Assembly: GCA_950097015.1 (NCBI GenBank) | Contig: CATNEN010000029.1 | Span: forward strand, 5,270,001-5,334,000 | Direction: 5' to 3' | Length of the DNA: 64,000 nucleotides | Source of the DNA: Macrostomum hystrix | Lineage: Eukaryota > Animalia > Platyhelminthes | Shown here: positions 1-64,000 of the stretch, piece after piece | How positions within the stretch are numbered: the first letter of the stretch is position 1 | How the letters are laid out: each line of letters starts with the position of its first letter | The notes under the pieces: model-generated | Database searches by the model: none | The model's input: the letters and a program-made list of their open reading frames with translations, nothing else | Told to the model about the DNA's origin: nothing | Program-made: the position numbers and the translations under genes

Positions 1-61
1 GAAGCCGCGGACGCAGCCGACAATCCGGCGGCTGTAGGGGAAGCCCGGCCGCCAGATCAGC

Positions 62-118
62 GAGCCGTAGCCGAAGATGCGCAGCGGTGGTCCGCCGGGT
101 TCGAATCTCGGCTCCAAT
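62..118 (+). other. Degenerate tRNA-like / Pol III B-box fragment (possible SINE head)
   Basis: GGTTCGAATC B-box inside a CCGGG/CTCGG T-arm-like stem; GAGCCG...CGGCTC terminal complementarity. Too short for a canonical cloverleaf. Confidence 0.25.
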
Positions 119-612
119 CCAGACGACATGCTTGGCGGAAATTGAAGAGCATAAAAAATAAAGAGGCAGGAATCTTAAAAACACGGCCCTTTAAATAACC
201 GCCCTGAATTGCTGAATGAAGCATCTGGCGGATTGGCCGGCCATGCCTAGTCCGGGAAGTTGCCTTAGGAGGGCGAGTGAAGGACGCGGAGTGGGGGTGG
301 GCGACAGCTAACCAGCTCAATCCGCCGGCCCCGCCCACGCGTCCCCGAGTGATTGCGGGGATAGTAAATTTAGGGGGAAAAATATTGCCGCGAGGAGACA
401 GGCTGGGGAGCTTTTGGGATCATCAGGGGCGCGATTGATTTGGGGAGAGACAACAAAAAATACTTATGGCGGACATCGAGTGTGACGCATTGGCTCTGAA
501 GAAAATAATAGGAGAAAAATGTGAAACAGAGGACAATAGAAGGTGATGAAATTGATCGAGAATAAAATTTAGAAACGTTGAAATAGCGAAAGAAGGAATA
601 CTATTTACATAA

Positions 613-1340
613 GAGAGTGAGATGAAGGGGAGAGTGAGATGAAGGGGAGAGTGAAATGAAGGGGAGAGTGAGATGAAGGGGAGAGTGAGATGAAGGGGAG
701 AGTGAGATGAAGGGGAGAGTGAGATGAAGGGGAGAGTGAGATGAAGGGGAGAGTGAGATGAAGGGGAGAGTGAGATGAAGGGGAGAGTGAGATGAAGGGG
801 AGAGTGAGATGAAGGGGAGAGTGAGATGAAGGGGAGAGTGAGATGAAGGGAGATTGATATGAAGGGAGAGAGTGACGTGAGGGGAAGAGTGAGATGAACG
901 GAGATAGTAACATGAGGGCAAGGGGGTGAGATGAAGGGAGAGCGTAACGTGAGGGGAAGAGTGATATGAAGGGATATTGAGATGAAGGGGGAGAGTGAGA
1001 TGAAGGGGGAGGGTGAGATGAAGGGGGAGAGTGAGATGAAGGGGGAGGGTGAGATGAAGGGGGAGAGTGAGATGAAGGGGGAGAGTGAGATGAAGGGGGA
1101 GAGTGAGATGAAGGGGGAGAGTGAGATGAAGGGGGAGAGTGAGATGAAGGGGGAGAGTGAGATGAAGGGGGAGAGTGAGATGAAGGGGGAGAGTGAGATG
1201 AAGGGGGAGAGTGAGATGAAGGGGAGAGTGAGATGAAGGTAGACAGTAACGTGAGGGGGAGTGAGATGAAGAGGGAGTGAGATGATGGGAGAGAGTAACG
1301 TGTGGGGAAGGGTGAGATGAAGGGTGATGCTGAGATGAAA
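613..1340. repeat. Purine-rich minisatellite: 17-bp unit AGAGTGAGATGAAGGGG, switching to an 18-bp unit after ~980
   Basis: Direct tandem repeats. ORF periodicity is 17 aa (3x17 nt) in 601-921 and 6 aa (18 nt) in 982-1236. Confidence 0.95.
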
Positions 1341-2239
1341 GGAGTGAGATGAAGACAGATATGTGAAGGGCGGATATGTAAGGTGAAGTACGTAAAAGTA
1401 AGGTGGAGTAGGTTAGCTGGCAGAAAGAATAAATGGCGGGAAATAGCTAAGAGAAGAGAAAAACAGCACGAAGAATTAGACCTGGATAATAGCCTACGAA
1501 GCGGGTGGGAGTCTCATTAGTTAATTAAGTGCAATGGGCCAATTAGTTGTGCTTGGAGATTTCATACACGGAAACAGGAAGCCTTCTCGGTGATGCTGAA
1601 AATCTGCACTGTCGGTTGCGTCTGGAAAAATCTATTTTTAGATTTAATATTATTATTTTTATTAGTCCACGTGACTGCATGTCCAAAGGCTCCCGAACTA
1701 AAACCAGTAAAAGACTTGAGCACTAATGAGCACTAATTTCCCATGTAGGCAAATCTATATGTCTACATCTAAATCTAAATCTACATCTACTTTTCAATCA
1801 TATATGAAATACAGTCTACATGCAACAACAAATTAACAACATTTCGACACTTAATTTGCTGTCGAAATACTGTTGATTTTTTGTCGAAATGTACAACAGC
1901 ATTTCGAAAACAAATAAGCAATAAAAATTTGAAAACTAATTAAGAACACTTCCACAGAATTTCGACAACAAAACAACATTTCGACAGCAAATCACCAACA
2001 TTTCGACAACTTGTAAAAAAATGATAAGATTTCTGACCAAGTTTTGAACTTTCTAAATAGCGCAACAAACAGTTAATCCGCAATGCCTACTATGTGACTA
2101 CTAACTGACAGACAGTAGTGTAGTATGTATCAGTATGGCTAAATATGGAGAATGGCCTTCAAACTGCAAGGCCTCCTAAATTTGACGATTTTTTATTTGG
2201 GTAAATAATGCAGTAACAGTGGTCATAACATCTAAGGTT

Positions 2240-3005
2240 ACCGATTTTATAAAGCTCATTGATCATGACCGATTTCATAACTGCTCATTGATCATGACTG
2301 ATTTTATAACTGCTCATTGATCATGACCGATTTTATAACTGCTCATTGATCATGACCGATTTTATAACTGCTCATTAATCATGACTGATTTTATAACTGC
2401 TCATTGATCATGACTGATTTTATAACTGCTCATTGATCATGGCCGATTTTATAACTGCTCATTGATCATGGCCGATTTTATAACTGCTCATTAATCATGG
2501 CCGATTTTATTACTGCTCATTGATCATGACCGATTTAAAAATTGCTCATTGATCATGACCGATTTTATAACTGCTCATTGATCATGACTGATTTTATAAC
2601 TGCTCATTGATCATGGCCGATTTTATAACTGCTCATTGATCATGGCCGATTTTATAACTGCTCATTAATCATGGCCGATTTTATAACTGCTCATTGATCA
2701 TGACCGATTTCATTACTGCTCATTGATCATGGCCGATTTCATAACTGCTCATTGATCATGGCCGATTTCATTACTGCTCATTGATCATGACCGATTTCAT
2801 AACTGCTCATTGATCATGACCGATTTCATAACTGCTCATTGATCATGACCGATTTCATAACTGCTCATTGATTATGACCAATTTTGTCACTGCTCATTGA
2901 TTATGACCAATTTTATGACTGCTCATTGATTATGACCAATTTTATGACTGCTCATTGATTATGACCAATTTTATAACTGCTAATTGATTATGACCAATTT
3001 TATGA
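2240..3005. repeat. 29-bp minisatellite TCATTGATCATGACCGATTTTATAACTGC
   Basis: About 26 direct copies visible. Confidence 0.95.
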
Positions 3006-3419
3006 CTTTTCATTTAAGACCATTTGTTATGTACAATCGCCTTCTTATTTACAACTCATCCGCCAGAAAAGGAGGTGCTCAGCTCATTGGCGTGGTCATA
3101 CAGGTGGAACAGGGAGTCCGGGTGCGGACTGGCTACTATTGAGAAGCCTTGTAGCTGTGCTCAAATCTCTAGGAAGCCTTGCAGGCAGAATGGAAGGGCT
3201 TAGATAGCAAATTGAAATTGACTGTCTCTGGACTAATATAGAGATTTTTAGTACACCAGAACCCAAGCACAGGCATATGAGTTAGTTTGTCAGCTTCTGT
3301 CACAAGTATAATAGCTACAGCAGACCACAGCAAATCGACAGCAAATTAACAGCTAATTACAACAAGGCCTCAGAAAAGTTGCGGAAAAGATACAGCAAAC
3401 AGACAGCAAATCAACAAAA

Positions 3420-6400
3420 CATTAGCAGCAAAGCTACAGCAAATTAGCAGCAAAGCTACAGCAAATTAGCAGCAAAGCTACAGCAAATTAGCAGCAAAGC
3501 TACAGCAAATTAGCAGCAAAGCTACAGCAAATTAGCAGCAAAGCTACAGCAAATTAGCAGCAAAGCTACAGCAAGTTATGAGCAAAGCTACAGCAAATTA
3601 GCAGCAAAGCTACAGCAAATTAGTAGCAAAGCTACAGCAAATTAGCAGCAAAGCTACAGCAAATTAGTAGCAAAGCTACAGCAAATAAGCAGCAAAGCTA
3701 CAGCAAATTAGCAGCAAAGCTACAGCAAATTAGCAGCAAAGCTACAGCAAATTAGCAGCAAAGCTACAGCAAATTAGCAGCAAAGCTACAGCAAGTTATG
3801 AGCAAAGCTACAGCAAATTAGCAGCAAAGCTACAGCAAATTAGCAGCAAAGCTACAGCAAATTAGCAGCAAAGATACAGCAAATTATGTGCAAAGCTACA
3901 GCAAATTAGCAGCAAAGCTACAGCAAATTAGCAGCAAAGCTACAGCAAATTAGCAGCAAAGCTACAGCAAGTTATGAGCAAAGCTACAGCAAATTAGCAG
4001 CAAAGCTACAGAAAATTAGCAGCAAAGCTACTGCAAATTAGTAGCAAAGCTACAGCAAATTAGCAGCAAAGCTACAGCAAATTAGCAGCAAAGCTACAGC
4101 AAATTAGTAGCAAAGCTACAGCAAATTAGCAGCAAAGCTACAGCAAATTAGCAGCAAAGCTACAGAAAATTAGCAGCAAAGCTACAGCAAATTAGCAGCA
4201 AAGCTACAGCAAATTAGCAGCAAAGCTACAGCAAATTATGTGCAAAGCTACAGCAAATTAGCAGCAAAGCTACAGCAAATTAGCAGCAAAGCTACAGCAA
4301 ATTAGCAGCAAAGCTACAGCAAGTTATGAGCAAAGCTACAGCAAATTAGCAGCAAAGCTACAGAAAATTAGCAGCAAAGCTACTGCAAATTAGTAGCAAA
4401 GCTACAGCAAATTAGCAGCAAAGCTACAGCAAATTAGCAGCAAAGCTACAGCAAGTTATGAGCAAAGCTACAGAAAATTAGCAGCAAAGCTACAGCAAGT
4501 TATGAGCAAAGCTACAGAAAATTAGCAGCAAAGCTACAGCAAGTTATGAGCAAAGCTACAGCAAATTAGCAGCAAAGCTACAGCAAGTTATGAGCAAAGC
4601 TACAGAAAATTAGCAGCAAAGCTACAGCAAATTAGCAGCAAATCTACAGCAAATTAGCAGCAAAGCTACTGCAAATTAGTAGCAAAGCTACAGCAAATTA
4701 GCAGCAAAGCTACAGCAAATTAGCAGCAAAGCTACAGCAAACTAGCAGCAAAGCTACAGCAAATTAGCAGCAAAGCTACAGCAAATTAGCAGCAAAGCTA
4801 CAGCAAATTAGCAGCAAAGCTACAGAAAATTAGCAGCAAAGCTACAGCAAATTAGCAGCAAAGCTACAGCAAATTAGCAGCAAAGCTACAGCAAATTAGC
4901 AGCAAAGCTACAGCAAATTAGCAGCAAAGCTACAGCAAATTGGCAGCAAAGCTACAGCAAATTAGCAGCAAAGCTACAGCAAATTAGCAGCAAAGCTACA
5001 GCAAATTAGTAGCAAAGCTACAGCAAATTAGCAGCAAAGCTACAGCAAATTAGCAGCAAAGCTACAGAAAATTAGCAGCAAAGCTACAGCAAATTAGCAG
5101 CAAAGCTACAGCAAATTAGTAGCAAAGCTACAGCAAATTATGTGCAAAGCTACAGCAAATTAGCAGCAAAGCTACAGCAAATTAGCAGCAAAGCTACAGC
5201 AAATTAGCAGCAAAGCTACAGCAAGTTATGAGCAAAGCTACAGCAAATTAGCAGCAAAGCTACAGAAAATTAGCAGCAAAGCTACTGCAAATTAGTAGCA
5301 AAGCTACAGCAAATTAGCAGCAAAGCTACAGCAAATTAGCAGCAAAGCTACAGCAAATTAGTAGCAAAGCTACAGCAAATTAGCAGCAAAGCTACAGCAA
5401 ATTAGCAGCAAAGCTACAGAAAATTAGCAGCAAAGCTACAGCAAATTAGCAGCAAAGCTACAGCAAATTAGCAGCAAAGCTACAGCAAATTAGCAGCAAA
5501 GCTACAGCAAATTAGCAGCAAAGCTACAGCAAATTAGCAGCAAAGCTACAGCAAATTAGCAGCAAAGCTACAGCAAGTTATGAGCAAAGCTACAGCAAAT
5601 TAGCAGCAAAGCTACAGAAAATTAGCAGCAAAGCTACTGCAAATTAGTAGCAAAGCTACAGCAAATTAGCAGCAAAGCTACAGCAAATTAGCAGCAAAGC
5701 TACAGCAAGTTATGAGCAAAGCTACAGAAAATTAGCAGCAAAGCTACAGCAAGTTATGAGCAAAGCTACAGAAAATTAGCAGCAAAGCTACAGCAAGTTA
5801 TGAGCAAAGCTACAGCAAATTAGCAGCAAAGCTACAGCAAGTTATGAGCAAAGCTACAGAAAATTAGCAGCAAAGCTACAGCAAATTAGCAGCAAATCTA
5901 CAGCAAATTAGCAGCAAAGCTACTGCAAATTAGTAGCAAAGCTACAGCAAATTAGCAGCAAAGCTACAGCAAATTAGCAGCAAAGCTACAGCAATTTAGC
6001 AGCAAAGCTACAGCAAATTATGTGCAAAGCTACAGCAAATTAGCAGCAAAGCTACAGCAAATTAGCAGCAAAGCTACAGCAATTTAGCAGCAAAGCTACA
6101 GCAAATTATGTGCAAAGCTACAGCAAATTAGCAGCAAAGCTACAGCAAATTATGTGCAAAGCTACAGCAAATTAGCAGCAAAGCTACAGCAAATTATGTG
6201 CAAAGCTACAGCAAATTATGTGCAAAGCTACAGCAAATTATGTGCAAAGCTACAGCAAATTATCTGCAAAGCTACAGCAAATTAGCAGCAAAGCTACAGC
6301 AATTTAGCAGCAAAGCTACAGCAAATTATGTGCAAAGCTACAGCAAATTATCTGCAAAGCTACAGCAAATTAGCAGCAAAGCTACAGCAATTTAGCAGCA

Positions 6401-6501
6401 AAGCTACAGCAAATTATGTGCAAAGCTACAGCAAATTAGCAGCAAAGCTACAGCAAATTAGCAGCAAAGCTACAGCAATTTAGCAGCAAAGCTACAGCAA
6501 T
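3420..6501. repeat. 22-bp satellite AGCAGCAAAGCTACAGCAAATT (~140 copies)
   Basis: Direct tandem repeats with recurrent variants (GTTATG, TATGTG, GAAA). Confidence 0.97.
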
Positions 6502-7271
6502 ACGAAAGAAAAGCCAACAAATACAGCAATACCGAGCATATCGCTGATAGAAATATATAGAATTCAGTTGCAGACATGTAAGGTCATCAAAGCACACGGG
6601 TTAAGGTGCAATGTCTAACTGCATGCAAATTAGCGATCAATGACTGATAATCATTAATCAGAGTTAATAAAACCGTGCTCTAAGTATAAAATTGTCACCT
6701 CACAGAAAATAATCTGGGAGTCTGCACAGTTTGAGAAGTGCTCACGCAGGCAAAGAGGATCAGTGCTCCGGAATTCCCTAGAGGAGTTGGGGGTGATTCT
6801 GGATTCGCTGGCAATGGCTGACATGGCAACTAAGCGCTTAAATGATCTACTGAGAAGCTGGCCCGCCCTTTTCAGGCCTACATCCGGACCCTGGCAGGGC
6901 CTCAAGATCAATTAGAGAGCAGGCGCTGGGGGAGTTGCGACTCAAGCTAGAGCGCAGGAGGCGAAGAGACAGCAATTTTGTCTTCAAAGTCAATTTTATC
7001 CACGCCTTAATGCACAGCCTTCGGTTTAAAAAGTAATCCCCAAGACAGGACGGTAAAAACACTTATTAGTATCGACCTCAAACCCAACTTGATCGTACCT
7101 TTGTTTTCTAGTCTGTCTCTCTGATCAATTAAAGCTCTACTTTACCTCTGAGCACGAACCAAATTCTTTAAAAGTCAGAAATATTCCCACAAAAAGTCAT
7201 ATTGTAAAAATGTTCCCATTTATTTCTAGGCCGAAAAACACCCCTTCGAAAAATTCGAAGCTTCATGACGT

Positions 7272-7872
7272 GTATATCTATTCTCCTAGATCTCTCTGTC
7301 TACTCTCCTAGATCTCTATATCTACTCTCCTAGATATCTAAATCTACTCTCCTAGATCTCTATATCTATTCTCCTAGATCTCTGTATCTACTCTCCTAGA
7401 TCTCTGTACCTATTCTCCTAGATCTCTACATCTATTATCCTAGATCTCTATATCTACTCTCCTAGATATCTAAATCTATTCTCCTAGATCTCTATATCTA
7501 TTATCCTAGATCTCTATATCTACTCTCCTAGATCTCTATGTACATCTTTTATCCTAGATCTCTACATCTTTTATCCTAGATCTCTATATCTACTCTCCTA
7601 GATATCTAAATCTACTCTCCTAGATCTCTATATCTATTCTCCTAGATCTCTGTATCTACTCTCCTAGATCTCTGTACCTATTCTCCTAGATCTCTACATC
7701 TATTATCCTAGATCTCTATATCTACTCTCCTAGATATCTAAATCTATTCTCCTAGATCTCTATATCTATTATCCTAGATCTCTATATCTACTCTCCTAGA
7801 TCTCTATGTACATCTTTTATCCTAGATCTCTATATCTACTCTCCTAGATATCTAAATCTAGTCTCCTAGATT
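7272..7872. repeat. 22-bp minisatellite CTCCTAGATCTCTATATCTACT
   Basis: Direct tandem repeats; degenerates to ~7990. Confidence 0.93.
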
Positions 7873-8464
7873 TGCAAATCTACTCTTCGAGGTTTCTAAA
7901 TCTACTATCTGAGATCTCTAAATCTACCCTCCTATATCTCTCCGTCTACTATTCCACTCTATCTCTATCTGCTCTCAATCTGCCTTATACTATTATCTAT
8001 TCTACGCTGTCTCCGTACTCAAGGCACCAACTGAACTCAGGAAAGTACAGCCGTCAATTCAAACATATTCAATACAGCCGCCTAATGAGCAAAAAAAGCT
8101 GTAAGGAAAATAAAAGAAAGAAAATAACGACTTTGATTTAAAAAAAGAGACCCAAAACCTCAGAATGTATTCTGTGCGCATCTCATGCCGGTAAATAACT
8201 CAAAGATTAGGATTCGCGACAGTGAGACTAGCCGGAATTCGCTAGAACTAGCTGGAAAAAATAAGGCGAGAAAAATCGAAGGTGGCATCCTATTGGTTGA
8301 GGAGCCTGGGAAATCATCGCTGACTGCCTATGACAGGGGCGGGTATAAGATGCCCTCGAATATATCAACGGAAATGCGATGTAATAAATAGATCTAAAGG
8401 CGAGGTTAGAAGAGGATAAATAAAAGAGGAAGTCTATAGTCTATTAACACCGAACAGAGCTGAC

Positions 8465-9604
8465 ATGACAGATGCTGCAGCAGCGGCCGAGGCTGCACCC
8501 CTGCCTCTGATCTGCTTGTCCGTGTCGGTGCTGGTTAACTGCAGTCACCTGATCCTGGCCACCTCGCTGACCGAACTGCGCCGACTGTACAACTGGCCAC
8601 TGCTGGCGCCGTTGACGATGCACCTGGTGGCCGGAGTCTGCCAGCTCGTTGCCAGCGCCGCGGAGCGCTCCTGGGCAGCCGCTGACGCCGCCGGCGGTGG
8701 CAGCCTGGGGCTTGCCGCGGCAAACGCGTGCGCTCACCTGTGCCACCTGCTCACCGCCTCCTGGACCCTCTGCGCCGCCGTCGTCCTCTGGCGTCGGCAC
8801 AGAATCTGCCATAGTCAGCAGCAGTTCCATGGCGGCGTCGGCGGCGAGGTGGAGACAGCGGCCGCCAACTCCGACTGGTCCGTGAGGCTTCGCTGTCTGG
8901 CCCTCAGCGCGCTGTTCAGCTCGCCTTTCCTGACAGCCGGCCTGTTCGGCAGGTCCGTGGGCCTTGACACGGCCCGCTACAATGCCAGCCTGGCGCTGAT
9001 CTTTCGACGGCAAAGAAACTGCAGCGACCCGGTCCAGTTGGCGACAGCTTCTGACGAGCTTCAACGAGCCGCGGCGTCGCATGCCTGGCTGCTATTCCTG
9101 CCCGCACTGCTGGCCTACAGCCTTCAGCTACCGCCGCTGCTGCTGGCGTCAGCGGCCTCGGCTGGAGCCAAAGGCGTCATCGTCAACGGCGTCAGCTTGG
9201 AGATGGCGCCTGAGCTGCAGATGGCGGCGCAGACCTTGGCGCACACCCGGCGGGCGCTGGTGAAGTTCGCCGCCACCAGCCTGGCGGTGCAGGCCAGCGG
9301 GCTGCTGTCTATGGCCAGATTCAGCGGCTGCGACGGCGCCTGCCTCTGGTACGCGCACTACATTCTGCAGTCTCTGCAGGCGATCTTCATGGCAGTCAGC
9401 TGCCTGCTGGCGCGCGGCCCAGTTGAAGCCCTGGCCGATGCGTGCGGCAGCGGCGTCGGCGGCGGCATTCTGGGCGTCGGCGGCGTCAGGGAGGACACAA
9501 AGCTAGAGTCGGGACTGGGCCGGCTGGCGGCGGCGATGAATTCGCGGAAGGCGCCGCCTGCACCGATAAGACGGGGATGCGCGTACAGGAGGGCGGCCAG
9601 CTAG
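8465..9604 (+). CDS. Divergent Methuselah-like / class B-type 7TM GPCR (379 aa; may be the 3' exon only)
   Basis: GC-rich ORF with ~7 hydrophobic segments. TM1-ICL1 ICLSVSVL..LILATSLTELRRL resembles Mth-like I.lSiS....L....lPELRNl; TM7 LQSLQAIF resembles class B LNSLQGvF. A candidate splice acceptor lies at 8457. Confidence 0.65.
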   Translation: MTDAAAAAEAAPLPLICLSVSVLVNCSHLILATSLTELRRLYNWPLLAPLTMHLVAGVCQLVASAAERSWAAADAAGGGSLGLAAANACAHLCHLLTASWTLCAAVVLWRRHRICHSQQQFHGGVGGEVETAAANSDWSVRLRCLALSALFSSPFLTAGLFGRSVGLDTARYNASLALIFRRQRNCSDPVQLATASDELQRAAASHAWLLFLPALLAYSLQLPPLLLASAASAGAKGVIVNGVSLEMAPELQMAAQTLAHTRRALVKFAATSLAVQASGLLSMARFSGCDGACLWYAHYILQSLQAIFMAVSCLLARGPVEALADACGSGVGGGILGVGGVREDTKLESGLGRLAAAMNSRKAPPAPIRRGCAYRRAAS

Positions 9605-10519
9605 GTCGTTTTTTAATTAACGTTACGTTAACTTCCATCACGCTATATTATAATGCGTTACTTTTTATTTCAAGTTTTTACGTTACTTTTCGAATTGCTG
9701 TTTATAGAATCTCGTTAGAAGCCTAATTTTTTAACTTGCTTTTGCGTCAAACAAATATTTTGCTACCTGATAATGTAAAAATTAATCTGAGATATAATAC
9801 TACTTACTAAAAGTCCAGATGGCTATGACTAAGTCTCGCTGCTAGCTTTCAACCTCGCACAGTGACTGTACAACAACTGATTGTCTTGCCGGTTAAAAAG
9901 TTCACACAGTACGATCTCTAGAGTGGTACTTTAAGCTGGAGCATCATCTAGGCTAGCAATATCCTGCGCTGTCCGAGGAACTAAATAAATTGGCCTGGGG
10001 GGCTAAACTGGGTTAACTCCTGAGCAGAGCCGGGGGGAGCTGGACGCTACTTTAAAATAAAATTTGGCTTGCTCAAAATCCTCCCGGATTGGCACGACTT
10101 CTCTTCAAAATAACACAATTTTTTTGCTTCGAGACACTGACAGCGAAACGGTAGATTGAACACTCTCCGTGGCTCGGATTAATCTGCATTTCATTAATAT
10201 CTCGCATTCTCACCTTGTGTGCTCGCCTAGCAACTCGCCTAGCAGCCACTCCGGCGCACTCGACTCAAACTCTTAAAGTGAGAAGATCTACACTGCTTCG
10301 CGTCTGACACACCTGAGTAGATTTTCAATCAGTTTTATTTGGGGGGCTGGCAATTCGAGTTTTGCTAGGAGCAGATTAAATCCGACCCACTCGGGAATAA
10401 ATCAATTTTAGAGGCACCGTAGCTTAATTTGAAGAAGAAATTCTTTATGAAACACCTCGGTACCATCTGCTCAGAGTGCAAATCCTAATATTGCTAGTGT
10501 TGCCAATATTGCTACGAAG

Positions 10520-10721
10520 TTAACGCGTTTGCATCTCGCACCTAGGTCACTGAGCTCGATTCCGCGGCGAGGCCACATTCATTGTGGGCCCAAGAGAAGG
10601 CTTGGGGGCTTGTCGTGCAATTTACGCCGCTCGTGGGTCAACCCCAAAGGCACATTGAAAGTGTGCACTGCCAGACGATGAGAAAGTGAGGAAAGTCAGA
10701 TTTACACACCTGCGTGAGTGT
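10520..10721 (+). mobile_element. SINE family A (tRNA-Ala-like head), copy 1
   Basis: Head CTCGCACC..GAGCTCGATTCCGCGGCGAGGCCA plus body CATTCATT..GAGAAGGCTTG..CGTGCAATTTACGCC, shared with copies at 35251, 36150, 43915 and 48375. Confidence 0.85.
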
Positions 10722-12519
10722 CAAGGACCACTAGAAGAAGATGGACGGGACATTTAGTTTCTTGGAAAATTTATTAATGGCAGATTTTCACGGAAAACGC
10801 GAGATAGGAACTTTTCACTTTTTTACATTGGAATATTAACATTTTAATGTGCAAAAACGTGAAAAGTTACTTTCTCGCGAGTGAATTTTTCCTTGAAAAT
10901 CTGGCTTTAATAAATTTTCCCAAGAAACGAAGTGCGATCCCGTCCTTCTTCTTCGAGTTGTCCTGTGTGAGTGCGTGTGCCTTCGCATTGTCACGAAATT
11001 CTGTTCTTTATCTATTAAATCTCTCCAACAGACAGAACTGATTTGCTGCAGAAATGGGAAGCAAAATAGTCTAGAATTGACGGCCTAAATTTATCCCATG
11101 TGGATAATATCCCAAATAGTCGTCAGGCACAGCCTAGGCGATACTGTCCAAAAAGGGGGTCGTGCCAGTAAAGAATGTCTCCTTTGTCTCCTTTGTGACA
11201 AAGGCGAGAATTCGTGTATTTACATATTTTACAAACCGGCGACTTTACTGGCTTCCGAGGCAGAGCTTAAGCAACATTTTTCTCTCCGAACACACAAATA
11301 AAATTTTCAACACATAAGATCTTCATTTTGGACATTTATGAATTCATTTTTTCGACTAGTATCTCTTGTAAGCTTTATAAGCGATTAATCAACGAAAGAT
11401 GCGAGCAGGTAAGGTTTTCAAAGTGCAGCAGATAGGCGCAGAGTCTATGGCAGAAAGAATTAAATTAGCCTATTTTATCAATTAATTAATCTAAGCCAGC
11501 TAAAGCTGAAACACTGTCACTATCTGGTTCGCATTGCCCTGTCTATAAAGTAGGCCTCACCAAAGCATCGAGGAGACTGTCTGGAGACATCGCTACACTC
11601 GTTTCCTCCAAATTTAAGACTCTAGAACAACAATGTTTCAAATGTCTTAACAAAATCCGTATTTATTATTATATGTTAGATCTAAAAAAACTACCTACTA
11701 TAAGTAGGAAAGCAGGCAAATACAAGTCTTGAAACTTGGTTAAACCTTCATTAAAAAACTGTTTTCATATATCACTGTGTGCTTAAGACTAGAAATATGT
11801 GGTTTTTAAATACCCACATTTATCTTTCTCCCGTGTCTCCTAATATCTTCAACCAATCGCCTTGAAAATACAGTACTTCTAGAACATCGGCCTCGTCGTG
11901 GTTTCTGGTGGCAAAAACCACCAATAGAGGCATAATTTTCTTGCTCATAAATTTTCATCATGTAACCATGTCGGCGATCATTTTTAAAATATTGTATTGT
12001 TAATTACTATATTATTGAATGAATATGGATTCGCCATAGGGGTGTTTATGCAGTGCAATGTTAGCTGTCCATGTCACCAGGGTCTTCGACAAGAATCGCT
12101 GATTATCTCGACGATGCTGAAGTCGGACAGCTATGAAAGTTTGTTCATTGTAAAGGGTGGAAAGCTTTTATCCAAAACGGTGGACTGTCACGAAAATCGG
12201 TCATTCGGTTTGGGAGCTATTGTAAAGTGTATTTGAAATACTCCTGCATGTGGTATTTCGACTGTTAACTATTGCTTGTGGTGTCTGTACGCTCGTAATC
12301 AGCGACCCAAACCCCCTTCAAAATTCTAGTGAACTCTGAGCGAGCAATCCGATTGCGCATTGCCAATATGACGGCAACTGATAAGCGGTTACATTTTAGG
12401 CAACGATTGCACTTTGAACTTTGAACCGAAAGGCGTCACGTATAGTATAGTTTCATTATCACAAAAAGTCTTCAAGTCTTGGTTTTCTATTTACAATTCA
12501 AAACAATAATTATCCTAGA

Positions 12520-12775
12520 TCTCTGATTGGCTAAATCTTCTAACCCTGTCTAAAACGCCTCCCCTTCAGGATCTCAGATTTGCTGTAATTAATCAAGGAT
12601 TGGACTGCTAATCCTACGTCCAAAACTCCTACTTCTCGAAGATCTCTGATTGGCTAAGACTTATTGACTGCCAACCCTGTCTAAAACGCCTTCCCTTTCA
12701 GGAATTCTGATTGTCCGTAATTAATAAAGCTATTGGACTTGTTAAATTTGTCAAAATCCTCTGATTGGTAGAAAA
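12520..12775. repeat. Diverged ~120-bp tandem duplication, each unit starting with CTCTGATTGG (reverse CCAAT box)
   Basis: CTCTGATTGG at 12521, 12644 and 12759; ACCCTGTCTAAAACGCCT present twice. Confidence 0.7.
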
Positions 12776-12996
12776 TCTACGTGCCATTTTCCAGAGCTTT
12801 AACTTGGAACATCACTGATTGAAAAAAAACAAAGTACTCAATTTACCATACGAGTATTCAGTCACAAAACCAAAAACCCAACCAGTAGGCCGTCTAGCTG
12901 AGACTGAGATATATTATGAAGTTTTGAATGCAAAAAATCGTTACTTTAGCAGGAACAAAATGATAAGACCAAATTTAAGATTCCAAAGTGGCAGTC

Positions 12997-13914
12997 TCAG
13001 AGTTCATCCGCGTCATGCAACAGCATCGACTGCTGCCGTTGCCACAGTCGCCGGCAGTCATCGCCGCTGAGCCGGACCGCGCAAGAAAATCCGTGACTCA
13101 CGAGCTCCTGGCGGAGCCCGCTGCCGCCGCTGGAGCTGTTTGAAGAGCGCGAGAGCTCCAGGCGACCGCGATAGCGCCAAGCACCGGCCGCCGTGCCGCA
13201 ATAGCTCAACATGAGCCGCTCGCCCCTGTCCTGCTCAGTAAGCCAGCTCAGCCGCCAGGCCTCCGTCACAGCCTGGCCAACCTTCGTCAGGCTGAGCAGC
13301 AGGGTGCCGTTCTCCGGCCAGACCGCCGCCACCTGCCGTCGCAATTTCACTGGCGAGCCTTCGAATATGAAGCCGCCAACGACGAAGCCGGCGTCACCGT
13401 CTAGTAGCTCGCCGCGGCACGGATGACAGTCGTGAAACGGATGTCCGCCACGGACTGCGAACCAGAGCCCGCTGACTTCGGACAGAGCAGCGGGCGGGCC
13501 CCAGGCCTGCAGCTGGTCCGGGCGACAGTCATCCTCAGAGCCGCCGTCATCCTCGGCACTGGCTGACGCTGGCGCCCTCAGCTGGACGCAGTTGTGCTCG
13601 GTGACTGCGCAGTTGAGAAACTCGGTGAGCAGTCGCACAGCCTTGCACCGGTACAAGCAGGCGGCGGAGCAGGTGTCACCGGAGTCCACGCAGGAGTGCA
13701 GGCAGGTGAGGCAGGCCCGACAGTCGGCGTTGACGGCGCATGAGTAGGACTGGCCAGGACAGCTGTAGGCGATGCACCAGGCGTCCAAGGAGTGACCGGC
13801 GGCGGCGGTGGCAGAGCGCAGCGCATCCAAGGCAGCAGCGGAGGCGAGCTGCGGCTGTGCGCCCAGATGGACCAGGAGTGCCACTAGTAGCAGATTAATT
13901 ACCTGACGATGCAT
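12997..13914 (-). CDS. Secreted violaxanthin de-epoxidase (VDE)-family lipocalin-domain protein, 305 aa, intronless
   Basis: Signal peptide, then a Cys-rich domain with VDE spacing (C-x4-C-x6-C-x5-C-x5-C-x3-C...C-x3-C-x15-C-x6-C; EFLNCAVTEHNCV vs plant VDE EFNECAVSRKKCV). Lipocalin motif SGLWFAVRGGHPFHDCHPC vs NGKWYITSGLNPTFDAFDC; C-terminal W...YCG..GAW.Y.G...SR vs WY...YRG.NDAWDGYGG...TR. Confidence 0.8.
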   Translation of the reverse strand: MHRQVINLLLVALLVHLGAQPQLASAAALDALRSATAAAGHSLDAWCIAYSCPGQSYSCAVNADCRACLTCLHSCVDSGDTCSAACLYRCKAVRLLTEFLNCAVTEHNCVQLRAPASASAEDDGGSEDDCRPDQLQAWGPPAALSEVSGLWFAVRGGHPFHDCHPCRGELLDGDAGFVVGGFIFEGSPVKLRRQVAAVWPENGTLLLSLTKVGQAVTEAWRLSWLTEQDRGERLMLSYCGTAAGAWRYRGRLELSRSSNSSSGGSGLRQELVSHGFSCAVRLSGDDCRRLWQRQQSMLLHDADEL

Positions 13915-14334
13915 GTTTCTTATTTGAGGCCAATTAAGTCACATTGCATGTGGACATAATTATATGCAGAATTGAGACTGCGGTCTAAAGTGTCTCATTG
14001 GCTTGTCAGTTCTATCTAAATGTGCTCATTATCTAATACTTTAGCTATTAAACAAATGGACGGAAGCTCCTATCCCACCTGACATTCGACTGTATGTGTG
14101 AGCCGCAGAAAGTGTACCAAAAATGCAGCTCTCACTTTCTGCTTCAAATTCTTCGAGATTGAGGTAAAACGAGATAGCCCGCCAGAGTCACCTGAAGGTG
14201 CGGGACACAGCGGACTTTGCTCCGTAACTGCACACTTTTTGCAGCGCCTGTAACGTTAAGCACCGCCATTATACGAGTGAAGCCAAAGTAATAGCAGAGA
14301 ATCGTACCTTTAGTCAAAGGATAGCAGACAATGA

Positions 14335-17300
14335 CAGCTCAAATCAAGAAATAATGGTTGGAAATGACAGCTTAAATCAAGGAAATGACGGCTCAAATCA
14401 AAGAATGGCAGGAAATGGCGTCTAAGATCAAGGAATGACAGAAAATCGCGGTTAAAATCAAAGAATGGCAGGAAATGGCGTCTAAGATCCAGGAATGACA
14501 GAAAATCACGGTTAAAATCAAAGAATGACATGAAATGCCGTCTAAGATCAAATAATGACAGGAAATGCCGTCTAAGATCAAAGAATGACAGGAAATGGCG
14601 TCTAAGATCAAAGAATGACAGGAAATGCCGTCTAAGATCAAGGAATGACAGGAAATGCCGTCTAAGATCAAATAATGACAGGAAATGCCGTCTAAGATCA
14701 AAGAATGACAGGAAATGCCGTCTAAGATCAAGGAATGACAGGAAATGCCGGTTAAAATCAAGGAATGACAGGAAATGCCGGTTAAAATCAAGGAATGACA
14801 GGAAATGCCGGTTAAAATCAAAGAATGACAGGAAATGCCGGTTAAAATCAAGGAATGACAGGAAATGCCGGTTAAAATCAAGGAATGACAGGAAATGCCG
14901 GATAAAATCAAGGAATGACAGGAAATGCCGTCTAAGATCAAAGAATGACAGGAAATGCCGGTTAAAATCAAGGAATGACAGGAAATGCCGGTTAAAATCA
15001 AGGAATGACAGGAAATGCCGTCTAAGATCAAAGAATGACAGGAAATGCCGTCTAAGATCAAAGAATGACAGGAAATGACGGTTAAAATCAAAGAATGACA
15101 GGAAATGCCGTCTAAGATCAAGGAATGACAGGAAATGATGGTTAAAATCAAAGAATGACAGGAAATGATGGTTAAAATCAAAGAATGACAGGAAATGCCG
15201 TCTAAGATCAAAGAATGACAGGAAATGATGGTTAAAATCAAAGAATGACAGGAAATGACGGTTAAAATCAAAGAATGACAGGAAATGCCGTCTAAGATCA
15301 AGGAATGACAGGAAATGATGGTTAAAATCAAAGAATGACAGGAAATGACGGTTAAAATCAAAGAATGACAGGAAATGCCGTCTAAGATCAAGGAATGACA
15401 GGAAATGATGGTTAAAATCAAAGAATGACAGGAAATGCCGTCTAAGATCAAGGAATGACAGGAAATGATGGTTAAAATCAAAGAATGACAGGAAATGCCG
15501 TCTAAGATCAAAGAATGACAGGAAATGCCGTCTAAGATCAAGGAATGACAGGAAATACCGTCTAAGATCAAATAATGACAGGAAATGCCGTCTAAGATCA
15601 AAGAATGACAGGAAATGCCGTCTAAGATCAAGGAATGACAGGAAATGCCGGTTAAAATCAAGGAATGACAGGAAATGCCGGTTAAAATCAAGGAATGACA
15701 GGAAATGCCGGTTAAAATCAAAGAATGACAGGAAATGCCGGTTAAAATCAAGGAATGACAGGAAATGCCGGTTAAAATCAAGGAATGACAGGAAATGCCG
15801 GTTAAAATCAAGGAATGACAGGAAATGCCGTCTAAGATCAAAGAATGACAGGAAATGCCGGTTAAAATCAAGGAATGACAGGAAATGCCGGTTAAAATCA
15901 AGGAATGACAGGAAATGCCGTCTAAGATCAAAGAATGACAGGAAATGCCGTCTAAGATCAAAGAATGACAGGAAATGACGGTTAAAATCAAAGAATGACA
16001 GGAAATGCCGTCTAAGATCAAGGAATGACAGGAAATGATGGTTAAAATCAAAGAATGACAGGAAACGCCGTCTAAGATCAAAGAATGACAGGAAATGCCG
16101 TCTAAGATCAAGGAATGACAGGAAATACCGTCTAAGATCAAATAATGACAGGAAATGCCGTCTAAGATCAAGGAATGGCAGGAAATGATGGTTAAAATCA
16201 AAGAATGACAGGAAATGATGATTAAAATCAAAGAATGACAGGAAATGCCGTCTAAGATCAAAGAATGACAGGAAATGATGGTTAAAATCAAAGAATGACA
16301 GGAAATGACGGTTAAAATCAAAGAATGACAGGAAATGCCGTCTAAGATCAAGGAATGACAGGAAATGATGGTTAAAATCAAAGAATGACAGGAAATGACG
16401 GTTAAAATCAAAGAATGACAGGAAATGCCGTCTAAGATCAAGGAATGACAGGAAATGATGGTTAAAATCAAAGAATGACAGGAAATGCCGTCTAAGATCA
16501 AAGAATGACAGGAAATGCCGTCTAAGATCAAGGAATGACAGGAAATACCGTCTAAGATCAAATAATGACAGGAAATGCCGTCTAAGATCAAAGAATGACA
16601 GGAAATGCCGTCTAAGATCAAGGAATGACAGGAAATGCCGGTTAAAATCAAGGAATGACAGGAAATGCCGGTTAAAATCAAGGAATGACAGGAAATGCCG
16701 GTTAAAATCAAAGAATGACAGGAAATGCCGGTTAAAATCAAGGAATGACAGGAAATGCCGGTTAAAATCAAGGAATGACAGGAAATGCCGGTTAAAATCA
16801 AGGAATGACAGGAAATGCCGTCTAAGATCAAAGAATGACAGGAAATGACGGTTAAAATCAAAGAATGACAGGAAATGCCGTCTAAGATCAAGGAATGACA
16901 GGAAATGATGGTTAAAATCAAAGAATGACAGGAAATGACGGTTAAAATCAAAGAATGACAGGAAATGCCGTCTAAGATCAAGGAATGACAGGAAATGACG
17001 GTTAAAATCAAAGAATGACAGGAAATGCCGTCTAAGATCAAAGAATGACAGGAAATGCCGTCTAAGATCAAGGAATGACAGGAAATACCGTCTAAGATCA
17101 AATAATGACAGGAAATGCCGTCTAAGATCAAGGAATGACAGGAAATGCCGGTTAAAATCAAGGAATGACAGGAAATGCCGGTTAAAATCAAGGAATGACA
17201 GGAAATGCCGGTTAAAATCAAAGAATGACAGGAAATGCCGGTTAAAATCAAGGAATGACAGGAAATGCCGGTTAAAATCAAGGAATGACAGGAAATGCCG

Positions 17301-17740
17301 GTTAAAATCAAGGAATGACAGGAAATGCCGGTTAAAATCAAAGAATGACAGGAAATGCCGTCTAAGATCAAAGAATGACAGGAAATGACGGTTAAAATCA
17401 AAGAATGACAGGAAATGCCGTCTAAGATCAAGGAATGACAGGAAATGATGGTTAAAATCAAAGAATGACAGGAAATGACGGTTAAAATCAAAGAATGACA
17501 GGAAATGCCGTCTAAGATCAAAGAATGACAGGAAATGACGGTTAAAATCAAAGAATGACAGGAAATGCCGTCTAAGATCAAAGAATGACAGGAAATGCCG
17601 TCTAAGATCAAGGAATGACAGGAAATACCGTCTAAGATCAAATAATGACAGGAAATGCCGTCTAAGATCAAGGAATGGCAGGAAATGATGGTTAAAATCA
17701 AAGAATGACAGGAAATGACGACTGAACTCAAAGAATGACA
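14335..17740. repeat. 30-bp satellite AAGAATGACAGGAAATGCCGTCTAAGATCA (~113 copies; two main variants TCTAAGATCA / GTTAAAATCA)
   Basis: Direct tandem repeats with recurring multi-unit blocks. Confidence 0.97.
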
Positions 17741-18597
17741 GCGAAAAATAACAAGACATATACAAGAGCATTCAGCAATAGTTTTACCCAAGACTGCGGT
17801 AAAAATGTGGAAAAGAAAAAAGACAAAATAAAACATCCAAACCTAACGCTGTATAATGTATTTATGTATATAATTATATATGTAGGTATATATGCTTGAG
17901 AAAAGCACGGGTTAAGGGGTGGGCATGTGCAGCGGGCTTGCAAAATAGAATGATGCTCATACTACTGAATATAGTAGTCATGAGGAGCAAGATTGATAAA
18001 TAAATAAACAAAAAGTTTAAGCGGTATTTAGCACAAAAAGCAACTGTTATTTTTGAATTCGGATAAACTAAAAAAACTGTAAAACTGAGGGGAAAAACAC
18101 ACACACATGCGGAATACGCGCACGGCCTGGACACAACTGTCGCAGCTGTTGTAGAAAAAGACAAGATAAATAATAAAACAGGCTACTCGGCAGAAGTTTT
18201 TTGGTCTAGTCAGAATCACTTCCCAGTCCATGCTATATTAGCAGTTCGAACTAGTGACCCAATAAATCACTGTCTTAAAAATGTTAGGCTTTTAAACGCC
18301 TATTACTGTTAGTAAGTAGCAAAACATTTTCAACAAACACACAATATAGACAAATAATACCAAATTGAATTTTGATTTAGCATGCACGCAAGCGATAGTG
18401 GCAAACGAATGAGAGAAAAAACAACAATGCACAGGACACAGATAACAATGATTTTGTAGTGGCTAGCTCACATTAGTTTGTTCAGACTTTTGCATGATTG
18501 GCACTGAACTAGTGTCACTGAGAATGATACAGATTTAACTTTTTTTTCTAATTTTCAAGCTCTGATTTTGTTCTGTAAATCAGATGTCTGAACTTTC

Positions 18598-19106
18598 CGA
18601 GTCCACGGACTACTGTGGATAACTGCCCTTCCTCAGTCCACGGGCTACTGTGAATGGCTGCTCTTTCCCAGTCCACGGACAACGGTGGATGGCAGCTGTA
18701 ACCCAGACCACGGACAACTATGGATGGCTGCTCTAACCCAGTCCACGGACTACTGTGGATGGCTGCTCTAACCCAGTCCACGGACTACTGTGGATGGCTG
18801 CTCTAACCCAGTCCACGGACTGTTGTGGATGGCTGCCCTTTCAAAGTCCACGGACTACTATGGATGGCTGCTTTAACCCAGTCCACGGACTACTGTGGAT
18901 GGCTGCTCTAACCCAGTCCACGGACTACTGTGGATGGCTGCTCTAACCCAGTCCACGGACTGTTGTGGATGGCTGCCCTTTCAAAGTCCACGGACTACTA
19001 TGGATGGCTGCTTTAACCCAGTCCACGGACTACTGTGGATGGCTGCTCTAACCCAGTCCACGGACTACTGTGGATGGCTGCTCTAACCCAGTCCACGGAC
19101 TGTTGT
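18598..19106. repeat. 35-bp minisatellite AACCCAGTCCACGGACTACTGTGGATGGCTGCTCT with a 140-bp (4-unit) higher-order repeat
   Basis: ORFs with the same N-terminal sequence recur at 18755, 18895 and 19035 (140-bp spacing). Confidence 0.95.
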
Positions 19107-19343
19107 GGATGTAGTCTAGTGGTTAGAGCGGCGGACTCACGAACTAAAGGTCAGGGGTTCGATTCAAAACTACGCATTAACAATTTTTTACTTTTAGCAG
19201 CTAACTCTGCATTGCTTCACTTAACCCAGGTATTGAGAGTATGTGGAACGCCCAGTCCATGGACTGAACAGTCGTACGCAGCCTTCACATGTGCAGCACT
19301 ATAGCTGCGGCTGTGCTGTCGGCTGCATATATGATCCGATCGG
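19107..19343 (+). mobile_element. SINE family B (tRNA head + CORE-like domain), copy 1
   Basis: A box TAGTCTAGTGG, B box GGTTCGATTC, TAACTCTGCATTGCTTCA..ACCCAG core remnant, and a 3' part shared with 33047, 44596 and 48130. Confidence 0.85.
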
Positions 19344-19476
19344 GCATTTTATTTATATTTTTTAATTACTATTATAATAACTGATCAGAAGGAACACAAT
19401 AAAAAGCTGTAACGTTTTTATTAACAAGATTTTCTCTTCCATTTATTAAATTTATAGCCTAGGTTATTGAAATGAC

Positions 19477-19824
19477 TCAGGAAGTGGCGCCGGATAATTC
19501 AACAGTCGGCTGAATGTCGCTCAGTTCAACAGTGTTGGCATCCGCGCCGGCATCGCCAGCGTCGCCAATTTCAGCAGCAACCGCAGCCGCGTTGTCGTGC
19601 GATGCGCCGCCGCTATCAGCGAAAATAACTGAGACAGCTCCATCGGCAAAGGACTCCTGCTGCTGTTGTGGCTGCTGCTGCGGCGGCGGTTGCAGCGAAA
19701 ATGGTGGCGGATTTTCGCAAATAAACTCGGAAACTGAAGAGGCGGCCGACAATCTCTCCATATAAGGCAGTAGATCGCGCAGCTCAGTGTCCAACTGATC
19801 TCCAACCCAGGTGCGCACTCGAAT
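19477..19824 (-). CDS. CTDSP: CTD small phosphatase (SCP/NIF family), exon 5 (last)
   Basis: CAG acceptor then IRVRTWVGDQLDTELRDLLPYMERLS, like [26 protein letters not shown]; low-complexity polyQ/Ala tail; stop at 19477. Confidence 0.9.
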   Translation of the reverse strand: MRVRTWVGDQLDTELRDLLPYMERLSAASSVSEFICENPPPFSLQPPPQQQPQQQQESFADGAVSVIFADSGGASHDNAAAVAAEIGDAGDAGADANTVELSDIQPTVELSGATS

Positions 19825-19950
19825 CTGCATTGGTTAGGAGCCGAAATCGGGTCACTGTTCACCTACTTTTACAGTCTGCTGATGGCATGCTATTCTAGGC
19901 ATATTTGGAGACGTACGCATTCATAACCATCAATTTCAAGCTAAACTCAC

Positions 19951-20136
19951 AGCGTTCTCCGTGTTAAACATGTAGGAAGCCGGTGAGTTGTCAATAATAA
20001 CACACCGATCTACAGGCCGGCCCAACTGGGCCAGGTCTTTTACAAAATTGTCACCGTGAAAGACGCACGATTCGCGGAATAGGCGATATTTGAAGGCCGA
20101 CCACCGGTCTAGACGGTCAGATACCGGATCAGCGTA
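19951..20136 (-). CDS. CTDSP: CTD small phosphatase, exon 4
   Basis: [62 protein letters not shown]; cag / gtgagt boundaries, phase 0. Confidence 0.95.
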
Positions 20137-20270
20137 CTGTGGGATGGTTAGGGATTATAACTGAGGATCTGGGAGGGTTCCGTGTGAGAATCTGAGGATT
20201 TGAGAGTGTCAGATCACAAAGATACCAACTAGTATCACTGGGTAGAAGCAGTGGTCAGAGCAGTTCTTAC

Positions 20271-20420
20271 CTTGGCCAGGCTAGCGGTGAACAGCACGCA
20301 TTCAAATAGCTGGCCCATTCGCTCCAGGAACTCATCAGTGAAAGGACGCTTGAGCACATAGACCTGGTGCACCAAGCCTTCGATTTCAACGTCAATGATG
20401 AAATCTGGATCGTCAACGTA
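20271..20420 (-). CDS. CTDSP: CTD small phosphatase, exon 3
   Basis: [50 protein letters not shown]; cag / gtaaga boundaries. Confidence 0.95.
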
Positions 20421-20949
20421 CTGAAGTGATGCAGATGCGAATTGTGTTAATAAAGAGCGAAGCGTAACTATGAAGTTCCATTATAAAATGGCCAATGCTA
20501 AACGCATGCTGAAGGTCCCGAAGCTTGGATTGATCCGCTAAAGTTATTTGGGGTGTAGCGGCGGAGGTGTAGCGGCGGACTTGGGGACTTGTCGTGCAAT
20601 TTAAGCCTTTTTTACCTATTTTACGCCCGAGTACACTGTCACTAAATAAAGTACCAATGCCCCACAGCCCGGGGGCGAGTGGGTCAGCGGCTAACGTCGC
20701 TGCCTCGCACTCCAAAGGACGCTAGTTCGATTCACCCTTCAAGTCACGATTAATTTCGGGACTTGTTGGGGGGGTTTGGACAGTAGCGACCGGCGGAGGT
20801 GCACCATATTTCGTGCAATCAAAGCTTGAAATAATAGCTTCGCTCCTGCCTTCTGTGTGCCTGCTTGTTTGTGTTTGTGTTTGTGCGTTGGGCCGGGTGT
20901 GAGGCGTTGTATGGGGGGTGGGGCGGGTGTGCACCAGCCATGCGTGCTC

Positions 20950-21254
20950 TGAGCGGCGAGGTTTCACCAGCCGTCTGCGCGCGTGGCTTGGTCCTCTCGT
21001 CCCTACCCTTAAGGCATATAAGTCCTCCCCTGGTTTGGTCAGCTCTGTGCGTGTGCGGGCCTGGGGGTGAGAGGCACTCCGGCTGCCGCCCCCTTCCCCG
21101 CTTGGCTTGCGGCTGTGTATGAGGTGCCTGTGTTCAGGGGTCTAGATGGCGCGATGGGCGACTCCCGCCTAGTTCGCCGGCCTGGGGGCATGCCGTTCCT
21201 GCGCTTGTGCGTCAAGTGCCCCAGGCCCCCCTGCAATTAAGTAAAGTAAGTAAG
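20950..21254 (+). mobile_element. Possible 3' end of a non-LTR element with a (GTAA)n tail, intronic
   Basis: GC-rich non-coding block ending TAAGTAAAGTAAGTAAG inside an AT-rich intron; no coding homology seen. Confidence 0.3.
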
Positions 21255-21338
21255 CCCCACAGCCCTGCACTTAGATCGTATTGTTATTATTTTGGGCACA
21301 CTAATCCACCTATACTAAATTAAGCCCTAAACTCGGAC

Positions 21339-21703
21339 CTTAAATGAGCTGTGCACTAGAGTCTCATCCAGATCGATCACTGCACAAATGCGGTCTCCCA
21401 AGTTAGGATCTCGCGGACCCAGTAGATCAATGGAGAAAGTCTGGCCGCCATTGTGATGATAACGATGGTGCTGCAGGTGTTGCTGCTGCTGCTGCTGCCG
21501 CTGATTGCGCCTAGCAGAGGTGCGCCGGTCCGGGCAGAAACAGCAGAACAGTTCACGAAGTAAGCGGGGTTTGGATCTTTCGCGTGCGGGTGTCACAGCT
21601 GTTACTGTTGCTGGTGCTGTTGCTGGCGCAGCTGTTTGTGGCTTTGTTGAGTCCTCCTGGGCATTTGAACTGCCTTCCTCACTGAGTGCCACCGTGGAAT
21701 CTC
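21339..21703 (-). CDS. CTDSP: CTD small phosphatase, exon 2 (contains catalytic DLDET)
   Basis: LLRELFCCFC motif and ICAVIDLDETLVHSSFK (DxDxT). Acceptor ttcatag is phase 1; donor AAG/gtccga. Confidence 0.93.
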
Positions 21704-22139
21704 CTATGAATTTATATTTTAGTACTACTTTGTCGTTTAGGAAAATAAAAAAGTCATTTATCTAGCAATAAATGTCAACAATGGTGTTAATTACAATGTA
21801 AATTCTATTTCTTGAAGGAAAGAAAAGTTTTTTACAATTAAATAATATTTGTATCAAGACTAAATTTTTAGGATTAAAAGGGTTCTACTACCAATAACAT
21901 AGTAATTTCACTGATATCACCAAAGCTATTGTATGCTGGATTCTTTTATATTACACATCACTTTTTATGCAATTATTAAGAAATATGTATATGTTAACAT
22001 TTTTGTTTTAAGCTTTTAGATTTTTTAAGTAACATTGTAGCAATAAAATCTGGCTGAATAGTTTATTCAGGCTTTACAGATTATATATTTGAGAGCCAGT
22101 ATATATTTCACGTCTCAGGTCGTGGAATATAGCTGCGAC

Positions 22140-23420
22140 CTGCCAGCGGGCCTAGCAGTGACATGCAGAACATTACAGTACAGCCAGCCCATCCCACCAA
22201 GGTAGGGTTAGAGTGCCGCGCCCACAAGCTGCGGCAGCCAACGGCAGCAAGAACAGAACCCCCAGGGGCCAATGGCGTTAGTCAAGGCTGCGCAGCAGGG
22301 ACGACCACTCTGGAAAGTGGACCTGAGGGTTTTAGTGGTTCAAGGAGGCGAGCTGGAGGCCGAGGAAACAGAAGTGGCGCTGGCAGCTTACAAGGAGAGA
22401 GAGCAGGCCTACATGGAGAGTGTCATCCAGGCAGTGGCAACGGCCGGGCACGATGTGACGCACCGCACCGTGTGGAGCACTGTCAACGAATTGACAGGGA
22501 ACAGCGCCGTGCTGTCGTTAACCTGCCTGGCAACACTGCAGACGAGCGCCGTAATGAGCTGCGGGATTTCTTCTGGGACATCGTAAATGCCCCGCAACCT
22601 CCCCACGTTGAAGCGATGTCGTTTCCACATGACGTGGCTCTGCCGTAGGAGGAGGAAGGAGGACTCCAGGAGAAAAGGCGACAGGTCCAAACAAGATTAC
22701 CGTCGAGGCACTTCGGGTTCAGCAGGTGGCCAAGGCCTTTATAAATCAGGTGCTTGGCGCAGGCGTCACCCCAGTCGAACGGACAACATCGCACATGGTT
22801 CGAAGCCCGAAACAACAAAGAATGAGGAGCACCGCGGTATATCCCTGATGTCCGGCACCGCGAAACTTTTAAATAAGATCCTGCTGATGCGGCTGCAGCC
22901 TGTGCTTGAACCGCTACTGTGTCATGAGCAGAACGGCTTCCAGCCACGTCAGGGAACTACGAACCCGATCCTGGCCGGGTCATTGTATACGCAGCTATGG
23001 CGCTCTACGACGACACCATGTCTGCCGTGGTGAGTGGTGACGCCCGAAGGCCTATCGGACCCTTTCAGCACAAACAGACGCTGCTCAGACGAACAAGCAG
23101 CCGTCACCCTGAGAAGCACCTGTCCCTGCTGGACTACACGGACGACATGGCGCAGCTGTCATCTACAGTGGAAGGAGCGTAGAGAATGCTGAACAGGCTG
23201 ATGGAAGTGGTCGCAACAGTTGGGCTGATGTCAACATCAGCAAGACGGAAGTGCTAACATGTCTGCAGAGCTCCCAGCTGTTGTATCACCTGCCAAGCTG
23301 CCAACAGGCAAACAGCCATCCTAACTCGCTGCACAGGCTTCACCTACCTCGATAGCATGGTGCCAAATGCACAAGACGACCTTGTATGATGTTGGAGCCT
23401 TGCATGAGCAGCACTGGAGT
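22140..23420 (+). mobile_element. Decayed RTE-like non-LTR retrotransposon (RT fragments, frameshifts, internal deletions) in CTDSP intron 1
   Basis: HRGISLMSGTAKLLNKILLMRLQPVLEPLLCHEQNGFQP (like YRGISLLS...QNGFRPGRS); LDYTDDMAQL (YADD); RMLNRLMEVVATVGL. Confidence 0.85.
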
Positions 23421-25072
23421 CCATTCGCGAGATAATGAGATAATAAACTGATTTCACAGCAAGCCATAGTTATGAAGGTGGCCTTTGCCACAGAAAATTC
23501 CAGTGCAAAAAAATGTGCTAGGGCACACAACTACAATGCACACTGAGGTCTGCACAGTCATAGTGCAGCATTTAGTGCTGCATGTGTTTGACAAAATGCT
23601 TCAGGGTTATTCCATGAGAGCAATGGTCGTTTTTGATGCATTTAAAAAAAGCAAACCAGCATATCTCTGAAAAAAACTTTGTAGTCTAGCTGTTTTATTT
23701 ACAAATAGTATATAAGGACTTACATTGGAAAATTTTCATATCTAATGGTTCATTTTTGGGGTTGTGAGACACATTGGAATGTTAGTAATGGTCATATTTG
23801 GTGTTTTGGAAGGAATCATGTTTTAAAGATTGAAAGTTTTTTTTCTTGCAAAGTAAGTGTATTGTTGCTATTGTTAGTACTTTTATTTGCAAAAGAGTTG
23901 TTATTCTTAAGATTGGGATGTAAAAACATATCATAAAAATATATATTGTATGAAAATTGAATTGAATTAAAAGATACATTATTTTAAATAAAAAATTCTG
24001 ATGTTTTTAATAATCTTTCAAATACTATGACATTATTGTTTCTTTATTAGTTTTTAAAACGATTAGTAAAAAATTTTAACAACATTTTTTATTATGTACT
24101 TTTGACTAAGATTGTATGTGGTTGTTTTCCAATTAAATGACCATAAATGTAGTTATTTATAGAGCATGAAAAAGCTTTCAAATGACATAATTCATGATAG
24201 TTCACTCCTTCAAATAAGATTAAACTACTCACTCAAATTGTAAAACCAAACATCAAATTCTCTGTTTGGTTTGAAGATACATGAAAATCATTGTTCGGTT
24301 TTAGATGAAAAACACAAATAATTTTTTTTCTATTTGACTAAATAGCAAAAGCAGAAACTTTTTAGAAAGATATAACTGTTTTCTATAACTTGGCTTTTGA
24401 TTTATCATTATATCTTAAATAGAAAATCTGTAGCTTAGGTTTGAAATAAAAAAACACACATTCTTGTTTGGTTGATGATACATTACCCTATCTAATTGTT
24501 TTATTAAAAAATTGTTTATTGTTTGTTTATTTAAGCTATTTCAAAACCTTTTTATTTATCTATATAGTATTACTTTGGTTATACATACCTTTTTGTGAAA
24601 ATGTGCCTGATAAGTTTAAATATGACATTTTCACTATTTTTTGTTTTGACTAAGCAGGAGGGGCCGTTTCTAAATTCCATCTTTGTATTTTATATTACCT
24701 GTTTACATGTCTTCCCACTAAGAAAAAACTCCTAAAAGAACTAGATAAGCATTGTATTCATTATATTATAAGATAAACAGCTAAAATATATCATCCATCA
24801 TGTTCTTCATATTTCAATCTGTCTGTTAGTTTCACTACATTACCATTGTTTATCACATATCAATTACTTTAAAGCATATTGCCTTTGTGTTTAATGAATA
24901 ATTAGTATAGCAGACAGTCAATAAATGTGATTATTAACTTCTACAAAAATATTTTTTGTAGACTAGCTAATTCAAGACTAAAACAACATACAACTTTAAT
25001 TTAGGCTTAACACATTAGACAACTATTTTCAGTTAACAGTCACTGAGCTAGTTAAAGTTTTAAACCACTTAC

Positions 25073-25235
25073 CTTGTCTTTGATCAGCATGATTTGCTGA
25101 TATGGTGCTGTTTTGGTTATTTAGAGTTGGGCTATTATTTTTTGCATTTTCACATGGGCTTATTTCAACAGTGTTGACATTAACAGAAACAACATGTGGA
25201 TCATTAACTTGTGTAATAATTGATGTGATATCCAT
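25073..25235 (-). CDS. CTDSP: CTD small phosphatase, exon 1 (ATG at 25235)
   Basis: MDITSIITQVNDP resembles the CTDSPL N-terminus MDGPAIITQVTNP. Donor CAA G/gtaag is phase 1 and matches the exon 2 acceptor. Full model is 403 aa. Confidence 0.8.
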
Positions 25236-28004
25236 TTAGTATAGATAAAAATATCTGAACAAAATTTTTATCCAAGATTAAATTTTTTTTAAGTTTTTTT
25301 AATTTTTGTTTCAGCAAGCTTTATCTTATGTCTTTAAGGTACTTTAGCCTTGCCCTTGTAAATCATTTATTATCAATCAGGTTGGTATTTTCGACTTTGC
25401 ATTTAAATATTTTGTGAAAATGGACTAAAACCATTCACTTGTACTAACTTTTTGTTATGCGAAAAAAGCACAACGCTATATCAGCAAGTAGTTCCTTGAC
25501 CTTGTATTGTAGAGCTAGCTAGTAGTCTAAGATAAAGAATTGAGCACCAGAAGCAGCCCAAATCTCACATGAATGGGTAATGCCGTAGTAAAAAAACGTT
25601 ATCGGCACTTATAGCTAGCTAAAGTTAAAATATTAATACTTTGGTACAAATTTAACCTACAATAAAATAAAAAATCGTTAATACAGCAAAGTGTTAAATT
25701 TTCATAAGGTAATTGGGCTCAATGAAAAAAATCAGAATGAAGACGTTTTAAAATTAATACTAAGAAACTACCATTTAAAACAAAGCATTTTTAGCTGTTA
25801 ATTCCTCCTTTTTAAGGTAAATAAAGTCCTTTTTGCATGAACACTTCTAACATTTTAATCCTAGCAATAATCAAACTGCATTATAAGGAAACTTGCTAAT
25901 TGGAATAGGAAAATATATTACTTTGTCTAATGTAAAACGTTATTTACGAACGATAACCAAATGCTGTCTTTTCTCTAAAATTGGCCTAGCTGTACGCATC
26001 GTTAGCGTTTTTTTAAAGCATATTATATTCATTTATGTGACGTAAATTCAATTTTAGCACCGGACAAAAAACTAGCTGAGACTTCGTTTACTCACAAACT
26101 CTTAAGAAAGATATTTACCTCGAGGATTCAAATCTACAGGCAGATTCCAATCGAATGCCAGCAGCTATTTGTGGTGCAGCACATGCCATGGCCAGGGACA
26201 AGAAAGAGCATGAAAACGCAGCAGGCTTTGCTTTTGGTGGTTGAGGCTTGCTTCCTAGCATCTCATGATGGTAAATAATTTTTGCACGTGCCGTTGCAGG
26301 TGACTTGCTATTGTAGTGTCAGCTTGTTTGTCCTTCTATCTCCCCGTGTTATTATTCAGTGCTTGTTGTGTATTTTAGACGCATGTATTTTTTTAGCTAA
26401 AAGTCACCCACACCAAGCCGGACCGGACCAGCCGGGGGAGCGGAGCGCTACCCCTGGGCTACAGTCCCGGCGATTCAGCAAACGACCCGGCCTCACTACC
26501 TGTCGACCCTCGGCAAGAAGCAACCCCGGGGCTCAGAACGGCGGTCGCGAGTCTACTGTGATTTGTCGCCTTGGCTCTACAGCCAGGCATCCACCTCCCC
26601 GATCGACCTAATTTATGATTAACACTACTCTATAAAAGGAAGCGTGTTTTTGCAGTGACTTTTTATCGTTCTCCGCAATTCGCCTCACACTATGAGAAGC
26701 ACGTGCAAGCTAGTCCACTTTGTTTTGTCTCGCCCCGCTCGACCACGCTCCGCTTGTTCAGTTAGGTAGCTTTCGGCGCTACGCGTCTTGTCGAGAGTGC
26801 GCCGCTGATAAGGGTGGTCTAGATAGGCGCTTGTTGTCGAAGTCAGTACGTGCTCTCTTCGGAGACTCCGCCGTCACGCAGAAGGAGTGCCAACCGATAG
26901 GATCTGTCGGGGCAGCGCTGAAAGCAGAGACAACCGGAGCCTCTCGGGAAGAGTAGGGCGCGGATTCGGCCAGTTTAAGTAAAATTGTTATATCCAATTT
27001 TCGCGGACCAAATTTTGCTTTTCACTGTGAGCGCGCTATATTTGCTTTCCGTGCGAATATCCTCATTCTGCCGGTGTAACTTTTGAATAAAGTTGAGCAA
27101 GTAAACGAGAGTCAAATCAATTCCTATTCTTATCTGGAGTCGGCGAGTCACAAAAAATAGACTAAATCACTCCCAATCAAATTATTCGAGTCTTCATGTT
27201 CATACTGTGTTGTTCTTTTTTTCATTGGGAGTTTCGCCGGGCCGGAGGACGACACGCGGGTCTCATCGCTTATCTATTCCGCTTGGCTCGCTACCCCAGT
27301 CCCTAACGCTATTTATTTTCAGATTTCCCCTGCTGCTATTGAACCGATTGGTAGAACACCGACCCCGGTGAATAGTGAATAGTCGCTAGCTTTAAATTCC
27401 TCACACTCCAGCTAGGACATTCATTTTATTACACTATTTTAGCTGAAGTTATGGAGGGTCCGAAGAGCTAAGTCTTATCATTTCTGTCTGTGTCCGCTGT
27501 CTGCCAGTCTCATTTTTATTATCTCGATCTAAAAGAGATCTATCGAGATCGAGGGCCTTCGGTTTATTAAACACCATTATAACACGACAAAGCGTGTATT
27601 TATTGACAAATTTTCATTTAATCCCAGCTTGGCTATTATAATTCTGTGTATTTATACTCGTATATTTAGTCGGCCTAGGCCAGTCATATAAAATACGATT
27701 GCTTATTTAATCGTTAAAAAATTGTACTATTCTGAGCCGGGGATGTGTTGTCTATGGTAATTTTTGGTGAGATTATTTGACAAAAACTAGGATATTATAT
27801 CTTAAAGCACGCAGTCAGCGATATATTAATTTCAAATTCTTATTGTAAGCATAATGAAGTCGACACTAATGGTCACAAAAGTCTATGTTCTAAAGACAAA
27901 TTTTTTGCAGCATCAATTATTGCGTTCAGATGAAAAAAATATTTAAATCAAAGGAATATGACGGAACACTTTGTGCGAGAACAGATTAACGACAACTAAG
28001 TGAA

Positions 28005-28559
28005 ATGAGCTCCTCAAAGCAGGGCGTCAATCTGGATTTTGTCTTCGGACCTGATTTAGAGCAGCAGACAACCGTTAATGCCGCCTCAACCGGAAAGGGA
28101 GAGGTCAGCAGTCTCGCCATTAGCAAATCCAATGCCTATCACCAATCCGACAAAGCCTACAGTATGCATTGCGTATCAATTGTCATCCTTTGCATTATCA
28201 TCTTTAACATGTCGGCCGCAGTTCTGATTTTAAATAATTTGGTCATTAATCAGCAAGCCACGTACAGAAAATTCATCACTAGCCCGGAGATGCTTCTCCA
28301 TCTGCCTTCGAACCGGGCCATCACCGAGTTTGTTATGTTCGAGAGTCTGGTCGGCGCCTGGGCCTTGCTCATGCAGTACAAGGCCTTGGTGCTGCTGTCT
28401 GCTTTTACTTCATCGGTTGCGTATATCCTGGTCGAGATTAGCATGCCAGCCTCAAGTGGCATGCTGGACACTAGGCTTCCTTGGTTTAACCTGATGAGCA
28501 AGGCTTTCCTCTGCGCGAGGTTCTGCATCACATTTAGCTACTGGTTTGGCGATAACTAA
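28005..28559 (+). CDS. Orphan small multi-pass (~4 TM) membrane protein, 184 aa
   Basis: ATG-initiated ORF with raised GC in an AT-rich context and several hydrophobic segments; no family recognised. Confidence 0.55.
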   Translation: MSSSKQGVNLDFVFGPDLEQQTTVNAASTGKGEVSSLAISKSNAYHQSDKAYSMHCVSIVILCIIIFNMSAAVLILNNLVINQQATYRKFITSPEMLLHLPSNRAITEFVMFESLVGAWALLMQYKALVLLSAFTSSVAYILVEISMPASSGMLDTRLPWFNLMSKAFLCARFCITFSYWFGDN

Positions 28560-28982
28560 TTCGTCTCAAGCGATGTCCCGATGATTTTCCGGACTTTTGA
28601 ACTTAAACTGCAGTACATGTTGGACAAAATAAAATGTTTTCCGAGTTTATTTCTGTTGCCTGTTAACAGATTGGAAGTTTAAACAGTTATAAATAATTTT
28701 TGTATTTTTAATTTAAAGCCTTCTCAACAGTGTCAGCTGAGTTGCATGAGCAGTGCTTATTTACTACAATAATTTGTGTCGGAAAACAACAGATTGTGTT
28801 CAACAAAAGGAACCTTAAACAAGTCGAGTTAGTGTTATTATAATAATTTTAATTACTTTAATTCAATCAAACAAATCAAACAATGTAACAATATTTAAAC
28901 AAATCATCAATATTCGAGCCATTTTTGCGCTCGTAGTTTAACTCAGCGGTATAGGCTGAGCTGTGAGCAGCAATTTCTGTGC

Positions 28983-29415
28983 TCAGTTGTCGTACCTCTT
29001 TAAGTCGACCCAGCCGTAGGTGTGCTGGCATTTCCCGCACTGCATTCGCAAGTGCGGAAGCAGCGCGTACTTCATTATGAACGCCACAACGCAGGAAAAT
29101 ATCAAGGCAAGCTGCATCTGGGCGTCCAGCGTCACCTCCATATCTCCGACAATGTTGACAACAGCGGCGGCGCAGTCGGGCCAGAGTAGTCTGCTGTCGG
29201 CGGACGTGACGCAGTCCCATGTCTGATTGGGTGCCTTGCCGTAGGTCTGGCAGCACTCGCCGGGCAGGTCGGACGGAATTGGCCATCCAAAGCTGCTCTT
29301 GGAAATAAAGCCATTGAAGCAGCAGGGCAAATTCTCATAGGCATGCAGACTCCAGAAGGAGGTTATGCCCTGTTCCGAGATGGCCGTGCGAATGGCTTCA
29401 GCTGACAGCAGCTGC
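28983..29415 (-). CDS. Divergent tetraspanin-like protein, last exon (EC2 Cys region + TM4)
   Basis: W..H..ENLPCCFNG (CCG-like), PGECC (PxxCC), further C and DC, then hydrophobic TM4. The acceptor acacag is in phase 2 with the donor at 29809. Confidence 0.7.
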
Positions 29416-29489
29416 CTGTGTTGGGCCTGCGCGGGTCAGTGCAGCCACTCCAGCTTCAGAATAAAACTATGATGCCTAACTCAAATATA

Positions 29490-29812
29490 TACAGCCATAC
29501 AGCCATCTAAACACCTGACAACTGACTCTAAACGCCTGACAACTGAATCTAAATACCTGACAACTGAATCTAAACACCTGACAACTGACTCTAAACACCT
29601 GACAACTGAATCTAAACACCTGACAACTGAATCTAAACACCTGACAACTGAATCTAAACACCTGACAACTGAATCTAAACACCTGACAACTGAATCTAAA
29701 CACCTGACAACTGAATCTAAACACCTGACAACTGAATCTAAACACCTGACAACTGAATCTATACACCTGACAACTGAATCTAAACACCTGACAACTGAAT
29801 CTAAATACCTGA
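29490..29812. repeat. 21-bp intronic minisatellite (minus strand ATTCAGTTGTCAGGTGTTTAG), 14-15 units
   Basis: Direct repeats starting exactly at the exon/intron junction. Confidence 0.95.
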
Positions 29813-30380
29813 TGTGAATATCCGACAATGTGATTCTAATCAAGGCTGAAAAGCTTACATCGATGTCCAGACGCAGTATGCGAATGCTTCTCTGCATGGA
29901 CAGGAAAATCTGAAAGGGTATGGAAACCGTTAGAATAGCCGCAATGGTGAGACAGTGCCTGCGCCGCCTCTCAAGCTTTTGTAGAATCGTTGCCAGGTAC
30001 CTGCCCTTAACTGGCAGAATCAGGTAGAAGCTGAGCACCGCGCAGATCAGGCTCATCAGGCCAGACACAACATTCAGCACGCACAATAGAAAGTTGTACC
30101 AGGGTGGTTTGAAAAGTTCCATGTTCACTTGATTCACTTGTTTCATGTTGACAAGAGTGTACAGGCTGGGCACCACAGTGCAATAGATGTTTGCCAGGTA
30201 GTTGGCATAGTAACAGATGTAGTAGATTACGCAGGGTAGCGGCAAGCCGATGCCTAACAGTATCAGAACGCTGGCCATATTGGGGTGGCTGTTAACGAAC
30301 TGATAGGACTCTAGTAACTGCTCATAAGTGCTGAACCGTCTGATGGACTCTGGCACAATGGGTTTTGTGACTTGTTGCAA
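29809..30380 (-). CDS. Divergent tetraspanin-like protein, exon with TM1-TM3 (start uncertain: ATG 30278 or an upstream exon)
   Basis: Three hydrophobic helices with a basic intracellular loop (LERRRRH); donor AG/gtattt at 29809. The listed ORF start is TTG. Confidence 0.65.
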
Positions 30381-30519
30381 ACAAATACTGCTTTAGCTGC
30401 GATATGAGTACGCGCATTTTATCCTGCTGCTCGACATTAAAACTTATTAAGGTTCGTAGATTTATAATCCCAAGTTGTTGAGATGACCTAAGTTGACTAT
30501 AGATCCCGCGGGCAAGATG

Positions 30520-32045
30520 CGCTCTCATCTCTTCCCTGTCTCATATTTCCACTATCTCCTCTTTCCCCTGTCTCATCTCTCCCGTGTCTCCCGTCTCTCT
30601 CCCGTGTCATCTCTCCCGTGTCTCATCTCTCCCGTGGCTCATCTCGTCCCTGTCTTATCTCTCCCGTGTCTCATCTCTCACTTGTCTCATCTCTCCCCTG
30701 TCTCATCTCTCACGTGTCTCATCTCTCCTGTGTGTCATCTCTCCCGTGTCTCATCTCTCCCCTGTCTCATCTCTCTAGTGTCTCCCGTCTCTCTCCCGTG
30801 TCATCTCTTCCTGTCTCCTCTCTTCTCTGTCTCATTTATCCCATTTCTCATCTCATATCATCTCTGACTAGTCCCTCCCCCTGTCTCTTCTATCCCATGC
30901 CTCATCTCTCATATGTCTCATCTCTCCCCTGACTCATCTCTCCCCTGTCTCATCTCTCCCCTGACTCATCTCTCCCCTGTCTCATCTCTCCCCTGTCTCA
31001 TCTCTCCCGTGTAATCTCTCCCCTGTCTCATCTCTCCCCTGACTCATCTCTCCCCTGTCTCATCTCTCCCCTGTCTCATCTCTCCCGTGTAATCTCTCCC
31101 GTGTCTCATCTCTCACTTGTCTCATCTCTCCCCTGTCTCATCTCTCACGTGTCTCATCTCTCCTGTGTGTCATCTCTCCCGTGTCTCATCTCTCCCCTGT
31201 CTCATCTCTCTAGTGTCTCCCGTCTCTCTCCCGTGTCATCTCTTCCTGTCTCCTCTCTTCTCTGTCTCATTTATCCCATGTCTCATCTCATATCATGTCT
31301 GACTAGTCCCCCCCTGTCTATTCTATCCCATGCCTCATCTCTCATGTGTCTAATCTCTCCCCTGTCTCATCTCTCCCCTGACTCATCTCTCCCCTGTCTC
31401 ATCTCTCCCCTGTCTCATCTCTCCCGTGTAATCTCTCCCCTGTCTCATCTCTCCCCTGTCTCATATCTCCCCCGTCTCCTCTCTCCCCTGTCTCATCTCT
31501 CTAGTGTCTCCCGTCTCTCTCCCGTGTCATCTCTTCTTGTCTCCTCTCTTCTCTGTCTCATTTATCCCATTTCTCATCTCATATCATCTCTGACTAGTCC
31601 CTCCCCCTGTCTCTTCTATCCCATGCCTCATCTCTCATATGTCTCATCTCTCCCCTGTCTCATCTCTCCCCTGACTCATCTCTCCCCTGTCTCATCTCTC
31701 ACGTGTCTCATCTCTCCCGTGTGACATCTCTCCCCTGTCTCATCTCTCCCGTGTAATCTCTCCCCTGTCTCATATCTCCCCCGTCTTATCTCTCCCCTGT
31801 CTCATCTCTCCCGTGTCTCCCGTCTCTCTCCCGTGTCATCTCTTCTTGTCTCCTCTCTTCTCTGTCTCAATTATCCCATTTCTCATCTCATATCATCTCT
31901 GACTAGTCCCTCCCCTGTCTCGTCTATCCCATGCCTCATCTCTCATGTGTCTCATCTCTCTCCTGTCTCATCTCTCCAATGTCTCCTCCCTTCACTGTCT
32001 TATCTCTTATATGCCTCATCTATCCTGTGTCTCATCTCACCTCTT
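30520..32045. repeat. Pyrimidine-rich 16-bp minisatellite CTCATCTCTCCCCTGT with four larger blocks marked by TGACTAGTCC
   Basis: Direct repeats; marker block recurs near 30866, 31300, 31592 and 31900. Confidence 0.92.
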
Positions 32046-33046
32046 TTTCATATTCCTACAGTCAATGCGGCTCGCTGTCGTCTTTTAGGTTCTCTCCGTG
32101 ACCCGCACGCTAATAAGTTTGCCGATCCCTGCTATAGATGCAAATGGCCGCTTACCGCAATTCAGTCCACGGACTGTGCAATCCGAATTTCTACCCCAGT
32201 TAATATCGTTATCAAATTTTACACCTGGCCCTCATGGTAGGTAAATATTGACTACACATACTTATAAAAGTACTCTGTCCGCTGTAGCGCCCCAAATAGA
32301 CGTGAATTCGAACCCAAGAACCTTCTAGCGAAACTCCCGAGGCCTCATTAATTGGTCAATCAGATATTCAAATTTTCCCCTGTTATCTCGCGATTGGTCA
32401 TACTTCAGTGAGTGGTGTGATTTCAGGCAGCATAATGGTCACTTACCCAGCGGAGTCTCCGATCTCTTCTGCCGCTGCCCAGCAGCGTGGACTTTGTTGT
32501 CACCCTCGGCTCTATAGTACATTTTATTGATCGCTTGTCAGTGTCTGGTATTAGCGATAAATTCGAAGTTAGATTAGGCTGCACGAAGCTCTCGTTCGTG
32601 TCCTGAAGGTTTAGACCATAGACTATCGGTCTCGTGTACTTTGACAATTTATAGTAGGTATTGAGTCTTTCGAGCAAATGTGCAAGACGTTCTAAAAAGT
32701 GTATCGCATTGTCCATCGTTGTCCTGCTTTGTTCGAAATTGGGGAAAAAAATAATTGTGAGTCAAGGGGGCATTCCCCCCATTGGTATAAAAACGGGCGG
32801 CAAAATTGGTGTGTTAAGTTGGACATAATGGAGGGGGTTGGCGGTGAGATAACAAGATAGTGCGCGACTGAGGGTAGGAGAGGAGGCTAGAAGGTGAGCG
32901 GTGGACCAATCAGAAGGCAGAAAAGGAGAGAGATCAAGGTCAGAGTTAAAGAACCAGACAGAATTACAGACAAAAATACTCCAAAACTCCGAAAATGCTC
33001 TGTCGGAAACATAGGGAAACTTGGTCAATGTCTTTGAACACAAAGA

Positions 33047-33285
33047 GGTTGTAGCCTAGTCGTTAGGGCGTCGGACTCACGACTTGAAGATCGGGGCTTC
33101 GATTCCCGACTCCACTGAACCAATTTGTGTCCTTTAGCATGACACGTAACTCTGCATTGCTTCAGTTCACCCAGCTGTTGAATGGGTACCAGCATTAGCT
33201 GGGATAATTGAAGGTGGGTGTGGCGTCCCCCCAGTCCATGGACTGAACAGCTGTACGCCGTATTCAGATGCGCCGCGCAAGTAAT
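33047..33285 (+). mobile_element. SINE family B (CORE-SINE), most intact copy
   Basis: tRNA head, then TTGTGTCCTTTAGCATGACACGTAACTCTGCATTGCTTCAGTTCACCCAGCTGTTGAATGGG, which aligns with the MIR CORE TGTGTGACCTTGGGCAAGTCACTTAACCTCTCTGAGCCTCAGTTTCCTCATCTGTAAAATGGG. Confidence 0.85.
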
Positions 33286-33513
33286 AAATTGACAACGTGC
33301 TCTCGCGTACAGAATTGCACTAAATGAAAAGTAATAATATTTTTTAGCAGCGGAGCTCTCACATTTTCTTCCTTAAGGGAGTCTTTCGCAAATATAAGCA
33401 GCAATAGAAAAATATATACAAATAGCAATAGAAAACATTATGAGCGAATAGTATACCAGCAGCGAAATACATATGAAAATTCAGATTGTCAGTCACTAGC
33501 GCAAAATCATTGA

Positions 33514-34480
33514 TCAGTCAATTTCAAGCTGCAACCTGTCTGGCCGATTCCGAATCCGCTCGGGGTAGCGCCTCACCGAGCTGCCCGGCGGCTCAGTAGC
33601 CGCTGCCGTTTCCACTGACGCAGAGTCCGGAGCATCTGAAATCCCGCTAGCCGCATTCGATACCACTGGCGCCCGGTCTGTTCCAGGCTCGACCTCAGGT
33701 TGCACTGATGCGATCGATGGTGCGGCTGCACGAGCTGAGCACCGCGGACTGGAGTCGATGGTGGCAGACGGTATGGTCGGCTCAGACAGCATCTGGTCGA
33801 TGTGGCGGCGTACGATGCCGTCGCCGACCTGGACATCATAGTTGCGCTGGGCCGCATAAACCACGGTACCGGACGCCCAGCCGGCGTCCTCGCCGAAGCC
33901 CTTGACTCGAGCCCTGTCGCCGATCTCGAACCCGGTCCACCACTGACGGCCGCGGGAGGTCCAACCTGGAGCGCAGCCGGCGCCCGAATAGCAGCTCGCT
34001 GGGAGACACGCCGGTTGTTGAATGCGGCGTGATTCGGTATGCGAACATGAAGTTTTGCAGCGCCGCAGCAGAGTGACCGGACTTTCTGATGTGCACCTTC
34101 AGCGTTGGGACGAACCGCTCGGCTTGGCCGTTGGTTGCCGGATGATATGGCGCCGATGTTATCTGTCGAATACCGTTGCGGCTGGCGAATTCAGAGAACT
34201 CCTTTGACGAGAACTGTGGACCGTTATCGGAGACTAGTATGAGAGGTAGGCCCAGGTGGCTGAAGACGTCTCGCAGATGAGCGATGGTGCTACCGGCTGA
34301 GGTGTCAGTCATCTGTCAAACCTCTAGCCACTTGCTGTGCGCGTCGATGATAATCAGATAGACTCGACCGTCGACAGGGCCGGCGAAATCGACGTGAACC
34401 TTGATGCGTTGGAGTGCGTTGGAGCCTTGATCGGATCAGCCTGATGAGCTTTGCAGGTTTCGCATGTTCGCGCCAGCTGC
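33514..34480 (-). mobile_element. Ty3/Gypsy LTR retrotransposon integrase fragment (pseudogenised)
   Basis: CETC zinc ligands; VHVDFAGP..YLIIIDAHSKWLEV* (in-frame stop); LVSDNGPQFSS; PYHPATNGQAERFV; YRITPHSTTGVSPSELLFGRRLRSRLD; PERIRNRPDRL tail. Confidence 0.92.
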
Positions 34481-35012
34481 TAAAAGCTAGCTGATAATGC
34501 ACATGGGCTCTCGCTGTTAAAGAGTGAGAAACCTTAATAAAATGGCCAGCAGGGGAGCTCAAAATGGGGTATAGGCTTAAAACGAAGACTTTTTGAGTGA
34601 GAATAGACTACTTCAAAGGAAGATGCGAGAAATGCAGCAAGATTTTTATCTTAGTGCTTAAAAATAAGAAAGACCGCTTCATGTCATTATTTTTTATTGC
34701 TTCAGGAAATATATTTATAGAGACTCAGTCATTTTCCAGTTGGGACTAAAAATTTTTGAATCACAACCAAAGTATTCATTCACATTCACATTCACATTTA
34801 TCGCTTGAAATTCATGTACATTTTTTTAAATACATTGCATTTACATGTAGCTAAGCTAAATCGACCTAATTTAGTTAGCTCACTTTGCTAAGCAAAAAAG
34901 GTAGCACTACTTATAATAGTATTTTGAGATAGTGTCTCGATTAATTTTTAAGATTAAGTAAAAATCAACTTTGCAACGGACTGCTCTATTTAGGGAAGGA
35001 AGTTGTCAAGGA

Positions 35013-35137
35013 TCAAAGTAGATCACGGAGTAGAGCAGACGCTGGCAAGGCCAATAAAAACAACAAGTTTCGCAGCCTCATTATATTGTGCGCCAGGTTG
35101 TGTGCCATCTGTTGCTGTTGGCGCCTCTGGCTGATAC
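35013..35137 (-). CDS. Dpr/ZIG-8-like two-Ig protein, exon 5 (hydrophobic GPI-signal-like tail)
   Basis: Phase-1 acceptor tcacag; ends RNLLFLLALPASALLRDLL*. Confidence 0.65.
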
Positions 35138-35250
35138 CTGTGATATGTGGGGGTAAGGGCGTGTTGGATTGTTACAGACATGCAATTTCATTCATTTCAG
35201 ATCTAATGGATCTTGTCAAAACCAATCGCCAAATCAAACAACAAAATACC

Positions 35251-35545
35251 GGGGGTCGGGTCAGTGGCAGAGCGGTTAACGCATTCGCCTCTCGCACCAA
35301 GGTCCCTGAGCTCGATTCCGCAGCGAGGCCACATTCATTTGGGTTGCAGCCGCGGAGAGAAGGCTTGAGTGCTTGTCGTTTAATTTACAGTCTTGAGGGC
35401 CAACCTCCAAGGCACAGTGCGAGTGTACACTGTCTGACGATTAGAAGGTCAAGGCAGTTGTATACACCTGTGTGAGCGTGTGCCTGCGTACAGTATCTGT
35501 GTGCGTGTGTGCTCAGGAGTCAGCGGAATGGGCAGAATTTCGGTG
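35251..35545 (+). mobile_element. SINE family A, near full-length copy (intronic)
   Basis: A box TGGCAGAGCGG, loop CT-CGC-AC, B box GAGCTCGATTCC, head ending GGCCA, shared body to GGGCAGAAT. Confidence 0.9.
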
Positions 35546-35831
35546 GTAATAATTGCACCCTCCTGCGATTATTTTTATTATTAATCAACAACAATATACC
35601 TCTTGCGATCAGCAGGAGTGCATTTTAGGCACAGTTAGGAGTTGTTTAAAAAAACAATAAATATATGCTTTTCACAGATAAAGCTCGACAGAAATCGATA
35701 AAGCTATGAAAAGGAAACTAGTATCAAAAGATGAGCCTTTGATTCGCCGCCAATCGGAGCCTACTTTCCCGCCCTTCTACTCCTAGTGGTCCTTGGCACC
35801 AATGTATAGTGCTGGTACCCTGCACTCGTAC

Positions 35832-36128
35832 CAGTCACTGTGAGCGAGTGCACGGCTGCCACGGGCGGGACAGTCAAGCAGCAGGCCCAGTCGCCGCGGT
35901 GCTCCAGCCCCACGGCAGCGATGGTCAGCACGCTTGTCAGGGTGCAGCCTCTGTCGCTGCTCCAACTTTCGGCGATGTCCACTCCAGGTTTGCGCGCGTC
36001 CGCTCCGCGGTGACGCCACACCAAGTTGCCATGGTTACTACTGGCAGTTGACAGCTTAGCTGTGCACGTGAATGACAGGTACTGTTTGCCAAGCCGAGCT
36101 ACAGACGGCCCACTGATGATAACTGTGG
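35832..36128 (-). CDS. Dpr/ZIG-8-like protein, exon 4 (Ig2)
   Basis: ATVIISGP..LSFTC..LVWRH..SVLTI..HRGDWAC; phase 1/1 ag-gt boundaries. Confidence 0.85.
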
Positions 36129-36149
36129 CTGAGAACAATGAGAAAGTTA

Positions 36150-36370
36150 GGATTGGTAGTGTATCCAATTGTAGCAGCGAGGTTCCTGAGCTCGAATCCG
36201 CAGGGAGACCACATTCATTTGGAGTGCAGACGCGGAGAAAAGGCTTGCTTGCCACCGCATAGTGAGAGTGTACACTTGCCTGACGATGAAAAAGTCAGCG
36301 CAGAGGTACACACCCCTGTGTGTGAGTGTGTGCCTGCGTTCGTATGCGTGTGCTTGTGTGTGCTCAGGGT
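36150..36370 (+). mobile_element. SINE family A, internally deleted copy abutting a splice acceptor
   Basis: GAGCTCGAATCCGCAG..CCACATTCATTTGGAGTGCAG..GTGTACAC..GTGTGCCTGCGT..GTGCTCAG. Confidence 0.85.
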
Positions 36371-36761
36371 TAGCCTGTCGCCAAATGATGCTCTATCTCT
36401 TACACGATTCATGAGGGGTATGCGATCAAGTGGCTCAGCCGCGAGGTCTGGAGATTGAATCTCAGTCCGAGGGAAACATTAAGAAAAATAAATTACAAGA
36501 CTGGAACTTCAGCTCTTGGGGTGTTCAACTCTTCAACTCAGTTTGTTGATTAGAATTCTCGCTTAATTGAGTTAAAAGGTCATGCTGGAAAAAAACTCAC
36601 CGTTTAGTTTTTTATGCCTGCCAACGGTCACTTCCGAGCCAGTGATTTCGCCTGTCTCTGCCATTAGGATGAAAGCAGATACTTAACAGAGACTAGCATT
36701 TATTAACTATAGAGTATGGTGCTCGATTGAGCCACCACCTAAGTCTGTTCCGTGCACTAAC

Positions 36762-36981
36762 CTGTGACAATCAGCGAGAACTCGGCGATCATTAGCCGGG
36801 CGCTGCCGCCGCTCACCTGGCAAAGATAGCGGCCTGTGTCGCTAGTTTGGGCTCGTCGAATCACCAGGCGCCACTCGTCATTGGCTGCGTCGGCGTCCAG
36901 AGCGATGCGACGGTCTGGCGTGAAGACGGCCCGACCCACCGTCAGGGGTATGTCAGCGCCATCGTTCTTCATCCAGGTCAC
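36762..36981 (-). CDS. Dpr/ZIG-8-like protein, exon 3 (Ig1 C-terminal part)
   Basis: VTWMKND..PLTVG..FTPDRR..EWRLVIRRAQTSDTGRYLCQV, a Dpr-type Ig1 signature; ag/gt boundaries. Confidence 0.88.
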
Positions 36982-37383
36982 CTGGCAATGGTCCAGCCAG
37001 AATGTTTTTCCAGCAAGTCTTGCTTAGGGCAAATAAATCGCGAACGGCCTGATACAAAACCCGCTCTGACTGAGCGCGACAAGGACCTACTACTTTTAGT
37101 GGTGCTTGACAAATGAACGCGTGACTTTTCAGTTTCCGATTCCGAACACGATCGATCAGGATTCTCTTGATCGAGATTCTCCGATTCCGGAGAAGTTTCG
37201 TAATTAACTGGGAATCCTGAGAGAGTGCAGGGAAAATCCGTGGAGAGTCCATGGAAAATCTTTGGAAATTCCATGGAAATTCCATGGAGAAGTTCATTGA
37301 GAAACTCAAAAAATATTGTTTCCCTAAAATTTTAGTGCTAATGTTTAGCCATGGGTCGCTCTTGGCTGAATCAGCCAACTCAC

Positions 37384-37529
37384 CATCCGATCACCGAGGT
37401 TGCGCACAACGCACCGCAGCACGGCCATCTCCAGCTCCTGACAAATCAGACTGGTTGACATTGAGTCTGCAAAGCAAGTGTGCTTGCTGCCCGGAGTGCA
37501 GTGTGGCCACGACTGGCTGCCTGCAGTCG
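37384..37529 (-). CDS. Dpr/ZIG-8-like protein, exon 2 (Ig1 N-terminal part)
   Basis: CFADSMSTSLICQELEMAVLRCVVRNLGDRM/gtgagt joins in phase 0 to VTW (A.L.C.V.NLGD.. motif). Confidence 0.8.
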
Positions 37530-38336
37530 CTGGGAATTTTACGGGAGTTTAAGAGAGACTTTTCAGAGTTTCAGAGTCTCCGAGTAGGGCTTGAGAAACT
37601 CGAAATTCTGGCAAGTGGCCTTAGGGCTCTTTACCGCATGAAATTGTTAATGCGCGAAGTAATTCAAGGTCAAATAAGCCTGTTCTGATTTTTAATCCTT
37701 TTCGACATTCGCCTGTCTGAGTACAGAGTGCTCGCTATTCCGTGGCTTATCCGAGTTAGACCTATTTCGAAGAAAATTGATCCCAAGAGGTGGGAAGTCT
37801 GTGTGAGAAATCCTGTTGCTGGCGGATTATGCCGGATGTGAGCTCGCGGGAACCGAAGAGCTCTCAGTGGAGAGCTGTCCGGAGTCGCCGTGAAGCCGCT
37901 CTACAGATAGTAAGAATCCTTACAAAAGCAGCAGATGTTAGCGCAGGGCTGACACGTTCAGCCGAGCAGAGATTGTGTTGCGTGTGTGTTTGCTGACCCA
38001 CCCGATTTCCCGGATCCCGCTTGTCCCGACCCGGAAGTTGTTTCTCATTGTGGAGTCGCTCTGCGGTGGTCCTTACTGCTGCGTTTTTGGTTCAGGTAGA
38101 CATCCGCCTATTTTAGTCTTCAATGGAGAAGGCAATGTTTACTGACGACGCATGAAATGAAAGGAGAAAGTATGGATTTCTTCTAGGAAGATAAATTAAC
38201 TACACAGAGTATGATTAAGCTGCTTAAAAAGTCTTTAGTTGGAACTCTCTAAACCCTCTAGTCAGAAATTCATTTATAAATCCACCAAGTCACTTGATGA
38301 AAACTAAAAGAATGTTTGAGCAAATATAATCTTTAC

Positions 38337-38388
38337 CTGCAATCGATATAAAATGAAAAGCGACCTGGAACAGCCGTAGACTGGGCAT
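38337..38388 (-). CDS. Dpr/ZIG-8-like protein, exon 1 (signal peptide)
   Basis: MPSLRLFQVAFHFISIA then G/gtaaag phase-1 donor matching exon 2. Full model is 279 aa. Confidence 0.6.
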
Positions 38389-38697
38389 TGGCGATGTGGA
38401 AGTGCCACTCTCAATAACTACTAAATAAGATACCTTATTAAATGTATATATTCGTTACTTTTTGTAGTCCTTGACTACCCTATTGTGATGCTTCACAAAG
38501 AGGGATCTTTCTGGAGGTATGAGCTCAAACGAATTCTAAAATTCCACTGCTCTGGAAAATGTATGGCTCTGATGGCACAATTTCTTGACCAATCACAACT
38601 TGAGCAGTCTGCAGGCTTCACTTATTGGCTGGGATAGGATATGGTGGACGTCGACAAACCCCACTCTGACAAGAATTATCTGTGCTGCAATTAATTC

Positions 38698-38762
38698 AAG
38701 TGAATGTGGCCTCGCCCTGGATTCGAGCGCAGGTACCTTGACGCAATAGTCGGACGCTTAAC
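38698..38762 (-). mobile_element. SINE family A, head-only fragment
   Basis: Reverse complement reads ..CAAGGTACCTGCGCTCGAATCCAGGGCGAGGCCACATTCAC. Confidence 0.7.
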
Positions 38763-40696
38763 AGTAACAAGACCAGGGGGCTATTTCAAATACGGCTTTT
38801 TTCTGCATCTCCCAATAAAATCGGTCATTCTCCTTGGGAGTTATCGTTAAGTAGGCAGTGGGTATTTGAAGCAACCACGCGGTATCTCAGGGACAATTGC
38901 CTTGGTCTTGTACTGCTAAACCCTGCATTATCACAAACCAAAGTACGAGTTTTATTTGAGGCGAGTGATTGTCTTAGGGGCTTGTGGACCAATTCGTCTT
39001 CTCGAGGGTCAACCGCCCAAAGCGTAGTAATAGAGTACAATGTCTGATGATAAGCAAATCAGTGCAGACGCACACACCAGTGTTAGAGTGCCTCGGGTTA
39101 GGAGTAAGCAGGATGGCCTCCTCGCCGAATATTATTTTTGTTATTAATAAGGCCAAGGGCTTAATTAATTATGTATCACCAAAACAATTTTCTTGGTGTT
39201 GTTTTTAATTTTGCGAAACATAATGGAAGGGGTAAAGAGGAACTAAAGTCACCAAGAGCTCTTACAGTGCTACTTAAAGTAGCATACTCTGATTCTTAAA
39301 AGTCAAAAGAAATTGTTCTCTCGTCTGCATCAAAACTGTTCCGTCGTTTCTAGCGGCTCTTTGGAAGGCGTCGAACCCCTCAACCCCTTCAAGCCTCGGG
39401 CCTCGCTGCAGTGGCGGCTCTAATTGCTAGGAATTTCTGACAAATCTTGGGTAGGCCACTTAGCTACTGAGAGAACCTGACTCTTCACCAGTGACGCCAC
39501 TGCAGTCCGCTGGGTCTCAATCAGCTTTCTCACAATAGTATCATGCTGGCGGATTTCCTGTTGCAGTCATTTTCACTGTAGTTATTCTCAGCGCGTTTCA
39601 AGTTCAGGCCTAAAAAGGCAGCTTTTAACTCTAGATTCAATTTTTCAGCTTTTAAAATTATTCTATCAAAATGACTAGCTCGTAGCTGAATAAATTGAAG
39701 CCTACTTAATTACTATTTTGTCTGCCAGACCTCCTCTGGAATGACTGGAAATGACTAAGACAGTCGGAGGGTGAATGTGAAGGATAGGATGCACTAGTAC
39801 TATTCGGCTAGTTAAAAAAGCGGCTGTTAAAGAAGGATAAAAGGATTCAAGAGTGTTGACACTGGCACTTTAAAGTCTGAACATAATCGACATGATCATG
39901 AGAAACTGATCATAGAGACAGAGACGAGACAGGGGAGACAGAGAGGATATTGTGGATAGAGGTTGTCTAGCCGATATGCTTCGAAAAAAGCAATAATTAA
40001 TTGCTATTCTACTGGGGAAGCACGGGTTGAGACAGAGAGAGAGCCGCGGTCGAATTTTGGGATCAGTTTGTTTGTCCGAAGTGACCCCACCTCCACGCTG
40101 CTAACAGGGTGCGGGCGGGAAGGTGGGCAAAGCGGGGGCGGAGGACGTTCGGAATATTTAAAAATTCGTTTCCTATGGATACCAGCAGTGGTTGCGACAG
40201 CCGAATGCCATATAAATCTGATTGCAATGATGGATGGAAACGGAGTGTGGATAAATTTCGCTAAAGCAGGCGGCACAGCAGAATGGCAAACTGATTCACG
40301 TCACTGCGAACCTGTCGGTCCCGTGCTACTCTCTGCTCGGAAACGATAAAACTAATTTCTCTGTCCCAGTCGATCCGGAAAGGCGATTGCTTGCTCTCTG
40401 ACCCTGATGCATTCGCTGCACTTTGTGCGATCTTACAATTCTAACTTGATGAAAAACTTGATTATTCATTACAGTAAAAGCACATGCGGTACATCTTCGA
40501 TTAGCTCCTTGTTTAAGAAATTAAAAGTAAACAAAGACGATTCAGGTTGTCAGAAATTACAAGCATTGCGTGCATTTAGACACTGAGGCTTGTTTCTAGG
40601 AAGGACGTAGCGAATTACACGGAATATCAAAGTAGAAGTCTGATGTATCTAAACTAAAAAATACGGCTAATAGCGAAATTCCGCTAGACCAGCCAG

Positions 40697-41956
40697 TCAC
40701 AGAGAGACGCTGACTTCTTCCAGCCCGCCAGCAGCCGTCACGGAGTTGCTCTCACCACCAGGCTGGCAGAGTGCCTCAGCCTGACGATTCTGCTGCACCG
40801 TCCGCAGCCGCAACAGTTGCTGATGCTGCAGCTGCTGCGATGGCGTAGCAAGTGGATGACGTCTCCGCCCGCGGCAGCCGAGCAGTCGCATGAAGGCACG
40901 GCGGAAATCGCGCATGGAGTGCGCGTAGATGGCCGGGTTCACAGCGCTGTTGCAGTAGCCCAGCCACGTCACCACGGCCAGCAGCAGCTTCTCGTACTGG
41001 CCGAGGCCGCCTGGCCCGCTCAGGGCCGACAGCGAGCTGCAGACAAAGAACGGCAGCCAGCAGGCGATGAAGACGCCCATCACAATGCCCAGTGTTTTTG
41101 CGGCGCGGCGCTCACGCGAGAAGCGGGCGAATTGCTTACGGCGCGAGGCCGGCAAGCCGCTGCGCCCGTCGTTGAACTGATTCTGCTCCTGGCCGTCAGC
41201 GACACCTTCCTGCTCATCAGCGGGCGTCAAGCCGCCGCCTCCGCCGCCTCGGTGAATGCGCAGCACCACGGTGGCCTGGGTGCCATGACCGCGCAGGACT
41301 TTCGCGCCTTCACGCCAGCTGCGAACTAGCCGGGCCGCGGTGCGGTAGATCTTGCAGTACACGAACACCATCACTAGCAGGGGCGCGTAGAAGGACACCA
41401 GCGAGGAGCAGATCAGGTAGGCCGGATCGCTGGTGAAGCTGCAGACGCTGGGCAAGCGGCTAGTCGGACTGGTCGAACGCCACCAGGCGATGGCGGGAAA
41501 GCTGATGAGGCTGGAACAGAGCCAAACAGCGGCAATCATCAATAGACAACGTCGCTTTGTGACCCTGGACGGATAGCGCATGGGGTTCTGCACTGCCCAG
41601 TAGCGCTCCAGCGCAATCATGCACAGGTTCAGAATGCTGGCCGTGGAGCTTAGGACGTCGAACGCGTGCCAGAGGTCGCACCAGACGGGGCCAAACAGCC
41701 AGCGCTCGCGAGTTGCCTGGGCGATGGCGGCGAACGGCATGACAACGGCGCCCATCAGCAGGTCGGCGGTGGCCAGCGACACGATCAGGTAGTTTGTCAC
41801 GGTGCGTAGGCAGGGCTCCCGCAGGACGGCCAGGATCACCAGGCAGTTGCCAAGCACCGTGACGCAGGCCAGCAGGCTTAGTAAACAACCAATCAGAGCG
41901 TCCTGCGGCTGCACTTCCGGGGACAGGGCGCTGTAGTTCATTTCAATCATTCCCAT
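40697..41956 (-). CDS. Dop1R2: Biogenic amine GPCR, invertebrate-type dopamine receptor (INDR / Dop1R2-DAMB-like), intronless
   Basis: WCDLWHAFDVLSSTASILNLCMIALERYWA (D3.32), AAVWLCSSLISFPAIAWWR, TM5 SSLVSFYAP serines, RERRAAKTLGIVMGVFIACWLPFF, WLGYCNSAVNPAIY. First ATG at 41956. Confidence 0.85.
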   Translation of the reverse strand: MGMIEMNYSALSPEVQPQDALIGCLLSLLACVTVLGNCLVILAVLREPCLRTVTNYLIVSLATADLLMGAVVMPFAAIAQATRERWLFGPVWCDLWHAFDVLSSTASILNLCMIALERYWAVQNPMRYPSRVTKRRCLLMIAAVWLCSSLISFPAIAWWRSTSPTSRLPSVCSFTSDPAYLICSSLVSFYAPLLVMVFVYCKIYRTAARLVRSWREGAKVLRGHGTQATVVLRIHRGGGGGGLTPADEQEGVADGQEQNQFNDGRSGLPASRRKQFARFSRERRAAKTLGIVMGVFIACWLPFFVCSSLSALSGPGGLGQYEKLLLAVVTWLGYCNSAVNPAIYAHSMRDFRRAFMRLLGCRGRRRHPLATPSQQLQHQQLLRLRTVQQNRQAEALCQPGGESNSVTAAGGLEEVSVSL

Positions 41957-43914
41957 CAAAATTGGACGTAAAAACAATGCTATTTCTCGCACTCTGTTTC
42001 AATGGGACTGCATGAGTGAGAATTTATACAGGGGGAATCAGGCCGTGTGGGAAAGGGAAAAGCGTAGATTTTGGCCAATAGGAATCGAGGCAGATGCTGC
42101 TGCGCTTGCAGTCTGCGTTCGTATGAGCGTCGCCTCACGCACCCTCGGTCTCCCTCCACCAAAAATTCTTGACGCTGAAGGAATCCGTATCTCACATTGT
42201 AGCCAGTGGGAGTGAAGAGTTTTGAATTTGTTTGTCAGCGCACATGCGGGACACTGCAGTGCGGAACAGCCCTAACTGCCAGGCATCGAGAAACCGCCGA
42301 TCAGATCACGGGTACAGTTGGTATACAAGACTTGGGATTCGGGCCAGTCTGTCAAGGTCACTTCCTAGAGGCTGCAGACGTGAACGATTAACATCGAAGG
42401 GAGAGAGGAACGTTCCATACGACGCTAAAAGTCTTTAGTAGTTCAAACAGAAACTTCAGAAGGATTTGCAAGCGCATCCCCCGTGTACGCATGGGAGCTA
42501 CAGTGCAAGAGAGTGACAGGGATGGGATTTTAATATGTAAATTCAAGTGTCTAATTGTCGATATACGTGCGACACTAGCGACGGGTTTAGGCAAAACTAT
42601 CCGATCTGCATTGAGAGTGCTTTATGTACAGAAACGCTTTGTAAATTTGAATGCTTTGAAAGCAAGAAATGATTGAGAAAATTTATGTGCATTAAAAACA
42701 ATAGGCGGAGACAAACGAGGAGAGACAGACGCGAAGAAGCAAGACACAAATATGATATGAAAAGCAGCTATTTTACTATTTCATATCGACTGACACTTAA
42801 GAAAATTAGTTTCGATAATATACTTTTAAAAGACGAAATTCTCTGAATAAGTGGCATTTCAAGGATCGTACAATTCTGTCCTTTTTTTCAACAGGCCCGT
42901 TAAAATGGCTCTTCAACCCATTTTCCATGTAGAAGATGCAAAAGAAATAGAATACAGAATATTGTATTACAGAAGTTCATGCTTCTAGATTGCTTTGTTA
43001 CCTGCAATGTTTTAGCCTAAAGCTGGCAATTCAATCGTCATGCATTTTTTGAGTGTCTCAAATAGCACTTATCGAACAATCATCCTTCTGAAATTGTATA
43101 TTGAATAAATTTTACTGTAATGGTCTCATTGTAATTGAAGCATTTCATGCTGTTCCTTCCTATTCTACGATCCATATGAAGTGTTCGGGGTTCGGGTCTC
43201 CGGGTTTCCATGCATAAAATAGCGTGTGCCAACCTTCTGCGCTCAAAACAGAAACGTGATGTGACATATTCATATGACATATTTTTGTTGTAGCGAACTA
43301 ATGCGATCATTGCTTGATACTCTCATTTGCTCATAATTTCTAAAACAATGATTACAAGCATTTCTTTCGCCAGAAGCCAACGTTTAAAAAAGTTGCTTAT
43401 GTTTTTAAACCGAATTTGTAGAATTTGAAGTGCCTGAGGCCTTGAGTAGCTGAGGGTGAGGAAATTGGTACTTGAAGACACCTCATTGTTCGTCATTCCA
43501 GAAAATAAAAAAAATTTCTTCAATAAAACATGAATCTTCAAGCCTACTGCATGCTCTTCGGGTATAGTTGGGTGTCGGGTCGACAGCGACCACCCGAACA
43601 TCCCGAACTGCTACATTAATTTCTGTGGCATGGGCGCAAAGAAACAGGCAATCATTCTTGGAAAAGTGTTTCGACCAAATCCCCGGTGACTTCGGCAGCA
43701 AATCAACATAAGCCCGATCTGTGTTTCTATGTGCGGAGTTGCGAGATTTGGTTGACCAAAAACTTCCCAGGCCAGATTTTGATGAAATCAGCTGAGAGAC
43801 ATAGTTTATGGGCCAATCCTGCCCCAGTCTCCATTGGGTGAAATGCAGTATTAGATGAGTGCGTTCATGTTTAGACAGTAGAGCAAAAATTATGACAGAA
43901 AGAGGCACCAAACT

Positions 43915-44200
43915 GGGTAAGTGGCATTGCAGTCTAACGCGTTGGCCTCTCGCACCAAGGTCCGTTAAGCTCGATTTCGCGGCGAGGCCACATTCATTTG
44001 GAGTGCAGCCGCGGAGAGAAGGCTTGGGGGCTTCTCGTGCAATTTACGCCCTTGAGGGCCAACCTTTAAGGCACAGTGAGTATATACTGTCTGAAAATGA
44101 GAAACTCAGGGCACATGTACACACCTGTGTGAGAGTGTGCCTGCGTACGGTATCCGTGTGGTGCGTGCTCAGGAGCGAAATGGGCAGAATTGCCTTCTCG
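43915..44200 (+). mobile_element. SINE family A, near full-length copy
   Basis: Same head and body as the 35251 copy. Confidence 0.9.
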
Positions 44201-44595
44201 CGCGTTGGCTCCAGGTCTACGAGTAAATCTGTAAATCTGTAAATCTCGTGTAAACAACGCCTGTACACAAGCACTTATTGCAATCTAAAGAGGTTAAAAT
44301 TAGTTTGCACAAAAAAGCAGAGAGTGGGTGTGGTTCGCCCTATTCGCTGCATTTCCTGTTGCCACATTTATTAATTGCAAGCGCGCAAGTGCTCCTGAGA
44401 AGAAAGTGTTGCAAAAGGCACAGAGACTCCTCCGGATATGAGGGCTTCATAGGCGGACAGGAAATGAAGCAATCTGAGCAGCTCTGTCCGCAAAGCAGGG
44501 TGTGAAACAGAAGTTTCATTTTCACTGCTTCACTCCTGTATTTATTATTTTTCATTCTTACACTTGTATAGCAGACTGCTGCATTTATTTACTCA

Positions 44596-44845
44596 ATCGG
44601 GTCATATGTGCCGCCGACAGCACAGACGCAGCTATAGCGCGGCGCATTTGAAGGCTTGGGAACGGCTGTTCAGTCAATGGACTGGGTGGACGCCACACCC
44701 CAATTATCCCAGTTGAGATGCTTGGTCTGGGTTGAAATGAAGCAATGCAGAGTTAAGCGTTTTGCTAAAGGACCTTACTAATTATATTGGTTCAGTGGAG
44801 TCGGGAACTGAATCTCAGTCCCGCGCTTAACTACTAGGATATAAC
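44596..44845 (-). mobile_element. SINE family B (CORE-SINE) copy
   Basis: Reverse complement matches the 33047 and 19107 copies (CCCGACTCCACTGAACC, AACTCTGCATTGCTTCA, CCCAGTCCATTGACTGAACAG). Confidence 0.85.
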
Positions 44846-45471
44846 TAGAGTTGCATGTTTCGTCTCATAGTAGACAAAGACTCGAGTGACTGAAAGTGTT
44901 AAAACGTAAAATAGATTCGCGATTTTCGATAAATCTGCAGGGCCACACGATAATGTTTATATTATCTTTGACTGAACGAACGCTAGCTAATCGCTGCGTG
45001 CTTATCGCACGTAAAACGGTCACAGATTATATTTTGCAACATAAAGTTTTTTAGTAGACTGGTGTGAGCTAGCGCTAATATTTATGTTCAACTAAAAATA
45101 AATTATTTGTTTTTGTGTACTATCTTTGAAGACAAATAGTTCAATGCTTTAATTATTTTATTAATTACAATAATTCATTCCGAAGAAGACTAAGAATAAA
45201 ACATTATATCTACAATTTATTATGTAAGTTTGACTATGTAATATGCGAAATTTGTCAAGTCATACTTATGGAATTTATGCTACTTTAGTTTATATTTTTT
45301 ATGCAGCTTAGTAATTGAAAAGTCAAAATACTAAATTTGAATGCTGAATTCTTACATAGTATAAAAATTTAAAAGCAACTTTTCTTAGAAACTTACCACG
45401 AGCTCGCAGTCTGCCAGTCTCCCTCTTTACATCCTCTTCAACCTCTTGCACAAATTTTTTGAGTTAAATCA

Positions 45472-45729
45472 ATGGCACCTAATTGGAAACTTGAAGTGAG
45501 CAGAATGCTGTGGTATGTAGCATTTCCAATGCTTTGCTTCGGCTTTGCTGCAGAACCACTTTTTGGCAACAGAGTCAGAGATTACTGGAAGCGTGAATAT
45601 GCTTCTTCGCTGGGCCACGACACAAAGAATAGCCTAAGCGACGAAGAATTTCAAGCCATCTTGCAAAGTCATCATGAAAAGGTGGTGAAGATGCACAATG
45701 AGGTCCGTGCATCTAATATCAGCAAATAA
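45472..45729 (+). CDS. PET100: PET100 cytochrome c oxidase assembly factor homolog, 85 aa
   Basis: MAPNWKLEVSRMLWYVAFPM resembles human PET100 MGVKLEIFRMIIYLTFPV; single TM followed by a charged helix. Confidence 0.8.
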   Translation: MAPNWKLEVSRMLWYVAFPMLCFGFAAEPLFGNRVRDYWKREYASSLGHDTKNSLSDEEFQAILQSHHEKVVKMHNEVRASNISK

Positions 45730-48129
45730 ATTTGGCTGAAGTATCAGATCAGTATCTGAATATCCAAGAGATCGACCAGTACCAGTGAGGTGAATATATA
45801 TTGTTTACTTTTTGTTTAACTTAGCAAAAACTCTACATTATGATTTAGTTCAATTAGTTTATTTAGTAATTTTTCATTTAAGACATTCTTTGTGATGTTT
45901 TACCATGCTCTATGATTTATAAATAAGAAATTAAATATGTCTTTTTAATGTGTTTCTTTTGATATATTTATCCACATCATGTATTTAAACCAATAAACAG
46001 GTAAATTTAGCTCATTTAGGGACATTTAAATATGTATGCACATATAAAGTAAAATATAGAGCCTTAAAATAACAGTTTTAATTATAAAGTAGTGAGAATA
46101 AGAAAATGTTTTTTAATGAGTTAAAAAATCATAATTTCATAATCATAGAGTTTATTGTATGTTACAAAAATATTTTTTATATTTAATTTTGTTATTGGAT
46201 TGTAATTCCACTGGCTTAGTTATGTTAAATAAAATTCAATATTCTATTTATCTAGGAAAACAAAGCTTTTAAAAATAACATATTGCTTATTTGTAAATGT
46301 AAAAGTTTTTTCTATATGAAAATAACTGAGCTTGTCTAACATAAATTTAGTTTTTCTTCAAGTTGTATATCAGAATTCTTTATCTGCCTAGCATATATTT
46401 AGGAGAGCCAGTCAGCTTATGCTGGTCTAGATTCTATAAAGTGGTGGTTTTTTTCTTATTATCTCTTATTCTTTGTCTTTTGTAATTTAGTTCTCCTAGT
46501 CTTGACTATTTCTTAATTACTGTTGTATTGAAAAATTATGAATGTGCTTGGCTATAAATACCTGTATATTAGATTATATAAATTGTTATTAACCACATTT
46601 CAGACCCAGGCTATTTTGGAACTAAAAGAAAATTGTCTGCTTGGAATGAAGCTGACCCTTGCAGTTGAAATTGTATTTTCTAAATAAGTTACTTTTCTTG
46701 TTCTGTTGCTTGAAATTGTTGTATAGCCTGCTCTTATTATTGTGCACTACATTAGTTGCTAACTTGTTGCTGATGTGAGATGAATTGACATGATATACAT
46801 TTTCTATTGCTAAATTATAAACATTTTGTTTGAATAGTAGTTAATGACACAAATTCTAATAGAAAATCAGAAAAATGTACCTAAAAGTAAAGTTTCAACT
46901 TTGAGAGATAATTAAAATAAGTAAATGTCAAATTTCACGTATTTCTAATAATAATAAAAACTTCAGAAATTAGAAAAGAACTAACAAACTTTTTGCTTTG
47001 ATTCGACCCACTTGATGTAATAAGCTTAATTAGAAAAAATGCTACTTCAAAGGAAGTAGTTTTTGTGCATTCATTTTTGGCTTAAGTGAATTTAAAGAAC
47101 TCATGTTTTCTATCGTATTTCAAGTAGTATAATTTATTTTTTACTAAACAACGCATATTGCACTCTACCTTCTAGGTTTACTGTAAGTAGCAACATCGGC
47201 ATTCTTAGCCACTGCTTGTGAAACTTGTTGCTTTTGAAATGTATACTAAGTTAAACTAAAAGTACTTTCTCTGACTTGTGCTGCTTATTTAAATCATTAG
47301 CAAGGATTCTCTTTAAAAAGCTTTCGGCCTCTCAGTCACCTAAGGCTCACATTATTTAAGTGATAGCCATTGAGCTGAGGCAGTCGCAGGTCTGATTGGA
47401 TTATACCTGTCCAGTCATGCAGACTGACCCCAGAGAGAGCCGAAATGTCACCTGATGACGGCTGCTGTGATCGTATGAGCGGAGTTGTCTTAGACAGTCT
47501 TACAGATAGAGGATAAGCGAGGATTTCTAATTCATTGTTGGCCTGCTGTTTGTGCCTGTACCGATAAAAGGGCAGGTCGCAATTGATGATGAAGCACCGT
47601 GGCTGCTGTTTGTGACCGCAGCTGCAGCTGCGTCTGTGTGCAGTTTTGCATCATTGGAACACTCCCGTGTGCACTACTAAATTGCATGGCTAATGTGCAT
47701 TTTGGTTGCACGGTAGCTTTGCTTCGCTTGAGATCGTTTTCTCTCCTTACCTTTTGATTCGCCAAGTGAAATAAAAATTTCTGTCTCATATTTCCAAGTT
47801 GCATACGCTTTGGTATATGCCATCTGCAGATATTCTCAGCCCAGTTTCATTTCGCTAGGCTGTCTGCCCGCCTGTCCGTCGCGTAAATAATATGTGCACT
47901 AGTTTAAGTTTATGCCCGCGTTTCTACTGCCGATAAAAGGATTGAGTTCGGGTTGAGCTTTTATGCCGTCACTCCAGCTGTGCTGAGAGTTGCTTCAGAC
48001 TAGGCACCCGCACCCTTGAAAACTCAACAGGAAAAACGCGTAAAAAGTGTATAAAATCAAATATTAACTGCTTTTAATACAAGTTTCACCTTGTTATTTG
48101 GAGCTTCTTGGTCCCTTCAGACGTGTAGT

Positions 48130-48240
48130 CTTGCTGGGCCAAGTGTACAGCCAGTGGCACAGCCGCGGCTATTGCGCGGCTCTTCCAAAAGGCAGTGTAC
48201 AGCTGATCAGTCCTTGGACTGTGGAGGCCGCCACACCTAC
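48130..48240 (-). mobile_element. SINE family B, 3' fragment
   Basis: Reverse complement GGTGTGGCGGCCTCCACAGTCCAAGGACTGATCAGCTGTAC matches 33225-33257. Confidence 0.7.
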
Positions 48241-48374
48241 CCGAATATTCTAAAATTCTAAGCCACTTGATGCTGGTAACGTTTTTAAAGCTGGGTTGAC
48301 TAAAGTATTAGGGAATGATGAGATGAATAATAATAATAGTTGCTGGGGGACTGGGAAATGGCACGTTATTTGGT

Positions 48375-48690
48375 GGCCTAGGCACAGCCGGAGAGCAGGC
48401 GATTCTGCCCATTTCGCTGGCTCCTGAGCACACGCACACAGATACCGTACGCAGGCATACACTCACGCATGGGTGAGTTCAGATCGGTGCACGATCAAAC
48501 AGGTTTCTCATTGTCAAACAGTGTACACTCACTGTGCCTTGGAGGTTGGCCCTCAGGGCGTAGATTGCGCGGCAGGACCCCAAGCCTTCTCTCCGCGGCT
48601 GCGCCCCAAATGAACGTGGCCTCGCCGCGGATTCGAACTAAGGAACATCGGTGCAAGAAACGGACGAGTTACCGATCCGCTACACCACCT
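48375..48690 (-). mobile_element. SINE family A, full-length copy
   Basis: Reverse complement GGTGGTGTAGCGGATCGG..CTTGCAC..GTTCGAATCCGCGGCGAGGCCA plus the shared body. Confidence 0.9.
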
Positions 48691-50594
48691 AAGAACTGGC
48701 TTTCAACTTGATTTTCTTATTTTCGTAATACGAGTATGATGCTGGATAAATCAGTTGCATTTTTCCACCAATTTATAACAATGTGCACGCCACTCGAAAC
48801 TTGCAAAAAACTAATTATTTACCAATTTCAATCCCAATTCATATGCGTGTGGCATCGTAATTCACATGATGTTGGACGCAATATGCAATGACCAGAGGCA
48901 TAATGGATGGTGACTGTCCTGTCAGAAGAGGTGCACTCTCTCAAAAAGTGTCTGCGTTGCCCAAGGCGGTTGCTATGCAAGCAGATCCATTCAGCGGAGC
49001 ATTGTCTCTTAATTGAGCTTCAATCAGGCTGCCATAATTCAGTTTCTGGCTCTATTTGAGCACTAGGCCTCTTCCTTTATCTTCTCTCATCTAAAGATGA
49101 GAGATGCATCGCTTTTATGACTTGCTTTGACTAATAGCGAATCGAGACTCGTCAAAGGGCTTTACCTTGCGGGCCTTGCGTCTCCTTTGTCGACTACTTT
49201 AGTGCGGCGATGAATTGGCTCCGTGACTGGGCATTGAATTTCCCCTCAGCTGCCAAGCGGTTCGGCGTCGCGCAGTTCCGCCATGACGAGTGAGCTGCCC
49301 CAAATTTTAATAACCGCTTTTTGGTTTAATTTACGAGTTACTCCCGCAAACACACTTTATTGCGTGTTCTTCAAAGTCACTGTTTTAGACCAGGCCCACG
49401 CTTCCTTGTCTTTATAGAATTGTATTGCACAAGATATTAACTATCACATCGTCCAACTATGTTTAATTGAAAATGCTGTATTATACGAGCATTAATACCC
49501 ACTGCCTACTTCACGATAGCTCCCAAACCGAATGACCGAATGACCAATAATTAACAATAAAATCAACAAAATTTGCCGACACGATTACACTACGAGTAAG
49601 AAATATTGTGAGCTGAAAATTTATGGATTTTTGCCTGTGTTCTGGATTTTAATGGCGATTGGTTGAATGTTTTGGGAGATACAGAAAAAAGAAAGATGTG
49701 GGTGTTGGAAATACCACGATCGTGGTCTTTCTACAGTTAATAATTTTCCGGGTGAGTTCGATGCGCTTTTACAAACTGGTGGACTATGTAGGGTGGCATT
49801 CACTGCAAGTTAAAAAAACTCACTGCAGCATCACTTTGATCGAACTCTCCAGGAAAGTTTCTGGTCTAGCATTTGTATGGATTGGATGGATTTGCTCTGA
49901 ATGTATAGCATCAATGTTCAACCGGATTTAGTCGTCAAATTTTCCTGTAAATCATTTTCCGTAATTGTCTAGCGTTGCCTAAACTGGTCGCTTCTCTAAA
50001 CTGAGTGGCTATATGTTCTATAAGCTCCGGTGCACTCAACGTACACTTTAGAGTGAAGGTGAAGCTTCAGATTCTTCACTAAAAGCAAAATCCTGAGGTG
50101 GGGCTAATCGATCCATTAGAACGTTGAGCATGTGACGCTGAAAAAGATGCTACCTGACCGAGCTATTCCCATTTCAGGCAAAAAAATGTCACCCATTTGT
50201 AAAGCCTGCTTCATGCTCTGCCTAACTCTGTTAATCTCTCTTCTGTGGGATTTTTAGTCGAAATGCCTTGCTTGAGCTCAGTATTAATTCTCATTTTGAA
50301 ATTAGAACTTTCCTTGGCTCAGGGAAGGTCCACTCCTCACTCCGCACTTCTCTTAGAGGAACCAAACGACAGATCGTGGAAATAAAGTTGAGCCTAATCA
50401 GCAGCTTACGAGGGTAGGAATCGTAATAAAAATATCAACTGTTCGTCGCGACACATGACGTGGATAAAACTATTCATGGCAGGGAGGTCCAAAGAACTGT
50501 GCCAAATCCAACTAAACCTTGACTTGCCGTAGAACTTAGATAAGCTACAAGTTGAATTCGCATATATTACGACTACTGTAGTCTATGGGTAAGT

Positions 50595-53500
50595 TGACTA
50601 AGAGGTAATGGATACTAAGGGTGAACTGGAGGTAATGGATTCTGGAGGTGAACTGAACTGGAGGTAATGGATTCTGGATGTGAACTGAACTGGAGGTAAT
50701 GGATTCTGGATGTGAACTGAACTGGAGGTAATGGATTCTGGAGGTGAACTGAATTAATGACAATGGATACTGGAGGTGAACTGAATTGGTGACAATGGAT
50801 ACTGGAGGTGAACTGAATTGGAGGTAATGGATTCTGGAGGTGAACTGAATTAATGACAATGGATACTGGAGGTGAACTGAACTGGAGGTAATGGATTCTG
50901 GAGGTGAACTGAACTGGAGGTAATGGATTCTGGAGGTGAACTGAACTGGAGGTAATGGATTCTGGAGGTGAACTGAACTGGAGGTAATGGATTCTGGAGG
51001 TGAACTGAATTGGTGACAATGGATTCTGGAGGTGAACTGAATTAATGACAATGGATTCTGGAGGTGAACTGAATTGGTGACAATGGATTCTGGAGGTGAA
51101 CTGAACTGGAGGTAATGGATTCTGGATGTGAACTGAACTGGAGGTAATGAATTCTGGAGGTGAACTGAACTGGAGGTAATGGATTCTGGAGGTGAACTGA
51201 ATTGGAGGTAATGGATTCTGGATGTGAACTGAACTGGAGGTAATGGATTCTGGAGGTGAACTGAACTGGAGGTAATGGATTCTGGAGGTGAACTGAACTG
51301 GAGGTAATGGATTCTGGAGGTGAACTGAATTGGTGACAATGGATTCTGGAGGTGAACTGAATTAATGACAATGGATACTGGAGGTGAACTGAATTGGTGA
51401 CAATGGATACTGGAGGTGAACTGAATTGGAGGTAATGGATTCTGGAGGTGAACTGAATTGGTGGCAATGGATTCTGGAGGTGAACTGAATTGGTGACAAT
51501 GGATTCTGGAGGTGAACTGAACTGGAGGTAATGGATTCTGGATGTGAACTGAACTGGAGGTAATGGATTCTGGAGGTGAACTGAACTGGAGGTAATGGAT
51601 TCTGGAGGTGAACTGAACTGGAGGTAATGGATTCTGGAGGTGAACTGAATTAATGACAATGGATACTGGAGGTGAACTGAATTGGTGACAATGGATACTG
51701 GAGGTGAACTGAATTGGAGGTAATGGATTCTGGAGGTGAACTGAATTGGTGGCAATGGATTCTGGAGGTGAACTGAATTGGTGACAATGGATTCTGGATG
51801 TGAACTGAATTGGTGGCAATGGATACTGGAGGTGAACTGAATTGGAGGTAATGGATTCTGGAGGTGAACTGAATTAATGACAATGGATACTGGAGGTGAA
51901 CTGAATTGGTGACAATGGATACTGGAGGTGAACTGAATTGGAGGTAATGGATTCTGGAGGTGAACTGAATTGGTGACAATGGATACTGGAGGTGAACTGA
52001 ATTGGAGGTAATGGATTCTGGAGGTGAACTGAATTGGTGACAATGGATTCTGGAGGTGAACTGAATTAATGACAATGGATACTGGAGGTGAACTGAATTG
52101 GTGACAATGGATACTGGAGGTGAACTGAATTGGAGGTAATGGATTCTGGAGGTGAACTGAATTGGTGGCAATGGATTCTGGAGGTGAACTGAATTGGTGA
52201 CAATGGATTCTGGATGTGAACTGAATTGGTGGCAATGGATACTGGAGGTGAACTGAATTGGAGGTAATGGATTCTGGAGGTGAACTGAATTGGTGACAAT
52301 GGATTCTGGATGTGAACTGAATTGGTGGTAATGGATTCTGGAGGTGAACTGAACTGTAGTTAATGGATTCTGGATGTGAACTGAACTGGAGGTAATGGAT
52401 TCTGGATGTGAACTGAACTGGGGGTAATGGATTCTGGAGGTGAACTGAACTGGAGGTAATGGATTCTGGAGGTGAACTGAACTGGAGTTAATGGATTCTG
52501 GAGGTGAACTGAACTGTAGTTAATGGATTCTGGATGTGAACTGAATTGGTGGCAATGGATACTTGAGGTGAACTGAATTGGTGGCAATGGATACTGGATG
52601 TGAACTGAACTGGAGTTAATGGATACTGGATGTGAACTGAATTGGTGACAATGGATACTGGATGTGAACTGAACTGGAGTTAATGGATTCTGGATGTGAA
52701 CTAAATTGGTGACAATGGATACTGGATGTGAACTGAATTGGTGACAATGGATTCTGGATGTGAACTGAATTGGTGGTAATGGATTCTGGAGGTGAACTGA
52801 ACTGTAGTTAATGGATTCTGGATGTGAACTGAACTGGAGGTAATGGATTCTGGATGTGAACTGAACTGGGGGTAATGGATTCTGGAGGTGAACTGAACTG
52901 GAGGTAATGGATTCTGGAGGTGAACTGAACTGGAGTTAATGGATTCTGGAGGTGAACTGAACTGTAGTTAATGGATTCTGGATGTGAACTGAATTGGTGG
53001 CAATGGATACTTGAGGTGAACTGAATTGGTGGCAATGGATACTGGATGTGAACTGAACTGGAGTTAATGGATACTGGATGTGAACTGAATTGGTGACAAT
53101 GGATACTGGATGTGAACTGAACTGGAGTTAATGGATTCTGGATGTGAACTAAATTGGTGACAATGGATACTGGATGTGAACTGAATTGGTGACAATGGAT
53201 TCTGGAGGTGAACTGAATTGGTGGCAATGGATTCTGGAGGTGAACTGAATTGGTGACAATGGATTCTGGATGTGAACTGAATTGGTGGTAATGGATTCTG
53301 GATGTGAACTGAATTGGTGGTAATGGATTCTGGAGGTGAACTGAATTGGTGGTAATGGATTCTGGATGTGAACTGAACTGGAGGTAATGGATTCTGGAGG
53401 TGAACTGAACTGGAGGTAATGGATTCTGGAGGTGAACTGAACTGTAGTTAATGGATTCTGGATGTGAACTGAATTGGTGGCAATGGATACTGGATGTGAA

Positions 53501-54330
53501 CTGAATTGGTGACAATGGATACTGGATGTGAACTGAACTGGAGTTAATGGATTCTGGATGTGAACTAAATTGGTGACAATGGATTCTGGAGGTGAACTGA
53601 ATTGGTAGCAATGGATTCTGGAGGTGAACTGAATTGGTGACAATGGATTCTGGAGGTGAACTGAATTGGTGGTAATGGATTCTGGAGGTGAACTGAATTG
53701 GTGACAATGGATTCTGGAGGTGAACTGAATTGGTGGTAATGGATTCTGGAGGTGAACTGAACTGGAGTTAATGGATTCTGGATGTGAACTGAATTGGTGA
53801 CAATGGATTCTGGAGGTGAACTGAATTGGTAGCAATGGATTCTGGAGGTGAACTGAATTGGTGACAATGGATTCTGGAGGTGAACTGCATTGGTGACAAT
53901 GGATACCGGAGGTGAACTGAATTGGTGGCAATGGATACTGGAGGTGAACTGAAAATTGGTGACAATGGATACCGGAGGTGAACTGAATTGGTGACAATGG
54001 ATACTGGAGGTGAACTGAAAATTGGTGACAATGGATACTGGAGGTGAACTGAATTGGAGGTAATGGATTCTGGAGGTGAACTGAATTGGTGGCAATGGAT
54101 TCTGGATGTGAACTGAATTGGTGGCAATGGATACTTGAGGTGAACTGAATTGGTGGCAATGGATACTGGATGTGAACTGAATTGGTGGCAATGGATACTG
54201 GATGTGAACTGAATTGGTGGCAATGGATACTGGATGTGAACTGAATTGGTGACAATGGATTCTGGAGGTGAACTGAATTGATGACAATGGATTCTGGATA
54301 TGAACTTAATTGGTTTTAATGGATACTAGA
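50595..54330. repeat. 32-bp satellite GGATTCTGGAGGTGAACTGAACTGGAGGTAAT (~115 copies)
   Basis: 32-aa periodicity in repeat-derived ORFs; recurring variant blocks. Confidence 0.97.
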
Positions 54331-54744
54331 GGTGATCTAAATAGGAGTGTGAAAAAATTGGCACCATCAAATTGTACCTACAATTTGAAAAATTCCTGAT
54401 AAGCACTGAGTTTTTGGATCCTTTGCAACAAAGCAACTGAAAAAATGGCTCTTTAATTGCTACAAGAAGCAATGTATGAGGAAAAATATTTTTTTCATGT
54501 AACACAGCCTTTGTGATCGCTACAAGAGCAAATTGGTCGTGTTTTTGCAAGCACATTCTAACTCAGTTTTTTTCTGTTTTGTCTGATCTTGTCAGTTTTT
54601 TTATCTGTATAAATTAGAATTTTGATAATTTAAATTCGCACCTTTCTACCAGACGGGTACACTAAATGACCATCGCACTTTCATGTATACGATGAATAGT
54701 TGTGTACTAATTACAACATCCTTAGCAATTGAGAAAACGAGTAG

Positions 54745-56048
54745 ATACCCCTAATTCTCCAGGATACAGGTGAATGCCCCTAATTCTCTACGATAAAATT
54801 AGATACACCTAATTCTTCTGAATACAGGTATAGCTACCGCATTAATTCCTGTAATTCCTGAATACATGTCGATGGTACTGGTCCTCCAGACTACATGTGG
54901 ATACCACTGATCCTCCAAAGTACGTGTGGATATCACTGGTCCTCCAGAATTCATGTCGATTAACCTCTGATTCTCCAGAGTACAGGTGGATACCACTGAT
55001 CCTCCAAAGTACGTGTGGATATCACTGGTCCTCCAGAATTCATGTCGATTAACCCCTGATTCTCCAGAGTACAGGTGGATACCACTGATCCTCCAAAGTA
55101 TGTGTAGATATCACTGGTCCTCCAGAATTCATGTCGATTAACCCCTGATTCTCCAGAGTACAGGTGGATACCACTGATCCTCCAAAGTATGTGTAGATAT
55201 CACTGGTCCTCCAGAATTCATGCCGATTAACCCCTGATTCTCCAGAGTACAGGTGGATACCACTGATCCTCCAAAGTATGTGTAGATATCACTGGTCCTC
55301 CAGAATTCATGTCGATACCCCTGATTCTCCAGAGTACAGGTGGATACCACTGATCCTCCAAAGTATGTGTAGATATCACTGGTCCTCCAGAATTCATGTC
55401 GATTAACCCCTGATTCTCCAGAGTACAGGTGGATACCACTGATCCTCCAAAGTATGTGTGGATATCACTGGTCCTCCAGAATTCATGTCGATACCCCTGA
55501 TTCTCCAGAGTACAGGTGGATACCACTGATCCTCCAAAGTATGTGTAGATATCACTGGTCCTCCAGAATTCATGTCGATACCCCTGATTCTCCAGAGTAC
55601 AGGTGGATACCACTGATCCTCCAAAGTATGTGTGGATATCACTGGTCCTCCAGATTTCATGTCGATACCCCTGATTCTCCAGAGTACAGGTGGATACCAC
55701 TGATCCTCCAAAGAACGTGAGGATATCACTGGTCCTCCAGAATTCATGTCGATACCCCTGATTCTCCAGAGTACAGGTGGATACCACTGATCCTCCAAAG
55801 TATGTGTGGGTATCACTGGTCCTCCAGAATTCATGTCGATTAACCCCTGATTCTCCAGAGTACAGGTGGATACCACTGATCCTCCAAAGTATGTGTGGAT
55901 ATCACTGGTCCTCCAGAATTCATGTCGATACCCCTGATTCTCCAGAGTACAGGTGGATACCACTGATCCTCCAAAGTATGTGTAGATAACACTGGTCCTC
56001 CAGATTTCATGTCGATACCCCTGATTCTCCAGAGTACAGGTGGATACC
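54745..56048. repeat. 88-89 bp minisatellite built from three diverged ~29-30 bp subunits, preceded by degenerate monomers
   Basis: CCCTGATTCTCCAGAGTACAGGTGGATACC / ACTGATCCTCCAAAGTATGTGTAGATATC / ACTGGTCCTCCAGAATTCATGTCGAT(TAA)C, ~13 copies. Confidence 0.95.
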
Positions 56049-57087
56049 CTTGTCCTACTTGTAAATAAGAATGGGTAATTGTGGAAGTCACATAAAATTG
56101 TTCAATAGATCTACACTCGAGCTCTTTCAGACCCTCTCGTGCGTGCATCTCGTATGTGCATTAGCTTTATCAGAGCAGGCATATTTTGCGGTCATAAAAT
56201 TCCTGGCACACTAGACTGATAGTGCATTGCTCAGCTAGTTCTGCCTATTCGCGGTAGCCGTTGCCAGTGTGTGTGCCACAAGGCCAAATTTACTGTCTCT
56301 GCTAACAGTTCGTCGACATTTTTTATTTCGCTGGAAGCACCGAACTAACCTTCAGAATCAAACTTCAGTTTTTTGGTTTTTAAAAAACTAACGACATGGA
56401 ACGAAACTGCTCTGAGCGTTGAAAAAAACACTGAATAAGATCTGCATTTTACTTTTCCTTTTCATGTGATTAATTAACATGAATGGGGTAAGTGCATTAT
56501 GTTTATATGCTTTTACTAGTTTGCATTTTTTAACGAACCATTTTACGAAAGATCACAAAAGTAACGAGTGTCACAATTGGTTAATTGTTTGTCTCATGGG
56601 TACAATGGTACATGGGAATTTCAGAGAATTTCCTAGATTCCAATGTATCCAGGTGGACACTGCATCTGCCTATGCCCTGAGTCTCTACTCAATGCTGCAT
56701 CATCAATTCCCTCTTGGACACCCTTGGGATTTGTTGCCAATTGTCAGGAGTAATGTTTTCCTATCAGATTTTCTCTTGGCATTAGGGATTCTCTTAGAGA
56801 AATAAAGGAAGCTCTTTTACTGATATTCACGCACCGCGCACCCTGACCAACAGACTCCGCCCAGCCGAAAGCTCCATCGAGGAATCCAGCAGGAACCAGT
56901 GCTGAAACTGGTTGTCCCCCTGTCCAGCTACTCCCTGTCTGCCACCCCATGCAGTAGGCCAATCAGGACCCGACTTCGAGCCTGAAGCCTGCGAAGGCCC
57001 CCAAGGGCTGCACTGAGGTGAAAGGAAAAAGACAAATCGCACAGCTGCAGTGGGTCTCGCCCTGTGTCGCTCTAATCGCATCGGACT

Positions 57088-58554
57088 ATGCCGTCCAGCC
57101 AGCCTACCGCCACGACCACCGCGACGCTGATCTTGGCCGCGAATGCCAGCGCCAAGACCGCCCTGGAACTGGAGGAGGAATGGGGCCGAGTGTTCTACTC
57201 TAGGCTGAACTCCTACTTCCTCATCTGGTACCTGCCGCTGCTGCTGCTCATTGGCACGCTGGGCGCGGTGTTTTGCACCCTCTTCATCTTCATGTCCAAG
57301 ATTTTCCCTAAGATCATTCAGGTCTGGCTAATTAGCATCTGCTTCGGAGACTTCATGATCCTCATGTGGGACGCCCTGCGCATGTTCACCAAGATGGCGT
57401 TCGACTACGACTTCCGCGACTCTGGCATCGTTATCTGCAAGATGCAGGCCTATCTGGGCAACTTTTTCTTTCACTGGAGCGCCTACAACCAGGCCGCAAT
57501 GTCCATCCAGCGCCTGGTGTTCATCAGCTTCCCGCTTCGCTCCAGGACTCTGTTAACCACACGTCGCGTCATCGGCATCTGGGCCTGCATGGGCCTCCTG
57601 CTGCTGTTTCCGAACATCACCTACCTCATCTACTGGCACATCGGCGAGCACGACGACTGCGAGCCAGTGAACAAGTGGTTCTACTACGTCACCACACTGG
57701 TGCACCTTGTGGTCTGGGGCATCATTCCTTTGGCCTCCATGACTGTCTCAACCGCCTGCATCTCCTACCGGCTCATTCGCTACAGACGGTCTAACTTCAA
57801 GACGAAAAGCGATGGACGAGGCGCTGGGGAGGGTGAAGGAGGTGACTGCACCAGCGGCGGTGCCTCTGAGGTTCACCAGCCAACAGTGATCAGTGGAAGG
57901 CGTCATGGCTCAGACCAAGGAGCTCACGTGACCCGTCTGCTCGTCTCCATGAACCTATTTTACCTGTGCACTACATTTCCGCTGTTAATCTACATGATGC
58001 ACCTGAACTTTCGCCTCGAGAACAAAGTCGGCGTCACCATCGCCAAAAGCGTGCACAAGTCCTACTATTACCTGTTCCGATCGATCGCGTTCCTGAACGC
58101 TTCGCTCAACTGGGTGTTCTACTGCGCCGCTGGCAAGATCTTCCGCCAGGCCGCCAAACGCATCCTCTGCCGACTGTTCTGTCCACAGCGGCTCCGATTC
58201 CGCGGCGGCGTCGCCGGCGGTCGCGGAGCTGGAGCCCCCCCAAATCGGCACCGGAACCACCAGCACCATCTGTTGCAGAACCGTCGGGCCGGCTCGCCTG
58301 AGGCCACCTCCAGGGCTGATGCCACCGCCACGGCCACCATAACAGTGCCCCTCATTCAGCAGCAGCCGCTAGACTACTCCCACAGCGATTGCGGAGACTG
58401 TACTGCGCAGGCGGTTCAGGCGACAATTAGCGTTGATGGAGGGTTGTACGGAGATGACTTCAGCTGTGACAACAGCGGCAGCGGCTGCGGTGGCGGCGGC
58501 AGCGGCTGCGATGAGAAGCCTATTCCGCTGCTTCCTCGGACCTGTGTCGACTGA
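57088..58554 (+). CDS. Orphan class A peptide-type GPCR, 488 aa, intronless
   Basis: Seven TMs; IGTLG (GN-like), ICFGDF, C in TM3, SIQRLVFISFPL (DRY replaced), NASLNWVFY (NPxxY variant), helix 8 GKIFRQ. Confidence 0.88.
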   Translation: MPSSQPTATTTATLILAANASAKTALELEEEWGRVFYSRLNSYFLIWYLPLLLLIGTLGAVFCTLFIFMSKIFPKIIQVWLISICFGDFMILMWDALRMFTKMAFDYDFRDSGIVICKMQAYLGNFFFHWSAYNQAAMSIQRLVFISFPLRSRTLLTTRRVIGIWACMGLLLLFPNITYLIYWHIGEHDDCEPVNKWFYYVTTLVHLVVWGIIPLASMTVSTACISYRLIRYRRSNFKTKSDGRGAGEGEGGDCTSGGASEVHQPTVISGRRHGSDQGAHVTRLLVSMNLFYLCTTFPLLIYMMHLNFRLENKVGVTIAKSVHKSYYYLFRSIAFLNASLNWVFYCAAGKIFRQAAKRILCRLFCPQRLRFRGGVAGGRGAGAPPNRHRNHQHHLLQNRRAGSPEATSRADATATATITVPLIQQQPLDYSHSDCGDCTAQAVQATISVDGGLYGDDFSCDNSGSGCGGGGSGCDEKPIPLLPRTCVD

Positions 58555-60715
58555 ACCGTTTATTGCAATTTTTGCCGCTTTAAAATAGAATTTGCGTTCA
58601 ACTATGCGATGCTCCTTCCGCGAGCTTTCCCATAGTCCCTCCAAACTGCCAGAAAATTAGTCTAGCTTTTTTGTTTACCTGGAAATATACGCGAAGTGTC
58701 GCCCAGTTAGCAAAATTTCAACAGAACTCATGCAACGTAAGTGTAATTAAACTCGCTGATGGACACAAGCGCCTAGCTTCGCCCAATTGAATTTTAGTCT
58801 ATAGTAGAAATTATCCTGTGACCAGCCGTTTGCATACCGTTTTGTATTACACACCCATATTCACAGTTTCCGTGCGTTAAGCACCAACTCCTGGAGCATC
58901 TTTCCCTTAAATATGTAGACTTCTATTGCGTTTAAATCTCCTAGTAGCAGCCACGTATTTACTTACCTCTTCGTAGTTGTTTTGAAAGTTTGTTCTTTCT
59001 GTTTAGTTATGAATGTTCCGCCATGCAGATGCTTCACTTGTACGGTATTATTTTTTGTTTTGGTATAAAAACTTTGAGAACGAATATTTTAAACAACACT
59101 GTCCTGATGTCTAGCTACTAGGATATACGTTATTACGTTAAGCGGCGATATTATACAAGTATTTTGTTTAAAAACGATCACTTTAGGACGTTTTTTGTTC
59201 CCAAGTGAAGTTTTATGTTGTAAAAAAGCTGTCTTATTGCCAATGAAGCCCGGGCAAATCGGTCATTTGAAATATTGAATTAGGTCAGACAACTTTCAAG
59301 AGCTTCAATTCGAATTGTATTTTAACCCACCTCAACCTTCCTAAGCTTGTTTTCTAACCCCTTCCTGGTCTCTGATTGGTTAGACGGCCTAAGGGAAGGT
59401 CCTGTCAACTGAGAATACGAGCTAGTGGCTTACGAGTCAAAACGAAGAGCGTTTGCGAACCCGTACATTAGAATCTCCATCCTGCTTCAATTCGAATACT
59501 GCACTTACATGGGCAGTTAGCAGAGCTAAAGAGACAAAGGGCATGGGTGTTTAGTTTGGATTATCCAGCCAAAAAAATGGCCAAGCAAAAGCGTTTCTGG
59601 CGAGCTGATGCGGAGGCCATCTCCCACCATATGGCACTTTTGTTGCTCTTCCTTTGGCTCCAATCGGGCCAGGCAAAATGTCCCTTTACTATCTGCCTCC
59701 CTGTCCCTCTGTCTCATTGCCGCGGATAACTGTAAGCTGCAGCCCGGGGGGCTGAGGTAATCGGGCTTTCATTGTGGCAGCCAGCCGCATTAGCTGTGCC
59801 ACTGACTGACACGGAGGGGAAGCAAGCAGGCAACTATATAAAATGGGACGGGGGGAGCTTTGGGAACACGCAGGATTCTCTGAAGAGGCTCCAGGAGCAC
59901 TGCCTCACTGACTGTGAGCTGCCACAGCTGGCCCTCTCACAGTGAAAGCCAGAAGGCGAGGGAGTAGGGGGTACAGAGAGCAGTGAGAGAAGATAAGTTA
60001 GCAGCAAGTTGTGTAGTAACATAGCTGGAAATTCAACGGAAACTGCAACTGTCACTCTCTCTCTCTCACTCTCTCTCTCACGATTTCGCCGCCCTCCGTC
60101 CTCGTTGTGTTTCCGCGCGACCCAGAGCCAGGCGGAGCGGATTGAGGTGGAATAATTTCCTGCAGAATTGATCGCCCGTCGTCCCCACCTCACTGTTGCC
60201 CGCGGGGCAGTGTAAATTCTTTCCTTCCAGCGGCAGCCAGCTGTAAGGTCTTCTCCCCATTTTGCACTGAGCACAGATTGCCAACAACATGCAGCTCAGT
60301 GGGCAACTGCCCCCTTTATCCAGTGTTGAAAAAAATGTCTGCAAAATAATTCCAGCCTAGCAAAAGCCATCGAACACTTACCAGCATAGCCCCGAAATCT
60401 GAAACACGATCTCAGAGCAAAAGGGCCTCCTTGCTCGGCGAAGTCTTCTGCCGCTTGATTAACCCACAGTCTGAAATGGCGCTCTCGATGAAACAGAATG
60501 AGATTCTGTGACTGAAGTGCAGGGTATCGTAGCGTGTAGCGATTATGAAAGAACTGCTGGGCAGGCTTTGATTGGGCATGCAGGAAGTTTGACGCTAACA
60601 TTCAGTCATTCTCATTCAAATGGCTGCTCAGGAGGCTGCTATTTTTTAAAACCTTTTGAGTCGGTCTCAAGATCTTCCGAGTTAAAACTTTAGCCTGAAT
60701 ATACTGTTTATTTAG

Positions 60716-61037
60716 CGAATGTGGAATGAGTCAAGCGAATGTGGACTGAGTCAAGCGAATGTGGACTGAGTCAAGCGAATGTGGAATGAGTCATGCGAAG
60801 GTGAAATGAGTCAAGCGAATGTGGAATGAGTCAAGTGAATGTGAAATGAGTCAAACGAATGTGGAATGAGTCAAGTGAATGTGAAATGAGTCAAGCGAAT
60901 GTGGAATGAGTCATGCGAATGTGAAATGAGTCAAGCGAATGTGGAATGAGTCAAGCGAATGTGGAATGAGTCATGCGAATGTGAAATGAGTCAAGCGAAT
61001 GTGAAATGAGTCAAGCGAATGTGAAATGAGTCAAGCT
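60716..61037. repeat. 20-bp minisatellite GCGAATGTGGAATGAGTCAA, 16 copies each containing TGAGTCA
   Basis: Direct repeats. Confidence 0.95.
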
Positions 61038-61879
61038 AATTTTACTCATAGAGTTCTCAATGACCTGATAGGACGATAAAAGTTCACAATATTAACTTAC
61101 TGAGCAATTGGTTAAAAAACCAGAACCTGTGTACATTGAAATTATAGAGTAAATTATTAACGGATTAATTAACAAACACCTGGCTGACTCAGCCCTCAGT
61201 GCAGTATTGAATCTCTGTTTCCCACTCAGCATTCTCTCATCTTCCTCCTGCTCCAGTTTTGCACTGATGCCAACCACCTGGCAGCTCACTTCACACCGCT
61301 GCTAAAGAATGCGTGCAGTGATTCTTGACTGAGCTGTTTTGGTTTAAGTAGTATAGAGCAATCTCAATGCCGGTCTGGGAACCCCGCCCATGCCCAGTGC
61401 TCAGTTGAAGTCTTCTCTCGCCTCCTGCTACCCCTCTCCACTGGCAAGGAAACCCGCGGATTTAGCTGCCAACAGTCGAGAGAGAAAATCGATAAGTTTA
61501 ATCCGAAGCTCAGCTTGGTCACCTGAGAGGCGGTCCCGCCTTGAAATAGATGGAGGCTGTGAGTATTGATGCAATGCCTGATATGAAAGAGATTTTTATC
61601 CTCTTTGACTAAATGTTTGTTCCACGGATCAGATACGGCTCGTAGAACAGGGAATTTCATACGAAACTGTCAGCGCCATTCCACTGGCGACACGCAGACA
61701 TGATCCTTTTTCGTAAAAAAAAATTAAGATTAGGATAAAATTCAAATAAAAAAAAAAAGAGAAACCCGAGTCCGGTTCCAAAAATGATTAGTTTCTTTGT
61801 CTCTAGGGTAGGCTAGCCCGTTACGTATGAAGCTGTTCGCGCTTCTATTGGGTGGAGTATCACCACTGATACACTAGGA

Positions 61880-62674
61880 GGGACTGGTACAAGAGGACTG
61901 GGAAACTCTGGTACAAGAAGGACTGGGAGACTCTGGTACAAGAAGGACTGGGAGACACTGGTACAAGAGGGACTGGGAGACTCTGTTACAAGAGGGACTG
62001 GGAAACTCTGGTACAAGAGGGACTGGGAGACTCTGGTACAAGAGGGACTGGGAGACACTGGTACAAGAGATACTAGGAGACACTGGTACAAGAGGACTGG
62101 GAGACTCTGGTACAAGAGGACTGGGAGACTCTGGTACAAGAGGGACTGGGAGACACTGGTACAAGAGGACTGGGAGACACTGGTACAAGAGGACTGAGAG
62201 AGACACTGGTACAAGAGGACTGAGAGAGACACTGGTACAAGAGGACTGGGAGACACTGGTACAAGAGGACTGGGAGACACTGGTACAAGAGGACTGGGAG
62301 ACACTGGTACAAGAGGACTGAGAGAGACACTGGTACAAGAGGGACTGGGAGACTCTGGTACAAGAAGGACTGGGAGACTCTGGTACAAGAGGGACTGGGA
62401 GAGACACTTGTACAAGATGGACTGGGAGACTCTGGTACAAGAGGACTGAGAGAGACACTGGTACAAGAGGGACTGGGAGACTCTGGTACAAGAAGGACTG
62501 GGAGACTCTGGTACAAGAGGGACTGGGAGAGACACTTGTACAAGATGGACTGGGAGACTCTGGTACAAGAGTGACTGGGAGACACTGGTGCAAGAGGGAC
62601 TGGGAGAGACACTTGTACAAGATGGACTGGGAGACTCTGGTACAAGAGTGACTGGGAGACACTGGTGCAAGAGG
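61880..62674. repeat. 23-26 bp minisatellite GACTGGGAGACTCTGGTACAAGAGG
   Basis: Direct repeats with length variants. Confidence 0.95.
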
Positions 62675-63109
62675 GATCTACCCTTTCTGCCCACATTTTC
62701 TTCTACTCTGATAAATTCTCAGTCGTAAATATCTCAAGCAAGAGCAGATAGGAGGGCCAACAACAGAAACAAGATAAGCAGATTTGGTTCGGGTTGCAAA
62801 ATACTCTCATGCGTTAGTTTTGTGGAAGATTAAAATGAAATGAAGCGCAACTAGAAGGTGTCAGGTTGGGAGCTGATTGCTTCCCTGAACTCATGGCTTA
62901 AGACTGAGAACTCATTAGGAGCAGACCCAAAATTTGAAAGAAATACGAATAACTGTCCGTTCTCATTTCTGTCATATGCAAATTAAACAAAAGACGCCAA
63001 GACATTTTTTTCTTATCAGGCACTCAAGTTTCGCTTCAGGTTATAGTCGGTGGGCTCTGGGGCGGTCCTGTTGAGTATGGGAATGTGGCGGGAGAATGCG
63101 TTGGACGCA

Positions 63110-64000
63110 TGGAGGCTGCAGAAAAATACAAAAGGATGGGGAGAGTGCAGAAAGATGCGGATGGGGCTGCAGAAAGATGCGGATGGGGATGCAGAAAGAT
63201 GCGGATGGGGATGCAGAAAGATGCGGATGGGGCTGCAGAAAGATGCGGATGGGGCTGCAGAAAGATGCGGATGGGGCTGCAGAAAGATGCGGATGGGGCT
63301 GCAGAAAGATGCGGATGGGGATGCAGAAAGATGCGGATGGGGATGCAGAAAGATGCGGATGGGGATGCAGAAACATGCGGATGGGGATGCAGAAAGATGC
63401 GGGATGCAGAAAGATGCGGGATGCAGAAAGATGCGGATGGGGCTGCAGAAAGATGCGGATGGGGATGCAGAAACATGCGGATGGGGATGCAGAAACATGC
63501 GGATGGGGATGCAGAAAGATGCGGGATGCAGAAAGATGCGGGATGCAGAAAGATGCGGATGGGGCTGCAGAAAGATGCGGATGGGGCTGCAGAAAGATGC
63601 GGATGGGGCTGCAGAAAGATGCGGATGGGGATGCAGAAAGATGCGGATGGGGCTGCAGAAAGATGCAGAGAATGCAGAAAGATGCGGATGGGGGCTGCAG
63701 AAAGATGCGGATGGGGATGCAGAAAGATGCGGACGGGGATGCAGAAAGATGCGGTTGGGGATGCAGAAAGATGCGGATGGGGATGCAGAAAGATGCGGAT
63801 GGGGATGCAGAAAGATGCAGAGAATGCAGAAAGATGCGGATGGGGCTGCAGAAAGATGCGGATGGGGCTGCAGAAAGATGCGGATGGGGATGCAGAAAGA
63901 TGCGGATGGGGCTGCAGAAAGATGCGGATGGGGATGCAGAAAGATGCAGAGAATGCAGAAAGATGCGGATGGGGCTGCAGAAAGATGCGGATGGGGATGC
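63110..64000. repeat. 22-bp minisatellite GCAGAAAGATGCGGATGGGG(AT/CT), runs off the window end
   Basis: Direct repeats. Confidence 0.95.

Follow-up and report, generated by a model that had tools for sequence, protein, structure and literature searches.

The window analyzed in this study is a stretch of 64,000 nucleotides from Macrostomum hystrix, and the gene of interest within it encodes a protein related to violaxanthin de-epoxidase (VDE). Its open reading frame begins with ATG and continues without interruption for 305 codons (Table 1), and the product, referred to as the window protein, is 72% identical to protein P0001 of M. lignano. The reading frame has a GC content of 65.7% and a GC3 of 76.5%, compared with a GC3 of 77% for the neighboring GPCR genes. 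The earlier note on this DNA had drawn attention to a GC-rich, intronless frame. Both observations stand, but we reject the idea that the GC-richness marks a foreign source, because the GC3 is at the host coding level and the composition is normal for coding sequence in this genome. The absence of introns is borne out by Logan contigs from two runs, X4 and X5. Each run provided one collinear contig across the gene (12851-14083 in X4 and 12849-14007 in X5) with four mismatches to the window and no joints, and the depth was zero in the adjacent DNA (12231-12846 and past 14156). From this we infer that the runs sampled RNA and that the gene is expressed; the type of the runs is not recorded, and the contigs carry no claim on strand, transcript ends or expression level. 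Searching the literature for the M. lignano gene identifiers found no paper.

Table 1. Positions in the window of the VDE-like gene, its parts and its syntenic neighbors.
Feature	Position	Strand	Basis
VDE-like CDS, complete, intronless, 305 aa + stop	12997..13914	-	ORF listing; Pfam PF07137; M. lignano P0001
Apparent transcript extent: CDS + ~146 nt 3' flank + 93-169 nt 5' flank	12849..14083	-	Logan contigs
Signal-peptide-like N-terminus, residues 1 to ~26	13837..13914	-	Hydrophobic core, A-S-A; read by inspection
Cys-rich domain, residues 47-109, 12 Cys	13588..13776	-	Cys positions; alignment; AF2 model
Lipocalin barrel (predicted), residues ~130-287, ends at conserved C287	13054..13527	-	Profile against 3cqn; AF2; Foldseek
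D162, equivalent to Arabidopsis VDE D114	13429..13431	-	Invariant in all 24 aligned members
E218, at the catalytic D177 position, Glu as in VDL/VDR	13261..13263	-	V-T-E-A-W against Q-D-D-W of 3cqn
Y238, equivalent to catalytic Y198	13201..13203	-	L-S-Y-C-G against V-Y-Y-R-G
C-terminal ADEL (in HDADEL), ER-retention-type tetrapeptide	13000..13011	-	Also in M. lignano P0001 and P0002
379-aa ORF without Pfam match, syntenic neighbor on the opposite side	8465..9604	+	L001 match
NIF/FCP1-type phosphatase gene, multi-exon, syntenic neighbor	19477..21692	-	DLDETLVHS and related motifs in ORF pieces

The surroundings of the gene are those of an animal chromosome, as the earlier note had maintained. 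The 64-kb window contains two 7tm_1 GPCR ORFs as well as the NIF/FCP1-type gene, and three genes are collinear between the window and a 326-kb M. lignano contig. For example, window positions 19706-20423 match M. lignano L001 at 895-2513, where a gene is called with the Pfam family NIF, and positions 8492-9555 match L001 at 15327-16321 (70.5% over 1079 nt). The latter match lies in the 379-aa ORF, in which the Pfam search found no family. The M. lignano copy of the VDE-like gene contains one spliceosomal GT-AG intron, located after Q137, and the comparison within Macrostomum gave a dN/dS of 0.23-0.26 at a dS of about 0.7-0.8. The VDE-like gene is a genuine host gene under selective constraint. 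Macrostomum cultures receive diatoms as food, which speaks for algal or diatom contamination, or for chimerism in the assembly, as the source of the gene. In addition, an oyster EST of the VDE family seen in 2008 was suspected to be algal and put down to contamination (PMC2483416). However, the gene in the window sits between animal genes, has the identical three-gene order in a second species, is host-like in its codon composition, carries a spliceosomal intron in its M. lignano copy and is present in independent runs from two studies. Contamination or chimerism is effectively refuted by the synteny and the composition.

Several methods were used to assign the window protein to a family. The Pfam VDE model (PF07137) matched residues 46-168 with 52.8 bits (E 4.9e-14), against a curated cut-off of 25.7 bits. 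The match covers the first half of the model alone, the second half of the barrel being divergent, and PF07137 was also matched by 24 of 24 aligned relatives. The window protein contains 18 Cys, 12 of which form the Cys-rich domain (positions 47, 52, 59, 65, 68, 71, 75, 82, 86, 90, 102 and 109) and six of which lie beyond it (130, 163, 166, 239, 278 and 287). In the alignment of 24 family members, ten Cys columns show either no variation or conservation of at least 90%. Members of the VDE superfamily require approximately ten conserved Cys in the N-terminal domain (PMC13181403), a feature that the window protein has. A PDB sequence search with the single window protein identified nothing relevant, and the lipocalin domain of Arabidopsis VDE (3cqn) was reached by the family profile alone. 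The subfamily profile matched 3cqn with an E of 4.1e-30 over profile positions 106-269, which span the entire domain, and the next lipocalin for the same profile was ApoD (E 5.6e-6). The AF2 model of the window protein (pLDDT 81, pTM 0.76) predicts a helical bundle for the Cys-rich region (pLDDT 86-96) and an eight-stranded barrel at residues 149-255. Foldseek ranked 3cqr_A, which is also Arabidopsis VDE, as the best PDB match of this model, and comparison with the Atlas VDE clusters gave a TM of 0.67 across 241-243 residues, spanning both domains. The HMM of the short subfamily scored the window protein at 217 bits (profile positions 4-257). The window protein also has the traits of that subfamily, namely a length of about 250-300 aa, a leader adjoining the Cys-rich domain, an end soon after the terminal Cys and end-to-end alignability. 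Sequence profiles and the predicted fold thus place the window protein in the VDE superfamily, with a Cys-rich domain followed by a lipocalin barrel. The earlier note had proposed just this, a 12-Cys domain and a lipocalin of the VDE family in one ORF, and its proposal was upheld by both the Pfam and the Foldseek comparisons.

The motifs described in the earlier note were likewise found in the window protein. The first reads G149-x-W151...G156..P159..D162-C163..C166 and corresponds to the VDE motif xGxW..xxG..P..D..xC. The second reads S-Y238-C-G...A-W-R-Y-R-G-R and corresponds to Y-x-G..AW..Y-x-G..R. The terminal Cys, C287, is near-invariant in the family alignment. For the numbering of Arabidopsis VDE residues, an offset of 76 was verified on 13 residue identities. 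The acidic residue and the Tyr that had been noticed near the catalytic positions are E218 and Y238, and W220 occupies the position of W179, the substrate-binding Trp of VDE. In contrast, Q119, H121 and F123 are replaced by R167, E169 and Leu, respectively. The sequence R-G-E-L-L stands in place of QLHEF, and Glu makes up 6% of the last 80 residues, so the reported lack of the QLHEF His and of a Glu-rich tail proved correct. In VDE, D114 and Q119 belong to the ascorbate site and H121 is the pH switch, whereas in VDL and VDR the residue at D177 is Glu and Y198 is kept (PMC13181403). Of the canonical VDE features, the window protein thus has D114, W179 and Y198 but lacks D177, Q119 and H121. It also lacks the Glu-rich C-terminal domain and thylakoid-lumen targeting, having instead a short signal-like leader and an animal host gene. 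It has each of the residue features of VDL, which are E177, Y198, W179 and a reduced Glu-rich tail (PMC13181403). Judged from the alignment, the residue set of the window protein is a VDL/VDR-type pattern. Most members, including those of both Macrostomum species, keep W179, Glu-177 and Y198. Elsewhere the D177 column contains Ser in bivalves, Thr in a chytrid and Asn in P0034, and Y198 is lost in some members. Catalysis may therefore not be conserved throughout the subfamily.

The ends of the protein bear on its location. A hydrophobic core, LLLVALLVHLGA, occupies residues 7-19 (Kyte-Doolittle about 2.4) and is followed by A-S-A at 24-26, and the homologues likewise have a hydrophobic leader immediately ahead of the Cys-rich domain. 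On inspection this leader resembles a signal peptide, in agreement with the earlier note. The C-terminal ADEL is common to the window protein and M. lignano P0001 and P0002, and we read it as a putative ER-retention signal of the K/H/A-DEL motif class. Its conservation suggests retention in the ER rather than secretion. The location outside the cell that had been proposed is thus doubtful, as an ER-retention-type tetrapeptide ends the protein in both Macrostomum species.

The closest relatives of the window protein are the M. lignano proteins. The best match outside Macrostomum, from a search of 1.84 billion representatives, is about 30% identical, so no close or recent donor is present among them. 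Protein searches that used the alignment as query returned almost exclusively Macrostomum proteins, because the word-index candidates were saturated, and brought in no wider range of taxa. Homologues alignable over their full length, 260-290 aa long, were found in amphioxus and in three mollusc classes (oyster, ark clam, abalone and chiton), where they adjoin animal genes on chromosome-scale scaffolds of 3-70 Mb. Further homologues were identified in a chytrid, an amoeba, the eustigmatophyte alga Nannochloropsis and bacterial MAGs. The backbone of the tree is a polytomy that does not discriminate between origins, and within it the short subfamily is not a supported clade. The VDE, VDL and VDR labels on this tree were derived from residue signatures and one JGI name (P0044), not from named reference sequences. 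A 23-row clade of long algal proteins with the signature E177/N121 has 100/100* support and does not include the Macrostomum pair. The pair also falls outside a starred four-row clade that holds the single protein named VDE, and the clade carrying the full D114/Q119/H121/D177 set leaves out the window protein.

Two origins had been proposed, transfer from an alga or an ancient, poorly studied animal branch, and the second fits better. An algal transfer confined to Macrostomum is not supported, given the full-length homologues of amphioxus, molluscs and M. lignano on chromosome-scale scaffolds. On the tree, the two Macrostomum proteins also branch apart from the VDL-like algal proteins and from the clade of the named VDE. 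More generally, horizontal transfer may have occurred from an eaten alga, protist or bacterium, either into Macrostomum or into each animal lineage separately, in place of inheritance from an early animal ancestor. The patchy spread of the gene is consistent with this, as a flatworm, molluscs and amphioxus were matched, and no vertebrates, insects or nematodes were among the matches listed. The family is also found in bacteria, and every carrier feeds on or parasitises algae. In addition, neither the window species nor three of the molluscs have introns in the gene. The amphioxus gene has three introns, and their positions differ from that in M. lignano, so that no shared position was found as a sign of vertical descent. 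The animal label requires four changes on the free tree. However, the AU test does not reject the grouping of all animal sequences in one clade (p 0.30, log-likelihood difference 5.4), the composition of the gene is fully host-like, synteny is kept between the two Macrostomum species, and the position outside the algal and named-VDE clades and the distance to any potential donor also count against transfer. The Atlas clusters, in which Mollusca and Porifera are the commonest phyla, hint at a wide animal range. Transfer retains an appreciable but minority probability.

Comparison with characterized proteins narrows the possible functions. VDL1 of chromalveolate algae is like the window protein in having a Cys-rich domain and a lipocalin, Glu-177, W179 and Y198, no H121 and a Glu-rich tail that is reduced or absent. 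It differs in having a long plastid presequence, whereas the window protein has a plain signal-like leader, an ADEL end and an animal host. The signature of the long VDL-like algal clade is D114-Q119-N121-E177, and the window protein stands outside it with Arg at Q119 and Glu at 121. VDR as defined by Coesel et al. lacks PF07137 (PMC2483416), which the window protein carries, and this speaks against VDR in that sense; the comparison is with the definition only. Among animals, VDE lipocalin domain proteins of Haliotis rufescens (XP_046346709), Magallana (XP_052700485), Branchiostoma lanceolatum (CAH1247036) and M. lignano (BOX15_Mlig011564g1) share with the window protein the length class of 260-300 aa, the leader adjoining the Cys-rich domain, the conserved Cys columns, the motifs and PF07137. 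Those outside Macrostomum are only 20-26% identical to it, and the bivalve proteins have Ser where it has Glu. The Macrostomum proteins carry three additions: an Ala-rich segment of about 20 residues ahead of the first Cys, a linker of acidic character, and an extended C-terminus that closes with ADEL.

Arabidopsis VDE (3cqn/3cqr) is the best solved-structure match by both profile and Foldseek, with a common Pfam family and two-domain fold. This family name and the retention of D114, W179 and Y198 would favor a true xanthophyll-cycle VDE that is ascorbate-dependent and activated by low pH. Such an enzyme is nevertheless very unlikely, as D177, Q119, H121 and F123 of Arabidopsis VDE are Glu, Arg, Glu and Leu in the window protein, the Glu-rich tail and thylakoid targeting are absent, and the protein lies outside the clade with the complete residue set. 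A different possibility is that the barrel is a non-catalytic carrier whose only role in the secretory pathway is to bind and transport a hydrophobic ligand (a carotenoid, a retinoid, a sterol or another lipid), with the VDE-type residues as structural leftovers. Most lipocalins are carriers (PMC13181403), and the subfamily has weak profile matches to crustacyanin and sandercyanin, which bind carotenoid and bilin, and to ApoD. Q119 and H121 are lost, and the variation at position 177, described above, argues against one conserved catalytic chemistry. Crustacyanin and ApoD, which are carriers and not enzymes, have in common with the window protein an eight-stranded barrel (profile E 5.6e-6 to 2e-3, Foldseek TM 0.44-0.65, target-normalized), but they lack the Cys-rich N-terminal domain and the VDE motifs and show a far weaker sequence link. 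Against a carrier, D114 is invariant, most members retain W179, Glu-177 and Y198, as do both Macrostomum species at a dS of about 0.7-0.8, and the Cys-rich domain, on which the activity of VDE and VDL depends, shows full conservation. Where polar residues persist in the hydrophobic cavity of VDL and VDR, this is taken to indicate catalysis (PMC13181403). We consider a carrier unlikely, but by no means negligible.

The reading we prefer, with a probability of about 0.5, is that this is a host gene of the VDE/VDL/VDR family, belonging to the short subfamily, which has neither plastid targeting nor a Glu-rich tail, and encoding a product that enters the secretory pathway and would have a tautomerase-like action on dietary xanthophylls. 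The substrates would probably be dietary epoxy or allenic xanthophylls. The oxidised, disulfide-locked protein would take one end ring of a xanthophyll into its barrel. The Glu/Tyr pair could then promote acid-catalysed opening or isomerisation of the 5,6-epoxide, or act on an end group of a related kind, allenic or acetylenic. This chemistry would resemble that of VDL1, a DTT-sensitive violaxanthin-neoxanthin tautomerase (PMC7056318), rather than that of the ascorbate-dependent reductase of the xanthophyll cycle. Based on ADEL, the site of action would be the ER or early secretory lumen of cells that absorb algal pigments, not the outside of the cell. In bivalves and tunicates, fucoxanthin and peridinin from the diet undergo epoxide opening and allene-to-acetylene changes, for which a review names no enzyme (PMC6949322). 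A broader and more speculative proposal, which we hold with low confidence, is that the short VDE-like proteins form an enzyme family of long standing in animals. In marine invertebrates, its members would open 5,6-epoxides and interconvert the allenic and acetylenic ends of fucoxanthin, peridinin, violaxanthin and diadinoxanthin from the diet, yielding for example halocynthiaxanthin and mytiloxanthin, and the Macrostomum member, accessible to RNAi, would act in the lumen of the gut-cell ER.

The novelty that the earlier note attached to an undescribed animal carotenoid-handling system is reduced. NCBI names the mollusc members "violaxanthin de-epoxidase, chloroplastic-like", the oyster EST of 2008 was on record (PMC2483416), and a clam genome paper includes a VDE family (PMC5499747). 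The literature search found no paper characterizing any animal VDE-family member, and carotenoid handling by the window protein is itself a suggestion drawn from its sequence. Bona fide, constrained copies occur in the chromosomes of a flatworm, molluscs and amphioxus, and copies occur in bacterial MAGs as well; thus the VDE family is not tied to plastids. To our knowledge, the literature treats VDE, VDL and VDR as proteins of photosynthetic eukaryotes. M. lignano is a diatom-fed laboratory animal in which RNAi is routine, which makes a quick answer feasible. Since algal VDLs catalyse the same class of end-group chemistry, the animal proteins are concrete, testable candidates for the extensive remodeling of algal xanthophylls in marine invertebrates. 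Even if the window protein is a carrier only, it would represent a kind of lipocalin new to animals, distinguished by an accessory domain rich in disulfides.

The ORF of the VDE-like gene is unbroken from ATG to stop and encodes a protein of 305 aa with 18 Cys, 12 of which lie within residues 47-109. Residues 7-19 form a hydrophobic core, which is followed by A-S-A. The HMMER comparison with Pfam that the earlier note proposed identified a single family in Pfam-A, VDE (violaxanthin de-epoxidase, PF07137), at 52.8 bits (E 4.9e-14; curated cut-off 25.7 bits). This match spans residues 46-168 of the protein and positions 3-115 of the 242-position profile. The earlier note had described an ORF with a 12-Cys stretch and a signal-like start, VDE motifs and a terminal Cys, and had reported the QLHEF His and Glu-rich tail as absent. 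The ORF listing, Cys count and hydrophobic core bear out the first of these points, the motifs, terminal Cys and absences were found as claimed, and the observation is confirmed.

A profile of 24 short family members matched 3cqn, the Arabidopsis VDE lipocalin domain, over the entire domain (E 4.1e-30), followed by ApoD (5.6e-6). In the AF2 model (pLDDT 81, pTM 0.76), the Cys-rich domain is helical and the barrel has eight strands. Structural search, also suggested beforehand, gave 3cqr_A as the model's best PDB match, with generic lipocalins close behind. Against complete haptophyte and plant VDE models the TM score was 0.67 over ~242 residues, covering both domains.

Residues are given in Arabidopsis VDE mature numbering. 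An offset of 76 between chain and mature numbering recovers thirteen residues named in a 2026 VDE review (D98, T112, D114, D117, Q119, H121, F123, R138, Q153, F155, H168, D177 and W179; PMC13181403), so the mapping is secure. The counterparts in the window protein are D162 for D114 (invariant across the family), R167 for Q119, E169 for H121, L171 for F123, E218 for D177, W220 for W179 and Y238 for Y198. Thus, the protein differs from canonical VDE in having Glu for D177, Arg for Q119 and Glu for H121, and was rejected as a canonical VDE on this pattern. The review describes VDE-like (VDL) and VDE-related (VDR) proteins as having Glu for D177, a retained Y198 and a reduced or absent Glu tail (PMC13181403). 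The window protein matches this pattern (E218, Y238, no Glu tail) and therefore has a VDL/VDR-type active site.

The closest proteins are three from M. lignano named "VDE lipocalin domain-containing" (P0001-P0003), which share 72% identity with the query across 91% of its length. These copies are on several contigs, including one of 326 kb and one of 1.1 Mb. BLASTN of the locus on the 326-kb contig (L001) against the window gave three collinear blocks. The window species, a Macrostomum flatworm, is ~20% diverged from M. lignano in nucleotide sequence. The VDE-like ORF has a GC content of 65.7% and a GC3 of 76.5%, compared with 77% for the GPCR ORFs in the window, so its GC-richness is host coding style and was ruled out as a foreign mark. 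The Nei-Gojobori method gave dN/dS of 0.23-0.26 and dS of ~0.7-0.8 against the M. lignano orthologue, in an alignment whose M. lignano exon join has one surplus codon at the junction, with no material effect. The gene is under selective constraint. In addition, two small sequencing runs from the same study (X4 and X5) each contained a single contig over the gene with four mismatches and zero joints, and the flanking DNA had zero depth on both sides. Runs from a second study contained identical fragments. This pattern is that expected of an unspliced ~1.2 kb mRNA, and expression is probable, not proven, because the records do not state the run type. Synteny, animal neighbours, composition, selection and read contigs together effectively exclude contamination or chimeric assembly. 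The VDE-like gene is a real host (animal) gene.

Positions of features in the window and of their counterparts in M. lignano locus L001
Feature	Window	Strand	L001	Detail
379-aa ORF	9555-8492		15327-16321	BLASTN block 3
Short segments drawing partial contigs	12043-12229
VDE-like ORF	12997-13914	-
VDE-like gene	13853-13154		10062-11374	BLASTN block 2
M. lignano intron and its site	~13503		10412-11021	610 nt, GT-AG, phase 0
Contig, run X4	12851-14083
Contig, run X5	12849-14007
Tandem repeat	14380-17746			30 bp, 112 copies, 89% matches
Long spurious ORFs	14310-17836
NIF/FCP1-type phosphatase gene	20423-19706		895-2513	BLASTN block 1
Retroelement integrase fragment	33836-34312			rve
Rhodopsin-family GPCR ORF	40697-41992	-		7tm_1, 254.6 bits; apparently intronless
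Rhodopsin-family GPCR ORF	57088-58554	+		7tm_1, 55.1 bits; apparently intronless
Overlapping long ORFs	50545-54287			many
Strong GC skew	1-2000, 30001-32000, 50001-54000, 62001-64000			about +/-0.4 to 0.58

Several repeats were observed in the window. The tandem array, which lies upstream of the transcript and starts ~300 bp from its apparent 5' end, is the source of the long spurious ORFs there. The short segments just downstream of the gene draw many partial contigs at 90-95% identity, and their summed depth is high in each of the four runs, which indicates a dispersed transcribed repeat. The GC-skew blocks are probably further satellite or simple-repeat arrays, and the overlapping long ORFs are consistent with that reading.

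Searched exhaustively with phmmer, 1.84 billion cluster representatives yielded 77 matches to the window protein at E <=1e-3. The best matches outside Macrostomum are proteins of 240-290 aa that can be aligned end to end. Those with an organism name come from amphioxus (Branchiostoma lanceolatum, P0005), bivalves (Tegillarca granosa, P0007; Magallana (Crassostrea) angulata, P0084; M. gigas, P0085), gastropods (Haliotis rufescens, P0082; H. cracherodii, P0083), a chiton (Liolophura sinensis, P0014), a chytrid (Quaeritorhiza haematococci, P0006), a eustigmatophyte alga (Nannochloropsis oceanica, P0015) and a vampyrellid amoeba (Leptophrys vorax, P0024). Some mollusc members bear the NCBI name "violaxanthin de-epoxidase, chloroplastic-like." The chytrid protein (KAJ3084678.1) is called "Vitamin D3 receptor" at NCBI, probably a mis-expansion of VDR. 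The animal genes are on scaffolds of 3-70 Mb, and several adjoin ordinary animal genes (IPK, glycosyltransferase 92, protein kinase). In ESM-Atlas feature searches the window protein neighboured VDE-domain clusters whose commonest phyla were Mollusca (174 members) and Porifera (95 members); Porifera as carriers are a lead only. Bivalves and amphioxus are filter feeders, abalone and chiton are grazers, Macrostomum is diatom-fed, Leptophrys is an algivore, and the chytrid parasitizes Haematococcus, a carotenoid-rich alga. Except for the alga Nannochloropsis, the named eukaryotes with the short form are all, as far as their diets are known, algae eaters or algal parasites.

Two further homologues (P0037 and P0063) are on compact contigs of bacterial type. 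A GTDB genome scan located the family in MAGs at five loci, on contigs of up to 98 kb: two from Proteobacteria and one each from Deltaproteobacteria, Spirochaetales and a MAG labelled Caldiserica. The bacterial-type loci (L006, L007, L008, L009 and L010-L014) encode the full Cys-rich domain and lipocalin with D177, W179 and Y198 present, and one bacterial VDE-domain protein has a lipoprotein-like leader. Thus, the family, present in animals, other heterotrophs and bacteria, is not limited to phototrophs. These bacterial proteins contradict the statement of Coesel et al. (2008) that prokaryotic homologues do not exist (PMC2483416). The same authors saw a single EST from Crassostrea virginica group with the VDL sequences and judged it probable algal contamination (PMC2483416). 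The Manila clam genome paper lists the VDE family and suggests an antioxidant role (PMC5499747). The terms for animals or heterotrophs that were looked for were absent from the text of the 2020 VDL paper (PMC7056318), and the available portion of the 2026 review treats VDL and VDR in photosynthetic organisms only (PMC13181403). Characterisation of any animal member was looked for in the literature on the family and was not found.

The earlier note had proposed either an alga-derived gene or an ancient animal branch, to be examined by phylogeny with metazoan matches. In the VDE-family tree (IQ-TREE, LG+C20, 62 rows, 299 columns), the Macrostomum pair has a long branch (1.98), is supported at 100/100 and lies apart from the starred VDE-type clade, and active-site signatures follow the clades. 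The VDE-type clade, which includes P0044, the sole tree protein named "violaxanthin de-epoxidase" by a source, has the complete Q119/H121/D177 set in three of four rows; the exception is P0048, with Ala at 119 and Glu at 177. Of the 23 proteins (370-570 aa) in the long algal clade (100/100, starred), all have Q119 and N121, and 15 have E177. The Leptophrys-plus-bacteria clade (99/96, starred) has M121 and D177. All the known animal rows share an unresolved portion of 28 rows with Nannochloropsis and the chytrid, where E177 predominates. Bivalve-type proteins P0084, P0007 and P0008 have Ser in this column, and the Tegillarca protein also lacks Y198, which suggests changed chemistry or loss of catalysis in that lineage.

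The tree rejects nesting of the Macrostomum gene in the VDL-like algal clade, as the pair falls outside it. Recent transfer from food algae is excluded because the nearest non-Macrostomum sequence is only ~30% identical. A Macrostomum-specific algal transfer is therefore not upheld; a widespread, unstudied branch is. The free tree requires four changes of the label "animal." Constraining the seven animal rows together cost 5.4 log-likelihood units (AU p 0.30), so one animal origin of these genes is compatible with the data, though not shown by them. Intron positions compared among amphioxus (four exons: aa 1-83, 84-125, 126-174 and 175-286), M. lignano (one intron, after Q137) and the single-exon genes of oyster, abalone and chiton had none in common, and thus argue neither for nor against common descent. 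The gene is intronless in the window species, as the earlier note had it, with CAG and GCC contiguous at the M. lignano intron site. This precise absence indicates that an intron was gained or lost between the two congeners. The alternative gene models P0002 and P0003 mishandle the intron region in M. lignano.

Both Macrostomum proteins end in HDADEL; in the other animal members, a few residues follow the terminal Cys. ADEL, a putative ER-retention signal of the K/H/A-DEL class, makes an action outside the cell, as earlier supposed, doubtful. On this C-terminal motif, the ER or early secretory lumen is the more likely location.

In VDE, according to the review, D177 protonates the violaxanthin epoxide and ascorbate sits close to Y198, D114 and Q119 (PMC13181403). 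VDL1, with Glu at 177, reversibly converts violaxanthin to neoxanthin by tautomerising the epoxide to an allenic enol, and DTT inhibits it (PMC13181403, PMC7056318); for VDL2, conversion of diadinoxanthin to allenoxanthin is proposed in the review (PMC13181403). The best-supported reading is that the window protein would be an oxidised, disulfide-locked enzyme of the lumen that opens or isomerises the end groups of xanthophylls by acid catalysis. That position 177 varies within the short subfamily favours the main rival, a passive carrier. In bivalves and tunicates, fucoxanthin and peridinin from the diet undergo allene-to-acetylene conversion, and the epoxide is opened hydrolytically or oxidatively; the review that describes this metabolism assigns none of the reactions to a named enzyme (PMC6949322). 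The window gene belongs to a short secretory branch that is widespread but unstudied and has an active site of VDL/VDR type, and we infer for the gene a plausible role in dietary xanthophyll chemistry.
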